This document shows, piece by piece, positions 1-64,000 of a DNA stretch of 64,000 nucleotides. The stretch spans positions 35,169 through 99,168 of the forward strand of contig CANCOC010000002.1 of NCBI GenBank assembly GCA_947379755.1, read 5' to 3'. The number at the start of each line of letters is the position of its first letter. Within the stretch, counting starts at the first letter, position 1. The notes beneath the pieces are model-generated. The model searched no databases and was not told the DNA's origin. It saw nothing but the letters and a program-made list of their open reading frames with translations. This stretch comes from Alcaligenaceae bacterium. GTDB taxonomy: Bacteria; Pseudomonadota; Gammaproteobacteria; Burkholderiales; Burkholderiaceae_B. A program made the position numbers and the translations under genes.

Positions 1-1411
1 ACACGCCCAGTCGCTCAAAATCCTTTGCCTGACTGATCAGATTGCCTTTGCCATGGACGAGTTGTCCCATCGCCTGATCGTAAGACTCTCGTGCGCGATC
101 GAGTTGCCTGCCAACGCCTTCGAGACTACCTAAAAATGTCACCAGTTTTTTGTAGACTTTACCGGCACGATCGGCCAGCTCTGCTGTATGGGCATTTTGC
201 TCTTCAAAGCGCCAGAGTTGCCGCACGATATTCAGACTGGTCAGCAGCGTGGTAGGCGTGGCAACAAGAACATTCTGTTCGATCGCCTTCTGAAACAGAT
301 TTTCATCCGCTCGCAGGGCTTCGACAAACGCAGACTCGATCGGAATAAACATAAAGACCATTTCAGGCGTGTTCAGTCCTGGCAATTCAAAATACGATCG
401 ATTGGACAGCTCTTGAATACGGCTCCCAATTGCAGCGACGTGTTCGCGCAACGCAAACTCACGATCAATGTCATTTTCGGCATTCACATACCGGGTGTAG
501 GCATTGAGCGAGACCTTGGCATCGACCACAAGATGTTTATTCTGAGGCAGATAAATAATGACATCGGGTCGCTTGCGTCCGTCTTCAGTATTAAAACTCA
601 CCTCTCGTTTAAAGTCGGCCCCCTCCCGCAAGCCCGAGCGGTCCAGCACATTGCCCAGAATCAATTCTCCCCAGTTACCCTGTTTTTTGGCCTGGCCTTT
701 AAGCGCAGTGGCCAGATCGTGCGCCTCTGCCGTCATTTTCAGATTCAGGTCTTTCAGTTGAGAGAGCTCGGCCTTGAGTGTGGCTTGCTGAGCGGTATCC
801 TGATTATGAATTTCTTCAACCTTGGATTTGAATTCAGCAATACGCTCTTTCAGTGGATGCAGCAACTGACCAATGTTTGTCTGGTTCTGTTCAGTAAAAC
901 GTTTGGATTTTTCCTCGAGAATATCGTTTGCCAGGCTTTTAAACTGGTTTGAAAGTGCCTCTTTCGCGTCGGTGAGAATCGCCAGATTATCTTTAGCTTT
1001 TGACATTTCAGCACTTAATCTGGTGTTGACGTGCGCAAGTTCAGCGTGCAGCTGACTGACGTCTGCTTCGGACTTTTCCCGCTGTGTTTTTTCAGCCTGC
1101 CAGTCAATTCGGGTCTGCATCAGCGACTCACGCTCAGCTTTAATTTCGGCCTGCAAGCCACTGGCCGTCTCGCGCAATTCACCCGATTGCTGACGCGCCT
1201 GGATCAGATCCTGTTCCAGCATATGTACTTTCTGCTCAAGCACAGGAATCCGACTTGCACGCTCACGCTCGATTGCCAGCTCGACTGCCAGCTCCAGACT
1301 GCCCTGCTCTCGCGCGGCACGCACACGTCCTCGCATGCTCAGCCAGGCAACCAGACCTCCCAACGCGATCCCGATAACAACTGCGACAATATAAAAGCTT
1401 TCGATATTCAA
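1..1411 (-). CDS. rmuC: DNA recombination protein RmuC (3' end runs off the window)
   Basis: Absent from the ORF track because it has no stop in the window. Manual translation from TTG at 1411 gives an N-terminal TM (FYIVAVVIGIALGGLVAWL), a long coiled coil, then QGNWGELIL, RPDVIIYLPQNKHLVVDAKVSL, FMFIPIE and LVATPTTLL motifs. Confidence 0.92.
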   Translation of the reverse strand, partial: MNIESFYIVAVVIGIALGGLVAWLSMRGRVRAAREQGSLELAVELAIERERASRIPVLEQKVHMLEQDLIQARQQSGELRETASGLQAEIKAERESLMQTRIDWQAEKTQREKSEADVSQLHAELAHVNTRLSAEMSKAKDNLAILTDAKEALSNQFKSLANDILEEKSKRFTEQNQTNIGQLLHPLKERIAEFKSKVEEIHNQDTAQQATLKAELSQLKDLNLKMTAEAHDLATALKGQAKKQGNWGELILGNVLDRSGLREGADFKREVSFNTEDGRKRPDVIIYLPQNKHLVVDAKVSLNAYTRYVNAENDIDREFALREHVAAIGSRIQELSNRSYFELPGLNTPEMVFMFIPIESAFVEALRADENLFQKAIEQNVLVATPTTLLTSLNIVRQLWRFEEQNAHTAELADRAGKVYKKLVTFLGSLEGVGRQLDRARESYDQAMGQLVHGKGNLISQAKDFERLGV

Positions 1412-1535
1412 AGTTCAACCCTGGTGAATGGATGCACCGACCTGTATCAGGCAGGAAACTGATCCGGAATATACTGCTGGCTGCAGTCAGATTCAGACTG
1501 AATATTAATCCCCATCCCCTTTAAAGGACACTCAA

Positions 1536-1883
1536 GTGAGCGAACTCCAAAAAATTGACCACACCATTGGTACGGGCGCCGAAGCCGTGACTGGTTCTGA
1601 CGTATCTGTCCATTACACCGGATGGTTGTTTGATGCAGCGGCACCTGAACAAAAAGGTACAAAATTTGACAGTTCAAAAGATCGCGGTCAACTGTTCAGC
1701 TTCCCACTGGGTGCTGGCCATGTCATTCGCGGCTGGGATGAAGGCGTGGCAGGCATGAAGGTTGGTGGTGCACGCACTCTGATTATCCCCTCAGAAATGG
1801 GCTATGGCGAACGCGGTGCGGGCGGTGTGATTCCTCCCAACGCAACGCTTGTATTCGAAGTCGAACTGCATGGCATCGAATAA
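1536..1883 (+). CDS. FKBP-type peptidyl-prolyl cis-trans isomerase
   Basis: [36 protein letters not shown] and [13 protein letters not shown] motifs. Confidence 0.97.
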
Positions 1884-1951
1884 ATCCAGAGTATTTTGCT
1901 GAAGCACTGCTGGCGGTTTAAGCAGTGAATGTGCTTCGTTGATCTGAATGG

Positions 1952-1978
1952 GGCCACGATTTTGATCGTGGCCTTTTT
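1952..1978 (+). terminator. Rho-independent terminator after the FKBP gene
   Basis: GGCCACGAT-tttg-ATCGTGGCC followed by TTTTT. Confidence 0.85.
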
Positions 1979-2060
1979 CTATTCGGCACAACAATGGTCA
2001 TATCCTGCCCGCCTCATTGGGTCACTGTCAGAACATATCAACGTAAAAAATAGGCCAGCT

Positions 2061-2100
2061 TGATAATGATAATGATTCGCATTACAATTGATAATCATTC
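2061..2100 (+). promoter_or_regulatory. Fur box(es) upstream of tonB-exbB-exbD-exbD
   Basis: GATAATGATAATGATTCGC (2062-2080) is close to the consensus GATAATGATAATCATTATC; a second partial site TTGATAATCATTC follows. Confidence 0.88.
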
Positions 2101-2186
2101 TGACAGACGTTGTGCTGTTTCAGTAGCGAGGTGCTCAGGCATCTTGGCAGTGAGCCTCACGTTTTATTCGACACACGGAGAGAGGG

Positions 2187-3002
2187 TTGATTCGGATCAA
2201 AAATCATGCAATGCCCCGCAACGCACACCACATCGCAAATCTTTCCGCATCACGCAACACGCCCGGTATTTACCTGAGCAGCATGAGCGCCGTCATACTG
2301 CTCCATGGACTCGTTTTGTGGGCGACGCTCCACACTTCCGAAGTCAAGAGTGCCATCGCCTCTGAGGCGAACATGTTGACGGCAGTCTTGATCTCGAGTC
2401 CTTCTTCCATGACTCAGCAGCAACGCGTCGTCACCGAATCACGTCCTCCGGTTGTAGCCTTCGAACCTGAAATTATTCCGCAGCGCACTCCAGAACCTGT
2501 GCCAGAACCTGCTCTGGCAACGCGCCCCAGCAATAAGGTCCATCAGGCCGCACACGTACCGGCAAAAGCATCTGCACGCACTCCGCCACCCGCCCCTAAA
2601 AACCCACCTGCCCGAGCAAGCAATCAGTCCTCACACTCTCAGTATGCCGCATTGTCAACCAATGACCTCCCTGCTTCACATTCCGAGATGAAATTACAGG
2701 CACCAGGTCACGCCAACGCACGCGCACGGGCACCCGTGATGCAGGCGGGACATCACTGCCCAAAACCTGAATATCCAAAGATCTCGCGTCGACTTATGGA
2801 ACAAGGCGTCGTGACCTTGAGATTTCTTCTCAGCCACGATGGTGAAGTGCTGCAAAGCGAAATCGAACAAACGTCCGGCTTCAGTCGCCTTGACATTGCG
2901 GCCCGCAATGCGCTTGGCAGATGTCAGTTCAGATCATCAGCAAGTGATCGCTCTGCAAAACCCGTCTGGGCCCTGATCCATTATTCCTGGCAACTTAAAT
3001 AA
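2187..3002 (+). CDS. tonB: TonB family energy transducer
   Basis: N-terminal TM with SxxxH, Pro-rich linker, C-terminal PEYPKISRRLMEQGVVTLRFL...SGFSRLD TonB_C domain. Confidence 0.92.
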   Translation: MIRIKNHAMPRNAHHIANLSASRNTPGIYLSSMSAVILLHGLVLWATLHTSEVKSAIASEANMLTAVLISSPSSMTQQQRVVTESRPPVVAFEPEIIPQRTPEPVPEPALATRPSNKVHQAAHVPAKASARTPPPAPKNPPARASNQSSHSQYAALSTNDLPASHSEMKLQAPGHANARARAPVMQAGHHCPKPEYPKISRRLMEQGVVTLRFLLSHDGEVLQSEIEQTSGFSRLDIAARNALGRCQFRSSASDRSAKPVWALIHYSWQLK

Positions 3003-3007
3003 GGGGC

Positions 3008-3766
3008 ATGACCCCGCTTCTAAAGATGATCAAAAATCGAACTGTATGCATCATGATGTCGTTTATCGCAGGACTAGTCATACCTGACTGCCGGGCAGAG
3101 AACTTACTCCAAACAAATCCCTACGGTATGAACGCAATCTGGGAACAAGGTGACTGGGTTGCAAAAACCACGCTGCTCGTTCTTATGGCAATGAGCATGG
3201 CAAGCTGGTTCACCATCGTGACACAGTTATACAAACAACACCGAATGATGCGAGCCTCCCGATTGACGCGTACAACATTCTGGTGCGCAGAGAGCGTCAA
3301 TCAGGGCGCGCAGGCACTCGCAGCTGGCAGTCCCTTTCGCCTGATTGCTGAAAAAGGAATCGAAGGAGCCAATCAGCATGATGGACTCTCAGCATCCATA
3401 GATTTCAACAGCTGGGTAATGATGAGTATTCAGCGTGCAATGGGGCAGGTGCAAAATCGTATGCATGATGGGCTTGCACTACTGGCAACAGTTGGCTCAA
3501 CGGCTCCGTTCGTTGGACTATTTGGCACAGTGTGGGGCATTTATCATGCACTGGTCAAAATTGGTACCTCAGGTCAGGCCAGCATCGACAAAGTTGCAGG
3601 TCCAGTTGGAGAGTCACTGATCATGACGGCAATTGGCCTGGCAGTCGCTGTTCCTGCCGTGCTTGGATACAACTGGCTTGTTCGTCGCAATAAAACCGCG
3701 ATGGAGAATATTCACGATTTTGGTGCAGACCTGCATGCTGTACTACTGGCCTCTGGTAAAAAATAA
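3008..3766 (+). CDS. exbB: MotA/TolQ/ExbB proton channel protein
   Basis: LATVGSTAPFVGLFGTVWGI and ESLIMTAIGLAVAVPA motifs. Confidence 0.95.
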   Translation: MTPLLKMIKNRTVCIMMSFIAGLVIPDCRAENLLQTNPYGMNAIWEQGDWVAKTTLLVLMAMSMASWFTIVTQLYKQHRMMRASRLTRTTFWCAESVNQGAQALAAGSPFRLIAEKGIEGANQHDGLSASIDFNSWVMMSIQRAMGQVQNRMHDGLALLATVGSTAPFVGLFGTVWGIYHALVKIGTSGQASIDKVAGPVGESLIMTAIGLAVAVPAVLGYNWLVRRNKTAMENIHDFGADLHAVLLASGKK

Positions 3767-3782
3767 TTACAGGGGTTCAACC

Positions 3783-4214
3783 ATGGCAGTACTCATGCAC
3801 ACATACGATCGCGCAGAGGATCTGCACACCGCGATCAATACGACGCCACTTGTAGATGTGATGATGGTCTTGTTGATTATTTTTTTAATCACAATGCCTG
3901 CGATCACAACATCCCTGATTATCGATCTTCCAGATGAGCGTCAACAAATCAATGAAATTAAACCTGAACACATATTATTGAGCATCGATCTGCAGGGGAA
4001 CATTTATTTGTTTGATCGGCGCATAACAGATAAAGAAGATCTAAGACAAAAAATACACGTACTTTCTAATCAGGAGCCGCCGCCTTCAGTGCAGATTTTT
4101 GCAGATGCGGCAACAAAGTTTGAATCTATTGGAATGGTATTGCAGATGTTAAAAAGTGCGGGGCTCACTATCGTACATTTTGTCACCGAACCAGAGTCTG
4201 ACTCCTCATCATGA
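3783..4214 (+). CDS. exbD: ExbD/TolR family protein
   Basis: INTTPLVDVMMVLLIIF motif; start moved to ATG 3783. Confidence 0.93.
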   Translation: MAVLMHTYDRAEDLHTAINTTPLVDVMMVLLIIFLITMPAITTSLIIDLPDERQQINEIKPEHILLSIDLQGNIYLFDRRITDKEDLRQKIHVLSNQEPPPSVQIFADAATKFESIGMVLQMLKSAGLTIVHFVTEPESDSSS

Positions 4215-4645
4215 AACTTTCGACATCTTTTTGGTCTCATCACCCTGAGCCAGAACACATGATGGAAATCAATACAACGCCATTGATTGACATCATGCTC
4301 GTTCTCCTGATCATGTTAATTATTACGATTCAGCAGCCACTTCACTCGGTCAAACTTGCTCTCCCACAAAACACCCTTCCCGCTCATCAAGCGCGACCAG
4401 TCTTGATCCGAATAGAAGTCGACCAGCACAACACGGTCAGTGTGGATGGAGCACCCATGCCTAACACCATCGCGACCGATCAAGCATTCCTTGAAATTGC
4501 AAAAAAATCGCCACAGCCGGAATTACACCTTCAGGTACATCCGCTTGCGCGTTACGACACAATGCTCAAGCTACTTGCACAGTCGCAACGTCATGGTTTA
4601 CATAAATTGGGGATTTTAGAAAACCTTCCGATTTCTGATGAGTAA
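4211..4645 (+). CDS. exbD: ExbD/TolR family protein (second copy)
   Basis: INTTPLIDIMLVLLIML motif; ATGA overlap with the first exbD. Confidence 0.93.
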   Translation: MKLSTSFWSHHPEPEHMMEINTTPLIDIMLVLLIMLIITIQQPLHSVKLALPQNTLPAHQARPVLIRIEVDQHNTVSVDGAPMPNTIATDQAFLEIAKKSPQPELHLQVHPLARYDTMLKLLAQSQRHGLHKLGILENLPISDE

Positions 4646-4671
4646 AATGCATACTTGGATATGGCAGCGCT

Positions 4672-4700
4672 ACATCATTCAAAGCCACATCATTCAAAGC
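4672..4700. repeat. Direct repeat ACATCATTCAAAGC x2 (15-nt period), intergenic
   Basis: Exact 14-nt copies at 4672-4685 and 4687-4700. Confidence 0.9.
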
Positions 4701-4795
4701 AATTCTGGCATGTTTATTGCTTATAAAATTTACTTTTAAATCAATCGCAGATATTTTCCAAGTTTTACAAACTCCCAAAATATTGGAGCAATTAC

Positions 4796-5596
4796 ATGTT
4801 TTTACAAATTCGACGTCGTGCCATCATTGCAGCCTGTACCCTGGGAATGAGTTTCGCAGCCCTAAGCGGTGCCCAGGCACAGAATGCTCTGGCTGACATC
4901 ATGGCAGCCAAAGTCATCAAGATTGGCATTCCTACAGACTTTCCTCCTTACGGTTTTGTCGGTCCAGACCTTCAACCACAAGGTCTGGATGTTGAAATGG
5001 GCAAATATATTGGTGAAAAACTTGGACTCAAAGTCGAACTGATCCCTGTCACATCCCCCAACCGCATCCCCTACCTCCAGACAAAACGTGCAGATCTGAT
5101 CATTTCAACACTTGGCAAAAGCCCTGAGCGTGAAAAAGTCATTGATTTCACCGCTGCATACGCACCGTTCTTCAGTGCAGTCTATGGACCTAAAACCCTT
5201 TCAATCAAAAGCTTTGCTGATCTGTCAGGCAAATCAGTCAGCGTGACACGTGGTGCCTTTGAAGATACAGATGTCACCAAAATGGCACCGCCAGATACAG
5301 ACATTAAGCGTTTTGAAGACAACAACGCGACCGTATCAGCATTTGTGTCCGGTCAGGCGAACCTGATTGCAACCGGAGCTCCTGTTGCCGAAAGCATGAT
5401 GCAGCGCAACCCACAACTGGGCACGGAATACAAACTCCTGACAAGGCTGAGTGGTTGTTACATTGGGGTGCCAAAGGGTGAAGATGCCTTACGTACCAAA
5501 ATCAACGAAATCATTGCTACCGGGATCCAGAATGGTGATCTCGAAAAGCTATCTCAAAAATGGCTAAAGCGTGGATTAGGCGACTTGCCTGGTTAA
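4796..5596 (+). CDS. Polar amino-acid ABC transporter substrate-binding protein (orphan)
   Basis: Signal peptide; IGIPTDFPPYG, GLDVEMG, RIPYLQTKRADLI, IDFTAAY (SBP_bac_3 pattern). Confidence 0.92.
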   Translation: MFLQIRRRAIIAACTLGMSFAALSGAQAQNALADIMAAKVIKIGIPTDFPPYGFVGPDLQPQGLDVEMGKYIGEKLGLKVELIPVTSPNRIPYLQTKRADLIISTLGKSPEREKVIDFTAAYAPFFSAVYGPKTLSIKSFADLSGKSVSVTRGAFEDTDVTKMAPPDTDIKRFEDNNATVSAFVSGQANLIATGAPVAESMMQRNPQLGTEYKLLTRLSGCYIGVPKGEDALRTKINEIIATGIQNGDLEKLSQKWLKRGLGDLPG

Positions 5597-5803
5597 TGTT
5601 TATCCCGAGTGACAAAAAGTCACTCAGGAGCGACAAAAGCTCGCACTTAATCACTCAATCTCTGGAAAATTCTCAAATTCATGAGAATTCCCCGTGGCTA
5701 GCGTCTACAATTGGCGCCAGCCACGTGTCTAAAATCTCAGCAACAGGCTGGGATTTTTTCTTTTTACACTGGGGATTCCTTTACATATTGCCGAGCATTC
5801 ACG

Positions 5804-7105
5804 ATGACCGACTTGGATCAAGATAATCAGATCAATATTTTCCGATTCCTCCCGTGGATTGGTTTGTTATTTGTAATCGGTATGCTTGCAGCAGTCATTC
5901 TGAACATTCCTCCCAGAAGCATCACAATTGAGGGCGGACCCAAGGGCGGTTTTTTTGATACGACTGCTTTGTTCCTGAAAGAAAAGCTAAAAGAAGACGG
6001 CATTACTGTCAACGTCATCAATAACGAACAAACACTAAAAATCATCCAGAACGTTGACGATACGAAGTCGAATGTTGACATAGGCTTTATTGCGCATGAA
6101 GTTCCTCCCAACAAGTACAAAAATATTATGTCGCTGGGCTCCATCACCATGGACCCTCTTTTTATCTATCTCAGGCCCGGACTGAACATTTCCTCACCAA
6201 AAGAGTTTGTCGGTTTAAGGCTGGGTATCAGTCCTGTGAATACAGGCGCGAGAATTGTCACAGACGCAATACTTGATTTATACGACATCGATGGCAGCAA
6301 AGCCACTTTTGTGCCGTTGTCCTTAATGGATATGGCTGCTGCGATTGAAAAAGGCTCCATTGATGTAGCGTTTTTTTTACAACCCACGAACAATAAAGTA
6401 GTTGCACGCCTGGGAGAGTCAGGCACCGTCAAGTTAATGTCACTGGATCGCGTTGAAGCCATCACAAAAAAATACGGCTATTTGCACCACCTGACCATCG
6501 AGCCTGGTGCATTCAGTCTGGAAAAAGACTTGCCCGAGACTTCAATTGAAATGCTGGGTGTGCCTGTCACCGTGATTGCAAAAGACACTATGCACCCTGC
6601 CATTGTCACTGCTGTCAGCCTGGCCCTCAAGGACGCGTTTAGAGCACCCACACTTGTGACCAAGCGTGGTGCATTTCCGACCATGGATTATGAACGCGAT
6701 CTCGATATCGACCAGGATGCTGAAAAAATCTACAAAAACGGAACCGGCTATATCCCACCTCTTTATAAAGTACTGAACTTCTGGGTAGCTGGAGTCCTCG
6801 ACAAAATTCTCTTGCTGTTGAGCTTTTTATTGAGCGCCTCAATCGTATTCAGTTTTATTGGGTTCCCCTCGCCGTATCACATCTGGACGAACAGCGCCTC
6901 TGAACGATATCTGGTCACACTTGAATCTCTGTACAAAAAAGCGCAAAAACAACCGCTGACAGATAAAGAACTCGAAAGAATCAAAAAAATACGTGCCTAT
7001 TTTGATGAGGGCAACCATGCCAGCATCAAGGCCACAAAATTAATTACACACATCACATCCAGACAAGCTGAAATATCTACTTCGAAGAAAAGAAAATCAG
7101 CTTAA
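5804..7105 (+). CDS. TAXI-family (TRAP-type) solute-binding-like protein with N- and C-terminal TM segments
   Basis: GGPKGGFFD, TLKIIQNV, DIGFIA, SLGSITMDPLFI and LGISPVNTGA match TAXI SBPs; second hydrophobic helix KILLLLSFLLSASIVFSFIGF; start moved to ATG 5804. Confidence 0.78.
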   Translation: MTDLDQDNQINIFRFLPWIGLLFVIGMLAAVILNIPPRSITIEGGPKGGFFDTTALFLKEKLKEDGITVNVINNEQTLKIIQNVDDTKSNVDIGFIAHEVPPNKYKNIMSLGSITMDPLFIYLRPGLNISSPKEFVGLRLGISPVNTGARIVTDAILDLYDIDGSKATFVPLSLMDMAAAIEKGSIDVAFFLQPTNNKVVARLGESGTVKLMSLDRVEAITKKYGYLHHLTIEPGAFSLEKDLPETSIEMLGVPVTVIAKDTMHPAIVTAVSLALKDAFRAPTLVTKRGAFPTMDYERDLDIDQDAEKIYKNGTGYIPPLYKVLNFWVAGVLDKILLLLSFLLSASIVFSFIGFPSPYHIWTNSASERYLVTLESLYKKAQKQPLTDKELERIKKIRAYFDEGNHASIKATKLITHITSRQAEISTSKKRKSA

Positions 7106-7141
7106 TCAGATGGACTGTATCAATAACTTCTAGACTGAAAA

Positions 7142-8107
7142 ATGAAAATTCTGTTTTGTACTAAAAATGATATTTTCGGTGCCACGATTCTGAACTTCAT
7201 TTTGCCCAGACTTGCCCACCATCAAGTGAGAGTTTTACTCTCAGACAAGACACGGTCAGAAGAAAACAAAGTACCAGAACTCGTCGAAGAAAAATTTTTG
7301 GAACGGGATTTTCCTCTGAATGTTCTTTTTCCATTCATTGATGCAGCAGCCCCCATCACTGGACCGCTGCTGACATTTGAAGGCTGCGCACAAAAGTACG
7401 GAGTTGATATCCAGACAACGGTCAATATCAATGAACTCAAAAGCGAACAGATGATTGCCAACTGGGCACCTGACGTGATTGTGTCGGCACGATTCAGCCT
7501 GATTTTCAAAAAAAATATCGAAGCCATCCCTCGTCACGGTATCTTTAATATTCACCCGGGTGCCTTGCCTGGCTATGCGGGATTGTGTGCTCCGCTCAGG
7601 GGACTGCTCAATGCCGACAGTCAATTAGGCTGCACACTGCACAAAGTGGATATGGGTATAGACACCGGCCCCATCCACTCTGTTTCCTATATGCCAGCAT
7701 CACCTGAAAAATCAGTTTTCAGCCATATTTCAAACCTGTATGAAATGGGACTGACCCGGCTCATTGATTTGCTCAGGGAAATTGACTCTGGCCACCCACC
7801 TGTTCTGCAGCATCAGGATCCCGCAGACTTCAGATACTACCGCCTGCCTGGTGAGGAAGTTTTTGCAGAGCTTGCACAAAAAAATATCAAACCCGTTGCC
7901 TTTGATATTTACAGTCAGTTAGTTAAAAAGTTCTGTCCTGAAACCTTGTTGACGCAGATCGCCGCGTTATTGAATCCTGCAGCCCTGGCTCAACTCACAG
8001 ACTCTATCCATACCCATGGTATTGATGGCGCAGTCGGACACTACCGTGATGCGATTCATGCAGAGCTCAGCCTTAGTGAACAATCTCAGCCACTTTCAGC
8101 ACTCTGA
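7142..8107 (+). CDS. Formyltransferase-family protein (Fmt-like N-terminal domain)
   Basis: FNIHPGALPGYAGLCAP and GCTLHKVDMGIDTGPI folate-binding/catalytic motifs. Confidence 0.85.
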   Translation: MKILFCTKNDIFGATILNFILPRLAHHQVRVLLSDKTRSEENKVPELVEEKFLERDFPLNVLFPFIDAAAPITGPLLTFEGCAQKYGVDIQTTVNINELKSEQMIANWAPDVIVSARFSLIFKKNIEAIPRHGIFNIHPGALPGYAGLCAPLRGLLNADSQLGCTLHKVDMGIDTGPIHSVSYMPASPEKSVFSHISNLYEMGLTRLIDLLREIDSGHPPVLQHQDPADFRYYRLPGEEVFAELAQKNIKPVAFDIYSQLVKKFCPETLLTQIAALLNPAALAQLTDSIHTHGIDGAVGHYRDAIHAELSLSEQSQPLSAL

Positions 8108-9083
8108 TTGGCGGATAGTTCTTTAGTTCTGTTGCAACGCGCATGTTCACCACAAGTGAGAAGCCTGGTGGTGCAACAATCGGAATATCCTTGGGACTGG
8201 CTTTTTTGGTCAGAATGAGTTCAGCCTTGGAAGCCGTCAGTTGCCCGACTGTGTAATAGTGGTTCACCACACCGAACAATGCATCGGCTTCTTGCACAAC
8301 AGACTCTGATGTCGCAAGTACCGGCAAATGAAGATCCACGGCAGTCCGTGTGATCACAGCACGATTCAAAAGCAAAAAAGTATCAGGAGCAAAGTAGAGA
8401 AAATCAATCTTTTCTTTTGCAAGAGACTGAACGATGCCTGGCAGGCTCGATGCATCAGGCTTACCTGCCTGATCCAGCGGAACGACACGCTCGATCAATT
8501 CAAAACCGTATTTTTTTTGTGCGGCGCGCAGCTCATCCAGTACGACCTGAGAATTATTTTCAAGTGGATTTAGAATAAAGCCCACACGCTTGAAAGGCAT
8601 ATACAGTCTGGCAACATTTAGCTGCGTATCAACAGGAACAATATAAAGCGTTCCGCTGGCATTGCGCCCCGGAGAGGAGAGGCTTTTTACCAGGCCGGAA
8701 CCAACAGGCGTTGAGGCAATCATGAACAGTGCCGGGATATCCGTCACATATTTAGCCGGATTGGGATGATCAATCGTACCCAGCATTTCGAGAGAAACAG
8801 AAGTGCCCCACGTCACGAGGAGATCGGGCTTGCTGGCTTTAACCCTGGCGATAAAACCCGGTATCTTTTTGATGTCTGTCTGTACGTCAAGAATCTCAAT
8901 CTCAACAGGAATCTTGCGATCCACCCAGTAATCTTTAAAACCCTGACAGGCCTGCTCACATCCTCGATAAACCACCATCGTGATGCGAAAGGGTTTGACG
9001 TCTGCGGCCTGGACAACAGAAAAGGGACCGGCAACCAGGAAACATTGCAACGCCAGGCGTAAACCAATAAAAAATTTAACCAT
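8073..9083 (-). CDS. ABC_sub_bind-type periplasmic substrate-binding protein
   Basis: Signal peptide; DLLVTWGT, NASGT, GFILNPLENNS, YYTVGQLTASKAELIL and LVVNMRVATEL motifs; ATG 9083 overlaps the upstream stop. Confidence 0.85.
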   Translation of the reverse strand: MVKFFIGLRLALQCFLVAGPFSVVQAADVKPFRITMVVYRGCEQACQGFKDYWVDRKIPVEIEILDVQTDIKKIPGFIARVKASKPDLLVTWGTSVSLEMLGTIDHPNPAKYVTDIPALFMIASTPVGSGLVKSLSSPGRNASGTLYIVPVDTQLNVARLYMPFKRVGFILNPLENNSQVVLDELRAAQKKYGFELIERVVPLDQAGKPDASSLPGIVQSLAKEKIDFLYFAPDTFLLLNRAVITRTAVDLHLPVLATSESVVQEADALFGVVNHYYTVGQLTASKAELILTKKASPKDIPIVAPPGFSLVVNMRVATELKNYPPIRVLKVAEIVH

Positions 9084-11028
9084 GTGCAAGTACCCGACTT
9101 GTTGAGGATCGCAGCAACTGCACAGTACCTAATCCAAGAATTAAGACAATCATGCCGATCACAGCCGTCGCATCACGATAGCCAAGTGATGCAGACAAAA
9201 CAGCAGCCAGTACTGCCCCCAGAATCCCACCAACGCGTTCAAAAGTACGGGCCAGTGCCAATGCCCTGGAGGCCGGCACTCCAGGCATTTCACGTTTAAC
9301 AATATCGAGCAGCACGGTCATCATCGGGGTGAGCAACATGCTTTGTCCGAGACCAAAGCAGAGGATGACTCCAGCAAGTGCCAGAGGTGAGTTTAACCAG
9401 AGCATCAACAATCCGCCCGCACCACTGAGTAAAGCACCTGCCACAACAAGACAGGTTTTGGCATACAAACCGGGATCGAGGCGGCTGATCATTGCATTCC
9501 CCAGGGAAAGCAAGATGTAGTAAAGAATGAAGAACTGACCAATACTGGCCTGTGACAACTCATATTGCTGCAACAGTAATGGGGTAATGTAAAAAAGCAT
9601 GCCCGCCATCATCAGCTTGCCAGGCAATACGCCGCAAACCATAGAGAGCAGAACATGACGATTCTTCAATAATGCCCCAAAACCGGAAATGCCACCGGCA
9701 CTTTTATTAGTACTCTCCTCGGACATCGGCTGGGGAGGCATGATGACTTTGCTAAAAAACAGCCAGGACAACACGGCCATCAACGCAGCAAACAGCAAGG
9801 CAACAGGCTTGCCAAACATATCTGCGATGACCGCACCAACCGGAGCACCGCAGATGCATGCCGCAGTCACTGCAGCCACAAAAATAGAAAGTGCGCGCAT
9901 GTTCCCCTGATCATTTGCCGCAGTGCGTGCGATATATACCTGACAGGCGATAGTGGCCACCGCATAACCAAAGGCACTGATGGAGCGCCAGACCACAAGT
10001 TCCCAGACAGAATGCGAGAAGGCCAGACCACAGAGGCTGATCGTTGAAATCAGCACACTGAATCCAAAAGCCTTACGCAAGCCGAGTCGTTCAACCAGTC
10101 CGCTCCCAAACAACGTGCCAATACCAGCGACAAGCATGTACGCCATGATCGGGGCACTGATCGCCAAGTCTGCACTGAAGCGAGACGTGGGATCGACCAT
10201 TTCTTTGACATACAGGGTAAAGAAAGAGCGCAAAAGCTCCTCGGAGAACACAAAAAGAAATAGTGCTGTACGCACGTCGCGCGCCTGTGGCTGGTACCAC
10301 GCCTGAGTCGTCTGCTTAACAAGCTCACTTTCAGAAAATTGCTTGCGATACTGGGCAATTTTTGCATTCGAGCTACTCAGTAGCTCAGAAAACGGACCGT
10401 TCTCGGAGTGATGAAGATCGCGTTCAATCTGTCCTGACTGGATTCCCCGGATCATTGCACGCCAGGTATCAAACGGGCGAATGAGCCAGCGAACCATAAA
10501 AAACAAAGCGATCTCCAGTCCGGCGATCAGTGCGACGATCGATACAACCAGGGCATCACCGAGAATGACCTGGAGTTTTTCCTGAATGTAAGAAGCTCTC
10601 ACGGCAACGATCACGTGTGGGGCATTGTCGCTGGCCTCAATTTCCTGCAAGACGACATCTTCGGGATGAGCGGTCGAAAAATTCGATCGTAATTTTGCAT
10701 ATTCCCTCGAACCCTCCCGCTGAACCTTGATAAAGGCGATTTCTGGATTTTCATCCAGTGTGTCGGCGAGGTAGTCCTCCATGCCAACAAGTGACTCATA
10801 AGGAATCCCTAATTTGACAGCATCTTCTACAGTGGTGCGCACTGAAGTTGCAATGACACTGGATTTTGCAAGAACCTGGGGTAGCAGAATTTTTTCGAAA
10901 TGCGATAGCGTCAGCCAGGTCAGTAAGGCAACTGCACAGATACTGCAAACGAGAAAAACTGCATAGGACTTTTGCGCAAGCAAGCGCTCAACACTACTTT
11001 TGAGTGGCGGGTTTGACTGGAGCTTCAT
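9076..11028 (-). CDS. Fusion of TM-periplasmic-TM-HAMP-like module and 12-TM MFS permease
   Basis: About 250 aa N-terminal extension with two TMs and a HAMP-like segment (LIRPFDTWRAMIRGIQSGQIERD...FSELLSSSN), then an MFS domain with a motif A variant (GSGLVERLGLRK). Confidence 0.85.
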   Translation of the reverse strand: MKLQSNPPLKSSVERLLAQKSYAVFLVCSICAVALLTWLTLSHFEKILLPQVLAKSSVIATSVRTTVEDAVKLGIPYESLVGMEDYLADTLDENPEIAFIKVQREGSREYAKLRSNFSTAHPEDVVLQEIEASDNAPHVIVAVRASYIQEKLQVILGDALVVSIVALIAGLEIALFFMVRWLIRPFDTWRAMIRGIQSGQIERDLHHSENGPFSELLSSSNAKIAQYRKQFSESELVKQTTQAWYQPQARDVRTALFLFVFSEELLRSFFTLYVKEMVDPTSRFSADLAISAPIMAYMLVAGIGTLFGSGLVERLGLRKAFGFSVLISTISLCGLAFSHSVWELVVWRSISAFGYAVATIACQVYIARTAANDQGNMRALSIFVAAVTAACICGAPVGAVIADMFGKPVALLFAALMAVLSWLFFSKVIMPPQPMSEESTNKSAGGISGFGALLKNRHVLLSMVCGVLPGKLMMAGMLFYITPLLLQQYELSQASIGQFFILYYILLSLGNAMISRLDPGLYAKTCLVVAGALLSGAGGLLMLWLNSPLALAGVILCFGLGQSMLLTPMMTVLLDIVKREMPGVPASRALALARTFERVGGILGAVLAAVLSASLGYRDATAVIGMIVLILGLGTVQLLRSSTSRVLAHG

Positions 11029-11786
11029 TCGCTGCTTTTTTGTTTGAGTAACGCGCTGGAATTCGCAACCTGGGAGGCGAGCTCGCAGATTTCGCTACGA
11101 CGCCCCCCTACTCGCACCAGAGTCTCTCCTCGCAAAATTGCGCTGGCAGAACGAATCAACCGGTCGAGATTCAAGAAAAGGTAGAGCAGAATCGGAGCAA
11201 GCAATAGCACCGTGGCCAGACACAGCACAAACCAGAACTGAAAAAGATGGGTACGTGCATCGGAGAGCAAGGTCTTGGCTGCAGAGTTATCTACCCTCAG
11301 GACGAGATCTGCCACCACATGACCAATCGGGTCCTTGATCGACAGGACCTGTACAAAACCAGTGGCATGAGCGGGATCGAACCACATATCTTTGCGAGAC
11401 CGGCGGTGCGCCTCCAGTACCCGGAGGGTGTCGGCCTCAGTCGGAGCAGACCCAGCTTCCCAGTAAACTTTACCTGAGTCGGACTGCTCATCAACCAACT
11501 GTACAGACTGGATATCAGGGTATTTTTCAATCGCACTTTCTAGCATGGACTTTAACTGGGCATTGCTCTGAATTGGTAAACCCAGGGCCAGAGATCGCTC
11601 GACAGCGCCTTTCAGGGACTGTGCGGAAACACTGATCCGCGAAGAGTTGACCTCAAAAAGTAGCGTTTGAAAACGATAAAACTGAAGCACTGCAAGCAGG
11701 CTGAGTAAGAAAAACAGGATTCCCACGACAACGGAAGCCATTTTAAGCTTTTGGAACATGATGTTCAGGGTACTTTTTAAATTCAA
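11025..11786 (-). CDS. Membrane protein, TM-periplasmic-TM-(degenerate HAMP), with no output domain
   Basis: Two TM helices; periplasmic region aligns without gaps to that of the downstream MFS fusion; ATGA overlap. Alternative ATG start at 11759. Confidence 0.75.
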   Translation of the reverse strand: MNLKSTLNIMFQKLKMASVVVGILFFLLSLLAVLQFYRFQTLLFEVNSSRISVSAQSLKGAVERSLALGLPIQSNAQLKSMLESAIEKYPDIQSVQLVDEQSDSGKVYWEAGSAPTEADTLRVLEAHRRSRKDMWFDPAHATGFVQVLSIKDPIGHVVADLVLRVDNSAAKTLLSDARTHLFQFWFVLCLATVLLLAPILLYLFLNLDRLIRSASAILRGETLVRVGGRRSEICELASQVANSSALLKQKSSE

Positions 11787-11887
11787 TCATCTATGCAGCG
11801 AGGCATTGATTCTAATCGTTAGCGTGGGTGTGCGCTAGACTAGAGGGCTATTTGAAATGATTATTGATACCTGACTGGAACACCCCC

Positions 11888-12349
11888 ATGGACTTACCTT
11901 CACATCAACTGAGCATGACGGTGTTGATGACCCCGGATATGGCAAACTTTTCCGGCAAAGTACATGGCGGATCCATCCTTAAACTGCTGGACCAGGTTGC
12001 CTATGCCTGCGCGAGTCGCTACGCGGGCAGATATGTGGTCACCATGAGCGTGGACCAAGTGACATTTCGACAACCTATTCATGTAGGCGAACTTGTCACA
12101 TTTATGGCCTGCATCAACTTCACCGGCAACTCCTCAATGGAAGTCGGCATCAAGGTGATTGCCGAGGACATCCGCAACAAGATCGTCCGCCACGTAAACA
12201 GTTGTTTTTTCACCATGATCGCAGTCGATGATGAAGGCAAACCGGTCAAAGTCCCGATGCTGATTCCAGCTTCTGCTGATGAACGCCGCCGCTTCGCAGA
12301 TGCAGAAAGCCGAAGGGCCGGGCGACGCGAACAGGAAAAGAAGATTTAA
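11888..12349 (+). CDS. Acyl-CoA thioesterase (hotdog, YciA-like)
   Basis: ANFSGKVHGGSILKLLDQVAYACA and SSMEVGIKV motifs; start moved to ATG 11888. Confidence 0.93.
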   Translation: MDLPSHQLSMTVLMTPDMANFSGKVHGGSILKLLDQVAYACASRYAGRYVVTMSVDQVTFRQPIHVGELVTFMACINFTGNSSMEVGIKVIAEDIRNKIVRHVNSCFFTMIAVDDEGKPVKVPMLIPASADERRRFADAESRRAGRREQEKKI

Positions 12350-12372
12350 ATACAAAAAAAAGGGGATGACAA

Positions 12373-13620
12373 TTGACTCAGAAACTCACCAGCCAAAGGT
12401 ATTTTGGCTGGAATATCGTCGCAGCATCTGCCCTGCTAACCCTGCTTACAGTCGGGATGAGAATGGGCATAGGCCCATTTTTTCTTCCAATGGCTCACGA
12501 CCTCGGCTTTAGCCGGAGCCTGCTTGCAGGAATCATTTCGATTGGCATGTTGTTCTACGGCCTGGGCATGCCACTTGCCGGCTGGCTGGTCGCAAAACAC
12601 GGCACAAAATTTGTCCTTCTGACCGGTACGGTGATTGTGATTATTTCAGTCATCTGGACGATCAATTCCCGAACTCCGCTCACTTTTCTGCTCTCTTTTG
12701 GCATCCTCATGTCAGTTGGACTGGCCTTCACGAGCCCGGTGGCACTGACTCCGCTCATTACACGCTGGTTCACACGCCAGCGGGGAATGGCACTATTTTT
12801 CCTGTCGACCGGATCGATGGCGGGCATTGCGGTCATGACACCAGTGCTGACGTTTGCCATTCAATCAATTGGCTGGCAATCCACGCTTCTCTGGTTCGCC
12901 GGAGTCTTTGCAGTCGTCACGGTGCCCGTTGCATTGTTCGTGATGCGCGAAAACGCTCCACCGGGCGCTGATCTGCTGCCTGGTGCAGTCAACAGTGTTT
13001 CGTCTCGTCCTGGGGCAATTCTGCCTGGCATGGCCTTTACACAGGCATTGCGCACCCTCCCGTTCTGGAAAATCTGTCTTGGATTATTTGCCTGTGGCTT
13101 CAGTATGAATCTGCTGGGTACGCATGGTATGCCCATGCTGATGGATCACGGCTTTGATGCAATGACGAGTTCAACGGGAATTGGACTGATCGGGCTGGTG
13201 GCGATTTTCAGCACAATGTTTCTTGGGCGTCTGGCTGACAGAATTCCCCGTCGCAACATTCTTGCTACGATTTACCTGATTCGCGGCCTGGGATTTTTTG
13301 CATTACTGGTCGTTGGCACCCACTTTGAACTCTATATTGCTGCGGCAATCGGTGGCATCGTATGGGCAGGCAGTATTGCAATGTCATCTGCCATACTTGC
13401 TGATATTTATGGCGTCAGACTGGTCGGCATTCTGTATGGCTGGGCGTATCTGTCTCATCAGATAGGCGCCATGATCAGCTCCTGGCTGGGTGGCTGGGGC
13501 TACGAAGCCTTTGGCACGCACTGGGTCGCATTCGGAATGGCAGGTATCCTTTTGTTTATCGCGGCGTCGGTATCCATGCGCCTTCCGCAAAAAGGCTACA
13601 CACTGGTTCCAGCGACGTGA
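12373..13620 (+). CDS. MFS transporter
   Basis: 12 hydrophobic segments; GWLVAKHGTK and GRLADRIPRR motif A repeats. Confidence 0.92.
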   Translation: MTQKLTSQRYFGWNIVAASALLTLLTVGMRMGIGPFFLPMAHDLGFSRSLLAGIISIGMLFYGLGMPLAGWLVAKHGTKFVLLTGTVIVIISVIWTINSRTPLTFLLSFGILMSVGLAFTSPVALTPLITRWFTRQRGMALFFLSTGSMAGIAVMTPVLTFAIQSIGWQSTLLWFAGVFAVVTVPVALFVMRENAPPGADLLPGAVNSVSSRPGAILPGMAFTQALRTLPFWKICLGLFACGFSMNLLGTHGMPMLMDHGFDAMTSSTGIGLIGLVAIFSTMFLGRLADRIPRRNILATIYLIRGLGFFALLVVGTHFELYIAAAIGGIVWAGSIAMSSAILADIYGVRLVGILYGWAYLSHQIGAMISSWLGGWGYEAFGTHWVAFGMAGILLFIAASVSMRLPQKGYTLVPAT

Positions 13621-13659
13621 AGCGCCAGACATCCACAGACCTGTTTTTTTGAGGATTCC

Positions 13660-14925
13660 ATGCAAACTGCCCTTTCGTATCTGGTTGCGGCACGTCACCA
13701 GGAAATCCACGAACTTGAGCAGCTCAACCGTACCTGCGAGCTTGTGCGGGCAGTCAGCGAACTTGTCCATCGCCTGCAAAACGAACGTGGTGTCTCCAAT
13801 GTTTATCTGGCATCTGGAGGACAGCATGATGCTGCTCGCTTCGATGCACGGATTACCTCAAGTGAGCTGACGAAAGCGGACGTGCTCAAGTGGCTGGAGG
13901 GCATCCAGCCTGGGGAAGGACTGGCAGGCGGCTCGCGCTTGTTCACTCGCATTGCGATTGCCCTGAACGCACTTGAAGCACTGCCGCACATCCGCGAAAA
14001 TATCCGCAAACGGGACGGCTCACCGCTCAAGTCCAGCGAGCGCTACACGCGCGTGATCGGATCACTGCTATCGCTTGTGTTTGAAGCCGCCGATGTAAGC
14101 GTTGAACCAAAAGTTGCACGCCTGCTGGTCGCCTTATTCAATCTGATGCAAGCAAAAGAATATGCCGGACAGGAGCGCGCCACAGGCGCAAGAGCCTTCG
14201 CTATCGGACAGGTCTGTGCCGGGGACCTGAAATCACTGACGGATCTGATTGATCTGCAGGAGCAGTGCTTTGCCCGGTTCGAAACATTTTGCTCACAGAG
14301 CGTCCTCAGCCAGTGGCAGGCGTTGCAGGCGACCATGCCGCTAGCAGACATCGAGCGTATGCGCAGAAAACTGATGGCAGCAAATATGCAGCTGGATTCT
14401 GCACTGAGCGAGACATGGTTTGAGACATGTTCGCAACGCATGGACGATATTCATCTCGTAGAAACCCATTTGACAACCGGTTTGCAACAAGCCTGTCAGC
14501 TGCGCATTGCCCAGACACAATCCGAGCTTGAGGATCAACAGGCTCTCTTGACCGACCTGTCAAACGCCAGGTCGATGGCCCCCTCCTGCGTCCTGGTCTC
14601 GGAGCTTGCGCAGGCACAGGGGCAGCCGGAACTTCTGGCGGGTCACGCAATGGGATCACGATTGACTGGAGCTATTTTTGATACGCTCCAGACCCAGACG
14701 CGTCACTTGCAGGCCGTGAGCGAAGAACTGATTTCTGTGCGGGCGGCGCTTGATGAGCGCAAACATATCGAGCGGGCGAAAGGCGTGCTGATGGCGCACC
14801 AGTCCCTGAGCGAAGAAGAAGCCTATAGATTGCTGCGTCAAAAAGCGATGAATCAAAATCTGCGTCTCGTTGATGTGGCGCAATCTGTTTTATCGATCGC
14901 AGAGTTTTTACCAAAACGCAGCTGA
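13660..14925 (+). CDS. nasR: Nitrate/nitrite-sensing antiterminator NasR (NIT + ANTAR)
   Basis: NIT motifs LVHRLQNERG and LMQAKEYAGQERA; C-terminal ANTAR ERKHIERAKGVLMAHQSLSEEEAYRLLRQKAMNQN. Confidence 0.95.
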   Translation: MQTALSYLVAARHQEIHELEQLNRTCELVRAVSELVHRLQNERGVSNVYLASGGQHDAARFDARITSSELTKADVLKWLEGIQPGEGLAGGSRLFTRIAIALNALEALPHIRENIRKRDGSPLKSSERYTRVIGSLLSLVFEAADVSVEPKVARLLVALFNLMQAKEYAGQERATGARAFAIGQVCAGDLKSLTDLIDLQEQCFARFETFCSQSVLSQWQALQATMPLADIERMRRKLMAANMQLDSALSETWFETCSQRMDDIHLVETHLTTGLQQACQLRIAQTQSELEDQQALLTDLSNARSMAPSCVLVSELAQAQGQPELLAGHAMGSRLTGAIFDTLQTQTRHLQAVSEELISVRAALDERKHIERAKGVLMAHQSLSEEEAYRLLRQKAMNQNLRLVDVAQSVLSIAEFLPKRS

Positions 14926-14980
14926 CTCTAATTCCGACCACTCTCACACTCAGGCTATCCCATACGCGCCATGCGACACA

Positions 14981-15026
14981 GCACCAGCCAGGTGCGCCAG
15001 TTCGTGCGCACGCACCAAAGCAGTGC
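14981..15026 (+). promoter_or_regulatory. Tandem NtrC-type enhancer sites
   Basis: GCACC-agcca-GGTGC (14981-14995) and GCAC-caaagca-GTGC (15012-15026), 31 bp apart, about 115-150 bp upstream of a sigma-54 promoter. Confidence 0.8.
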
Positions 15027-15108
15027 GTACCTCTATCGTTAACCGTTCCCGCTACCTGTGCTCAAACTCCCACTTACAGAGCCGCGCACACAGAAGAAAC
15101 AGCGGCTC

Positions 15109-15124
15109 TGGCACACTTTTTGCT
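15109..15124 (+). promoter_or_regulatory. Sigma-54 promoter of cobA/cysG-A
   Basis: TGGCAC-ACTTT-TTGCT with exact -24 GG / -12 GC spacing. Confidence 0.88.
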
Positions 15125-15141
15125 CTAGCCTGAGCAATGGC

Positions 15142-15237
15142 GGACCAAAGACGGTTCGTCAGCAAACGGGCTGATTGCCATTGTTTGATTGCTTCGGACA
15201 ACGGCGTCCATTTTGGTTTTATAACCCTCGAATGGAC
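15142..15237 (+). promoter_or_regulatory. ANTAR-type leader RNA of cobA
   Basis: Hairpins GGACC-AAAGAC-GGTTC and GGAC-AACGGC-GTCC with A1/G4 hexaloops; GTCCATT can alternatively pair with AATGGAC next to the start codon. Confidence 0.65.
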
Positions 15238-15247
15238 TTCGATCATC

Positions 15248-16078
15248 ATGAACATCCCTGATTCCGTCAATCGCCTTGCACAAACAGTCAATATTCAAGC
15301 CTCTCGCATGCCTGGCCAGGTTGCGCTGGTTGGTGCAGGCCCGGGAGACCCTGAGATGCTGACACTCAAGGCTGCCAAAGCAATCTCACAGGCGACCGTG
15401 CTGCTGATTGACGACCTGGTCAATGAAGAGGTGCTCATCCATGCTTCACCTCAGGCGCGCCTGATTCATGTGGGCAAACGTGGCGGTTGCGCCTCAACAC
15501 CGCAAAACCTGATTCTGAAACTGATGGTCCAGGAAGCAAAAAAAGGAGAAGCTGTTGTTCGTCTCAAAGGCGGCGACCCCTTCATCTTTGGTCGGGGTGG
15601 AGAAGAAGTGGAGTACCTTCAGGCCGCCGGAATCACAGTCACTGTCATCAATGGCATTACCTCTGGTCTGGCGGCAGCTAGTGCGCTGAATATTCCACTG
15701 ACACACCGCGATGCCGCGCACGGCGTGATATTTGTCACCGGTCATAACAAGCCAGGTGATGCGGGAATTAACTGGGCGGCATTGTCACGCAGCGCGTATC
15801 AGGCCAAGCTCACAATGGTGATCTACATGGGAGTGTCCAGTGCGAATTCAATCGCTGAAGGGCTCATGCAGGGTCTGCCCAGCAACACACCAGTCGCCAT
15901 CGTGCAGAACGCCAGTCTGAGCACTCAGCGTCACGCAGTCTGCGAACTGAGACAGCTGGTCGCCACCCTCACCAGTGAGCAGCTGGCCAGTCCCTCGGTG
16001 ATCATTGTTGGCAACGTCCTGTCAGGCATCGCCCAACTACAAATTCGTAAAGAAACGAGAGTCTCTGCTGCCGCCTGA
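15248..16078 (+). CDS. cobA: Uroporphyrinogen-III C-methyltransferase (siroheme synthesis, CobA/CysG-A)
   Basis: VALVGAGPGDPEMLTLKA, VVRLKGGDPFIFGRGGEE and VIYMGV motifs; start moved to ATG 15248, downstream of the promoter and leader. Confidence 0.95.
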   Translation: MNIPDSVNRLAQTVNIQASRMPGQVALVGAGPGDPEMLTLKAAKAISQATVLLIDDLVNEEVLIHASPQARLIHVGKRGGCASTPQNLILKLMVQEAKKGEAVVRLKGGDPFIFGRGGEEVEYLQAAGITVTVINGITSGLAAASALNIPLTHRDAAHGVIFVTGHNKPGDAGINWAALSRSAYQAKLTMVIYMGVSSANSIAEGLMQGLPSNTPVAIVQNASLSTQRHAVCELRQLVATLTSEQLASPSVIIVGNVLSGIAQLQIRKETRVSAAA

Positions 16079-16083
16079 ACAGG

Positions 16084-16099
16084 TGGCATGAATTTTGCT
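16084..16099 (+). promoter_or_regulatory. Sigma-54 promoter of nirB
   Basis: TGGCAT-GAATT-TTGCT with correct -24/-12 spacing. Confidence 0.8.
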
Positions 16100-16118
16100 T
16101 GGAAATAATGAAAGGCCA

Positions 16119-16173
16119 AAGCAACGATGCTTGGGCGATTGACCTGAATTAGGCTTTACGGACAACGGCGTCC
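16119..16173 (+). promoter_or_regulatory. ANTAR (NasR) dual-hairpin antitermination motif
   Basis: AAGC-AACGAT-GCTT (16119-16132) and GGAC-AACGGC-GTCC (16160-16173), both with A1/G4 loops; the second overlaps the terminator's 5' arm. Confidence 0.88.
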
Positions 16174-16219
16174 GTCATTCTCGAGAATATCTCGGGGAAT
16201 GACGGACGCCGTTTTTTTT
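16164..16219 (+). terminator. Attenuator terminator in the nirB leader
   Basis: AACGGCGTCCGTCATTC ... GAATGACGGACGCCGTT 17-bp stem followed by a T run. Confidence 0.92.
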
Positions 16220-16235
16220 GTTTACTGGACTCATC

Positions 16236-18707
16236 ATGAAAAAACAGAAACTCGTGCTTGTCGGAAATGGAATGGCCGGAGTGCGGACCATCGAGGAGTT
16301 ACTCAAACTCGCCCCTGACCTCTATGACATCACGATCTTTGGTGCTGAGCCACACGGCAACTACAACCGTATCATGCTCTCGCCTGTGCTGGCTGGAGAG
16401 ATGACATTGCCTGAAATTATGCTCAATGATCTGGACTGGTATCGCGAGCACGGCATCACATTGCATGCTGGTAAAAAAGTCACCCAGATTGACCGGATAC
16501 GGCGTCGTGTCATTGCAGACGATGGCACCGAGGCCGAATACGATCGCCTGTTGCTCGCGACGGGATCGACCCCGTTTATCCCACCGATTCCTGGCAACGA
16601 CTTGCCGGGTGTGCTGGGCTACCGGGATATTGCAGACACCGAAGCAATGATCGATGCTGCAGCACGTTACAAGCACGCCGTGGTGATCGGCGCGGGACTG
16701 CTGGGACTGGAAGCTGCCAATGGTCTGATGCTGCGCGGCATGAGCGTCACCGTTGTTCATCTGGCCGACTGGATCATGGAGCGTCAACTCGATCGCGTAG
16801 CAGCCGATATGCTGCAAAGTTCACTTGAAGCCAAAGGGATGAGGTTCCTGCTCGGACGCAACACAGAAGCCTTGCTCTCAGGCGAAAATGGACGTGTGAA
16901 CGCTGTACGCCTGAAGGATGGCATGCAGATGCCTGCTGATCTCGTTGTGATTGCAGCCGGCATCCGCCCTGCTTACGCCCTGGCTGAGTCAGCCGGCTTA
17001 TTCTGCGGAACTGGCCGGGTGCGCGGCATCCATGTGTCCGATACTTTGCAAACAATTACCGATCCAAGCATCTATGCCCTGGGCGAATGCGCGGTTCACC
17101 GAGGGATCGCCTACGGACTGGTGGCGCCTCTGTTTGAGCAAGGCAAGGTATGCGCCAATCATCTGGCCAACTTCGGCATTGCGTATTACAAAGGCTCCGT
17201 TACTTCAACCAAACTCAAGGTCACAGGCATTGACGTGTTTTCTGCCGGCGATTTCAGCGGAGGTCCTGAGACAGAAGATATCCTTTTACACGACAAACAG
17301 GCTGGCCTCTACAAACGCATTGTCATCAAGAATGACCGTGTAATTGGTGCAGTCCTTTACGGCGACACAACGGATGGAGGCTGGCATTTCCAGTTAATGA
17401 AGGACGCTCAGGATATCCGCGAGATCCGCAGTCAGCTTTTGTTTGGCAACTCATTCGCCAATCAGCATCTGGGAGATGCGGGTCACAAAGGACAGAACCT
17501 GGCAGTCTCGATGGCAGACACCGCCGAGGTCTGTGGCTGCAACGGTGTGTGCAAGGGCACGATCGTCAAGTCGATCAAAGAGAATGGTCTCTTTACTCTG
17601 GATGAGGTCCGCAAGCACACCAAGGCCTCGTCATCATGTGGTTCGTGCACCGGACTGGTCGAACAAATCCTGGCATCCACGATTGGTGGTGCGTATACAC
17701 CCACGGCACAAGATACCAAGCCGGTGTGCGCCTGCACGGAGCATTCGCATAAAGTCGTACGCGAAACCATCGTGGCGCGTCACCTGATCACAAAGGAAAC
17801 CGTGTTTGAAGCACTGGGCTGGAAAACACCGAACGGATGCGAAAAGTGCCGCCCTGCGATCAACTATTACCTGCTTTCAAGCTTTCCACATGAAGCGATC
17901 GATGATCCACAGTCTCGCTACATCAATGAGCGTGCGCACGCCAATATCCAGAAAGACGGCACCTACTCAGTTGTGCCACGCATGTGGGGCGGGCTGACTA
18001 CACCGTCCGAGCTGCGCGCGATTGCAGACGCTGCAGATAAATATCATGTCCCGACCGTCAAGGTGACGGGTGGTCAGCGGATTGACCTGCTTGGTATCAA
18101 AAAGGAAAATCTGCCTGCCATCTGGTCTGATCTCAATGCTGCCGGCATGGTCTCGGGCCACGCTTACGGCAAGTCCATCCGCACGGTCAAGACCTGCGTC
18201 GGTGCAGAGCACTGCCGTTTTGGCACGCAGCACTCCATGGACACCGGCATCATGCTCGAAAAGATGTTGTTCGATATGTACGCACCACACAAGGTCAAAC
18301 TCGCAGTCTCAGGCTGTCCGCGCAACTGTGCGGAGTCTGGCATCAAGGATGTCGGCATTATCGGTGTTGACTCAGGCTTTGAAATTTACGTCGGTGGAAA
18401 TGGCGGGATCAAAACAGAGGTTGCACAGTTTTTTTGCAAAGTCACGACCAACGAAGAGGTGATGGAGTTCAGTGGCGCCTTCTTGCAGCTTTACCGTGAA
18501 GAAGGCTGGTATCTGGAGCGGACTTCGCACTACCTGGAGCGAGTGGGTCTGAGCCACGTCAAAAATAAGGTACTTGAGGATACTGCAGGCCGCAAGGCAC
18601 TGTATGAGCGTCTGATCGACTCACTAAAAAATGCCCGCGACCCCTGGGAGCTGGCCCGTGAAGAACAAGCGATCAAACAGTTCATCCCGATTCTGGTCGA
18701 AGCCTGA
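16236..18707 (+). CDS. nirB: Assimilatory NAD(P)H nitrite reductase large subunit
   Basis: FAD and NAD Rossmann motifs (LVGNGMAG, VIGAGLLGLEAA), BFD-like CGCNGVC/CGSC, siroheme-[4Fe-4S] CVGAEHC and SGCPRNC; start moved to ATG 16236. Confidence 0.97.
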   Translation: MKKQKLVLVGNGMAGVRTIEELLKLAPDLYDITIFGAEPHGNYNRIMLSPVLAGEMTLPEIMLNDLDWYREHGITLHAGKKVTQIDRIRRRVIADDGTEAEYDRLLLATGSTPFIPPIPGNDLPGVLGYRDIADTEAMIDAAARYKHAVVIGAGLLGLEAANGLMLRGMSVTVVHLADWIMERQLDRVAADMLQSSLEAKGMRFLLGRNTEALLSGENGRVNAVRLKDGMQMPADLVVIAAGIRPAYALAESAGLFCGTGRVRGIHVSDTLQTITDPSIYALGECAVHRGIAYGLVAPLFEQGKVCANHLANFGIAYYKGSVTSTKLKVTGIDVFSAGDFSGGPETEDILLHDKQAGLYKRIVIKNDRVIGAVLYGDTTDGGWHFQLMKDAQDIREIRSQLLFGNSFANQHLGDAGHKGQNLAVSMADTAEVCGCNGVCKGTIVKSIKENGLFTLDEVRKHTKASSSCGSCTGLVEQILASTIGGAYTPTAQDTKPVCACTEHSHKVVRETIVARHLITKETVFEALGWKTPNGCEKCRPAINYYLLSSFPHEAIDDPQSRYINERAHANIQKDGTYSVVPRMWGGLTTPSELRAIADAADKYHVPTVKVTGGQRIDLLGIKKENLPAIWSDLNAAGMVSGHAYGKSIRTVKTCVGAEHCRFGTQHSMDTGIMLEKMLFDMYAPHKVKLAVSGCPRNCAESGIKDVGIIGVDSGFEIYVGGNGGIKTEVAQFFCKVTTNEEVMEFSGAFLQLYREEGWYLERTSHYLERVGLSHVKNKVLEDTAGRKALYERLIDSLKNARDPWELAREEQAIKQFIPILVEA

Positions 18708-18732
18708 ACTATCCCGAATGGAGCACATACAT

Positions 18733-19044
18733 ATGAGTAACTGGAAACTGATCTGCCCCTTGAACGATATCCCGCAGCTGGGTTCACGGGTCGTTCAACG
18801 CATCACTGGTGGCGACATTGCGATATTTCGCAATGCGCAGGACGAAGTCTTTGCACTGCACGACCACTGCCCCCATAAAAATGGCCCGTTGTCACAGGGC
18901 ATTGTGCACGGACGCAAGGTCACCTGCCCGTTGCATAACTGGAACATCAGTCTGGAAGACGGCAAGGTCATCGCACCCGATGTGGGTTCGTGCGGAAAGT
19001 TTGAAGTCAAAGTTAAAGACGGCCAGGTGTTCCTGTCACTCTGA
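18733..19044 (+). CDS. nirD: Nitrite reductase small subunit (Rieske-like)
   Basis: CPHKNGPLSQG...CPLHNW; start moved to ATG 18733. Confidence 0.95.
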   Translation: MSNWKLICPLNDIPQLGSRVVQRITGGDIAIFRNAQDEVFALHDHCPHKNGPLSQGIVHGRKVTCPLHNWNISLEDGKVIAPDVGSCGKFEVKVKDGQVFLSL

Positions 19045-19107
19045 AAGCATCACGTTCCCACCATCTTTACTGAATACATACATTTTTAATTTTTTGAGGA
19101 ATACGTC

Positions 19108-19920
19108 ATGTCCTATCTCTTACCCTCCGAATTCGTCACCAAGATGGTCGATGCAGGCGAATCCAAAATTTACATGGCAACCAAGGATGCATTGATCCGT
19201 GCCTACATGGCAGGTGCCATCCTTGCGCTCGCGGCCGTCTTTGCAATCACCGCCACCGTGCAGACAGGCTCGCCACTGATCGGTGCGATTCTGTTCCCGG
19301 TCGGGTTCTGCATGCTGTATCTGCTGGGCTTCGATTTACTAACCGGTGTGTTCGTGCTGACGCCTCTGGCCTGGCTCGACAAACGACCAGGAGTGACCAT
19401 CAAGGCTATTCTGAAAAACTGGGGTATTGTCTTTCTTGGCAATTTTCTGGGTGCCCTGACCGTTGCGTTCATGATGGCGTTTGTCTTTACCTACGGGTTT
19501 TCGATCGCCCCGAACGACATCGGCACGAAGATCGGCCACATTGGTGAAGCACGTACGCTGGGCTATGCACAGTACGGCATCATGGGATGGCTGACCATTT
19601 TTGTACGTGGCATGCTGTGCAACTGGATGGTTTCACTCGGTGTGGTCGGTGCGATGATTTCTACCACCGTGAGCGGCAAAGTGATCGCAATGTGGATGCC
19701 GATCATGCTGTTCTTTGCCATGACCTTTGAGCACTCGGTCGTGAACATGTTCCTGTTCCCCTCGGGACTGATGATGGGCGGCAACTTTTCGATCCTGGAT
19801 TACTTTATCTGGAACGAGATTCCTGTTGTGCTGGGCAACCTGGTTGGAGGACTCGCCTTTACCGGTCTGACGCTCTACAGTACTCACATCAAGACAGGCC
19901 CCAAACGCGTCTTCAAGTAA
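19108..19920 (+). CDS. Formate/nitrite transporter (FNT, NirC/FocA family)
   Basis: LGFDLLTG, GNFLG, LCNWMVSLG and FEHSVVNMF signature motifs. Confidence 0.95.
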   Translation: MSYLLPSEFVTKMVDAGESKIYMATKDALIRAYMAGAILALAAVFAITATVQTGSPLIGAILFPVGFCMLYLLGFDLLTGVFVLTPLAWLDKRPGVTIKAILKNWGIVFLGNFLGALTVAFMMAFVFTYGFSIAPNDIGTKIGHIGEARTLGYAQYGIMGWLTIFVRGMLCNWMVSLGVVGAMISTTVSGKVIAMWMPIMLFFAMTFEHSVVNMFLFPSGLMMGGNFSILDYFIWNEIPVVLGNLVGGLAFTGLTLYSTHIKTGPKRVFK

Positions 19921-19928
19921 GCTACTTT

Positions 19929-21665
19929 ATGACCAGACAACTCCTCATCACAGCCGGACAATATTCTGACAAGGGCCGAAAAGAGACCAATCAGGATTTT
20001 CATGGGCTGTGCGTCCCGAAAGAACCGCAGCTGAGTTCCAAGGGCATTGTGATTGCGCTGGCCGATGGCATCAGTAGCAGTGAGGTGAGCCATGTTGCAA
20101 GTGAGTCTGCAGTCACAGGCTTTCTCGAGGATTACTATTCCACGTCTGACACCTGGTCCGTCAAGACTTCTGCAGAACGGGTCCTTGCAGCCACCAACTC
20201 CTGGCTGCATGCCCAGACACAACAAAGTGCACACCGCTATGACAAGGATCGGGGCTACGTCTGCACATTCACTGCCGTCGTGCTCAAGTCCTCAACCGCG
20301 CACATCTTCCATGTCGGTGACACGCGCGTCTACCGCCTGGGCGATACCAGCCTGGAGCAACTGACCGAGGATCATCGGGTCTGGGTCTCCTCTGACAAAA
20401 GCTATCTTGCACGCGCTCTGGGAATCGACAACCGGCTCAATATTGATTACCGCGCTGTACCGATCGAAATCGGTGATGTACTGCTACTTGCAACAGACGG
20501 CGTGTATGAATTTGTCGACGCCCCATTCATCTTAGCTACCATTCACGCCACAGGGCAAGACCTGGATCAGGCAGCCCGCACAATTGTCGAAGAAGCCTTT
20601 AACCGAGGCAGTGACGACAATCTGACGTTTCAGATCATCAGAGTCGATGAGTTACCCGATCCGGAATCGAGTGAAATGTACCGTCAGCTCTCGAGCCTGG
20701 CTTTGCCGCCACAACTTGAGGCCCGGATGGATTTCGATGGCTACACCATCATCCGCGAGGTCCGCATAGGCAGTCGCAGTCACATCTATCTGGCAGTCGA
20801 TACAGAGACTGGCGAGCAAGTCATTCTGAAGACGCCGTCAATGGGGATGCGCGACGATCCAGCCTATCTCGAACGTTTTTTAATGGAAGAGTGGATTGCA
20901 CGACGCATCAATAATGCGCATGTGCTCAAGCCCACTGCGGTCAACAGAAGGCGTCACTTTATTTATGTTGCGACCGAGTTTATTGAAGGACAGAGTCTGG
21001 CACAGTGGATGACAGACCACCCTGCACCTGATCTGGCAACGGTACGTGGCATCATCGAACAGATTGCAAAAGGGTTGCAGGCTTTTCACCGGCTTGAAAT
21101 GCTGCATCAGGATCTCAAGCCGGACAACATCATGATTGACCGCAACGGCACGGTAAAAATCATCGATTTTGGTGCGACCCGGGTGGCTGGCATCATGGAG
21201 GTCGAGACTCCGATTGAGCAGATCAATCTGCTGGGAGCGGCTCAGTACGCAGCACCGGAATATTTTCTCGGTGAAAGCGGCTCATACCAGTCGGACTTGT
21301 TTTCACTTGGAGTCATCACATATCAAATGCTGTCATCGAAACTTCCCTACGGGGTGGATGTGCCAAAAACCAGTAGCAAAAAGACACAAAAAAAGCTCGC
21401 GTACCGGTCCCTGACTGACGTCAATCAAAAAATACCAGTCTGGATTGATGAGGCCATCCGCAAAGCCGTCCATCCCGATCCGACTGGGCGCTATCAGGAA
21501 GTCTCCGAGTTCCTGTACGATTTACAGCACCCGAATCCTGTATTTTTGAATAAGCGGGTGACCCCACTCATTGAACGCAACCCTGTTACTTTCTGGAAAA
21601 CGGTTTCGTTTATGCTGGCGCTCGTGATTGTTGTCCTGGTAGGCTCACGCGCGCTGCTTAAGTAA
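19929..21665 (+). CDS. Bifunctional PP2C phosphatase - Ser/Thr kinase with C-terminal TM
   Basis: PP2C: ALADG, HVGDTRVY, ATDGV, GSDDNLT. Kinase: ILKTP, HQDLKPDN, DFG, YAAPE. Confidence 0.93.
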   Translation: MTRQLLITAGQYSDKGRKETNQDFHGLCVPKEPQLSSKGIVIALADGISSSEVSHVASESAVTGFLEDYYSTSDTWSVKTSAERVLAATNSWLHAQTQQSAHRYDKDRGYVCTFTAVVLKSSTAHIFHVGDTRVYRLGDTSLEQLTEDHRVWVSSDKSYLARALGIDNRLNIDYRAVPIEIGDVLLLATDGVYEFVDAPFILATIHATGQDLDQAARTIVEEAFNRGSDDNLTFQIIRVDELPDPESSEMYRQLSSLALPPQLEARMDFDGYTIIREVRIGSRSHIYLAVDTETGEQVILKTPSMGMRDDPAYLERFLMEEWIARRINNAHVLKPTAVNRRRHFIYVATEFIEGQSLAQWMTDHPAPDLATVRGIIEQIAKGLQAFHRLEMLHQDLKPDNIMIDRNGTVKIIDFGATRVAGIMEVETPIEQINLLGAAQYAAPEYFLGESGSYQSDLFSLGVITYQMLSSKLPYGVDVPKTSSKKTQKKLAYRSLTDVNQKIPVWIDEAIRKAVHPDPTGRYQEVSEFLYDLQHPNPVFLNKRVTPLIERNPVTFWKTVSFMLALVIVVLVGSRALLK

Positions 21666-21711
21666 GAGCGTCAGTGGGCGCCGCAATAAGCATGAGCCTC
21701 CACAGCAGGCA

Positions 21712-22344
21712 TCAAGCCACAAACGCATACACAGTATAAAAGTGGCAGGCACTCCCCCCCAGAACAAACAGATGCCACATGCCGTGTCCATGACGCCAGG
21801 TTTCGTCGTGAGCATAAAAAATAATGCCCAGCGTATAGACGAGACCACCCGCAGCCAGCCAGATGAAGCCCTCCACGCTGAGTGAATGGACTAGCGGCAC
21901 AATAGCAATCATGACCAGCCAGCCCATCAGCACATAGACCAGCAGGGAAAGCAGACGTTTGCCTTTGGCAAACCAGATTTCCTGAACGATTCCGAGGACT
22001 GCCAGCCCCCACACAGACCCAAATAAAGACCATCCCCAGGCACCGCGCAGCGTCACCAGTGTAAAAGGCGTATAGCTGCCCGCAATCAAGAGGTAAATCG
22101 CGCAATGATCAAACTTGCACCAGATTCTTTTGGCGCGGCCCTTGAGGCCATGATAAAGCGTTGAAGCCAGATATAAACCTGTGAGTGTCACGCCATAGAC
22201 TGCAAAACTGACAATTTTCCATGGATCGCCGAGCATGGAGGCGAATACGACCAGCACTACGCTGCCGGTCAAGGCAAGGATGACACCCGCTAAATGAGTG
22301 AAGCCGTTGAAGCGCTCACCATAAACCATAGATTCTTTCTCCAT
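21712..22344 (-). CDS. Hemolysin III / PAQR family membrane protein (YqfA/TrhA-like)
   Basis: ERFNGFTH, STLYH, DHCAIYLLIAGSYTPF and HGMWHLFVLGGSACHF motifs. Confidence 0.93.
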   Translation of the reverse strand: MEKESMVYGERFNGFTHLAGVILALTGSVVLVVFASMLGDPWKIVSFAVYGVTLTGLYLASTLYHGLKGRAKRIWCKFDHCAIYLLIAGSYTPFTLVTLRGAWGWSLFGSVWGLAVLGIVQEIWFAKGKRLLSLLVYVLMGWLVMIAIVPLVHSLSVEGFIWLAAGGLVYTLGIIFYAHDETWRHGHGMWHLFVLGGSACHFYTVYAFVA

Positions 22345-22457
22345 TAAGGTTAAAGTGGACTACAGATCATGTGCACATACCTTGCGCTGCATCAACAACG
22401 GACATGATTCAGACAAGTATCCTCAGTCAATAACAATCACTTTAAAGGAGTGGATCA

Positions 22458-22682
22458 ATGACTTACGAACAACTCCCGCTCGCCAGCCTCATGCATCACC
22501 ATACCTTCGTGACTGAAATGAACAAGGTTCTTGAACATTGTGCGGCGTATCAAGTTGGTATGACCGTGCAGACCGATGGCAATGGTTACTGGCTTGAGCA
22601 CAATGGCGAGCGGCTGACGAGCCCTGAAGCAGCAAGCATACTTGCTCAAGCTAGAATGTCCGTACTTTCAGTGGAAGAATAA
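22458..22682 (+). CDS. Small hypothetical protein (74 aa)
   Basis: Strong Shine-Dalgarno (AAGGAG) before the ATG; fills the intergenic space; no recognised motif. Confidence 0.55.
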   Translation: MTYEQLPLASLMHHHTFVTEMNKVLEHCAAYQVGMTVQTDGNGYWLEHNGERLTSPEAASILAQARMSVLSVEE

Positions 22683-22692
22683 AGAGGCAAAC

Positions 22693-23106
22693 ATGACTGC
22701 GATTGGAAACTTTCTCTGGTTCATTCTGGGTGGGGTCGTGATGGGTCTGGCCTGGTGGGTGGCTGGACTGATCTGCTTTCTGTCGATTATTGGTATTCCC
22801 TGGGGGAAAGCCTGCTTTGTGATCGGACAATTTGCCTTCTTTCCTTTTGGTAAAGAAGCCGTCAGCAGAAAACAACTGACCAATCAGGAAGACATCGGCA
22901 CCGGTGCGCTTGGAATGATCGGCAACATTATCTGGTTTATCTTTGCAGGAGTGTGGCTGGCCATCGGACATATCCTGTGGGCACTCGCATGCTTTGTCAC
23001 AATTATCGGCATTCCTTTCGGCATTCAGCATTTAAAACTTGCCGGAATCTCGCTTGCACCAATCGGAATGACCATTGTCGATCAGCGTGTCGCTCGAAAA
23101 CTTTAA
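22693..23106 (+). CDS. yccF: YccF domain inner-membrane protein
   Basis: Duplicated IGNxxWFI...IIGIP(W/F)G motif; start moved to ATG 22693. Confidence 0.93.
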   Translation: MTAIGNFLWFILGGVVMGLAWWVAGLICFLSIIGIPWGKACFVIGQFAFFPFGKEAVSRKQLTNQEDIGTGALGMIGNIIWFIFAGVWLAIGHILWALACFVTIIGIPFGIQHLKLAGISLAPIGMTIVDQRVARKL

Positions 23107-24164
23107 GAGCCATGTGCTGCATAAATGTCCCGAAACTGGTCAACGCACTGCTTAAAGGCATCCAGCACCATCGGATCAAAGTGTGCCGGGGAGGTCCTGC
23201 CATCGCCTTTTAAAATAATCTCTAATGTGTGCTCATGGGTAAAACCTGATTTGTAGGGTCTTATTGAACGCAACGCATCATATTGATCACAAACACTCAT
23301 GATCCGTGCAGCGATTGGGATGGCTTCTCCCCGGACACCGGCAGGATATCCGCCTCCATCCCAACGCTCATGGTGATAACCAGCTATTTCAGCGCCCATC
23401 ATGAGATACGGTGATGTTGTCCCATCCAGCATTTGTCTGCCAAGCTCTGCATGCGTTTTCATCACTTCCCACTCCTGCGCATCAAAAGAACTTGTTTTGC
23501 ACAGGATACGATCTGGAATTGCAATTTTTCCAACGTCATGCAGCTGACTGGCAAACTCAATGCACCTGCAAAAATCATCATCCATCCCCATCGCTTGAGC
23601 CAATACACGAGCATAAAGACCAATGCGGGTGACATGTTCGCCGGTTTCTTCGTCCTTATAGGTCGCCGCACGTGTCAAGGTTGCAATTGCTTCCTGGTAA
23701 CTCGAGATCAGCTGTGCAGAACGCTCAAATATTTCATTATCCAGAAAGTTATTCCGGTCAGTCATGGCATCCATTGCTACCTTGAGTTTTAACAGGTTGC
23801 GAATGCGCATCTGCAGCTCAATTCGGTCAAAAGGCTTGCTGACGAAATCTTCTGCCCCGGCTTGCAGCCCGCGAATTCGCGAGTCAGCATCATTTAAAGA
23901 GGTCAGCATGATAATGGGGATACATCGGGTCGCCTGATTTGACTTCAGGATACGCGCCACTTCAAAACCATCCATCTCGGGCATCACCAGATCAAGCAAA
24001 ATAATATCGGGTGGCGTTAAGCGCACCACATCAAGTGCTTGCTTTCCACTTGAAGCAAGCAGACATTCATGTCCCTGTAGCGAAAGCAAAGCAGTCAGAA
24101 GCCTGCGATTCCTTTCATCATCGTCAATAATTAATATTTTTCCCAGAATAGTGAATGGCTTCAC
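23103..24164 (-). CDS. Response regulator with HD-GYP domain (c-di-GMP phosphodiesterase, RpfG-like)
   Basis: Receiver domain (IILLDLVMPEMDG); LHDVGK and HHERWDGGGYP motifs. Confidence 0.95.
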   Translation of the reverse strand: MKPFTILGKILIIDDDERNRRLLTALLSLQGHECLLASSGKQALDVVRLTPPDIILLDLVMPEMDGFEVARILKSNQATRCIPIIMLTSLNDADSRIRGLQAGAEDFVSKPFDRIELQMRIRNLLKLKVAMDAMTDRNNFLDNEIFERSAQLISSYQEAIATLTRAATYKDEETGEHVTRIGLYARVLAQAMGMDDDFCRCIEFASQLHDVGKIAIPDRILCKTSSFDAQEWEVMKTHAELGRQMLDGTTSPYLMMGAEIAGYHHERWDGGGYPAGVRGEAIPIAARIMSVCDQYDALRSIRPYKSGFTHEHTLEIILKGDGRTSPAHFDPMVLDAFKQCVDQFRDIYAAHGS

Positions 24165-24547
24165 TGGACGCGACCTGAACAGGCATCATCAAAGAGTTGA
24201 CTGACAACCTTCAAAAAATTCTTATATTGAATAGGCTTTTCGTAGTAGCCATCGAATCCTTCAGCCAGCATTCTTTGCGCATCCCCTTTCATGGCTAGCG
24301 CAGTCAATGCAAAGACCCTGAGAGCCGCTGTACGCGAATCAGCGCGCAACTGTTTTAAGGCGGCAATACCGTCCACAACGGGCATCTGTACATCCATAAA
24401 AATGACATCAGGCTGCTGCTGGAGCGCAAGGGTCACACCATCCGCCGCGCAATTTGCTCCCAGCACTTCGTAGTTTCCATGCTCCAGCACGGTTATCAGC
24501 AACTTGAGGTTTCTGCGATCAGCGTCTACAACTAAAATCTTTCTCAT
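24161..24547 (-). CDS. Single-domain response regulator (DivK/CheY-like)
   Basis: VIFMDVQMPVVDG and ALTALAMKGD...KPI; ATGA/GTGA overlaps with both neighbours. Confidence 0.92.
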   Translation of the reverse strand: MRKILVVDADRRNLKLLITVLEHGNYEVLGANCAADGVTLALQQQPDVIFMDVQMPVVDGIAALKQLRADSRTAALRVFALTALAMKGDAQRMLAEGFDGYYEKPIQYKNFLKVVSQLFDDACSGRVQ

Positions 24548-25548
24548 ACCGAACAAACGACCTCAGCAAGTGTCTGGATCGCAGCCACTTGGGGCGCAGT
24601 TTCCGGGATCTGACCGACCTCTCTGTAAGGCAGCCATACATAAAACGTACTGCCGACCCCGACGTGGCTGCTCACACCAACCATACCTTCAAACAATTCA
24701 GCAAAACGTCGAACAAGTGACAGCCCAAGTCCGGTACCAGACTCACGTGTTGAGGCAGAGCTATTGATCTGTACGAAGGGTTCAAACAGTCTTTGCATAT
24801 TGGTTTGGGAAATACCAACCCCCGTATCTTCGACCAAAATTTGTAGAAACTCATTGGTATCCGAAGCCAGGTGTCCCCAAAATCGGACGGGCATCGACGC
24901 ATGTGTCGGAATGTCGGCGCGCTTACAGCGCGAAGCACGCAGCGACACCTGCCCACTGTCTGGTGTGAAATTGACTGCGTTGGAAAGCAAGTTATAAACA
25001 ATCTGTTTAAGCTTTCGCTGATCCGCATGGGCGAACCCCAAGGACGGATCAAAACTGGTACGAATCTGAATATTACGGGTAAAGGCTTTCTCCTGCACCA
25101 TTCGAATGCTCGACTGAAAAAGCTTCAACAAATTAACTTCTTCAATTTGGATTTCGCACTTTCCAGCTTCAACTTTTGACAAATCCAGAATGTCATTAAT
25201 CAGCGACAACAGATGTTGACTCGCCTCATAAATATCATTACAAAAATCGAACTGTTTGGGATGAAGCGTACCGACCACACCATCTTTGAGTAACTCAGAA
25301 AATCCAATGATTGCGTTAAGAGGCGTACGCAGCTCATGAGACATACTCGCCAAAAAATCCGACTTGGCCAGGCTGGCTGCTTCTAGCTGCTTTGTTCGCT
25401 CATGGATCCGTTCTTCCAGCTTTGCGTTGGTTTCGTTTAACGCAGCTTCAATTTTATTGTGCTCGCTCATGTCAATCACGGACGCGATCGCATGTGAACC
25501 TGCCGCGCCGTTATCAAGCATGTCGAGTTGGAAAATGTGAGCAGTCAT
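24544..25548 (-). CDS. Histidine kinase (HisKA + HATPase_c) with almost no sensor region
   Basis: MSHELRTPLNAIIGF H-box, NLLSNAVNFT, VEDTGVGI, LFEPF, GTGLGL. Confidence 0.93.
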   Translation of the reverse strand: MTAHIFQLDMLDNGAAGSHAIASVIDMSEHNKIEAALNETNAKLEERIHERTKQLEAASLAKSDFLASMSHELRTPLNAIIGFSELLKDGVVGTLHPKQFDFCNDIYEASQHLLSLINDILDLSKVEAGKCEIQIEEVNLLKLFQSSIRMVQEKAFTRNIQIRTSFDPSLGFAHADQRKLKQIVYNLLSNAVNFTPDSGQVSLRASRCKRADIPTHASMPVRFWGHLASDTNEFLQILVEDTGVGISQTNMQRLFEPFVQINSSASTRESGTGLGLSLVRRFAELFEGMVGVSSHVGVGSTFYVWLPYREVGQIPETAPQVAAIQTLAEVVCSV

Positions 25549-25801
25549 CTTGCAAGATCAATCCTAATCTGGCTAACGAGGAGAGTGAATCTGAATGCAA
25601 CTCAGTCAAAGCAACGTTAAGACAAACTTTAAACGACAGCCCCCCTTGTAAAAGCCAGATAAAGCCCCTATTCAGGCGCCTGTTCTCAGGCAAACACTGC
25701 CCGAGGTATTCCCTTACAACATCTCTGGCATTTGAAGTATTGATATTTTTTATGATGTGTGACTTCTCAACTTATTGTCAACAGAGCAGATTTTATTTTT
25801 A

Positions 25802-26764
25802 CTATTGAATGTTGATTTTTCGTGTCTGAATGAGGCTTTTCCAACGTTCGGATTCTTCCTGTTGGTAGGCCACAAACTCTTCGGGAGTGTTGGCAACGAC
25901 TTCAAAACCGATTTCGATGAATTGCTGTTTAACTTTTGCATCGTTCAGCGCAGAGACAAGAGAGCGATGAATCTTTGTCTTGATATCTGCAGGCAGCCCC
26001 TTGGGTGCAACAACTGCCTGCCATGAGTAAATCGTCATATCCGAAATCCCTGCCTCAGCCAAGGTCGGCACGTTGGGCAGCAAAGGCGATCTCTTGTCGC
26101 TGGTGATGGCCAACGCACGCATTTTTCCACCATTGATATATTGAATCACCGCATTGATGTTTGCAAACATTGCATCGAGTTGCGAACCCATCAAATCAAT
26201 CATTGCCGGAGCGCCTCCCTTATAGGGAATATGCAAGCCCGCAGTATCTGTTTGCAAAAACAGAATTTCGGCAGTCAGATGATCCGATGAGCCATTGCCT
26301 GCTGAGCCAAACGTGATTTTTCCGGGCTTGGCCTTCATTGCTGCCACAACATCCGCAACGGTCCTGAAAGGCGAAGATTCAGGCACAACCAGGACGTTTG
26401 GTGAGCGCAGGCCAACGGTCAGATAATCAAAATCTGTTGCAGTGTTGTATGGCACTGCGCTCATGAGGTGCGGCACGATGACCAGCGGCCCAAGAGAAGT
26501 CACCAGTAAAGTATAGCCATCTGGTGCGGCACGTCTCACATAATTTGCCCCAATTGTTCCCGTTGCCCCAGCCTTGTTTTCTACTACGACAGACTGGCCC
26601 CACTCCTGCTGAAGCATGGGTGACAGTGCACGCGCCATTTGATCTGTTGAACCACCCGGCGGAAAAGGCACAATCAGTGAAACGGCCCTGTCTGGCCAGG
26701 CCAGAACATTTGTGAAACAAAATATTGAGGCAATCAGTACAAATAATGAAATAATTTTTTTCAT
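25802..26764 (-). CDS. Bug/TctC family tripartite tricarboxylate transporter receptor
   Basis: LIVPFPPGGSTD, VENKAGATG and APDGYTL motifs; start moved to ATG 26764. Confidence 0.93.
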   Translation of the reverse strand: MKKIISLFVLIASIFCFTNVLAWPDRAVSLIVPFPPGGSTDQMARALSPMLQQEWGQSVVVENKAGATGTIGANYVRRAAPDGYTLLVTSLGPLVIVPHLMSAVPYNTATDFDYLTVGLRSPNVLVVPESSPFRTVADVVAAMKAKPGKITFGSAGNGSSDHLTAEILFLQTDTAGLHIPYKGGAPAMIDLMGSQLDAMFANINAVIQYINGGKMRALAITSDKRSPLLPNVPTLAEAGISDMTIYSWQAVVAPKGLPADIKTKIHRSLVSALNDAKVKQQFIEIGFEVVANTPEEFVAYQQEESERWKSLIQTRKINIQ

Positions 26765-26837
26765 GATGGTGTTTGAGTCAGTCAAAATATTTTTAAAAAC
26801 AGATACTGAAGGGCTTAAAGATGCGGCGGGGCTTGAA

Positions 26838-27824
26838 TTACTCAGGCTGGATGCCTGCCTGCCTGATGATGCGTCCCCAGCGATCAAGTTCTCTCAGCTG
26901 AAAACTTGCCAGCTCATCGGGCGAAGTGACAGCAACGTCCATACCGTTCTGTTGGGCAAAGTTACGCAGTGGCTCTGTCGCCATGGCGCTACGCGCGATT
27001 TCATTCAGACGGGCAATAATCGGCGACGGCGTCCCTGCTGGCGCATACAGGGCGTTCCAGTGATTGGCTTCGTAACCTGGCAAACCTGATTCGGCGATAG
27101 TAGGCACCTCTGGCACCAGGGCTGAGCGAGTCGGACTACTGACACCCAGGGCACGCAACTTGCCGGCCCTGACCTGAGGCAGACTGGTCGTCAGATCCAC
27201 GATCATCATGTCGGTCTGGCCTGCAACCAGCCCCATTACTGCGGGAGGATTGGCTTTATAAGGCACATAATTCAACTCAGTTCCGCTCATGGACTGGAAT
27301 AATTCAGCTGCGACACGTGCAGAAGAACTGCCAGAACCAAAGCTCAGCTTGCCGGGTTCCTTTTTGGCGAGCATCACGAATTCACTCACCGTACGAGCGC
27401 TCAATGAAGGATTCACCACCATCAGCATGAAGCCTTGCACCAAACGCCCGACCGGAGCAAAGTCTTTGATCGGGTCATAAGGCAACTGCTTGAGTAGATG
27501 CGGATTGGCAGCCTGGGTCGTATTGGTCGTGATGAACAAGGTGTACCCATCTGGTGTCGCACGCGCGACCGCCTGGGCGGCGATGCCGCCAAACGCACCT
27601 GCCCTGTTATCCACAATAACAGTCTGCCCCGTCATTTTTGTGATCTCAAAACCAAGCGCCCGGGCAAGACCATCTGTGGTGCTGCCAGGCGTCGAACCAA
27701 CAATGATAGTGATCGGTCGTGACGGGAATGACTGCGCATGCGCAGCTCCGGATAGCGCAACTGTCGAACTGACCACGGCAACCACTGAACAGAACGTTTT
27801 GACTGCAAGAATATTGAATTTCAT
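26838..27824 (-). CDS. Bug/TctC family receptor
   Basis: IIVGSTPGSTTD, VDNRAGAFG and TPDGYTL motifs; start moved to ATG 27824. Confidence 0.93.
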   Translation of the reverse strand: MKFNILAVKTFCSVVAVVSSTVALSGAAHAQSFPSRPITIIVGSTPGSTTDGLARALGFEITKMTGQTVIVDNRAGAFGGIAAQAVARATPDGYTLFITTNTTQAANPHLLKQLPYDPIKDFAPVGRLVQGFMLMVVNPSLSARTVSEFVMLAKKEPGKLSFGSGSSSARVAAELFQSMSGTELNYVPYKANPPAVMGLVAGQTDMMIVDLTTSLPQVRAGKLRALGVSSPTRSALVPEVPTIAESGLPGYEANHWNALYAPAGTPSPIIARLNEIARSAMATEPLRNFAQQNGMDVAVTSPDELASFQLRELDRWGRIIRQAGIQPE

Positions 27825-27920
27825 TTTGAATCCTCTCTTTAATTCCGGCATGTGGCAAAACGAGTTGCCATATGTTGTCTCCTGCCGAGCTGGCTTCTCA
27901 GTCCATGAACGTTCAGGTAT

Positions 27921-28886
27921 TCAGGTGGTCAGGCTTGCTTCTGGCCGCAATCCTGCAAGTGCTTGCTCAAGACTGTCGAGAACCATTTCTCCCATGGCAG
28001 TCCGTGTCTCCACGGTCGCACTGGCCCGATGAGCCTGCAGTGAGACGTTATCCATTGACAGCAACTCAACCGGTACGTTTGGTTCGTCGACAAACACGTC
28101 AAGACCTGCACCAGCAATGCGCCCTGCACGCAAGGCCTCAACCAGATCAAGCTCGTTGACAAGTTTGCCGCGTGCGATGTTGATCAGAAAGCCCTGGCTC
28201 CCTAACGCGTCAAGAATGTCGGCGTTGACGATGCCTTGCGCCTGATCTGCAGCAGCAGCAAGCACCAGTGCATCACTTTGCGAGGCAAGGGTTCTCAGGT
28301 CCGCAACAAAAGCATAAGGCACATCGGTCATGACTCGCAGATCGGTATAACTGACGGGACAACCAAATGCGGCGGCACGTGTAGCGATCGCCCGACCGAC
28401 CCGCCCCATGCCCACGATCCCTACCCGCATTCCGCTAAAACGACGTGCAAGTGGAATGGCGCTGGGTTGTGGATGCCTGGGCCACATACCATCACGAATG
28501 AAACGGTCTCCGGCACACACACCACGGCATGTGGCAATCAGCAGACCAATTGCCAGATCAGCGACATCTTCAGTCAGTGCCCCAAAGGTTGCAGTGACAG
28601 GCAGACCCCGCGCCCGCGCATAGGCCAGATCGACCGCATCCGTGCCGACTCCATTGACGGCTACAACCTTCAGTGCAGGGAGCTGATCCATCAAGGCATT
28701 GCTGATACCAGTATGCCCCCCCGTAATCACCGCCTGGATATTGCGGCCATGCTCGCGAATATAAGCATCCCGATCGCGTTGCTCATACAGACGATGCACC
28801 AAATAGCGTGCATTGAGCTTCTCATTGATGGAGGGGATCAGGATAGGATTGAGCTGAAGGACTTCCGGTTTCATAAGGGGCTCCAC
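27921..28886 (-). CDS. D-isomer-specific 2-hydroxyacid dehydrogenase
   Basis: GIVGMGRVG, NIARG, GLDVFVDEP and catalytic His in QAHRAS. Confidence 0.92.
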   Translation of the reverse strand: MEPLMKPEVLQLNPILIPSINEKLNARYLVHRLYEQRDRDAYIREHGRNIQAVITGGHTGISNALMDQLPALKVVAVNGVGTDAVDLAYARARGLPVTATFGALTEDVADLAIGLLIATCRGVCAGDRFIRDGMWPRHPQPSAIPLARRFSGMRVGIVGMGRVGRAIATRAAAFGCPVSYTDLRVMTDVPYAFVADLRTLASQSDALVLAAAADQAQGIVNADILDALGSQGFLINIARGKLVNELDLVEALRAGRIAGAGLDVFVDEPNVPVELLSMDNVSLQAHRASATVETRTAMGEMVLDSLEQALAGLRPEASLTT

Positions 28887-29651
28887 TTAACCGCGACCGG
28901 CAAAGGGCATCGCGCTCGCCATGACCGTCATGTTGAGCACATTCGCACTCAAAGGCAGACTGGCGATATAGCGCACAGCATCAGCGATATGTTTGACATC
29001 AATCATGGGCTCAGGCTTGATTTCTCCATTCGCCTGCAGCACACCCTTGGTCATGCGGACCGATAACTCGGTCAAGGCATTGCCGATATCGATTTGACTA
29101 CCCACGATATTGAATGGGCGACCATCCAGTGCAATGCTCTTGGTCAGACCAAGCACTGCGTGCTTGCTTGCCGTGTAGGGTCCGCTCAGCGGGCGTGGCG
29201 TATGTGCAGATACAGAACCATTGTTGATGATCCTGCCACCCTGCGGAGTCTGTCTTTTCATCAGTCCGAATGCTGCCCGGGCACAGAGAAATACGCCAGT
29301 GATATTGGTATCAATGACATTCTTCCATTTTTCTAAAGGGAGTTCGTCCATCGTCACGGCAGGCGCATTGACACCTGCATTGTTGAACACTACATCAAGT
29401 CGACCATAGGTCTGCTCGATCTTAGCGAACAAGGCCTCAACGCTGTCGGCATCGCGCACATCCGTTGGCACCGCAAGCGCATGTTGACCGGCATGCGCAG
29501 CCACCTGGGAAAGTTCTGCAAGCGGCTCTGGCCGACGCCCCGCCAGCACGACCGTAAAGCCGTCCTGCAACAGACCGAGTGCCGTAGCCCGACCCACGCC
29601 GCTTCCTGCACCGGTCACAAGTGCGATTCTAGAAGTTGAATTGTCAGACAT
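28887..29651 (-). CDS. SDR family oxidoreductase
   Basis: [12 protein letters not shown] and YTASK motifs. Confidence 0.93.
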
Positions 29652-29701
29652 GTATGTATTTCCTGTAGGTATTCTTAAAAGACTCGTGACGACAAAAAAT
29701 C

Positions 29702-29725
29702 GTCTGCTGGTCTGCTGGTCTGCTG
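29702..29725. repeat. Intergenic tandem repeat (GTCTGCTG)x3
   Basis: Three exact 8-nt units between the Bug gene and the SDR gene. Confidence 0.9.
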
Positions 29726-29773
29726 TTATGTGACGTTATGTGCTGTGATGCGCGTTCAATCCGTTCTTTACAA

Positions 29774-30733
29774 TCAATTGACAGAAATCCTGCGTTCACG
29801 AATCACCTGTTCGTAACGCTTGCGATCACTATTAATCAGCAGAGTGAATTGCTCTGGCGTCGTGGCGACCGGAATCGCACCAAGTTCAATCAGGCGGGCG
29901 CTGACTTCTTCGGTGTTGAGCAGCGACCGAACATCAGCAGAGATCTGTTGCACGATGTCCTTGGGTGTACCGCTCGGCGCCAACAAACCGATCCAGCTGA
30001 TCGAGTTAAAACCAGGCACTACAGACTCTCCAAGCGTGGGGACATCAGGTAAGGCTGCAACGCGCTTGTCACTGGTCACGGCCAGAGCGCGCAATTTACC
30101 CGCCTTGATATGTCCGCTGGCTTCGAAGACCGTCATGAATGACAGTTGCACGTGCCCCGCAAGCAGATCGGCAACAGCCGGGCCGCCACCACGGTAAGGC
30201 ACATGGAGGATCTCAACACCTGTTGCATCCTTGAACATTTCGGCAGCCAGGTGCGGCGCACTCCCGGCACCACTACTGCTGTAACTCATTTTTCCGGGCT
30301 GAGTCTTTGCCAGGGCGATAAATTCAGCGGCGGTCTGGGCAGACACAGCAGGATTGATCATCATCACCAGAGGCAGCTCAGCAACCATTGTGATGGGTGC
30401 AAATGCACGATCTGGATCGTAGGGCAGATTGACATACAAAGAGGGATTGATCGCCTGCGTGCCAATATTGCCCATCAGTAGGGTGTAGCCATCCGGTTTT
30501 GCCTTGGCAACGATATCCACCCCAATCTGTCCGGCAGCACCGCCTTTGTTTTCAACAATCACTTGCTGCCCCCATTTGACGCTCAGCTTGTGGGCAATGA
30601 TTCTGGCACCTGTATCAGTGCCACCACCAGGCGGAAACGGCACAATGATCGTGACGGTACGTGAGGGGTAAGTGCCCTGCGCGCACACCATCCCCGCGAA
30701 CACTACAAGAATCAAAGAGAGAAGGATTTTCAT
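29774..30733 (-). CDS. Bug/TctC family receptor
   Basis: IIVPFPPGGGTD, VENKGGAAG and KPDGYTLL motifs. Confidence 0.94.
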   Translation of the reverse strand: MKILLSLILVVFAGMVCAQGTYPSRTVTIIVPFPPGGGTDTGARIIAHKLSVKWGQQVIVENKGGAAGQIGVDIVAKAKPDGYTLLMGNIGTQAINPSLYVNLPYDPDRAFAPITMVAELPLVMMINPAVSAQTAAEFIALAKTQPGKMSYSSSGAGSAPHLAAEMFKDATGVEILHVPYRGGGPAVADLLAGHVQLSFMTVFEASGHIKAGKLRALAVTSDKRVAALPDVPTLGESVVPGFNSISWIGLLAPSGTPKDIVQQISADVRSLLNTEEVSARLIELGAIPVATTPEQFTLLINSDRKRYEQVIRERRISVN

Positions 30734-30735
30734 GT

Positions 30736-31647
30736 TTATTGTGGTCCAAGTTTTGCGATCAGTGCTGCCAGCTCTTGAACCTCATTGGCCTTCAGATCGG
30801 TCAAGGGTGCACGGACAGGGCCCGCATCATGTCCGACAATCTTGGCGCCGGCTTTCACAATGCTGACGGCATAGCCCTGCATCTTGTTGCGGATTGCTAG
30901 ATAGGGCATAAAAAATTCGCGCAGCAAATGATGCTGGGTTGCCATATCATCCGCTGCCACAGCACGATAAAAATCCATCGCAGTTTTAGGAATGAAGTTA
31001 AAAACAGCGGAGGAATACACAGGTGTTCCAAGCGCCTTGTAGGCCGCGGCATAGACTTCAGCCGTAGGCAAGCCACCCAGGTAGGCAAAGCGATCTCCCA
31101 TCTTCATATAGATTGAGGACATGGTTTCGATGTCACCGACACCGTCCTTAAAGCCAATCAGGTTGGGACAACGGTCAGCCAGGATCGCCAGAGATTCCGG
31201 GGTCAGTTTGCAAACGTTTCGGTTGTAGACGATCACGCCAAATTTGACGCTTTTGCACACCTGCTCTACATGAGCGATCAAGCCTTCCTGCCCAGCTTCA
31301 GTCAGGTAATGGGGCAACAGCAATACACCGTGTGCACCGAGGCGTTCGGCTTGCTGGGCGCACTGAATCGCAAAGCGCGTCGGGCCGCCCACGCCAGCAA
31401 TAATAGGCACCTTGCCTTTGCATGTATCGACTGCGGTCTGGATGATCCCAGGGTATTCCTCAGCGGTCAGTGAAAAAAATTCGCCTGTGCCACCCGCAGC
31501 AAACAAGGCCGTTGCACCATAAGGCGCCAGCCATTCCAGGCGCTCAGCGTAGCCTTTGGCGTTGAAATTGCCTTGCGCATCAAAATCTGTCAGAGGGAAT
31601 GACAGCAAACCGCTCGACATAATGGTTTTAAGTTCTTGGGGATGCAT
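30736..31647 (-). CDS. kdgD: 5-dehydro-4-deoxyglucarate dehydratase
   Basis: [38 protein letters not shown] and GGLPTAE motifs; start moved to ATG 31647. Confidence 0.96.
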
Positions 31648-31694
31648 ACGTTTCCTTTGACTGATGAGTAAATGAGGCTTGCCTGTATACAAAA

Positions 31695-31752
31695 TGGTAG
31701 CGCTACCAATCTATGCTGAAGTAATGGTAGCGTTACCAAACAAAGGCGTCAA
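31695..31752 (-). promoter_or_regulatory. Sigma-70 promoter of kdgD with two LacI-family operators
   Basis: Minus strand TTGACG-17-TACCAT; palindrome TGGTAGCGCTACCA (31695-31708) and TGGTAGCGTTACCA (31725-31738, overlapping the -10). Confidence 0.85.
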
Positions 31753-31807
31753 CAATTTTTATTTAGGGGTTTTTACTAAGCTTTTTATTGCTCAGGTTTT
31801 AAGATGG

Positions 31808-32836
31808 CTAGGCGCTATCGCGCTCGACAATCGAGAATCCAACATCGATTTCGCGCGGAGTGACGATTTTTCCTTCAGCCCTGTCAATCAGGAACTGAGC
31901 AGCCAGTCGGCCGATTTTTTCGCCATTGATACGAACGGTACTCAGCGCAGGAACCATATCCCCCACAAAGGGAATGTCACCAAAGCCCATGACAGCGATA
32001 CTGTGCGGCACTGAAATCCCCTGCACCCTGGCCTCGGTCATCACGCCCAGAGCCAGTAAGTCAGAGCTACAAAATATGGCGTCGATCTGAGGGGCTTGCC
32101 TGAGGATCGTCAGCAAGGATTCGCGGCCACTTTTGAGTGAGCGCGAGGCGCCTACGTTCACCACAAAAACTTCAGGATGTCCTTTTTCTGCAACAGCCAG
32201 TTTAAATGCACTCACCCGGCGCGCTGCGCGTTCATCATCTGCCGTCACAAACGCAAACCGTTTGCGCCCCTTGTTCATGAGGAAATACGCGACTTCCCGG
32301 CCAATATCAGCATGAGAAAAACCGATCAGCATATCGATCGGTGTCGGAGTCAGATCCCAGGTTTCTACAACAGGAATCCCCGAGGCCAGCAGCCGCGTGC
32401 GTCCTCTTTTTGAGTGCATGATGCCCGTCAGGAAAATACCATCCGGACGACGTCCGATAATGGACTCAAGCAACAACTCTTCGCGTGAAGCCGAATAAGC
32501 GGACTGCCCCAGCATCAGTTGATAACCACCGTCAAACAGCGTGCTGTTGAGCGATTCAATTGTCCCCATGAAGACAGACATCAGGGTGCTGGGGACAACG
32601 GCGGCAATCAGCTTGCTGCGCGAGGATGCCAGGCCCCCTGCCATTCTGTTGGGCACATAACCCGTGCGGTTGACGGCATCCTGAACCTTGCGCAACAGGT
32701 CTGGCGAAACCTGATCCGGTGTATTGATGGCACGTGAGGCCGAGATGGGTGCGACGCCCGCGAGTTTGGCAACATCACGCAGGGTCATGGCACCGCTGCC
32801 ACGTCGCGCGCGCTTGCTGATCTCTTTGTCGCTCAT
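31808..32836 (-). CDS. LacI-family transcriptional regulator of aldarate catabolism (GudR/GntR-like)
   Basis: TLRDVAKLAGVAPISASRA HTH, GYVPNRMAGGLAS hinge, sugar-binding domain; start moved to ATG 32836. Confidence 0.93.
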   Translation of the reverse strand: MSDKEISKRARRGSGAMTLRDVAKLAGVAPISASRAINTPDQVSPDLLRKVQDAVNRTGYVPNRMAGGLASSRSKLIAAVVPSTLMSVFMGTIESLNSTLFDGGYQLMLGQSAYSASREELLLESIIGRRPDGIFLTGIMHSKRGRTRLLASGIPVVETWDLTPTPIDMLIGFSHADIGREVAYFLMNKGRKRFAFVTADDERAARRVSAFKLAVAEKGHPEVFVVNVGASRSLKSGRESLLTILRQAPQIDAIFCSSDLLALGVMTEARVQGISVPHSIAVMGFGDIPFVGDMVPALSTVRINGEKIGRLAAQFLIDRAEGKIVTPREIDVGFSIVERDSA

Positions 32837-32859
32837 CAATACTCCTTGCATCCAACAAA

Positions 32860-32873
32860 TGGTAGCGCTATCA
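32860..32873. promoter_or_regulatory. Third LacI operator, between the regulator and garD
   Basis: TGGTAGCGCTATCA, one mismatch from the palindrome at 31695. Confidence 0.85.
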
Positions 32874-32929
32874 TCACACTAACTTCACGCATCATGCCAA
32901 TCAGGCAAACCGTATCATAGGGGATATTA

Positions 32930-34480
32930 ATGACGCCGCTCACCATTCGCATGAATGACCGCGACAATGTTGAGATTGTTGCGAATAACGGGGGGCTGCC
33001 CTCAGGTAGCGCCTTGCAATCTGGCCTGATCCTGCGCGATATGGTTCCCCAGGGACATAAAGTGGCACTGATCGACTTGCCTGCCGGCGCAGCAGTGCTG
33101 CGTTACGGTATCCCAATCGGTTATGCGCTCAAAGATATTCCAGCAGGCAGCTGGGTCAGCGAACGCCTGCTCAAGATGCCCCCGGCCCGCGAACTGGACA
33201 ATCTACCCATCGCAAGCATCCGCCCAGAACCGCTTGCCGCGCTTGAGGGCTATACCTTTGAGGGCTTTCGCAATGCAGACGGTTCGGTGGGCACACGCAA
33301 TATCCTGGCCATCACCACCACCGTCCAGTGTGTCTCAGGTGTCGTAGATTTTGCCGTGCAACGGATCAAATCAGAACTGCTGCCCAGGTATCCCAATGTG
33401 GATGACGTCGTCGGCATTGAACACACCTACGGTTGTGGTGTAGCAATTGATGCCGAGGGTGCGGAAATTCCAATCCGTACGCTGCGCAACATCAGTCTGA
33501 ATCCAAACTTTGGCGGTGAGGTGATGGTTGTGAGTCTGGGCTGTGAAAAACTCCAGCCTGAGCGCCTCCTGCCACCAGGTTCTATCCCCATCGTCGATCA
33601 GCGCGCACCAGAACCCGAGTTGGATGTCGTTTGTTTGCAGGACGACGCACACGTGGGTTTCATGTCAATGATTGATTCGATCATGCAAACTGCCAACCAG
33701 CATCTCGCGCGACTCAACGCACGCACGCGCGTGACCGTGCCAGCGAGCGAACTGGTTGTGGGTGTTCAGTGTGGCGGCAGTGATGCGTTCTCCGGTGTGA
33801 CGGCCAACCCTGCAGTAGGATATTGCACAGACCTGCTTGTGCGCGCGGGCGCCAGTGTCATGTTCTCTGAAGTCACTGAGGTCAGAGATGGTATTGATCA
33901 GCTGACCTCACGTGCAACGACCCCGGAGGTCGCCCAGGCGATGATCCGCGAAATGGCCTGGTATGACAAATATCTCGAACGTGGTCGTGTCGATCGGAGC
34001 GCAAACACAACACCCGGCAATAAAAAAGGTGGTTTGTCAAACATTGTCGAAAAAGCCATGGGTTCCATCGTCAAGTCTGGATCAGCTCCGATCTCAGGCG
34101 TGCTCGCACCTGGCGAGAAGCTCAGACAAAAAGGCCTGATTTACGCAGCAACTCCCGCAAGTGACTTTATTTGCGGAACGCTCCAGTTAGCCGCAGGCAT
34201 GAACCTTCATGTCTTCACCACGGGACGGGGAACACCTTATGGCCTGGCTGCAGTCCCAGTTATTAAAATGGCGACCCGCACTGACCTGGCACGCCGCTGG
34301 CATGACCTCATGGACGTGAATGCCGGGACAATTGCTGACGGCACCAAAACGATTGAACAGGTGGGTTGGGAACTTTTTCATCTCATGCTTGAGGTGGCGA
34401 GCGGTCGCCAAAAGACCTGGGCCGAGCAATGGAAGCTGCATAACGCGCTCGTGCTATTTAATCCTGCACCAGTGACCTGA
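32930..34480 (+). CDS. garD: Galactarate dehydratase
   Basis: N-terminal SAF domain; [40 protein letters not shown] and [11 protein letters not shown] motifs. Confidence 0.96.
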
Positions 34481-34532
34481 GCCAACATAGCGCGATATGC
34501 TCGTGGGGAGGAATGAGATCATCAACACTGAT

Positions 34533-35627
34533 TCAGGTTGCGCCCTGATCCCCGACATAAAGCGCATACACCGAATGGCAACTCGCCATGTAGAGACGAT
34601 TTTTCTTTGGGCCTCCGAAAGCCAGGTTGGCACAGCGTTCAGGTAATTTGATAAAGCCAATCGGCTTGCCTTCAGGGTTAAAGACTTTCACTCCATCGAG
34701 CTCAGATGACTTGCCTTTCAACTCATAAACCTTTCGGCCATCGACCTCTGTGGGCTTTGCGTCAAGTTCACCGTTACTTCCCCAGCCACACCAGAGGTTG
34801 CCATCCTGATCGACTTTAAAGCCGTCCAGTGCTCCCTGATCAGGGGCATCCAGCAGTTTGGTTTTATTGTTCAGGGCGCCATCAGCCATCACATCAAAAC
34901 TCCAGATACTGCAATATGGAGTCCCTTTCGACTCAACAACATAGAGTTTCTTTTCATCCGGCGAAAAAGCCAAACCATTGGGATTGACGATATCTCTAAT
35001 GACAGCAGTCAGTTTGCCGTCTCTTGCAATGCGGTACACATTGGTAGTCGCCTGTTCAGGCTGAGCCCTGAAACCTTCCCACTCACCACCAATCCCAAAC
35101 ACAGGATCAGAAAACCAGACTGAATCATCTGATCTCACAATGATATCGTTTGGTGAGTTCAGGCGCTTGCCCTCGAACTTGTCAGCCAATATCGTGATCT
35201 TGCCATCGAGCTCGGTACGCGTGACACGACGCGTCACTGAGTGCTCGCAGGTTAGCAAGCGGCCTTGACGGTCGCAGGTATTCCCGTTGGCATAATTAGC
35301 CTTTTCGCGAAAGACACTCACACGACCGCTAGCCTCTTCGTACTTCATGATGCGGTTATTCGGGATATCGCTGAACAACAGATAGTTACCCTTGGCAAAA
35401 TAAGCTGGCCCCTCGACCCAGCGCATGCCTGTCGCAACCTGCTCAAGGGTGCTGTTGTACAGACGATATTTGGCAAAACTTGGGTCCAGGATCAACACGG
35501 AGGGATCCGGGTAGCGCTGATTCGGCAAGAACGGGAAAGATTGCGCTGCGGCTGCCCCACCCATCAAAGCAAGACTACCTGCGGCAGCTGCTTTCAAAAA
35601 TCTGCGACGGGTGTTTGTATGGTTCAT
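34533..35627 (-). CDS. Tat-exported SMP-30/gluconolactonase-family lactonase
   Basis: TRRRFLK twin-arginine signal; WVEGPAY, LFSDIPNNRI, NSPND, PNGLAFSPD and DGFKVD motifs. Confidence 0.92.
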   Translation of the reverse strand: MNHTNTRRRFLKAAAAGSLALMGGAAAAQSFPFLPNQRYPDPSVLILDPSFAKYRLYNSTLEQVATGMRWVEGPAYFAKGNYLLFSDIPNNRIMKYEEASGRVSVFREKANYANGNTCDRQGRLLTCEHSVTRRVTRTELDGKITILADKFEGKRLNSPNDIIVRSDDSVWFSDPVFGIGGEWEGFRAQPEQATTNVYRIARDGKLTAVIRDIVNPNGLAFSPDEKKLYVVESKGTPYCSIWSFDVMADGALNNKTKLLDAPDQGALDGFKVDQDGNLWCGWGSNGELDAKPTEVDGRKVYELKGKSSELDGVKVFNPEGKPIGFIKLPERCANLAFGGPKKNRLYMASCHSVYALYVGDQGAT

Positions 35628-35666
35628 GCTTAGGGCTAATCCTGTGTGTTCACTGCGTTTCAGTTC

Positions 35667-36596
35667 TTAGGCAAGCGCTTTGGCGTTGGGCATGACAAAG
35701 TTGATTGCTGCAAGCCCTGCTTCGAGCTGAGCGCTCTGCTCTTTGGACAGCTCGACCAGTGGGGGACGCACATTGCGCCAATCCTCACGCCCTGTTTGCC
35801 AGGCAATCGAGGCCTTCATGGCCGGAATCATCGGGAACTTGGCAAAGACACTGCGCACGACATCCAGATTTTGTTGCTGTTGATCGGCATCCGCGTGTTG
35901 CCATTCTTTGTAGAGTTTGACGATCGGTCCTGGGTTGACATTACCCGTGGCGGTAATACAACCTACTCCACCCCCACGCATATTGGCGAGCAAAAATGTT
36001 TCACTCCCGGCAAAGACATCAAACCCGGCGGGCTGGAATTCCTTGAGCATGGCAGCAGTGTTGTTCCAGTCACCCGAGCTGTCTTTCACGCCAGCCACGA
36101 TTGTGGGAAAGTTCTTGAGTAATCGCTCAATCAGCGCCATGCTGATTGGCGTCTGTGAGACGGGTGGGATGTGATACAGATAGACGCGCAAGCGTTCATC
36201 GGCCACACCCTCAATGACTGTAGCAAAAGCTCGGTATAGCCCTTCGTCGCTCACGCCCTTGTAATAAAACGGCGGTAACATCAGCACGCCTGCACAACCG
36301 GCATTCACGGCACGCTTGGTCAATTCGATGGTCTCTGGCAAGGCGCAGCCACCGGTGCCGGGCATCATGCGCCCAGGTGGCAGGCCCGCCTCAATCAACG
36401 CATCCAGCAGTTTGCATTTTTCGACAAGAGACAAGGACGCAGCCTCGGAATTCGTGCCAAAAAAGGCGAGTCCAACATCCTGCTCGATCAGCCATTGACA
36501 ATGCTTGACCAGGCGCCCTGCATCTGGCGAATAATCCGCATGGAACGGGGTCAGTACTGGCGAAAAAACACCGCGAAGTTTTTGATTGGTTGTCAT
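35667..36596 (-). CDS. DapA/NanA-family class I aldolase or dehydratase
   Basis: FGTNSEA, LMLPPFYYK, YLYHIP and GVKDSSGD (Schiff-base Lys). Confidence 0.88.
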   Translation of the reverse strand: MTTNQKLRGVFSPVLTPFHADYSPDAGRLVKHCQWLIEQDVGLAFFGTNSEAASLSLVEKCKLLDALIEAGLPPGRMMPGTGGCALPETIELTKRAVNAGCAGVLMLPPFYYKGVSDEGLYRAFATVIEGVADERLRVYLYHIPPVSQTPISMALIERLLKNFPTIVAGVKDSSGDWNNTAAMLKEFQPAGFDVFAGSETFLLANMRGGGVGCITATGNVNPGPIVKLYKEWQHADADQQQQNLDVVRSVFAKFPMIPAMKASIAWQTGREDWRNVRPPLVELSKEQSAQLEAGLAAINFVMPNAKALA

Positions 36597-36671
36597 TTTT
36601 CTCTCTTGTGTGACGTCTCAGCCAGTACATTAACCCAGGATACAGATATTGCAGAACAAAATCAGGTGTGC

Positions 36672-37814
<1,143 letters not shown>

Positions 37815-38012
37815 CTATACGAGTTAGCATAGTCCGTTTTTGCAATGCTCATGCAATTCATAGGGGCAGACATCTTTCGAGCAAGATATAAACGTTGAGC
37901 TCAAACTAAAACGCAAAACTATTTGTATCCTGCCAGATCGACAAGCATTTATATTTTCGCTGTGAACCGTGCTTTCGAAGAATCAGCTGTAAAAAGCTTT
38001 TAAACTCGCACG

Positions 38013-38501
38013 ATGTCAAAATCACGTAATAGTTTCAACCTACTCAAAGCCATCGCACTGCTCAAGGCCTTAAGAGGTGTAGTTGCTTTAGGGATCTGTT
38101 TGACGCTGACATACTTGCTCTACACACACCAGTCAGAGCAAGCTAAGTTATTCGTGCAGGCCTTTGCAGAAAAACTCCAGGATCCGGTGCTTCGTGAGAT
38201 CACCAGGTGGGCGTCACAAATTAGCGATAACCAGTTACGTATGGTTGCGATCCTGGTTGGATCCATATCACTTTTGCGTATTTCTGAAGCGCTAGGCTTA
38301 TGGTCATCTAAATCTTGGGCCGAATGGCTTGCCATTATTACAAGTCTGATTGGTATACCAATTGAATCCATTTCACTATGGGAGCAATGGCGAATATCCG
38401 TCTTTTTCATTTTAATGACAAACGTTTTAATTTCCATTTACCTCGGAAGGGTCCTGTGGAAAACCAAAACGATCAAGACCAACACAATCGTCACCTCGTG
38501 A
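38013..38501 (+). CDS. DUF2127-type membrane protein
   Basis: LKAIALLKALRG and EALGLWSSKSWAEWLAII pattern. Confidence 0.78.
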   Translation: MSKSRNSFNLLKAIALLKALRGVVALGICLTLTYLLYTHQSEQAKLFVQAFAEKLQDPVLREITRWASQISDNQLRMVAILVGSISLLRISEALGLWSSKSWAEWLAIITSLIGIPIESISLWEQWRISVFFILMTNVLISIYLGRVLWKTKTIKTNTIVTS

Positions 38502-38544
38502 TACACAGATATTGACCAGCATCGCTGCTGCCCATCGCGGACAT

Positions 38545-40209
38545 TTAACGATCTCGTTTTTTAAGCAGCCTCATATCCATCATTCCCTGCAGACTCCGCG
38601 GATCGACATCCGGAGCAAAAATGCGGTGCTTCTGAATTTTTTGGGTTCCCGTTGTTGGAATCTGATCAGTGAACCATATCCAGCCGGGAGCCTTGTAATA
38701 CGCAAGGTTCTTCATGCAATAGCTAAATAACTGCTGACCGGTCTGCTCAAGACTGGCTGGATAGCAGGAACCGTCAACATCCCCAGTCACATCGCCCGCC
38801 TCCTTGAGCACAATACAGGCGAGCACTTCTTCTTCCCTTACCTCATCCCTGACCGGTATGACAGCAACCTGCCTGACGAGCGGATGGGCGAGCAGCATCG
38901 CCTCGATCTCTGCCGCAGCAATGTTCTCGCCTGAGCGCCTGATGATATGTTTACGCCGATCAATAAAATGCAACATGCCGTCCTGATCGCGCCTGACAAT
39001 ATCTCCGGTGTGAAACCATCCGCCGCGCCAGACCTCTTCGGTTGCCTGTTCATCATCCAGATAACAAGTAAAAAAGTCCTTGCGAGGTGTAGTCTCCGAA
39101 TGACGCACGATCAGCTCCCCTGGCACATCATCCTGAACCACACAATCCTGATCGTCGACCACTCTTGCCTCAAGGCCGGGGACTGACTTTCCAAACGCGC
39201 GCGTCCCAACCTGCCTGGGAGGCATATTGTCTACAAAGGCACGAACGATTTCCGTCATGCCCCAGATTTCCAGCAATGGCAAACCAAATCGCTCTTCAAA
39301 AACATGATGGAGCTGCGGCTCAACTCCTGCGCCTAAACCGAATCGCACACGATGATCCTGGTCAAGTGGGCTGGCAGGCTGATTCAACAGCATCGGAATC
39401 ACGACGCCCAAGTAATGAATGATCGTGGCTTCTGACTGCCTGACTTCCTGCCACCAGCGTGAGGGCTGAAAACGGTCCGTCTGTATTTGGCAGTTGCCTG
39501 TCAGTACCATGCACCAGAACGACAGAATGGAGGCATTGACATGAAAAAGCGGCAGAGGATTGTAGAGGCGGTCCTTTTGTGAGTGGATGGTCGCAAGTCC
39601 GCCCCGGGTGGCATACCAGGCACCTGCAGCAAGCTCATACCGATGCGAGAGGACACAGCCCTTGGGCCGTCCCGTCGTTCCTGATGTGTAAAGAATGCTC
39701 GCGGGCGTCTCGCTCGTCAGCGTCGGCCGACCGTCCAGCTCCAAGGATCTTGGCAACGTATCTGTAAAAGACTCACTCACCACCACAGGCGGTTGCCATG
39801 AAGCCAGGGCAATTGCATCCCCAAGCTGTGCCTGTCGTGACTGAAGCACGACGACAAGATCCACATGCGAATGTTCCAGCACATACGCCAGCTCACCCGC
39901 CCGATAGTCCGGATTCATCGGTACACAACAGACACCCAGAGCATTCAGGGCAAGTTTATGCAGAATATGCTCAGGACGATTTTCAAGAAACAAACCGATG
40001 CGCTGACCAGGGCCATAACCCGCCTCGTTGTACTGCTTCATCAAGACTCGCACAGCATCTGCTGCGTCAGCGTAGCTGATCTCATAGCCGTCTGGATGAT
40101 AGGAGCGTGCTGGATTGAGTGGAACAGCGAACAAACTACTGGTGCCGAATAAACCAGCCGCTTTAAAAAAGGCTTCACCAATGGTTGTACTGTCATCGAT
40201 CTGAATCAT
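38545..40209 (-). CDS. AMP-binding acyl-CoA ligase (CaiC-like)
   Basis: YTSGTTGRPKG, WGMTE, FHTGD and RRSGENI motifs. Confidence 0.93.
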   Translation of the reverse strand: MIQIDDSTTIGEAFFKAAGLFGTSSLFAVPLNPARSYHPDGYEISYADAADAVRVLMKQYNEAGYGPGQRIGLFLENRPEHILHKLALNALGVCCVPMNPDYRAGELAYVLEHSHVDLVVVLQSRQAQLGDAIALASWQPPVVVSESFTDTLPRSLELDGRPTLTSETPASILYTSGTTGRPKGCVLSHRYELAAGAWYATRGGLATIHSQKDRLYNPLPLFHVNASILSFWCMVLTGNCQIQTDRFQPSRWWQEVRQSEATIIHYLGVVIPMLLNQPASPLDQDHRVRFGLGAGVEPQLHHVFEERFGLPLLEIWGMTEIVRAFVDNMPPRQVGTRAFGKSVPGLEARVVDDQDCVVQDDVPGELIVRHSETTPRKDFFTCYLDDEQATEEVWRGGWFHTGDIVRRDQDGMLHFIDRRKHIIRRSGENIAAAEIEAMLLAHPLVRQVAVIPVRDEVREEEVLACIVLKEAGDVTGDVDGSCYPASLEQTGQQLFSYCMKNLAYYKAPGWIWFTDQIPTTGTQKIQKHRIFAPDVDPRSLQGMMDMRLLKKRDR

Positions 40210-40257
40210 AGGAGTCCGAATGGTTTGTCATGATGTAAAGCTTCAGTCAAAGCCGGT

Positions 40258-40932
40258 TCATTCGGGCGGCAAGGCGAGTGGCGACGGGATTGTAGATATT
40301 CCCTGCGCGCAAGCCGTTTGGGTTTCTGCAGCCTGTGCGCGCAAAAATCCAGCTCTCAGAGTCAATCTCTCGTAGTACGCCATTACTGCCGGCTTGAAAC
40401 CAGGGGTCAGATCCAGGAAACTCGCCAGATACAGCGCATACCCCACCGACACATCCGCAGCAGTCAAACGCGCGCCACAAATATACTCTCGCGCACTCAG
40501 ATGGGTTTCAAGCTGTCGCAATCTCGCAAAGAAGAATCTGGTGTAGTCCACGACCACTTGTGGCTGTCTGCGCGCTTCGGGCTCAAAGCGGCTATAGCGC
40601 AATATCATTGCAAGAGGGACCGTCAGCGTTGTTTCACCAAAATGCAAGTAATTGAGGTAATTGGCATACTCACCATCCGTTGCCTGCACATCCATTGAAG
40701 TCGGGCCATAGCGCCCAGCGAGATACTGGCAGATGGCAGAGGACTCAGTCATCCTGACCTCGCCGTCGATCAACAATGGAACCGTACCCAGCGGATTGAC
40801 ATCCAGATATGTCTGATCAAGTGCGCGAGGTGGAAAAGGCATCATCTTTAACGCATACCCCAGACCCAGCTCTTCGAGCATCCATAATGGTCTGAACGAG
40901 CGTGCGCCGATGCAGTGATATAGAGTAATCAT
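40258..40932 (-). CDS. Glutathione S-transferase family protein
   Basis: RSFRPLWMLEELG, NPLGTVP, ESSAICQYL and LTAADV motifs. Confidence 0.93.
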   Translation of the reverse strand: MITLYHCIGARSFRPLWMLEELGLGYALKMMPFPPRALDQTYLDVNPLGTVPLLIDGEVRMTESSAICQYLAGRYGPTSMDVQATDGEYANYLNYLHFGETTLTVPLAMILRYSRFEPEARRQPQVVVDYTRFFFARLRQLETHLSAREYICGARLTAADVSVGYALYLASFLDLTPGFKPAVMAYYERLTLRAGFLRAQAAETQTACAQGISTIPSPLALPPE

Positions 40933-41051
40933 GTCTCATTGTTTTAAGTATATTTAGCTTGAGGATACTGCTGGCTATGTCTGCTACCGCACAGTTCAGT
41001 CGCGCAATTGCAAGTACATTGGATTACTTTATATTACAAAGCAGACTTGAA

Positions 41052-41234
41052 ATGAAAATTGACCACAGATATACCGCAATTTTGGCTGCCATCATCCTCG
41101 TGTCTGGTTTAACGGCATGCAATAAACCCGGTCCTGCCGAAACGGCAGGGAAAAAGATTGATGAAGCGACCGAAAACGTCTCCAAGTCGATCAACGACAC
41201 CGTCAATCAAGCCGAAAAAGCAATTAAAAACTAA
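41052..41234 (+). CDS. Small lipoprotein (60 aa)
   Basis: Hydrophobic signal with lipobox LTAC, then GPAETAGKKIDEA; start moved to ATG 41052. Confidence 0.8.
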   Translation: MKIDHRYTAILAAIILVSGLTACNKPGPAETAGKKIDEATENVSKSINDTVNQAEKAIKN

Positions 41235-41265
41235 AGCAAGAAAGTTGTGAACGAATGTGACGACT

Positions 41266-42165
41266 CTATTGCTTTGCAGCGTTGTTCATGTCGACAAACA
41301 TACCCATCAGATCGGGCACCTTGGCCTCGGCATTGACCTGCGCACCAAGCGTATAGGCATTTTTGACTGCCGTTGCCATGCCGTGTTGAACATGTGCCTC
41401 TGCAGCCATGGTGTCATAATAGGTGATGTCCTTTAAGGCATTTGACAGGGAAAAATAAAAGCCTGAGTTGTCACGCGACTCGATGTAAGGTTTGAGACGA
41501 TTAAAGACCACACCATCACCACCGCCTTTGGCCAGGATCTGCAGTAAGACTTCGGGTGCGATCCCGGCGCTCTCTGAGCATGCAGCCGCCTCGGACAGCA
41601 CTGCTGCAAAACCGAGTGAAACAAAATTGTGAATCAGTTTCATTCGATGGCCAGATCCAACCGGACCAGCATGGGTAATGTTTTCGGCATAGGTGCGCAA
41701 CAACGGTTCGCACTCTGCAAAGAGCTCAGGCGTGCTGCCAACAATCAGATTCAAGCGTCCTTCCGCAGCTTCTTTAGGCGTGCGCGTCATGGGTGCATCC
41801 ATGAATCGCCCCCCGTTCGCCTGCACGTCCTGCGCAATCCGGGCGGTCGAAGACGGAATGGCTGTTGAACAGTCAATGATGACCTGATTGTTTTTAATAG
41901 ACTTGAGCAGTCCGCCCTGCTGGTAGAGGACATCCTCAACCTGCGGGCTTCCTGTGACGCACAAGATCACAACATCCGCCCACTGGCCCAGCTCAGCAAT
42001 CGTCTGTGAACTCTGAGCGCCCAGCGACAGCAAATCATCAGCTGGCTGGTTGCCCGCATGGGAAAGGAACCTGAGTGCATAACCTTTTTTGAGTATGTTC
42101 AGGGCAATGCCGTGGCCCATGAGACCCACACCAATCAATCCGATTTTTTTATCTTGAATGCTCAT
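41266..42165 (-). CDS. NAD(P)-dependent beta-hydroxyacid dehydrogenase (3-hydroxyisobutyrate / tartronate semialdehyde reductase family)
   Basis: GLIGVGLMG, IDCSTA, DAPMTRTP and GSGHRMKLIHN motifs. Confidence 0.9.
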   Translation of the reverse strand: MSIQDKKIGLIGVGLMGHGIALNILKKGYALRFLSHAGNQPADDLLSLGAQSSQTIAELGQWADVVILCVTGSPQVEDVLYQQGGLLKSIKNNQVIIDCSTAIPSSTARIAQDVQANGGRFMDAPMTRTPKEAAEGRLNLIVGSTPELFAECEPLLRTYAENITHAGPVGSGHRMKLIHNFVSLGFAAVLSEAAACSESAGIAPEVLLQILAKGGGDGVVFNRLKPYIESRDNSGFYFSLSNALKDITYYDTMAAEAHVQHGMATAVKNAYTLGAQVNAEAKVPDLMGMFVDMNNAAKQ

Positions 42166-42332
42166 ATCCGGCTCTTTTTTCCAATAACTGAATAGGCCTA
42201 GGGGTTTTCTCTCCCCCCAGACGGATGTATTGCTATTCAGTTTAAGGCAACATACCGGAATATTAAAAAGCGACTCAGAATCGCCCAGATTCGTTCATAG
42301 ACTCAAACTATTTCAATGTCCGGAGACAATGT

Positions 42333-43559
42333 ATGCAATTCAAAAAATCCATTCTTTACAGCCTGCTGACTGCCGGCTTGCTCAGCGCCAGCATCATGAG
42401 TGGTGCTGCCAAAGCCGAGGACGTCAAGCCTTTCCGGATTGGTGCGCTTGTTGATATGTCTGGCATTTACTCCGCCCTGGGTGGCCCAGGCATGGTGAAT
42501 GCTGTCAAAATGGCTGCCGAAGATTTCGGTGGCAAAGTGTTGGGCCGTCCGATCGAAGTCCTCTCGGCCAACTACCAGAACAAGGTTGACATCACCTCCG
42601 CCCGCGCACGCGAATGGTATGACCGCGACGACGTCAACATGATTGTCGAATCGAGCGATTCAGCCTCGGCGCTTGCTTTGCAGAAAATCGCCCGTGAGAA
42701 AAAGCGTATCGCTATTTTTGCAGGCTCAGCGAGTTCTGCTCTCACCAACGCTGAGTGCTCGCCCTATGGAGTGCACTATGTCTACGATACCTATGCCCTC
42801 GCCCACGGCACAGGTGCTGCGGTCACCAAAGCGGGTGGCGACAGCTGGTTCTTCATTACGGCCGATTATGCTTTTGGTCAGGCGCTAGAAAAAGATACAA
42901 GTGAAGTGGTGGTGGCAAACGGCGGAAAGGTCATCGGCAGCGTACGCGCACCTCTGAATTCGCCTGACTTTTCGTCGTTCTTGTTACAGGCACAAGCCTC
43001 CAAAGCAAAAGTGATTGGCCTGGCCAATGCTGGTACAGATACTCAGAACGCGGTGCGTCAAGCTTCCGAATTCGGGATCGTCCAGTCCGGTCAAAAAATC
43101 GCAACCTTGCTCGTTTTCCTGACCGATATCAAAGGCATGGGCTTGCAAGTCGCACAGGGCCTGATGTTTACCAATGGGTTTTACTGGGATCGTACAGATG
43201 AGACGCGTGCGTTTGCCAAGCGTTTTGGTGAGCGTAACAACGGCGCCATGCCTTCCATGGTGCAGGCAGGCGCCTACTCCTCAACCATGCATTACCTGAA
43301 ATCAGTTGCTGCTGCAGGCACGGATGATGGCGATGCCGTTGCTGCAAAGATGAAAGAACTGGAAATCAATGACTTCTTTGCCACCAAAGGCAAAATCCGT
43401 GCCGATGGTCGCATGGTCCACGATATGTATCTGGCCGAAGCCAAAAAACCATCTGAATCCAAAGGCCCCTGGGATCTGCTGAAAATCAACGCCATCATCC
43501 CTGGCGACCAGGCTTTCCGTCCATTGTCAGAAAGCATTTGCCCGTTAGTTAAGAAATAA
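42333..43559 (+). CDS. Branched-chain amino-acid type (PBP1) ABC substrate-binding protein (orphan)
   Basis: Signal peptide; IGALVDMSG, QNKVD, ITADYAFG and IRADGRMVHDMYL motifs. Confidence 0.92.
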   Translation: MQFKKSILYSLLTAGLLSASIMSGAAKAEDVKPFRIGALVDMSGIYSALGGPGMVNAVKMAAEDFGGKVLGRPIEVLSANYQNKVDITSARAREWYDRDDVNMIVESSDSASALALQKIAREKKRIAIFAGSASSALTNAECSPYGVHYVYDTYALAHGTGAAVTKAGGDSWFFITADYAFGQALEKDTSEVVVANGGKVIGSVRAPLNSPDFSSFLLQAQASKAKVIGLANAGTDTQNAVRQASEFGIVQSGQKIATLLVFLTDIKGMGLQVAQGLMFTNGFYWDRTDETRAFAKRFGERNNGAMPSMVQAGAYSSTMHYLKSVAAAGTDDGDAVAAKMKELEINDFFATKGKIRADGRMVHDMYLAEAKKPSESKGPWDLLKINAIIPGDQAFRPLSESICPLVKK

Positions 43560-43591
43560 TTCAGAACAACGCCGGGTGTGTACAGGGGACC

Positions 43592-44779
43592 TCAAACCTT
43601 GTACCAGTCCTTGACTGCAGCGACATAACGCTCGACACCCTGGCTCACACTCGCAGGCTCAAGTGCGCCATAAGACAAGCGCTGATAGTTGGCCTCTTGT
43701 GTATCCATGAGACCAAAAGCAAAGCCAGGAATCGAGACCACTTTATGCTTTTGCGCCATGGCGCGATTAAAGGCAAGCGGATCTTGTTCACCCGTCAGGC
43801 CTGGGAGCTTCATGAGCACATAAAATGCACCTTGCGTTTGCGGGAATTGCACCAGATCGCCGAGTGTTCCGAGGGCTTCGTAGACATTTTTACGGACAGC
43901 GGCAAGCGATTCGATTTTAGGCTGCACCCATTCACGTCCAAACTTCAGCACTTCCAACGCTAACAACTGCGATGGGACCGGTGCGCAAATCAGATTGGTA
44001 TCCTGAACTTTATTCATGGCATCAAACAGATCTGCCGGAAAGACAACATATCCTACACGCCAGCTCGCCATGCCGTAGTTTTTCGACATCGAGTAGAAAG
44101 ACAAGGTGTGCTGATGCGCGCCTGGCAACGATGCCGGTGAAAAGTGCTGCACGCCGTCATAGGTAAAGTATTCGTAGGCTTCGTCACTAAAGTGATAAAT
44201 ACCATTTGCAGCACATAAGGCGTTGACTGCCGTCAGAGAGGCCTGTGAGTACACCGCACCCGTTGGATTATTCGGTGAGACGGTAATAATGGCGCGCGTG
44301 CGTGGTGTGATCGCAGCTGCCAGAGCATCCACATCCAGACTCCAGTCATCATTCACATCGACTGGTACAGGGATACAACCACACATGCGAACGGCCATCT
44401 CCTGATTGAAATAAAACGGCTTGGGCAAGATGAACTCATCGCCCGGATCAGCTACCGCCAGAATGCAATTCAGGAATGCCATGTTGCTGCCAGCGGTCAC
44501 CATGAGCATGGCGTCAGAACCACAATGGATCTTGTTTTCTTCGGCGAGCTTGTGTTCGAGGGCCTCAACCAGCCCGGGGTATCCCATCACAGCCTGATAC
44601 TTGTTCAGTTGCGCATCCCCCATCATGGTGGGCAGTGCAGCGATTGCCGCAGGAGGCGGACCATAATTCACGACCCCCTGCCCCAGCGAAATCGTGCCAG
44701 GATTGTTACGCACCAGCGCAGCGATGGCGGGAATAATGGGGGTTTCTACCGCAGCCATCCGGAGAGAGAAGCGCTTCAT
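43592..44779 (-). CDS. Class I/II PLP-dependent aminotransferase
   Basis: SPNNPTG, SDEAYE and SMSKNYGMASWRVGY motifs. Confidence 0.93.
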   Translation of the reverse strand: MKRFSLRMAAVETPIIPAIAALVRNNPGTISLGQGVVNYGPPPAAIAALPTMMGDAQLNKYQAVMGYPGLVEALEHKLAEENKIHCGSDAMLMVTAGSNMAFLNCILAVADPGDEFILPKPFYFNQEMAVRMCGCIPVPVDVNDDWSLDVDALAAAITPRTRAIITVSPNNPTGAVYSQASLTAVNALCAANGIYHFSDEAYEYFTYDGVQHFSPASLPGAHQHTLSFYSMSKNYGMASWRVGYVVFPADLFDAMNKVQDTNLICAPVPSQLLALEVLKFGREWVQPKIESLAAVRKNVYEALGTLGDLVQFPQTQGAFYVLMKLPGLTGEQDPLAFNRAMAQKHKVVSIPGFAFGLMDTQEANYQRLSYGALEPASVSQGVERYVAAVKDWYKV

Positions 44780-44844
44780 GGGTCAAATCTTCTATGTTGG
44801 AGAAAAAAGTTGATCAAAGTTTACACTGCCAAATCGAGGCAACC

Positions 44845-45771
44845 TCACTCTCCAAGCGTACCCAAAGGTGTCAAATTCACAGCAAGCGCATTGAGCATTG
44901 CACTGACCTTGGGCAGAGTTTCCCGATTTTTGAGCCAGACCAGATTCATTGCGAGACCATCTGTTTCGAGGTGTGTAAGCACTTTGACCAGCGTGCCTGC
45001 GTCAAGCTCTTTTGCGACCAGCCAGGTCGGTAGTTGCGCAATACCGTGACCGGCTGTGACGGCAACAACCTGGCCCTCTCCATCCCCGATCGCGATCCGT
45101 CCGGACATGACCCTGCGTTCCATATCTCCGGGCTCGGCGCCTGAAAAATACCAAGGATTCACCATACCGTCCCGGCGCCCGTACACAACGCAGCTGTGCT
45201 GCTCCAGATCACGATCCGTGCGTGGCTCGCCATATTTGCCGAGATAAGCCGGGGAGGCGCAAAAAATCAGTCGCTCCGCACCCAGATAACGGTGACCCAG
45301 GGCCTGCGGCCACACATCGGATCCACCAATACGAACAACGATGTCGATGCCCTCTTCCACCGGGTCGACAAATCGGTCTGAAAAAGAAATATGTGGCATC
45401 AGCAACGCGTGATCTTCCACAAACTTGAGAATGACGGGAAGTGCATGTAATCGGCCATAGGATGCAGGCAGATCAATGCGCACTCGTCCGCGAGGCTCTG
45501 TATCCTGCGCATTCATTGCCAGCTCTGCCTCTTCGAGCTCTGCAAGTACGCCCGTGCAGGTCCGGTAGAACGCTATACCTGCATCTGTCAAAGACAAGCG
45601 TCGTGTCGTACGGTGGAACAAGCGTGTCTGGAGCCTGCGCTCTAGCCTCGCCACCCCTTTGCTCACGGCCGAGCTCGTCAGGCTCAGACGCTCGGCTGCC
45701 GCGGTAAAGCTCCCCACATCTGCAACGCACACAAAAACGTCAATGCCTTTCAATCTTTCGGAGGCGTACAT
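44845..45771 (-). CDS. LysR-family regulator
   Basis: GSFTAAAERLSLTSSAVSKGVARLE HTH; start moved to ATG 45771. Confidence 0.95.
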   Translation of the reverse strand: MYASERLKGIDVFVCVADVGSFTAAAERLSLTSSAVSKGVARLERRLQTRLFHRTTRRLSLTDAGIAFYRTCTGVLAELEEAELAMNAQDTEPRGRVRIDLPASYGRLHALPVILKFVEDHALLMPHISFSDRFVDPVEEGIDIVVRIGGSDVWPQALGHRYLGAERLIFCASPAYLGKYGEPRTDRDLEQHSCVVYGRRDGMVNPWYFSGAEPGDMERRVMSGRIAIGDGEGQVVAVTAGHGIAQLPTWLVAKELDAGTLVKVLTHLETDGLAMNLVWLKNRETLPKVSAMLNALAVNLTPLGTLGE

Positions 45772-45880
45772 AAAATCCTTATTGATGAATTTAATTCCCT
45801 TCCATACATAAAATATAACGCCAATCAACATCTATTTCTCTAATAAGCTCATACCTTACCTCTTCAACAAGCAAAAGCTT

Positions 45881-47086
45881 ATGCAAACCTTAACGCTGAC
45901 GGCTGATGCCACACCCCCTCACATTCAATCAAGGTCAGGTCTGCAAATCCTGATCATGGCGGTCGCAGCATTCGTGATTGTGACCACTGAATACCTGATC
46001 CTCGGTCTCTTGCCACCCCTGGCCCGGGACCTGGACGTATCGATCGTTCTGGCCGGTCAACTGGTCACCCTGTTCGCCTTTACTGTCATGCTGTTCGGAC
46101 CATTCCTGACAGCAAAACTTTCTCACGTCGACCGAAAAAAACTCTTCACGTTCATACTTCTGGTGTTTGTTGGCTCCAACGTACTCGCCGCGCTGGCACC
46201 TAATATCTGGGTCCTGGCGCTGGCGCGCTTCATTCCAGCTCTGATGCTTCCCGTTTTCTGGGGGACGGCCAGCGAAACGGCCAGCCAGCTGGCAGGACCA
46301 GGCAAGGCCGGCCAGGCAGTTTCGCAGGTCTATTTCGGCATTTCTGCAGCACTGGTATTCGGTATACCTCTGGGCACGCTCGCAGCCGATGTCATTGGCT
46401 GGAGAGGCGCCTTTTGGATCCTGGCTGCACTGTCGCTGCTGCTGGCAATATTGATTCAGGTGTACATGCCAAAGTTGCCTATCGCACAACGCACACATGG
46501 GGAAAAGCAGACTCGTATTCTTAAAGACCCACGCTTTCTTGCAAACGTTGCGCTGTCGACCCTTGCATTCACAGCAATGTTCACCGCCTATACCTATCTG
46601 GCTGACACGCTTGAGCGGATCGCTGACATTCCTGCAAACCAGGTCGGATGGTGGCTGATGGGTTTCGGTGCCGTCGGGATGATCGGCAACTACATCGGTG
46701 GCCGCGTAGTCGACCGCAACCCGCTCGGCGCAACGGTTTTCTTCCTGGTGTTGTTAGGTGCAGGCATGCTGGCAACAGTTCCTGCTGCATCAAACCGTGT
46801 CTGGCTGGTTGTCACACTGGGTGCCTGGGGACTGGCCTACACCGCGCTCTTCCCTATTTGCCAGGTACGTGTCATGCAGGCAGGCTCAAAGGCACAGGCC
46901 CTCGCAGCAACAATGAATATTTCTGCCGCCAATGCAGGAACCGGCTTAGGTGCAGTATTTGGTGGCCTGGGCATTCGCCACTTTGGGCTGGAGTCCCTCG
47001 GGATTATTTCGACAGCAATCGCCGGACTCGCAATCGTTTTTGCTCTGGTGATGATGGTGCGTTACAACAGCGGCAAGCTCGTTTAA
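45881..47086 (+). CDS. MFS efflux-type transporter (DHA1-like)
   Basis: TTEYLILGLLP...AGQLVT and GGRVVDRN motifs; divergent from the LysR gene. Confidence 0.92.
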   Translation: MQTLTLTADATPPHIQSRSGLQILIMAVAAFVIVTTEYLILGLLPPLARDLDVSIVLAGQLVTLFAFTVMLFGPFLTAKLSHVDRKKLFTFILLVFVGSNVLAALAPNIWVLALARFIPALMLPVFWGTASETASQLAGPGKAGQAVSQVYFGISAALVFGIPLGTLAADVIGWRGAFWILAALSLLLAILIQVYMPKLPIAQRTHGEKQTRILKDPRFLANVALSTLAFTAMFTAYTYLADTLERIADIPANQVGWWLMGFGAVGMIGNYIGGRVVDRNPLGATVFFLVLLGAGMLATVPAASNRVWLVVTLGAWGLAYTALFPICQVRVMQAGSKAQALAATMNISAANAGTGLGAVFGGLGIRHFGLESLGIISTAIAGLAIVFALVMMVRYNSGKLV

Positions 47087-47304
47087 AATCACGTTTTATC
47101 GTATTGACCCACACAGTCACGTGACCAGCAACGATCATCCCCTTGACGACACAGTCGTCCAGCATCTGATAGATTCCGGGCCCTCCGATGAGGCGCCCGA
47201 GTCACATTCGACTCTAAAAATCTGGACCTACAGATCAGCCATTTTTCTGACGATGAGCTTCTGGGACGATCCTGCCTGGCTGGCCTTCATGTTTTGCTAA
47301 GCGG

Positions 47305-48546
47305 TCAATTCAGCAAACGACAATGAATGGTTTCGGGAATCAGACGCATTTGCTCCACAACCGCCTGGATATCTGAACGATCGACATCAATGACTGCATA
47401 GCCGATGGTGTCAAAGGTACTGAGATACTGGGCAGTAATGTTGATACTCGCGTCGGACAATCTGTCGTTTACTTTTGCCAGCACGCCAGGAACATTTTTG
47501 TGAATGTGGAGCATCCTGCTCCCTCCCCTCATCTCTGGTATGGCCATTTCAGGAAAATTGACTGCTGAAGTAGTGGTTCCGTTGTTGCTATAGCGCACCA
47601 ACTTTGCCGAGACTTCTTTGCCTATATTGATCTGTGCTTCGAGCGTAGAGCCCCCAATGTGTGGTGTAAGAATGACATTGTCAAAATGAATCAGCGGCGA
47701 CGTAAACAACGCATCATTGCCCTGTGGCTCCACTGGAAACACATCAATCGCTGCACCATGCAGATGCCTGCTCTCAAGCGCTGCAGCCAGTGCGTCAATA
47801 TCGACCACCGTGCCTCGCGACGCATTGATTAAATGGCTGCCCCTTTTCATCGTTGCCAACTGCGAAACACCAATCAGATTTTCAGTCTCAGGGGTTTGCG
47901 GTACATGCAGCGTGACAACATCTGAGCCCGCCAGCAACTCATCGAGCGTATCCATCTGACGCGCGTTGCCGATTGTCAGTTGTGCTGTCGTGTCATAAAA
48001 AATAACGGTCATGCCCAGATGCTCAGCCAGCACGCCCACCTGCTTGCCAATGTGTCCATAGCCAACGATACCAAGCGTTTTGCCACGTGCCTCATAGGAA
48101 TCGGCCGCGCTCTTGGTCCATCCGCCCCGATGCAAGATAGCATTCTTCTGGGGAATGCCTCGCATCAACATGATGATTTGGGCCAACACCAATTCAGCGA
48201 CACTGCGGGTATTGGAAAATGGCGCATTGAATACGGGAATGCCCTGACGAGTGGCCTGCACAAGATCAACCTGATTCGTACCAATGCAATAACATCCAAT
48301 GGCTGCGAGCTGCGTTGCGTGCTGCAGGACCTCTGCAGTGAGTTGAGTGCGTGAGCGGATACCCAAAAAATGTGCATCACTGATCGCATCAAGCAAGGCT
48401 TGTCCAGACAAGGCTTTTTCGTAAGTCTTGATACGTGTATAGCCATCGCGCGTGAGTGCCTCGAGCGCTGAAGGATGAATGCCCTCAAGGAGTACCACCA
48501 GCCGATCCGCTTTGGAAGCGGGGGTGAAATCTGTTGTCTGATTCAT
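47305..48546 (-). CDS. serA: D-3-phosphoglycerate dehydrogenase with ACT domain
   Basis: GIRSRT, CIGTNQVDL, NAPFSNTRSVAE, TPHIGGST, C-terminal HKNVPGVL ACT; start moved to ATG 48546. Confidence 0.93.
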   Translation of the reverse strand: MNQTTDFTPASKADRLVVLLEGIHPSALEALTRDGYTRIKTYEKALSGQALLDAISDAHFLGIRSRTQLTAEVLQHATQLAAIGCYCIGTNQVDLVQATRQGIPVFNAPFSNTRSVAELVLAQIIMLMRGIPQKNAILHRGGWTKSAADSYEARGKTLGIVGYGHIGKQVGVLAEHLGMTVIFYDTTAQLTIGNARQMDTLDELLAGSDVVTLHVPQTPETENLIGVSQLATMKRGSHLINASRGTVVDIDALAAALESRHLHGAAIDVFPVEPQGNDALFTSPLIHFDNVILTPHIGGSTLEAQINIGKEVSAKLVRYSNNGTTTSAVNFPEMAIPEMRGGSRMLHIHKNVPGVLAKVNDRLSDASINITAQYLSTFDTIGYAVIDVDRSDIQAVVEQMRLIPETIHCRLLN

Positions 48547-48607
48547 GATTCTGTCCTGTAAATGAAAAGAGAACTGAACGGAGTGATTGTTGCGAACTGG
48601 TTCTGAC

Positions 48608-49069
48608 CTATGTCTCCACAAATCGGACTTCGGCTTCGAGCACACGCTTACTTTGTCTTGAGCCGTTATTCGCGAGCGTGACGTCGTAAAGCGTGACGCC
48701 ATCCAGTACTTCCAGGTAAGCTTGCAACGCAGACTGAAACACTTGCTTGAGCTGACACGCCGGGTTGAGTCTGCAAAGACTCGTCTCAGGGTCAAAGCAC
48801 TCCACCAGTCTGAAATCTGTTTCTGAGGCACGCACGACATCCCCGATCCGGATGGTGGACGGATCTTTCAACAAACGCAGTCCACCCCCACGCCCCCTCG
48901 TGGTTTCGAGCAAATTCTGGCGTGCCAGATCATTGACGATTTTCATCAAATGATTTTTAGACACCGCGTGGTGCTCGGCTAGCTCGCCAATGGTAATCAG
49001 CCTGTCTGTATGGGTCGCGCAGTACATCAGCACTCTCAAGGTGTAGTCGGTGTAGTCAGAAAGTCGCAT
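48608..49069 (-). CDS. nsrR: Rrf2-family NO-sensing regulator NsrR
   Basis: MRLSDYTDYTLRVL, RGRGGG and three Cys (VECF, LCRL, ACQL); start moved to ATG 49069. Confidence 0.88.
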   Translation of the reverse strand: MRLSDYTDYTLRVLMYCATHTDRLITIGELAEHHAVSKNHLMKIVNDLARQNLLETTRGRGGGLRLLKDPSTIRIGDVVRASETDFRLVECFDPETSLCRLNPACQLKQVFQSALQAYLEVLDGVTLYDVTLANNGSRQSKRVLEAEVRFVET

Positions 49070-49120
49070 AATCGCCTCAAAGATGCATACATTATATTGC
49101 TTTAAACAAAACCTTATATT

Positions 49121-49143
49121 AAGATGCATAAAAAATACATCTT
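49121..49143. promoter_or_regulatory. NsrR-binding site
   Basis: AAGATGCAT-aaaaa-ATACATCTT fits gATGyAT-N5-ATrCATc; a further half-site GATGCAT lies at 49082. Confidence 0.85.
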
Positions 49144-49226
49144 TAAATATATCGCACGCTTTCCATGCAATATCCGTGCGAAAAATCTAACGATCCAGTT
49201 CGTGCTCATTCACATCGGGTGTCTAT

Positions 49227-50438
49227 ATGTCGGTACAGATCAGTCCTGCGAATTCAACGGGTGCCAGGCCATCGCCTGCCCCCGCCACACACGGCGTAGC
49301 ATTCTTGCGACTGGGCTTTCGTCCGTTTTACTTTGGCGCAGCAGTGTTTGCCTGCCTGGCAATTCCCTTCTGGATCGCGCTTTTTCTGGGGCAGATCAAC
49401 GTCAGCCTGTCAGTGTCTCCATTGCTATGGCACGCACACGAGATGCTGTTTGGCTTTGCCGTCGCAGTCATTGTGGGCTTTTTGCTAACCGCGGCAAAAG
49501 CCTGGACGGGGATTGCCACGCCCAGGGGTGCTCTGCTCGGCGCGCTGGCGCTGCTGTGGGTCGCCGCGCGCATCACGGCAGTGGTTGGCCCCTACTCCCT
49601 GTATGCAGCGCTCGACATCGCACTCTTGCCAATTGTTGCCGCTATTCTGGCCAGCATCCTGATCCGGGCAAACAATCACCGCAACCTCCCTCTGGTCCTG
49701 ATCCTCGCATTGCTTGCAGTAGCTAACCTCGCATTTCACTTATCAGTGAGTGGCTTGATGGCTGCATCGCCCATGATCGCGTTGCATGCTGGTCTGGCTC
49801 TGATCGTCATGATTGAATGTGTGATGGCCGGGCGGGTCATTCCTGCATTTACTTCAGCCGTCACGCCAGGTTTAAAAATCGCCATGCGTCCCCGGCTTGA
49901 GCAGCTCACGCTAGGCGTCACCGGACTTGCACTGGTCCTATGGGTGTTTGCCCCCCCAGGTCCCGTTACGCTGTCTGCATGTGCAGTCGCCGCAGCTTTA
50001 CACCTTTATCGCCAGGCCCAATGGCATCCTTGGGGGACGCGCAGCCGTCCCATTCTCTGGATTTTGCACATTTCATATTTGTGGATCGCACCTGGCTTTG
50101 CATTGCTGGCGGTGTCTCAGACTGGCTGGATCAATCAGTCAGCAGGTTTGCATGCGCTGGCGATTGGCCTGACGGGCGGCCTGATTATCGGCATGATCAC
50201 CCGTACCGCCCGCGGTCACACGGGACGCACCCTGCGCGCCTCAACAAGTGAAATCCTGGCATATAGCCTGGTGGTGATGGCGGCCATTGTGCGCGTCGTC
50301 GTGCCACTGTTGACCCCGGGAGGGTATGTCCCTGCATTGATCGTGGCGGCCCTGGCCTGGTCTGTCGCCTTTGCCCTGTACCTGTTTGTCTTTACACCCT
50401 GGCTGTTCAGTACGCGCCTGGACGGCAAGGACGGCTGA
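49227..50438 (+). CDS. nnrS: NnrS family membrane protein
   Basis: GFRPFYF, WHAHEMLFGF, GFLLTA, GRVIPAFT and GMITRTARGHTGR motifs. Confidence 0.96.
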   Translation: MSVQISPANSTGARPSPAPATHGVAFLRLGFRPFYFGAAVFACLAIPFWIALFLGQINVSLSVSPLLWHAHEMLFGFAVAVIVGFLLTAAKAWTGIATPRGALLGALALLWVAARITAVVGPYSLYAALDIALLPIVAAILASILIRANNHRNLPLVLILALLAVANLAFHLSVSGLMAASPMIALHAGLALIVMIECVMAGRVIPAFTSAVTPGLKIAMRPRLEQLTLGVTGLALVLWVFAPPGPVTLSACAVAAALHLYRQAQWHPWGTRSRPILWILHISYLWIAPGFALLAVSQTGWINQSAGLHALAIGLTGGLIIGMITRTARGHTGRTLRASTSEILAYSLVVMAAIVRVVVPLLTPGGYVPALIVAALAWSVAFALYLFVFTPWLFSTRLDGKDG

Positions 50439-50504
50439 TCGCCCTTCACGTCATTCCATTGCACTGACTGCGCTAACCTTTTTTTACTCAACAGTTCGTG
50501 CTGT

Positions 50505-50699
50505 TCAGGTGAATCTTGCTGCGGCTAGAGGTTTAGGGAGGGGATCCCATCCCTCCCATTGCTCGCCGAATATTTCAGAGGGATGCTGCGTACGATCCGA
50601 TCCATTGCCACACATCATCGAGCCTGCCGGACAATACTTGTCGCATCCCCAGCAGACGCGTTCTGGGTGAACAGGATGGATCGGAAAGATTTTTTTCAT
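50505..50699 (-). CDS. DUF3079-type small Cys-rich protein
   Basis: FPIHPVHPERVCWGCDKYCPAGSMMCGNGSDRTQHP; TAATG overlap with nrdJ. Confidence 0.85.
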   Translation of the reverse strand: MKKIFPIHPVHPERVCWGCDKYCPAGSMMCGNGSDRTQHPSEIFGEQWEGWDPLPKPLAAARFT

Positions 50700-53092
50700 T
50701 ATCCACAGGTGCCAAGATGACCGCATGAGGTGCAGTAATCACAGCCATCTTTACGGATCATGGCGTGTGCACCACACTCAGGGCACCTCTTACCAGCCAT
50801 CACACCCGATTGATCCGCAGGGCTGTCAGTTGTTGATAGTGTCTGATGCAGGTGAGTCGGCTGGCTCGTGCGCTGCGCAATAATGTTCTGTATTGCATAC
50901 GCCATGGCGGCCACCTCTGATTCATGCCAGAGCGGGACCTGTGTTCCATCGGGCTTTGTATGCATCCCCAGGCGAACAGGTCCACGATCCCAGGCGACTT
51001 TTCGCATATCACCCAGCGCACGATCCAGAAAACCACCGCGTGCAGCAAGAGAAAGCATACGCATGCTGGAGGTAATCCATTGCTGCGACTCACCACTTTG
51101 CCCGACCGGCATAAAGAACTCAATTGCGCGCTCGACTGTACCGGTACCGTCAGGTGTCGCAATCGGCAAAAACGATACGATGAGATAAAGCGTTTTCAAG
51201 CCTTCCTGCGTGAAATACTCGATTTTTTCTGCAACTGCCGACAAGGCACCCTTGGGCCGGGACTCGATCACAGTGCGCATCGGATTAAGCAATGGCAAGT
51301 CCGTCTCAGTTTGAGGCTCGACAGGCTCACTGGCAGAAAGGACAGAACCAAGAATCATATTGGGCCTGTAGGTGGCCAGCCCCTTGAGCTGTGCTTTCCA
51401 TGCCTGCATGTACAGCACTTTAAAATCGGCATAGGGATAGTCTGCCGGCACATTCACGGTCTTTGATATTGCGGTGTCCACAAATGGCTGTACAACCTGC
51501 ATCATGGCAATATGATCGGCGGCAGCCATATCCAGGGCAGACACAAAATAATCTGGCAACTGTTCAACATTGCCACCGAGTTCACGATACAGTCGCCAGG
51601 CGTGATCCTCGACCGAATACTCCCGTGTGCTACCGTCAGCTTCACGTTTTTTACGTCGGTAGCTCCATGAAAATGGTGGTTCGATTCCGTTCGAAGCATT
51701 GTCTGCAAAGGCAAGACTCACCGTGCCTGTTGGGGCGATTGAAATGAGATGGCTATTGCGAATGCCATGCTCACGAATCGCAAGCTGAATATCTTCAGGA
51801 AGCCTGCTGGCAAACGTGCCAGCGCCGAGATACTCATCAGCCTTGAATAATGGAAAAGCACCCTTTTCTTTAGCAAGTGCGACAGAAGCAAGGTAAGCAG
51901 TATCGCGCATACATTCTGCAATCTGCGCCGCCATCTCACGTCCGTCATGATGGTCGTAGCGCAAGCAAAGCATGGCGAGCGTATTGCCAAGGCCCGTAAA
52001 GCCCACACCGATCCGCCGCTTGGCCTCGGCCTGTTCTTTTTGCTGGGGTAAGGGCCAGAACGTCAGAGCCAGCACGTTATCCAGCGCACGCACCTGCAAG
52101 GCCACCGCCAGCCGGAACGCCTGAAAATCAAAACTGGGCAAACCCGCGAACCCGAACGGATGATGTACAAATCGAGTCAGAATAATGGGACCCAGGTCAC
52201 AGCATCCATAGGCTGGCAGTGGCTGCTCGCCGCATGGATTGGTCGCCTCAATCTGTTCACAGTCGCGCAGATTATTGTCCCGATTCATATTATCGATGAA
52301 CAGGATGCCGGGTTCAGCAAAATCGTACGCCGACTGCATGACTGTATTCCATAAGTCCTGAGCGGGGATGCTGCGATAGACCCACTTGCCATCACCACGC
52401 TTGAACGCACCGGCTTCAATTAGGTCATTGCAGGGCATGGCCGAATGTGAGAGCTCCCAGTCTGAATTATTTTGTACGGCTGCCATAAAGGCATCGGTCA
52501 CCGCGACTGAAACATTAAAATTGTTCCAGCGCCCGTGTGTACGTTTTGCGGTAATGAATTCCAGCACATCAGGGTGATCAATGCGCAACACGCCCATTTG
52601 AGCGCCACGCCGTGCGCCAGCACTCTCAACCGTTGAGCAGGACTGATCAAATACGTTGATATAACTGCAGGGCCCAGAGGCAATCGAAGCCGTCCCGCGG
52701 ACATTTGCACCTTTAGGCCTGATTCGGGAAAAGTCATAACCGACACCACCACCGCGTCGCATCGTTTCTGCGGCTTCGCGCAGCGCTTCATAGATACCGG
52801 GATAATTATTTTCATCCATGCCCTGGATGCAGTCACCGACAGGCTGGACAAAGCAGTTGATCAGCGTGGCCTGTATCTCCGTGCCGGCAGCACTCATGAT
52901 ACGACCGGCCCCGATCGCGCCGTTTTGCAGGTTTAATAAAAAACGAGCTTCCCATATCTTTTGATCGACGGGTTCGACGGAGGCGAAGGCGCGGGCAACT
53001 CGTTGATATATATCTTCTGCACAATGCTCGCCTGCTTTCAGATATTTTTCAGCCAGTACGTCCTGACTGATTGGCTGGGTCATCTGCTTCAT
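50699..53092 (-). CDS. nrdJ: Class II (adenosylcobalamin-dependent) ribonucleotide reductase
   Basis: LINCFV, RRGGGVG, ATNPCGEQPL...CCDLG, IAPTGTVS, C-terminal Zn-ribbon CPEC...CDYCTSC. Confidence 0.95.
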   Translation of the reverse strand: MKQMTQPISQDVLAEKYLKAGEHCAEDIYQRVARAFASVEPVDQKIWEARFLLNLQNGAIGAGRIMSAAGTEIQATLINCFVQPVGDCIQGMDENNYPGIYEALREAAETMRRGGGVGYDFSRIRPKGANVRGTASIASGPCSYINVFDQSCSTVESAGARRGAQMGVLRIDHPDVLEFITAKRTHGRWNNFNVSVAVTDAFMAAVQNNSDWELSHSAMPCNDLIEAGAFKRGDGKWVYRSIPAQDLWNTVMQSAYDFAEPGILFIDNMNRDNNLRDCEQIEATNPCGEQPLPAYGCCDLGPIILTRFVHHPFGFAGLPSFDFQAFRLAVALQVRALDNVLALTFWPLPQQKEQAEAKRRIGVGFTGLGNTLAMLCLRYDHHDGREMAAQIAECMRDTAYLASVALAKEKGAFPLFKADEYLGAGTFASRLPEDIQLAIREHGIRNSHLISIAPTGTVSLAFADNASNGIEPPFSWSYRRKKREADGSTREYSVEDHAWRLYRELGGNVEQLPDYFVSALDMAAADHIAMMQVVQPFVDTAISKTVNVPADYPYADFKVLYMQAWKAQLKGLATYRPNMILGSVLSASEPVEPQTETDLPLLNPMRTVIESRPKGALSAVAEKIEYFTQEGLKTLYLIVSFLPIATPDGTGTVERAIEFFMPVGQSGESQQWITSSMRMLSLAARGGFLDRALGDMRKVAWDRGPVRLGMHTKPDGTQVPLWHESEVAAMAYAIQNIIAQRTSQPTHLHQTLSTTDSPADQSGVMAGKRCPECGAHAMIRKDGCDYCTSCGHLGTCG

Positions 53093-53136
53093 ACATTCCC
53101 TTCATGCGTTCGGTGCGTCGAAATGACACGAAAACA

Positions 53137-53178
53137 AGTCTAGGGTTTGAAGCCTGCCTGGTTATTGTTTTTTATCAA
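53137..53178 (-). promoter_or_regulatory. Class II FNR-type promoter of nrdJ
   Basis: TTGTT-N4-ATCAA (53165-53178). Placing its centre at -41.5 puts TAGACT (53142-53137) exactly at -12..-7. Confidence 0.7.
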
Positions 53179-53349
53179 TCAAGGCGCATCTTGTTTGATT
53201 AACATTGTAAGTACAAGGGGAATAGCAGACGCTGCGATCAGCGCTCACAAATGCGAGTAATGACGGGGAAATATTTTGAAAACTACCAGAACATGAAGCA
53301 CGCCCTGGTAGTTGCTTTGCGAGTCAATTTCTAGTGACCTGACAAACAG

Positions 53350-54447
53350 CTAGCGACGCAACTGACGGTTGATCGCCGTGTCGTAAGCATATTCAGACAC
53401 CTGATTCCAGAGTGCAGCGTCCTTCTGGAAAGCTTTCTGGCTGTCATAGATTTTCTTGAAGCCGGGATTGGCAGCAGAGATTTCGTCGTACAGTTTCATG
53501 GCCTCGGTGTACGCGGCATCAACGATTGCGTTAGGGAAGGCATGCAGTTTGACGCCCTGCCCGACCAGTCTGCGCAGAGCTGGCGGATTCAATACATCAT
53601 ACTGGGCAATGCTATCGATGTTGGCATAGGCTGCAGCGGAACGGACCGCCGCCTGATAATGCCTGGGGAGCGCATTCCAGGCTTCGTTGCCCATGAAGAA
53701 ATGCTGCAGCGAGGTGCCATCCCAGAATCCCGGATAATAATAATGCGGGGCCACTTTATACAGCCCAAGCTTTTCATCGTCGAACGGCCCATTGAATTCA
53801 GCCGCATCGATAATGCCGCGTTCAAGTGAGGGATAGATATCGGCCGCACCAATCTGCTGTGCAACCACACCCAGTTTGGCCAGGACCTGACCACCGAGCC
53901 CTGAAATCCTGAACTTCAAGCCCTTCAGATCTTCGAGCGTCTTGATTTCTTTACGAAACCACCCTCCCATCTGCGTCGTGGTGTTGCCACCTGGCAAGGC
54001 AATGACATTGTATTTTTCAAAAAAAGTATCCAGTAATTCCTTGCCTTCCCCCCTGAAGGCCCAGGCCGTCTGCTGACGGGTATTGAGCATAAAAGGTGCG
54101 TGGGTTGCCAGCGCAAAGGCGGGATCTTTACCTGCGTAATAGTATGCGGCGGTGTGGCACATCTCGACGGATTTATTGGATACCGCGTCAAAGGCTTGCA
54201 AGCCCGGCACGACTTCGCCCGCTGCATAGACCTGAATCTGAAACTTATTGTCGGTTGCCTCAGCGACGGCTTTGGCCATCACCGTTGCGCAGCCAAACAG
54301 GACCTCGAGGTTTTTGGGAAAACTCGATACGCATCTCCATTTAATCGTGGGACTGGACTGCGCAACAGCGGGTGCGGCTACAACGGCCAGTCCTGCAGCC
54401 GCCGAGCCTGCCACGGACTGCGTCAAAAACTTACGTCTTGTTGTCAT
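53350..54447 (-). CDS. Tat-exported TRAP substrate-binding protein (DctP/TakP type, orphan)
   Basis: TRRKFL signal; WRCVSSFPK, QMGGWFRKEI and LERGIIDAAEF motifs. Confidence 0.93.
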   Translation of the reverse strand: MTTRRKFLTQSVAGSAAAGLAVVAAPAVAQSSPTIKWRCVSSFPKNLEVLFGCATVMAKAVAEATDNKFQIQVYAAGEVVPGLQAFDAVSNKSVEMCHTAAYYYAGKDPAFALATHAPFMLNTRQQTAWAFRGEGKELLDTFFEKYNVIALPGGNTTTQMGGWFRKEIKTLEDLKGLKFRISGLGGQVLAKLGVVAQQIGAADIYPSLERGIIDAAEFNGPFDDEKLGLYKVAPHYYYPGFWDGTSLQHFFMGNEAWNALPRHYQAAVRSAAAYANIDSIAQYDVLNPPALRRLVGQGVKLHAFPNAIVDAAYTEAMKLYDEISAANPGFKKIYDSQKAFQKDAALWNQVSEYAYDTAINRQLRR

Positions 54448-54491
54448 GTCACTCCTCCTGTTATTCCGCCTCGTCGGGCCGGATATATTTT

Positions 54492-55484
54492 TTAAATCAG
54501 ACTTCTGTTTAACCCTCTTAAAATCGGCAATATCGCATCAATCGCAGGACAAGCCACACCTGACTCACGCGCAAGTGCCTGCACCTGACCCACAATCGCC
54601 TCAACCTCCAGTGGTCTGCCGGCCAGTACGTCCTGCAACATAGACGGTCTGAGGCCTCGCACAGGCGCAGTGCCTGCCTCAGCCCCTCCCCGGCGCAACT
54701 GTTCGCGTGCAGCGCTGAGCTGCTGGCTCACATCCGAGCCCTGACTACGCGCCACCACAACAATATCTTCGACCAGCGCCTCGGCCTGTGCCAGGAGCTC
54801 AGGGTCAGCGGCCAGGCCATCGACAGGGAGTCGCGTCAGCGCACACAGGGAGTTGATTGAGGCGTTGCGCAAAAGTTTGGCCCAAATCTCCTTACGCAGA
54901 TCCGGACTGGCTTCGGCATGGATGCCCGCCTGGCGCAACACCTCAACCGTTGCCTGCAGGCGAGCGCTGAGCATGCCGTCAGGCTCACCAAGTACCCAGC
55001 GATTATTGCCAAGATGGCGAACCGTACCAGGAGCAATCACTTCATTTGCTGAATACACGACGCACCCCAGCACACGCTCAGGGGTCAGGTCATTCCACAA
55101 ACGGCCCTCTGGATCAAGAAGAGAGAGTGCTGCTGGCTCAGCCGTGCCATGCTTCCACCACCAGGGCACACCATTGGCGGCAAAAATTGCATGACCAGTC
55201 GCGCCCACAAGGTGACGCACCTCTTTGGCAATCGCTGGCTGCGCACCGACTTTAACTGTCACAAAGGTGAAATCCTGTTCTGGTAACTCCAGAGCATTGC
55301 CCGTCACTCTGGCAGGATGTACTGTGATGGTTTCGCTAGGCGTATGCAGACGCACACCATCGCGCTCGATGGCTAGTTTTTGAGCGCCGCGCGCAACCAC
55401 CGACAATTCAACGTGTCCAGCCTGTCCCAGGCGGCCTGCCAGATAGCCCCCTACGGCTCCTGCACCAAAAATACAAACTCTCAA
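54492..55484 (-). CDS. Ketopantoate reductase (PanE/ApbA) family 2-oxoacid reductase
   Basis: GAGAVGG, NGVPWW, WAKLLRN and SMLQDVLAGRPLEVEAI motifs. Confidence 0.9.
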   Translation of the reverse strand: MRVCIFGAGAVGGYLAGRLGQAGHVELSVVARGAQKLAIERDGVRLHTPSETITVHPARVTGNALELPEQDFTFVTVKVGAQPAIAKEVRHLVGATGHAIFAANGVPWWWKHGTAEPAALSLLDPEGRLWNDLTPERVLGCVVYSANEVIAPGTVRHLGNNRWVLGEPDGMLSARLQATVEVLRQAGIHAEASPDLRKEIWAKLLRNASINSLCALTRLPVDGLAADPELLAQAEALVEDIVVVARSQGSDVSQQLSAAREQLRRGGAEAGTAPVRGLRPSMLQDVLAGRPLEVEAIVGQVQALARESGVACPAIDAILPILRGLNRSLI

Positions 55485-55653
55485 TTTGTCTCCTGCTCAG
55501 GCACGGATATCTGCTTGTACAGACCCCATGCTCAAATTTTTACGTCCGGCAATTCAACCGTTTGATACATCCTACATTAAAACTATCTTAAAACCAAAAG
55601 TTCACAACCGCATAAGAGTTTCGTGACACGCGCACACACTGATCAATCATTTT

Positions 55654-56529
55654 TTATTCCACCACCAGTGCAACCTGCATGGCTTCTCGTAACGCCTGCA
55701 AGGCGCGGCTATCGTCGTCTGGCTTACGTGTCACAAGTGACAGCTGTAGAATGGGTGCAACAGAGCCCAGGCGCACGACCCGCACCGGATAATTCTGCAG
55801 CAGGACAGGACTCGCAACCTGGACAATTGAAATCCCAAGGCCCGCACTCACCATCGCGACAATTGCAGAAGCGCTATCAAACTCTAGTTTGCTTCTGATT
55901 TCCCCCACATGCTCCGTGACAAATTTCGAGGCGAGACCACCTGTTACCGTCCCGCGGTCGTACTTGATCCATTCATATTTTTTAAATAAATCAACGATTG
56001 ACCTCTCGGTCGCAAAGGGCGGTGCAACCAGGATCAGCTCGCGTCTGAGCATCGGTGTCCAGCGCAAGCGCGTGGAGCCCCCACCCTCTGGTTCAGCCAC
56101 CAGTGCAGCATCGAGCTCACCTGCGTTGACATCTGCCGTCAGTCCGCGACTTCGGCCGCGCGCAGGATTCAACTCCAGTTTTGGGTAGTGTTCGCGCAAA
56201 TAATGCATCGTACCTGGCAGGACAACCGGCTGCATGGACTCGATTACCCCCAGGCGCAAGACGCCCTCGACAACAACGGTGGTGCGTTTTCTCAGCAGCT
56301 CGAGTTCCCTGCGCGGGCCTCGCATCAACTCAGTCACTTCGTGGGCAAAGGCCGTCGGGCGCGCTTGCTGCCCCGACCGGTCAAAGAGAGGCTGACCCAA
56401 ATACTTTTCCAGTTGCTTCATTTGCATGCTGACAGCACTCGGAGTCACGCAGCGCTCAATCGCAGCGGCGGCAAACGTCCCACCGCGCAAGACGGCATCG
56501 AGCGTTGCAAACGCATCAATCTTCATCAA
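55654..56529 (-). CDS. LysR-family regulator
   Basis: GTFAAAAIERCVTPSAVSMQMKQLE HTH. Confidence 0.93.
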   Translation of the reverse strand: MMKIDAFATLDAVLRGGTFAAAAIERCVTPSAVSMQMKQLEKYLGQPLFDRSGQQARPTAFAHEVTELMRGPRRELELLRKRTTVVVEGVLRLGVIESMQPVVLPGTMHYLREHYPKLELNPARGRSRGLTADVNAGELDAALVAEPEGGGSTRLRWTPMLRRELILVAPPFATERSIVDLFKKYEWIKYDRGTVTGGLASKFVTEHVGEIRSKLEFDSASAIVAMVSAGLGISIVQVASPVLLQNYPVRVVRLGSVAPILQLSLVTRKPDDDSRALQALREAMQVALVVE

Positions 56530-56542
56530 TTTTCCTTATGAA
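56522..56542. promoter_or_regulatory. Putative LysR T-N11-A box over the LysR start
   Basis: TTCAT-N11-ATGAA dyad in the divergent LysR/TauD region. Confidence 0.5.
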
Positions 56543-56623
56543 AGAAATCAAATAGATTCACTATTTATTATGTTTATTGATGCCTAGAATGTGGCTCGCC
56601 TATTTTTTTACGGAGATCGTTTA

Positions 56624-57769
56624 ATGAGCCCTACCGAAATGTCATTTGGACCGCGTGCATGGACAGCACAGGATGTACGCAACGACACCTCGTGGATTCA
56701 GCGACTCTCCAGCGAAGAAGTATACGGCGTACGCGCAGCGCTGACTCATGCAAAAAAGCTGTGCAAACCCTTGCTTGAAATGGAGCAGGCGGACTTCCCG
56801 CTGAATGACGCCGCACGCCAAGCCCTGGACCGGGCGATCGCTGTGACGCAAGGCCGCTGGGGCATGTGCCTGTTAAAGGGCTTTCCTGTCGACGAATGGA
56901 GCGAAGCAGACACTAAACTCGCATACTGGGGGCTGTCACTCTATATGGGTGTTGGCCGGACGCAAAACCGGGCCAGCCAGGTCATGAATGACGTTCGCGA
57001 CGAGGGCGGCAGCTACAAGGTCAAGGGCGGACGCGGCTACAACACGAATGCCCAGCTTGATTTCCACCAGGACTCCTGCGACGTGGTGGCCTTGCTGTGC
57101 CGGCGCACGGCAAAATCTGGAGGCACGAGCAAAGTCATCAGCACAATCGCCCTGCGCGACGAAGTCCAGCGACTCAGGCCAGATCTGATTCCCGTCCTGC
57201 AACAACCATTTTTTCATAGCTACCAGGGCACGCAGGATCCGATTCAGCCTCCCTATTATCGTTGCCCGATATTTGGCAGTGATCCAGAGTTTTTTAGCGC
57301 GCGCGCCAATCGTAAAAACACTGTTGCAGTGCAGCGTGACTTCCCGGAAGTCCCCCGACTGACCCAGTCACAGGAAGAAGCACTGGATTTACTTGACCAA
57401 CTGATGCCAAGTGAATTGCTGTGCTTTTCGATGGAGCTTGAGCGTGGCGATATGCAGCTGCTCAATAACTACGTCACCCTGCACTCCAGGACCTCGTTTG
57501 AAGACTTCGAAGAACACGACCAAAAACGCCACCTGCTCAGACTATGGCTCTCCATTCCAACGTCACAGCCGCTGCCCGCAGACTGGGAAGAGTACTACGG
57601 CGATGTCCGCAGTGGCTCGGTCCGTGGCGGCGTGCGAGGCAGCTCGATCACAGAGGAGTTTCTCACCTATGAAAGAAGACAAGCTGAGGCAATGAATATG
57701 CTTCACAGAGAATGGTCTCCTCTCATTCGCAAAGAAGACATGGAAGTCATCATCAGTGCCTTGAGCTGA
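56624..57769 (+). CDS. TauD/TfdA (clavaminate-synthase-like) Fe(II)/2-oxoglutarate dioxygenase
   Basis: HxD motif in FHQDSCD, distal His/Arg in NNYVTLHSRT and RHLLRLW; start moved to ATG 56624. Confidence 0.9.
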   Translation: MSPTEMSFGPRAWTAQDVRNDTSWIQRLSSEEVYGVRAALTHAKKLCKPLLEMEQADFPLNDAARQALDRAIAVTQGRWGMCLLKGFPVDEWSEADTKLAYWGLSLYMGVGRTQNRASQVMNDVRDEGGSYKVKGGRGYNTNAQLDFHQDSCDVVALLCRRTAKSGGTSKVISTIALRDEVQRLRPDLIPVLQQPFFHSYQGTQDPIQPPYYRCPIFGSDPEFFSARANRKNTVAVQRDFPEVPRLTQSQEEALDLLDQLMPSELLCFSMELERGDMQLLNNYVTLHSRTSFEDFEEHDQKRHLLRLWLSIPTSQPLPADWEEYYGDVRSGSVRGGVRGSSITEEFLTYERRQAEAMNMLHREWSPLIRKEDMEVIISALS

Positions 57770-57793
57770 TCGCAGACTTTTTAGAGACAAAAA

Positions 57794-58756
57794 ATGATTG
57801 AACGACGTAAATTTCTATCTTTGCTGGGGGGTGCCTGTGTACTCGGCCCCTTTGGCGCAAGTGCACAGCAGCCAGCGGTCACCCGTATGCTTGTCGGGGC
57901 GACTCCCGGAGGCAGTACGGATATCGTCGCCCGGGGACTGGCTAATGAGATGTCCAGGCTGACTGGACGCCAGATGGTAGTTGAAAACCGACCGGGTGCC
58001 GCAGGCAATATTGCAGCACAGCTGACCGCCAATGCTGCGCCCGACGGTGGCACACTCCTGATCAGTTATACCAGTCACGTGATTAACCCTTCGCTCTACC
58101 CCTCACTGCCCTTTGATCCCATCAATGATTTCACCCCCCTGTGCGGGCTTGCAAGCTCTCCGGCCATACTGGTCGCACGCCCGTCGTTCAAGGCCAACCG
58201 TATTGATGAACTGATTGCTCTGGCAAAAGCACAACCCGGCAAACTTAATATTGCAATCGCGGGCATCGGGAGCGCCAATCATCTGGCTGGCGAAATGCTC
58301 AAAAAAGATGCCGGTATCGATATTGTGAGTGTTTCGTACAAAGGGACAGGGCCAGCCCTCACCGATGTGGTTGCCGGACACATTGATCTGGCCTTTGCCG
58401 GAGTCGCGACGGTGCAGGAGCTCATCAAAGCCGGCAAACTCAAAGCACTTGCCGTCACGAGCAACGTGCGCCTGCAAGCCTATCCGGAGGTTCCCACCAT
58501 TGCTGAAGTCATTCCTGGCTACGCCTACAGCTCTTGGTATGGGTTGTTTGGTCCGGCCCACATGCAAGCACAGGTGCAGGCGTATTTTTCCAACGCGGCA
58601 CAACAAGCCTTACGTACAGAAACTCTGCATAACAGATTTATCAGCGAAGGTCTGGTTCCGATGAGCCTGGATCAGCAAGCTTTTGAGACCTTCGTCAAAG
58701 ATGAAATAGAGCGCTGGAAAAAAGTTGTCATTGCGACCGGTACAAAAGCCGAGTAA
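57794..58756 (+). CDS. Bug/TctC family receptor
   Basis: RRKFL leader; VGATPGGSTD and VENRPGAAG motifs. Confidence 0.93.
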   Translation: MIERRKFLSLLGGACVLGPFGASAQQPAVTRMLVGATPGGSTDIVARGLANEMSRLTGRQMVVENRPGAAGNIAAQLTANAAPDGGTLLISYTSHVINPSLYPSLPFDPINDFTPLCGLASSPAILVARPSFKANRIDELIALAKAQPGKLNIAIAGIGSANHLAGEMLKKDAGIDIVSVSYKGTGPALTDVVAGHIDLAFAGVATVQELIKAGKLKALAVTSNVRLQAYPEVPTIAEVIPGYAYSSWYGLFGPAHMQAQVQAYFSNAAQQALRTETLHNRFISEGLVPMSLDQQAFETFVKDEIERWKKVVIATGTKAE

Positions 58757-58813
58757 AACCCATCCAGCACGACGCTCTGCGGTATATACAAAAACAATTC
58801 AAGGACAAAGACT

Positions 58814-59677
58814 GTGAAAAAAATCAATTTGCGCCAACGACTCAACCAGGGTTCTGCCGTACTGGCGCCTGGCGTCTACGATGCGCTGACCGCACTGATT
58901 GCTGAGCGTGCGGGCTTTGAGGCGCTCTACCTGTCAGGCGGCGCAGTCGCCTACACGCAGTTTGGACGTTCTGACATTGGCCTGACGACGGCAACCGAAG
59001 CAGTCAATGTACTCGCGCGGATCACTGATCGCGTCGAGACACCGATCATCGTGGATGGTGACACTGGTTTTGGCAATGCCTTGAATACGCGGCGCACCGT
59101 GCGTGATTTTGAGCGTGCAGGTGCGGCAATGATCCAGCTGGAGGATCAGAGTTTTCCCAAGCGTTGCGGGCACCTCGAAAACAAATCCCTGATCGGTACG
59201 GCAGAAATGTGTGGCAAATTGCGTGCGGCCCTTGATGCACGTCACTCCTCCGAGACCCTGATCCTGGCACGCACCGATGCCGTCGCGGTTGAAGGGCTGG
59301 ATGCTGCAATGGAAAGAGCTGAGGCCTATCTCGCGTGCGGGGTCGATGCACTATTTATCGAGGCCGTGCACTCGGCAGAACAAATGGATATCGTGTGCAA
59401 GCGATTTGCACCCCGCATTCCTCTGCTAGCAAATATGGTCGAAGGTGGCAAGACTCCCATCCAGAGCGCTGATGAACTGAGTGCACGCGGTTTTAAAATC
59501 GTCATTTTCCCTGGTGGCACCGCACGCTTTGCAGCCAAACAGTTTGAAGACTACTTCATGAGCCTGAAAACGCATGGCACCACGCTGCCAATGAAGGCCG
59601 AGATGTTTGATTTCAACGAACTCAACGAACTCATCGGCACACCAGAGTTACTGGCGCTGGGTCAGCGTTACGTCTAG
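58814..59677 (+). CDS. Isocitrate lyase / PEP mutase superfamily C-C lyase (2,3-dimethylmalate lyase / 2-methylisocitrate lyase-like)
   Basis: DGDTGFG, LEDQSFPKRCGH, ARTDA and ANMVEGGKTP motifs. Confidence 0.9.
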   Translation: MKKINLRQRLNQGSAVLAPGVYDALTALIAERAGFEALYLSGGAVAYTQFGRSDIGLTTATEAVNVLARITDRVETPIIVDGDTGFGNALNTRRTVRDFERAGAAMIQLEDQSFPKRCGHLENKSLIGTAEMCGKLRAALDARHSSETLILARTDAVAVEGLDAAMERAEAYLACGVDALFIEAVHSAEQMDIVCKRFAPRIPLLANMVEGGKTPIQSADELSARGFKIVIFPGGTARFAAKQFEDYFMSLKTHGTTLPMKAEMFDFNELNELIGTPELLALGQRYV

Positions 59678-59710
59678 CCTTCGACATTCAATCGACGGCA
59701 GATACAAAGA

Positions 59711-59740
59711 GAGACATCTAGAGACATCAAAAGACATCAT
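59711..59740. repeat. Imperfect 10-nt tandem repeat (GAGACATC-core) x3 over the ribosome-binding region
   Basis: gagacatcta gagacatcaa aagacatcat(g). Confidence 0.75.
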
Positions 59741-60704
59741 GAAAAAAATATTTTTACTATTCGCCATTTTTGGATGCACAGTTTGCTCCCTCTCTGCGCG
59801 TGCCGACTACCCTGACAAACCAATCAAACTGGTTGTACCCTTTCCTCCCGGCGGCAATATCGATGCCACTGCCCGCATCATTGCCAACGGACTCACCGCG
59901 CGGCTCAATGTTGCAGTCATCGTTGAAAACCGCCCGGGTGCTGCAGGGATACTGGGCTCTGAATTTGTTGCCCGTGCTACACCTGATGGCTATACGATGC
60001 TGCTAGGTTCGACTGGAGCCCTAGCACCCGCCAAAGCACTCAATCCTGCGATGAATCTGGACCCGGTCAAAGACTTTGTCGCAGCCTCCCCGATTTCGCG
60101 TGCGGCGCTGGTATTAATTGTGAACCCGACTCTCCCCATCCAGTCCGTGGCGGACCTGATCCACTATGCAAAGGCGCATCCCGGCAAACTCACGATCGCG
60201 TCCTCCGGAACAGGAACAGCAGCCCATCTGACCGCAGAGCTATTCCAGAGCATGAGTGGCACACAGTTTTTACATGTCCCGTATAAAGGGAGCAATCCTG
60301 CTATTGCCGACCTGCTCGGCGGTCAGGTTGACCTGACATTCGACCAGCTCGCCTCGACCCTGCCACAAATCCAATCCGGCAAACTCCGAGCCCTGGGTGT
60401 CACAACCCTGGCGCGCACCGCCGTATTCCCGGAGCTCAAGACCTTATCCGAGTCAGGCTTGCCAAACTTTGAATCCAGCACCACAACTGGCTTGTTGTTG
60501 CCCAAAGGTACATCTGCTGATGCAGTCAAAAAAATCAATGCTGAGGTTCAGGCTATTTTGAAGGCACAAGAAACACAACAGAAGTTTGCCGCACTGGGCG
60601 CTGACGTACAGATAGGCACGGGAGAGGATTTTGACAACACTCTGGCGGCAGATATGCAAAAGTGGGCGAAGGTCGTCAAAGACGCGGGAGTCCAACTGCC
60701 ATGA
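59739..60704 (+). CDS. Bug/TctC family receptor
   Basis: VVPFPPGGNID and VENRPGAAG motifs; start moved to ATG 59739. Confidence 0.93.
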   Translation: MKKIFLLFAIFGCTVCSLSARADYPDKPIKLVVPFPPGGNIDATARIIANGLTARLNVAVIVENRPGAAGILGSEFVARATPDGYTMLLGSTGALAPAKALNPAMNLDPVKDFVAASPISRAALVLIVNPTLPIQSVADLIHYAKAHPGKLTIASSGTGTAAHLTAELFQSMSGTQFLHVPYKGSNPAIADLLGGQVDLTFDQLASTLPQIQSGKLRALGVTTLARTAVFPELKTLSESGLPNFESSTTTGLLLPKGTSADAVKKINAEVQAILKAQETQQKFAALGADVQIGTGEDFDNTLAADMQKWAKVVKDAGVQLP

Positions 60705-61606
60705 GTCTGACGACCCACACTGACGTTCCCCCTATTTGCCTCGCACCCCTTGCGCACCCGAGCAGACCCGTTCATCAACTCCCTCCGGGAGCGACAGACT
60801 GTCATTGCCACGTGTACGAGGACGTTGCACGTTATCCATTGATCGACGAACGTTCATACACCCCCGCACCCGCCTCGAGAAAACAATACCTCGATATGTG
60901 CGCAGTTGTGGGGCTTGGCCGCACTGTACAAGTCAGTGCAAGCGTGTATGGCACAGATAATGCGCTGACGCTCGATGTCATTGCTGAGCTCGGTCAGCAT
61001 CGTGCACGCGGAGTGGCAGGTATTCATCCACAGGCGACCCAGCCCGAACTCGAGCGTCTGCACGAGGGTGGCATTCGAGGCGTACGCGTGTCAACGCACG
61101 TCAAGGGTTATGGAGGGACGGCCGCCATCGCCCAGCTTGCTCCCTTGATTCGACCGCTTGGCTGGCACATCCAGATTCATGTTCACAACGCGGATGAAAT
61201 CGCGGAACTTGAACAATCACTCTTGCATACCAAGGTCCCTCTGGTTTTTGACCATATGGGTGCTGTGCGTGGTGCCCAGGGCGCAACGAACGCTGGATTT
61301 CAGGCAATGCTGCGGATTTTAAAATCCCGGGATGACTGCTGGTCAAAAATTTCGAGCTGGCACCGCCGGTCAGACAGTGGCGCACCTGCCTACACAGATA
61401 TGCAGGAGATGGTTCACATGATGGTTGATCAACGCGTCGATCGACTCGTATTTGGGACAAACTGGCCCAATCCAGCCCTGTTCCCTCCACAACAAATGCC
61501 TGACGACGGCAACACTGTGGAGGTGTTTTGTAACTGGGTCAAGGACGAGGCGACCCGCAAATTGATACTTGTTGATAATCCAGCGCAGCTTTACGGGTTT
61601 GCCTGA
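60701..61606 (+). CDS. Amidohydrolase_2 family (LigI / pyrone-dicarboxylate lactonase-like)
   Basis: DCHCHVY, VQVSASVYGTDN, VFDHMG and VFGTNWP motifs; ATGA overlap with the Bug gene. Confidence 0.88.
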   Translation: MSLTTHTDVPPICLAPLAHPSRPVHQLPPGATDCHCHVYEDVARYPLIDERSYTPAPASRKQYLDMCAVVGLGRTVQVSASVYGTDNALTLDVIAELGQHRARGVAGIHPQATQPELERLHEGGIRGVRVSTHVKGYGGTAAIAQLAPLIRPLGWHIQIHVHNADEIAELEQSLLHTKVPLVFDHMGAVRGAQGATNAGFQAMLRILKSRDDCWSKISSWHRRSDSGAPAYTDMQEMVHMMVDQRVDRLVFGTNWPNPALFPPQQMPDDGNTVEVFCNWVKDEATRKLILVDNPAQLYGFA

Positions 61607-61634
61607 GGACAGTCACACGCCCTGTCACTGCCGC

Positions 61635-62612
61635 TTAATGAGTCGCTCGCTCAATGTATAAGTCCATCGTTGTGACAGCCAGTGCAACGTTTCTCTCGCG
61701 CATCGCAGCCAAAATTTTCCAGCGGAGCGAATCCAGTTCTGGAACATAGACAAGGTTGACATTGTTTTGTTCTGCTCTGGCCTGGACGGTATGCTGGAGC
61801 AGCGTATTGAGTGACTGAGCAATCAAACGCATCACATCATTTCGAGCGGCCAGGCTGATCAAGTCAAAAAACTTGATTGCGGCCTTCATCCGATCTGTCA
61901 TATTGCCAGCCGCAACCAGCTGATCCATATGATTCAGGTTTGCTTCAAGCGCGACAAAATCGGATTCCTCGCCGTTCTGGCACGCCAGTTTTAAAAGCAT
62001 TCCATAAATCAATAGTCTGGCCTGCGCGAGCTCGTGATGAGAGATTTTGCCCTTTTGCGCCATGCTGCGCAGCGACTGCGTGAGCATCATGTAGGCACCC
62101 TTGTAAAAAACAAGCGGGTCCTCCTCGCGCACGACTTCAAACTTTTCGACCTGACCAATAAATATGATGTGGTCCCCGGCATCATGCTGTGCAAACGTAC
62201 TGCACTGAAAGCGTGCCACGCATTGCTCGATCAAGGGCAAATTTGAATAGCCTGTGGTCCAGTGCACGCCTTCGAACTTATCTGTGATGCTGCTAGTCGC
62301 AAAACGCTGAGACAAATGATCTTGGTCTTCGGCCAGCACATTGATCGCAAAGGACTTGGCGGCACGAAATATTTCAATTGATTTGCTCGCCTTGCGCAGG
62401 CTCCAGAGCACGAGCGGCGGCTCAAGTGAAACGGAGCTGAACGAGTTGCAAGTCAGGCCTGAAGGCGCACCCTCTGCATCGCGCGTAGTGATAATTGCCA
62501 CGCCCGTCGGAAAGGTCCCTAATGCGCGACGAAACTCTTGCGAATCAAAGGCTGGTGCAACCGCCGGCGCCTGGAAAGGTGACGCATCGACAAGTGTTTT
62601 AGAGTCCGTCAT
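61635..62612 (-). CDS. Flavin reductase-like domain fused to a degenerate FCD domain
   Basis: FRRALGTFPTGV, SFSSVSLEPPLV and AGDHIIFIG, followed by a helical FCD-like tail. Confidence 0.82.
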   Translation of the reverse strand: MTDSKTLVDASPFQAPAVAPAFDSQEFRRALGTFPTGVAIITTRDAEGAPSGLTCNSFSSVSLEPPLVLWSLRKASKSIEIFRAAKSFAINVLAEDQDHLSQRFATSSITDKFEGVHWTTGYSNLPLIEQCVARFQCSTFAQHDAGDHIIFIGQVEKFEVVREEDPLVFYKGAYMMLTQSLRSMAQKGKISHHELAQARLLIYGMLLKLACQNGEESDFVALEANLNHMDQLVAAGNMTDRMKAAIKFFDLISLAARNDVMRLIAQSLNTLLQHTVQARAEQNNVNLVYVPELDSLRWKILAAMRERNVALAVTTMDLYIERATH

Positions 62613-62938
62613 GCGCCATCCATTTCCACTTCGATATCCAGAAATGGAGCATGTTGTTGCGCTCCAAATGTATCACGTTCACCCACGCTTCCCTGTGCCC
62701 AGGAGCGCTTGAGCGTCATCTTGAAGGCCTTGGCTGGATCAAAGAACATAAACGTCACAACCTGATCGGCCTCGACGTTATACAGCCTGCAAAGTTTTTC
62801 GACTGTCAGCGCACCGCTCGCCTTGACCTTTTCATAAATCGCAGGATTGTCAAAGATCACGTCAAAGGTAATTTCGAAAGGTCCGGCATTTTTGCTGCGC
62901 ACGACCTTGGCTAACTCACGCAATGTTTGGGTCGTCAT
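62609..62938 (-). CDS. DUF4387-type small protein
   Basis: LAKVVRSKNAGPFEITFD...GERDTFGAQQH; start moved to ATG 62938. Confidence 0.85.
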   Translation of the reverse strand: MTTQTLRELAKVVRSKNAGPFEITFDVIFDNPAIYEKVKASGALTVEKLCRLYNVEADQVVTFMFFDPAKAFKMTLKRSWAQGSVGERDTFGAQQHAPFLDIEVEMDGA

Positions 62939-62939
62939 G

Positions 62940-64000
62940 TCAGATCTCCAGATACCGAATGGGGAATAGCTCATTGGGCGACTCGACTTCCATCAGGTGG
63001 TAAACAGAAAACTTGCATACCGGTCCGATCGGATTTTCGGGTGGGTTCAACGGAATCGCAAAATTACCAGCGGTCGCGACTTGACCCGGATACGGGTTGT
63101 GCAGGACCGAAATTCGTGTGCTGTTGCAGATTGCATTGGCCGCTGCCTGAGTAGGTGCGGTGACTTCTCCGAGGAGTCCGATCTCATGCGGGACAAGGTC
63201 CTTGAGTGGCTCAAAGGCACCCATCACTGCGTTCTTGCCATAGACATGAAAATTGATGCTGGCCCTGCCGGACTGCACATCAGGATAGGTTTCACTTGCA
63301 TCCTGTTTGACCTTGGCCAGAAAGCGATCGATCTGTTCGATCAGTATCGGATCGCGGATCCCACCAATAAAAATCGTACGATAGCCAATCACCGATGCGC
63401 CTTCGAGCTTGACCTTGTAGACCTCAGAGGGAATAAAGGTGCTTCCACTCACGCGAACCGTACGATCATTGAGCTGCTCGTAATGTGACTGCCGTAAATC
63501 GAGGATCCCACCAGGGCCCGACAACAGGTCGGGACGTGTCTTTTCATACAGAGAGTGTGCCGCGACGGAAGCAATGGTGCAGCGTTCTGCAGGATTCATC
63601 GGCTCAAGATCAAAGCTGTCCTTGCGAACAGTCGCCAGAATCACCTTGCCCTTGGGCTCGGCACAATTGGCGCCACACTCAACGATCTTGCCCATGTGCC
63701 AGTAAACGCCCGGGTCAATACCATGCAACATGCACAACCCTGCAAAAGGCGCCGGATCATAAGAGCGACCCGAAACAATAATATCGATATCAGGCTGTTC
63801 CTGCAGCACCTTCAGGAATGGCTCGGCACCCATCTGCGCCACAATATTGGTTGACTGCGTCACATCGTCTGCTGTCAGTGCAGGTGCCGAACTGCAAGGC
63901 TCTATCTGACCCGCGCCCAGGCGCTTGAGAATGACCGCCTTGTCAATATCCGAGTAAATCGCGGCAGCCTTGAATTGCCAGCCATTGGTCTTGGCGATCT
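62940..64000 (-). CDS. AtuA-like / DUF1446 family protein (5' end beyond the window)
   Basis: Frame stays open from 63998 to the stop at 62940; AQMGAEPF, GRSYDPA and HMGKIVECGANCAEP motifs. Confidence 0.85.
   Translation of the reverse strand, partial: IAKTNGWQFKAAAIYSDIDKAVILKRLGAGQIEPCSSAPALTADDVTQSTNIVAQMGAEPFLKVLQEQPDIDIIVSGRSYDPAPFAGLCMLHGIDPGVYWHMGKIVECGANCAEPKGKVILATVRKDSFDLEPMNPAERCTIASVAAHSLYEKTRPDLLSGPGGILDLRQSHYEQLNDRTVRVSGSTFIPSEVYKVKLEGASVIGYRTIFIGGIRDPILIEQIDRFLAKVKQDASETYPDVQSGRASINFHVYGKNAVMGAFEPLKDLVPHEIGLLGEVTAPTQAAANAICNSTRISVLHNPYPGQVATAGNFAIPLNPPENPIGPVCKFSVYHLMEVESPNELFPIRYLEI

What the first reader, a model, noticed from the sequence alone, without database searches (positions are those of the whole stretch)
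10700..11640. The two membrane proteins of the operon carry paralogous periplasmic domains (heterodimeric receptor?)
Gapless alignment by eye of SVIATSVRTTVEDAVKLGIPYESLVGMEDYLADTLDENPEIAFIKV (MFS fusion) with SVSAQSLKGAVERSLALGLPIQSNAQLKSMLESAIEKYPDIQSVQL (upstream protein) gives 13/46 identities, including SVxAxS, VE, LGxP and PxI, at the same distance from TM1. HAMP signalling needs a dimer and MFS permeases are usually monomers. A stand-alone paralog supplying the second half of the four-helix bundle would solve this (inference).
Basis: partly seen in the sequence, partly recalled or inferred. Interest (0 to 1): 0.62.

Follow-up and report, generated by a model that had tools for sequence, protein, structure and literature searches.

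The report
Paired sensor modules on MFS transporter
Two adjacent membrane proteins, a small output-less one and the front end of an MFS transporter, carry copies of one ancient receptor module and probably pair as a two-part receptor that, with a neighbouring binding protein, controls or feeds the transporter; I found no published description of such a system.

Summary
The 13/46 identities are at the stated coordinates. On identity count alone they are only modestly unusual (11 of 1000 shuffles reach 13). By alignment score the periplasmic parts are clearly related (z = 8.6).

With broad family profiles the similarity covers the whole module: TM1, a periplasmic Cache/PAS-like domain, TM2 and a helix-loop-helix tail (hhalign 99%, E 3.6e-18, 233 columns). 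A and B are each other's best non-self hits in the whole genome.

A tree splits A-type and B-type modules cleanly (100/100) with mirrored subclades. This indicates one ancient duplication followed by co-divergence.

- In 19 of 19 contexts a stand-alone A is directly followed by a B-type sensor-MFS gene. A PF04392 binding protein follows wherever the contig continues.
- Natural A-B-MFS single-chain fusions arose at least three times. One has only about 12 residues between A's TM2 and B's TM1.

The heterodimer idea is therefore well supported by comparative genomics, but no interface was modelled or measured. The HAMP assignment is weak for A. HAMP is absent from some fusions, so the HAMP-specific argument does not apply to the whole family.

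I found no published description. Earlier notes of this scan report the same trio in other genomes.

The parts
11025..11759 (-). Gene A: 244-aa output-less sensor stub (TM1, periplasmic Cache/PAS-like domain, TM2, helix-loop-helix tail). The start is taken at the ATG that gives the conserved MFQKLKM N-terminus.
   Evidence: ORF. Homologues of 241-248 aa start at MFQKLKM. There is no Pfam or NCBIfam family. AF2 model has pLDDT 68. Foldseek finds WalK/YycG, KinD and Tlp3 Cache domains at E 2e-6 to 1e-3.
11676..11738 (-). A, TM1 (about residues 8-28)
   Evidence: Hydropathy; continuous helix 2-58 in the model.
11250..11675 (-). A, periplasmic Cache/PDC-like domain (about residues 29-170).
   Evidence: Secondary structure is long helix, helix, two strands, helix, three strands. 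Foldseek hits are extracellular Cache/PAS sensor domains. 8 of 72 family members weakly match dCache_1.
11172..11246 (-). A, TM2 (about residues 172-196)
   Evidence: Hydropathy; helix 159-209.
11028..11171 (-). A, cytoplasmic helix-connector-helix tail (degenerate HAMP-like, residues 197-244). The stop TGA at 11025-11027 overlaps B's ATG (ATGA).
   Evidence: Helices run to 209 and span 223-239 with a low-confidence loop between them. L198, D199, A205, L209, G211, S222, E223, L227 and A228 are conserved in at least 90% of homologues. The tail aligns co-linearly with B's HAMP-like region, but the match is weak when the tail is tested alone. Overlap sequence.
9076..11028 (-). Gene B: 650-aa fusion of a sensor module (TM1, reduced periplasmic domain, TM2, HAMP-like segment) with a full MFS_1 permease
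   Evidence: ORF. MFS_1 E 2.9e-35. N-terminal module conserved in 27 homologues. AF2 model of residues 1-250.
10903..10965 (-). B, TM1 (about residues 22-42)
   Evidence: Hydropathy; helix 13-72.
10573..10902 (-). B, periplasmic domain (about residues 43-152).
   Evidence: hhalign of periplasmic columns alone gives 97.6%, E 4.4e-12. The predicted alpha/beta pattern is like A's but lacks A's helix 108-121 and one strand. Foldseek is not significant; the best hits are Cache domains at E 0.06-0.4.
10489..10572 (-). B, TM2 (about residues 153-180)
   Evidence: Hydropathy; helix 145-198.
10330..10488 (-). B, HAMP-like helix-connector-helix (about residues 181-233), with invariant W181, P185, W189, G195, G199 and G211-P212-F213
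   Evidence: Invariant columns. Helices run to 198 and span 214-233. Pfam HAMP_2 reaches only E 0.13. B-type proteins of distant relatives carry weak Pfam HAMP hits at the same position.
9079..10296 (-). B, MFS permease domain (about residues 245-650)
   Evidence: PF07690 MFS_1 matches residues 256-583, E 2.9e-35.
8073..9089 (-). Gene C: secreted PF04392 (ABC_sub_bind) solute-binding protein. No ABC permease or ATPase gene lies beside it. Its start (TTG 9089 or ATG 9083) overlaps B's stop (9076-9078).
   Evidence: PF04392 E 7.8e-22. Overlap sequence. C follows B in every locus long enough to show it.
7142..8107 (+). Gene D: formyltransferase-like protein. It converges on C and the 3' ends overlap by 35 nt. 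It is conserved with the trio in this subfamily.
   Evidence: Formyl_trans_N E 1.3e-16. Conserved in L002-L007 and L009, and next to the fused system of G145.
5711..7105 (+). Gene E: TAXI/NMT1-like binding domain between an N-terminal and a C-terminal TM segment. It is conserved with the trio in this subfamily.
   Evidence: NMT1_3 and TIGR02122 hits. Hydropathy peaks at about residues 41-73 and 354-388. Conserved in L002-L004, L006 and L007.

Best explanation
A and the first ~235 residues of B are paralogous copies of one receptor module: TM1, a periplasmic Cache/PDC-like domain, TM2 and a HAMP-type helix-loop-helix.

The duplication is ancient, and both copies have been kept side by side ever since. 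A has no output. B's module is fused to a complete MFS permease.

The most likely arrangement (inferred) is that A pairs with B's N-terminal module as a pseudo-symmetric heterodimer. The two periplasmic domains would sit side by side on a four-helix TM bundle, playing the role that a homodimer plays in WalK, CitA or KinD-type sensors. This would give one MFS domain per receptor.

The co-translated orphan PF04392 binding protein C probably docks, ligand-loaded, on this asymmetric periplasmic pair. The conformational change would pass through TM2 (and the HAMP-like segments where present) directly into the MFS domain and gate transport. Alternatively, C hands its ligand to the permease.

Shown here: paralogy, the Cache-like fold of A, the conserved trio, translational coupling and recurrent fusions. 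Inferred: direct A:B contact, docking of C, and gating of transport.
For: Paralogy:
- hhalign 99%, E 3.6e-18 over 233 columns.
- Periplasmic columns alone E 4.4e-12, against 0.32 for the reversed control.
- A and B are reciprocal best non-self hits genome-wide.
- B-type proteins that were not in the profile match the A profile at 23-64 bits, some over the full module, such as L013_B residues 16-265.

Fold:
- The AF2 model of A matches WalK/YycG, KinD and Tlp3 Cache sensor domains.

Obligate partnership:
- All 19 stand-alone A genes with a readable downstream region are followed at once by a B-type gene.
- The stop and start codons overlap.
- PF04392 follows B wherever the contig continues.

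One ancient duplication with co-divergence:
- The A and B modules split at 100/100 support, and their subclades mirror each other.

Gene fusions (Rosetta-stone evidence):
- Single-chain A-B-MFS proteins P0082, P0091, P0095, P0100, P0152, P0192 and P0212 are among the top 150 representatives.
- P0100 and P0192 are each seen on three contigs.
- Further fused forms occur in genomes G145 and G636.
- The fusions fall in at least three separate, supported clades.
- In G145 only about 12 residues separate A's TM2 from B's TM1, so the four TM helices must lie together.

Background:
Against: - No direct evidence of an A:B interface.
- Fusions and co-occurrence fit an A2B2 or looser complex as well as a 1:1 heterodimer.
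- L014 carries an A-A tandem followed by a B-type module without MFS, on a short contig. This does not fit a simple 1:1 scheme.
- B's periplasmic domain is shortened here, and its model finds no significant structural match.
- HAMP is not confirmed by Pfam in A and is missing from several fusions.
- Some MFS proteins do dimerise (PMC8154325), so B homodimers are possible.
- The ligand, the transport direction and the role of C are unknown.
Confidence: 0.65

Rival explanations
1. A and B are paralogues but do not form a heterodimer. B homodimerises through its own Cache/TM/HAMP module, as ordinary sensors do, giving two MFS domains per receptor. A forms a separate homodimer that acts as an accessory or competing receptor: for example, it could titrate the binding protein C or contact B laterally in an A2B2 assembly.
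For: - Canonical Cache-HAMP receptors are homodimers (established knowledge).
- Some MFS proteins dimerise (PMC8154325).
- B-type proteins of typical relatives have a complete HAMP of their own.
- A-A tandem proteins exist.
Against: - It does not explain why an output-less copy has been retained next to B in 19 of 19 contexts since a single ancient duplication.
- It does not explain why A and B modules were fused in that order at least three times, once with a 12-residue loop that forces the TM helices together.
Confidence: 0.22
2. The trio is a binding-protein-dependent importer in which A and B's N-terminal module serve mainly as a docking scaffold for C, as the Q/TctB-type small subunits do in TRAP and TTT systems. 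On this reading they are not a signalling receptor. The Cache-like domains bind no ligand, and the HAMP-like parts are structural relics.
For: - C is an orphan PF04392 protein with no ABC partner genes in the cluster.
- B's periplasmic domain is reduced.
- HAMP-like segments are dispensable in the fused forms.
- A new binding-protein-plus-secondary-carrier pairing (TAXI-GltS) was recognised only in 2025, by the same kind of coupling and fusion evidence (PMC12344293).
Against: - All known binding-protein-dependent secondary carriers are elevator-type, not rocker-switch MFS (PMC12344293).
- B-type HAMP is well conserved in most split systems.
- This rival overlaps with the best explanation on A:B pairing. 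It differs only in what the pair does.
Confidence: 0.1
3. The similarity is chance or only the generic resemblance of any TM-sensor-TM protein, and A is an unrelated small membrane protein.
For: 13/46 identities is reached by 1.1% of shuffles. No Pfam model links the two proteins.
Against: - Profile-profile E 3.6e-18, with a clean reversed control.
- Reciprocal best hits among 13,851 ORFs.
- SW z = 8.6.
- Cross-profile hits in independent loci.
Confidence: 0.01

Closest known systems
WalK/YycG, KinD, CitA/DcuS-type transmembrane sensors (TM, single Cache/PDC domain, TM, HAMP)
   Same: Same module order. The model of A matches the WalK and KinD extracellular domains. The long N-terminal helix, which forms the dimer interface in those sensors, is the best conserved stretch shared by A and B.
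   Different: Those are homodimers with a kinase output. Here one copy has no output, the other is fused to an MFS permease, and the two copies are distinct, anciently diverged genes.
Binding-protein-dependent receptors (LuxP-LuxQ, TorT-TorS)
   Same: A periplasmic binding protein is encoded next to a membrane receptor that has a PAS/Cache-like periplasmic domain. The binding protein probably presents the ligand.
   Different: Their output is a histidine kinase, not a transporter. The binding protein here is PF04392. The receptor is probably a heterodimer of paralogues. The resemblance rests on my knowledge of these systems and was not tested here.
Binding-protein-dependent secondary transporters: TRAP, TTT and TAXI-GltS (PMC12344293)
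   Same: An orphan binding protein is translationally coupled to a secondary carrier. Small extra TM subunits accompany the carrier. Fusion proteins in other genomes serve as evidence of partnership.
   Different: Those carriers are elevator-type with DctQM, TctAB or GltS folds. This carrier is a rocker-switch MFS, and the extra subunits are receptor modules.
MFS carriers with accessory membrane proteins (MCT1-basigin; PMC8154325)
   Same: A separate small membrane protein with an extracytoplasmic domain associates with an MFS carrier.
   Different: Those are eukaryotic, with a single-TM Ig-domain chaperone unrelated to the carrier. Here the accessory protein is a paralogue of the carrier's own N-terminal receptor module.

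Membership tests
Cache/PDC (extracytoplasmic PAS-like) sensor domains | Alpha/beta PAS-like fold with a long N-terminal helix, lying between two TM helices | tested here: met
   A: the AF2 model (pLDDT 68) has helix, helix, 2 strands, helix, 3 strands, helix. Foldseek finds WalK, KinD and Tlp3 at E 2e-6 to 1e-3. Model confidence is only moderate.
Cache/PDC (extracytoplasmic PAS-like) sensor domains | The same fold in B's periplasmic domain | tested here: inconclusive
   The B(1-250) model has pLDDT 67 and a shorter alpha/beta domain. The best Foldseek hits are Cache domains, but at E 0.06-0.4. Membership follows mainly from homology to A.
Cache/PDC (extracytoplasmic PAS-like) sensor domains | Match to a curated Cache profile (dCache_1, sCache families) | tested here: not met
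   No Pfam family matches A or B's N-terminus at E <= 10 other than noise. Only 8 of 72 relatives match dCache_1 weakly (best 9.3e-5), and one each matches sCache_4, PhoQ_Sensor and CusS. The domain is not covered by an existing model.
HAMP domain (PF00672 / PF18947) | Profile match at or above the curated threshold, directly after TM2 | tested here: not met
   B: HAMP_2 at E 0.13, 12.7 bits against a cut-off of 24.3. A: no hit. Only 1 of 72 relatives matches HAMP, at 0.0033. Precomputed weak PF00672 hits exist in the B-type proteins of L013 and L028.
HAMP domain (PF00672 / PF18947) | About 50 residues of helix, connector, helix with a conserved Pro near the start, Gly at the end of helix 1 and heptad hydrophobics | tested here: inconclusive
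   B: P185, G195/G199 and G211-P212-F213 are invariant, with helices running to 198 and spanning 214-233. A: helix-loop-helix with conserved L198, A205, L209, G211 and L227 but no Pro. Tail-to-tail hhalign gives E 7.8e-4, probability 25%.
HAMP domain (PF00672 / PF18947) | Parallel four-helix bundle formed by two chains | not testable with these tools
Major facilitator superfamily (MFS_1) | Profile match above threshold and about 12 TM helices | tested here: met
   PF07690 E 2.9e-35, 122 bits against a cut-off of 33.4, residues 256-583. Multiple hydropathy peaks lie between residues 288 and 642.
PF04392 ABC_sub_bind solute-binding proteins (protein C) | Profile match above threshold and a signal peptide | tested here: met
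   PF04392 E 7.8e-22, 78 bits against a cut-off of 25.9. The N-terminus MVKFFIGLRLALQCFLVAGPFSVVQA looks like a signal peptide (read by eye).
PF04392 ABC_sub_bind solute-binding proteins (protein C) | Adjacent ABC permease and ATPase genes | tested here: not met
   Pfam searches of the neighbouring ORFs at 2-7105 and 11864-13620 found no ABC components. None appear in the related loci.
TRAP / TTT binding-protein-dependent secondary transporters | DctQ/DctM or TctA/TctB membrane subunits | tested here: not met
   The membrane proteins of the cluster match only MFS families. The resemblance is functional only.

The most novel reading that the evidence does not exclude
The trio would be a previously undescribed class of transporter. 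A rocker-switch MFS carrier would be directly controlled, or fed, by an obligate heterodimeric Cache-HAMP receptor made of two anciently diverged paralogues: one free, one fused to the carrier. That receptor would read a dedicated periplasmic binding protein. This would be the first binding-protein-coupled MFS system and a natural case of a receptor whose output is transport rather than phosphorylation or second-messenger synthesis.
Probability: 0.4. Interest if true: 0.85.

Novelty: new variant of a known kind. Interest (0 to 1): 0.68.

Why it matters
Bacterial transmembrane receptors of the Cache-HAMP type are known to drive kinases, chemotaxis arrays or cyclases, as homodimers. Here the same input machinery has been split into two non-identical subunits and wired to a transporter.

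About 1000 sequence clusters at 50% identity carry the A-type protein, yet only about 1-2% of the sampled genomes of the phylum have it.

If the pair is a true heterodimer, two consequences follow:
- It shows how an asymmetric receptor can read a monomeric binding protein and act on a single carrier domain.
- It opens a directly testable case of ligand-gated or binding-protein-dependent MFS transport, which is not among the accepted transporter classes (TRAP, TTT, TAXI-GltS; PMC12344293).

The natural single-chain fusions are ready-made constructs for structural work.

Tried and rejected
- **Curated families for A.** Pfam and NCBIfam found nothing above noise.
- **PDB sequence search.** Profile searches with A1 and A3 found no relatives.
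- **Structure search for B.** Foldseek with the B(1-250) model gave no significant hit, so the structural argument rests on A.
- **Tail-only comparison.** hhalign of the A tail against the B HAMP-like region was marginal. I therefore do not call A's tail a HAMP domain.
- **Own-genome search with the tool.** The search with A1 did not list B, probably because of its first-look filter. An exhaustive local hmmsearch of all six-frame ORFs did find B.
- **Promoters and terminators.** The scan gave counts near shuffle expectation and no usable site.
- **Literature.** Searches for HAMP/Cache-MFS fusions, PF04392, transceptors and SBP-dependent MFS found no description of this system.
- **Other flanking genes.** TonB-ExbBD, SBP_bac_3, 4HBT thioesterase, the second MFS and the NasR-like gene are not conserved with the trio in related loci. 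I left them out of the system.
- **A as a decaying duplicate.** I considered and rejected this. A is conserved, co-diverges with B, and its tail holds residues that are at least 90% invariant.
Full report
**What is at the coordinates**

Three genes lie head to tail on the minus strand.
- A runs from 11759 to 11025 and encodes 244 aa from the ATG that gives the conserved MFQKLKM start.
- B runs from 11028 to 9076 and encodes 650 aa.
- C runs from 9089/9083 to 8073 and encodes about 336 aa.

A's stop overlaps B's start (ATGA). B's stop lies inside C's first codons.

Pfam recognises only MFS_1 in B (residues 256-583, E 2.9e-35) and PF04392 ABC_sub_bind in C. A has no family at all.

Hydropathy gives A two TM segments around a domain of about 140 residues. 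B has two TM segments around a domain of about 110 residues, ahead of the MFS helices.

**The observation**

They share 13/46 gapless identities, starting about 12-14 residues after TM1 in both proteins.

- The identity count alone is only mildly unusual: 11 of 1000 shuffles reach it.
- The Smith-Waterman score of the periplasmic parts alone is 72 against 28.5 +/- 5.1 (z = 8.6, 0 of 2000 shuffles).
- BLASTP gives E 6e-6 over 75 residues.

**Profile tests**

- Close homologues only (A1 with 22 sequences, A3 with 10): hhalign gives 78%, E 1.9e-5 over 70 columns (a similar result).
- A full HMMER scan of 1.84 billion representatives with the A profile found 984 proteins at E <= 1e-3. Most are stand-alone proteins of 230-310 aa.
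- Broad profiles (141 A-type sequences; 25 B-type N-terminal modules): hhalign reaches 99.0%, E 3.6e-18 over 233 columns. It aligns A 1-239 with B 15-233, which covers TM1, the periplasmic domain, TM2 and the tail (earlier version).
- Periplasmic columns alone give 97.6%, E 4.4e-12. The reversed-sequence controls give E 0.32 for the periplasmic columns and 0.026 for the whole module.
- In an exhaustive search of all 13,851 six-frame ORFs of the genome, B is the best non-self hit of the A profile (44 bits, E 1.1e-11; next best 18.6 bits). A is the best non-self hit of the B profile (25.8 bits; next best 22.2 bits). The narrow A1 profile, which contains no fusion proteins, also ranks B second.
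- B-type proteins from loci that were not used in the profiles match the A profile at 23-64 bits. In one case the match covers the whole module (L013_B residues 16-265).

**What the module is**

The AlphaFold2 model of A has moderate confidence (pLDDT 68). It shows a long helix running out of TM1, a short helix, two strands, a helix, three strands, then a long helix through TM2, a low-confidence loop and a final helix.

Foldseek against the PDB finds WalK/YycG (including a full TM-sensor-TM-HAMP model), KinD, Tlp3 and other extracellular Cache/PAS sensor domains, at E 2e-6 to 1e-3. Eight of 72 family members weakly match dCache_1.

B(1-250) models the same way, but its domain is shorter and lacks A's helix 108-121 and one strand. 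Its Foldseek hits are the same kind of domains but are not significant.

**The HAMP question**

After TM2, B has a strongly conserved helix-connector-helix with invariant W181, P185, W189, G195, G199 and G211-P212-F213.

- In B, the Pfam HAMP_2 hit reaches only E 0.13.
- B-type proteins of more typical relatives carry sequences of canonical HAMP pattern and weak PF00672 hits.
- A's tail is a helix-loop-helix with conserved heptad hydrophobics. It aligns co-linearly with B's HAMP-like segment.
- On its own, however, that tail match is marginal (E 7.8e-4, probability 25%), and Pfam sees nothing in A.

I therefore call A's tail HAMP-like, not HAMP.

**Conservation of the pair**

Nine betaproteobacterial MAG loci found with the A alignment all carry A followed by B. 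Those that extend far enough also carry C, the convergent formyltransferase-like D and the TM-anchored TAXI-like E.

Distant A-family members, at about 20% identity, show the same order A, B-type (694-711 aa), PF04392, usually with 1-4 nt overlaps. So do three further genomes of the same order.

In all, 19 of 19 stand-alone A genes with a readable downstream region are followed at once by a B-type gene.

The system is sparse and patchy. It occurs in 6 of 301 genomes of the order and 5 of 401 of the phylum.

**Fusions**

Seven of the top 150 representatives are proteins of 783-951 aa: P0082, P0091, P0095, P0100, P0152, P0192 and P0212. In each, an A-type module is followed by a B-type module and an MFS domain in one chain. 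The A profile matches both modules.

- P0100 and P0192 are each found on three contigs, and each is followed by PF04392.
- Genome G145 of the same order has an 825-aa fusion followed by a C homologue (268 bits) and a D homologue (167 bits).
- In the G145 protein only about 12 residues separate A's TM2 from B's TM1, and both HAMP-like segments are missing.
- G636 has an 856-aa open frame.

**Tree**

A maximum-likelihood tree of 18 A-type and 18 B-type modules separates the two types with 100/100 support. Shared subclades appear on both sides: {window, P0025/P0059, P0041/P0068, fusion P0100} and {L012, L028, fusions P0091 and P0095}.

This indicates a single ancient duplication followed by co-divergence. 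Fusion occurred in at least three separate supported clades.

**Interpretation**

The comparative evidence consists of:
- an obligate neighbourhood;
- translational coupling;
- co-divergence since one duplication;
- repeated fusion in the order A then B, with a loop too short to let the TM helices separate.

This is what one expects of two subunits of one complex. It fits a pseudo-symmetric A:B receptor pair, with a four-helix TM bundle carrying two Cache-like domains and one MFS domain per receptor.

**What is not shown**

- No interface was modelled. The two structure jobs went to the single chains.
- A2B2 or B2 plus accessory A2 remain possible.
- L014 has an A-A tandem followed by a B-type module without MFS, on a short contig.
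- The HAMP-specific argument is weakened because some fusions have lost the HAMP-like segments.

The general premises hold. Most MFS carriers are monomers in detergent, though dimers and accessory subunits exist (PMC8154325). That HAMP is a two-chain four-helix bundle is established knowledge and was not tested here.

**Role of C and of the carrier (inferred)**

C is a secreted PF04392 protein without ABC partners. It is co-translated with B and present in every complete locus. The most economical model is that ligand-loaded C docks on the asymmetric periplasmic pair and that the signal goes straight into the MFS domain. Alternatively, the pair is a docking scaffold for delivery of substrate.

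Known binding-protein-dependent secondary carriers (TRAP, TTT and, since 2025, TAXI-GltS) are all elevator-type (PMC12344293). An MFS version would be new.

Literature searches found no description of a Cache/HAMP-MFS fusion or of this trio.

Earlier AI notes of this scan describe the same trio in other genomes. They agree with this reading but are not independent evidence.

**Verdict**

- Observation: confirmed.
- Paralogy: established.
- Heterodimer: well supported by comparative genomics but untested physically.
- HAMP rationale: only partly supported.
- Novelty: a new variant built from known parts, with a fair chance of being a new class of receptor-coupled transporter.

Noticed in passing
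window 5711-8107 (+), genes E and D: In this subfamily the trio travels with two convergent genes. E is a TAXI/NMT1-like binding domain held between an N-terminal and a C-terminal TM segment, with a cytoplasmic tail of about 75 residues. D is a formyltransferase-like protein whose 3' end overlaps C's by 35 nt. A D homologue also follows C next to the fused system of G145.
   Followed up: partly
L012 10937-11671; L013 7912-8841; L015 9593-10687; L026 2187-3080: The gene after the PF04392 protein varies but is repeatedly a small-molecule group transferase: GNAT acetyltransferase, PanB-like hydroxymethyltransferase, OTCase-like carbamoyltransferase or formyltransferase. This hints that the transported ligand is an amine-type compound that is modified in the cytoplasm.
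   Followed up: no
L012 4135-6954; L015 1935-4043: A secretin gene lies just upstream of the system in two unrelated loci. In L015 an NMT1_3 protein and a pentapeptide-repeat-like 288-aa protein lie between them.
   Followed up: no
L014 501-2512: This variant has no MFS on the contig. A 453-aa A-A tandem protein is followed by a 212-aa B-type module that ends just after TM2. P0118 is a second A-A tandem. This suggests that the sensor modules can work without a fused carrier.
   Followed up: partly
L027 (G280:C3) 5053-12504: A cluster of four consecutive ORFs carries A-type and/or B-type modules (264, 735, 686 and more than 652 aa). The last has both modules plus the start of an MFS domain, so the family has expanded locally.
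   Followed up: no
window 2187-5596 (+): TonB, ExbB and ExbD genes, followed by an SBP_bac_3 binding protein, lie upstream of E. They are not conserved with the trio in related loci.
   Followed up: partly
window 13660-18707 (+): This stretch looks like a nitrate/nitrite assimilation block: a 421-aa ORF I read by eye as NasR-like, a cobA-like methyltransferase ORF and a nirB-like 829-aa ORF. It lies right of the divergent 4HBT thioesterase and second MFS gene. I ran no family search on these three ORFs, and they appear unrelated to the finding.
   Followed up: no
genome contigs C100 1912-4221 (-) and C76 2996-5026 (-): These are the next-best, weak hits of the A and B profiles in the genome (18.6 and 22.2 bits). 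They are probably ordinary Cache/HAMP sensors and were not examined.
   Followed up: no
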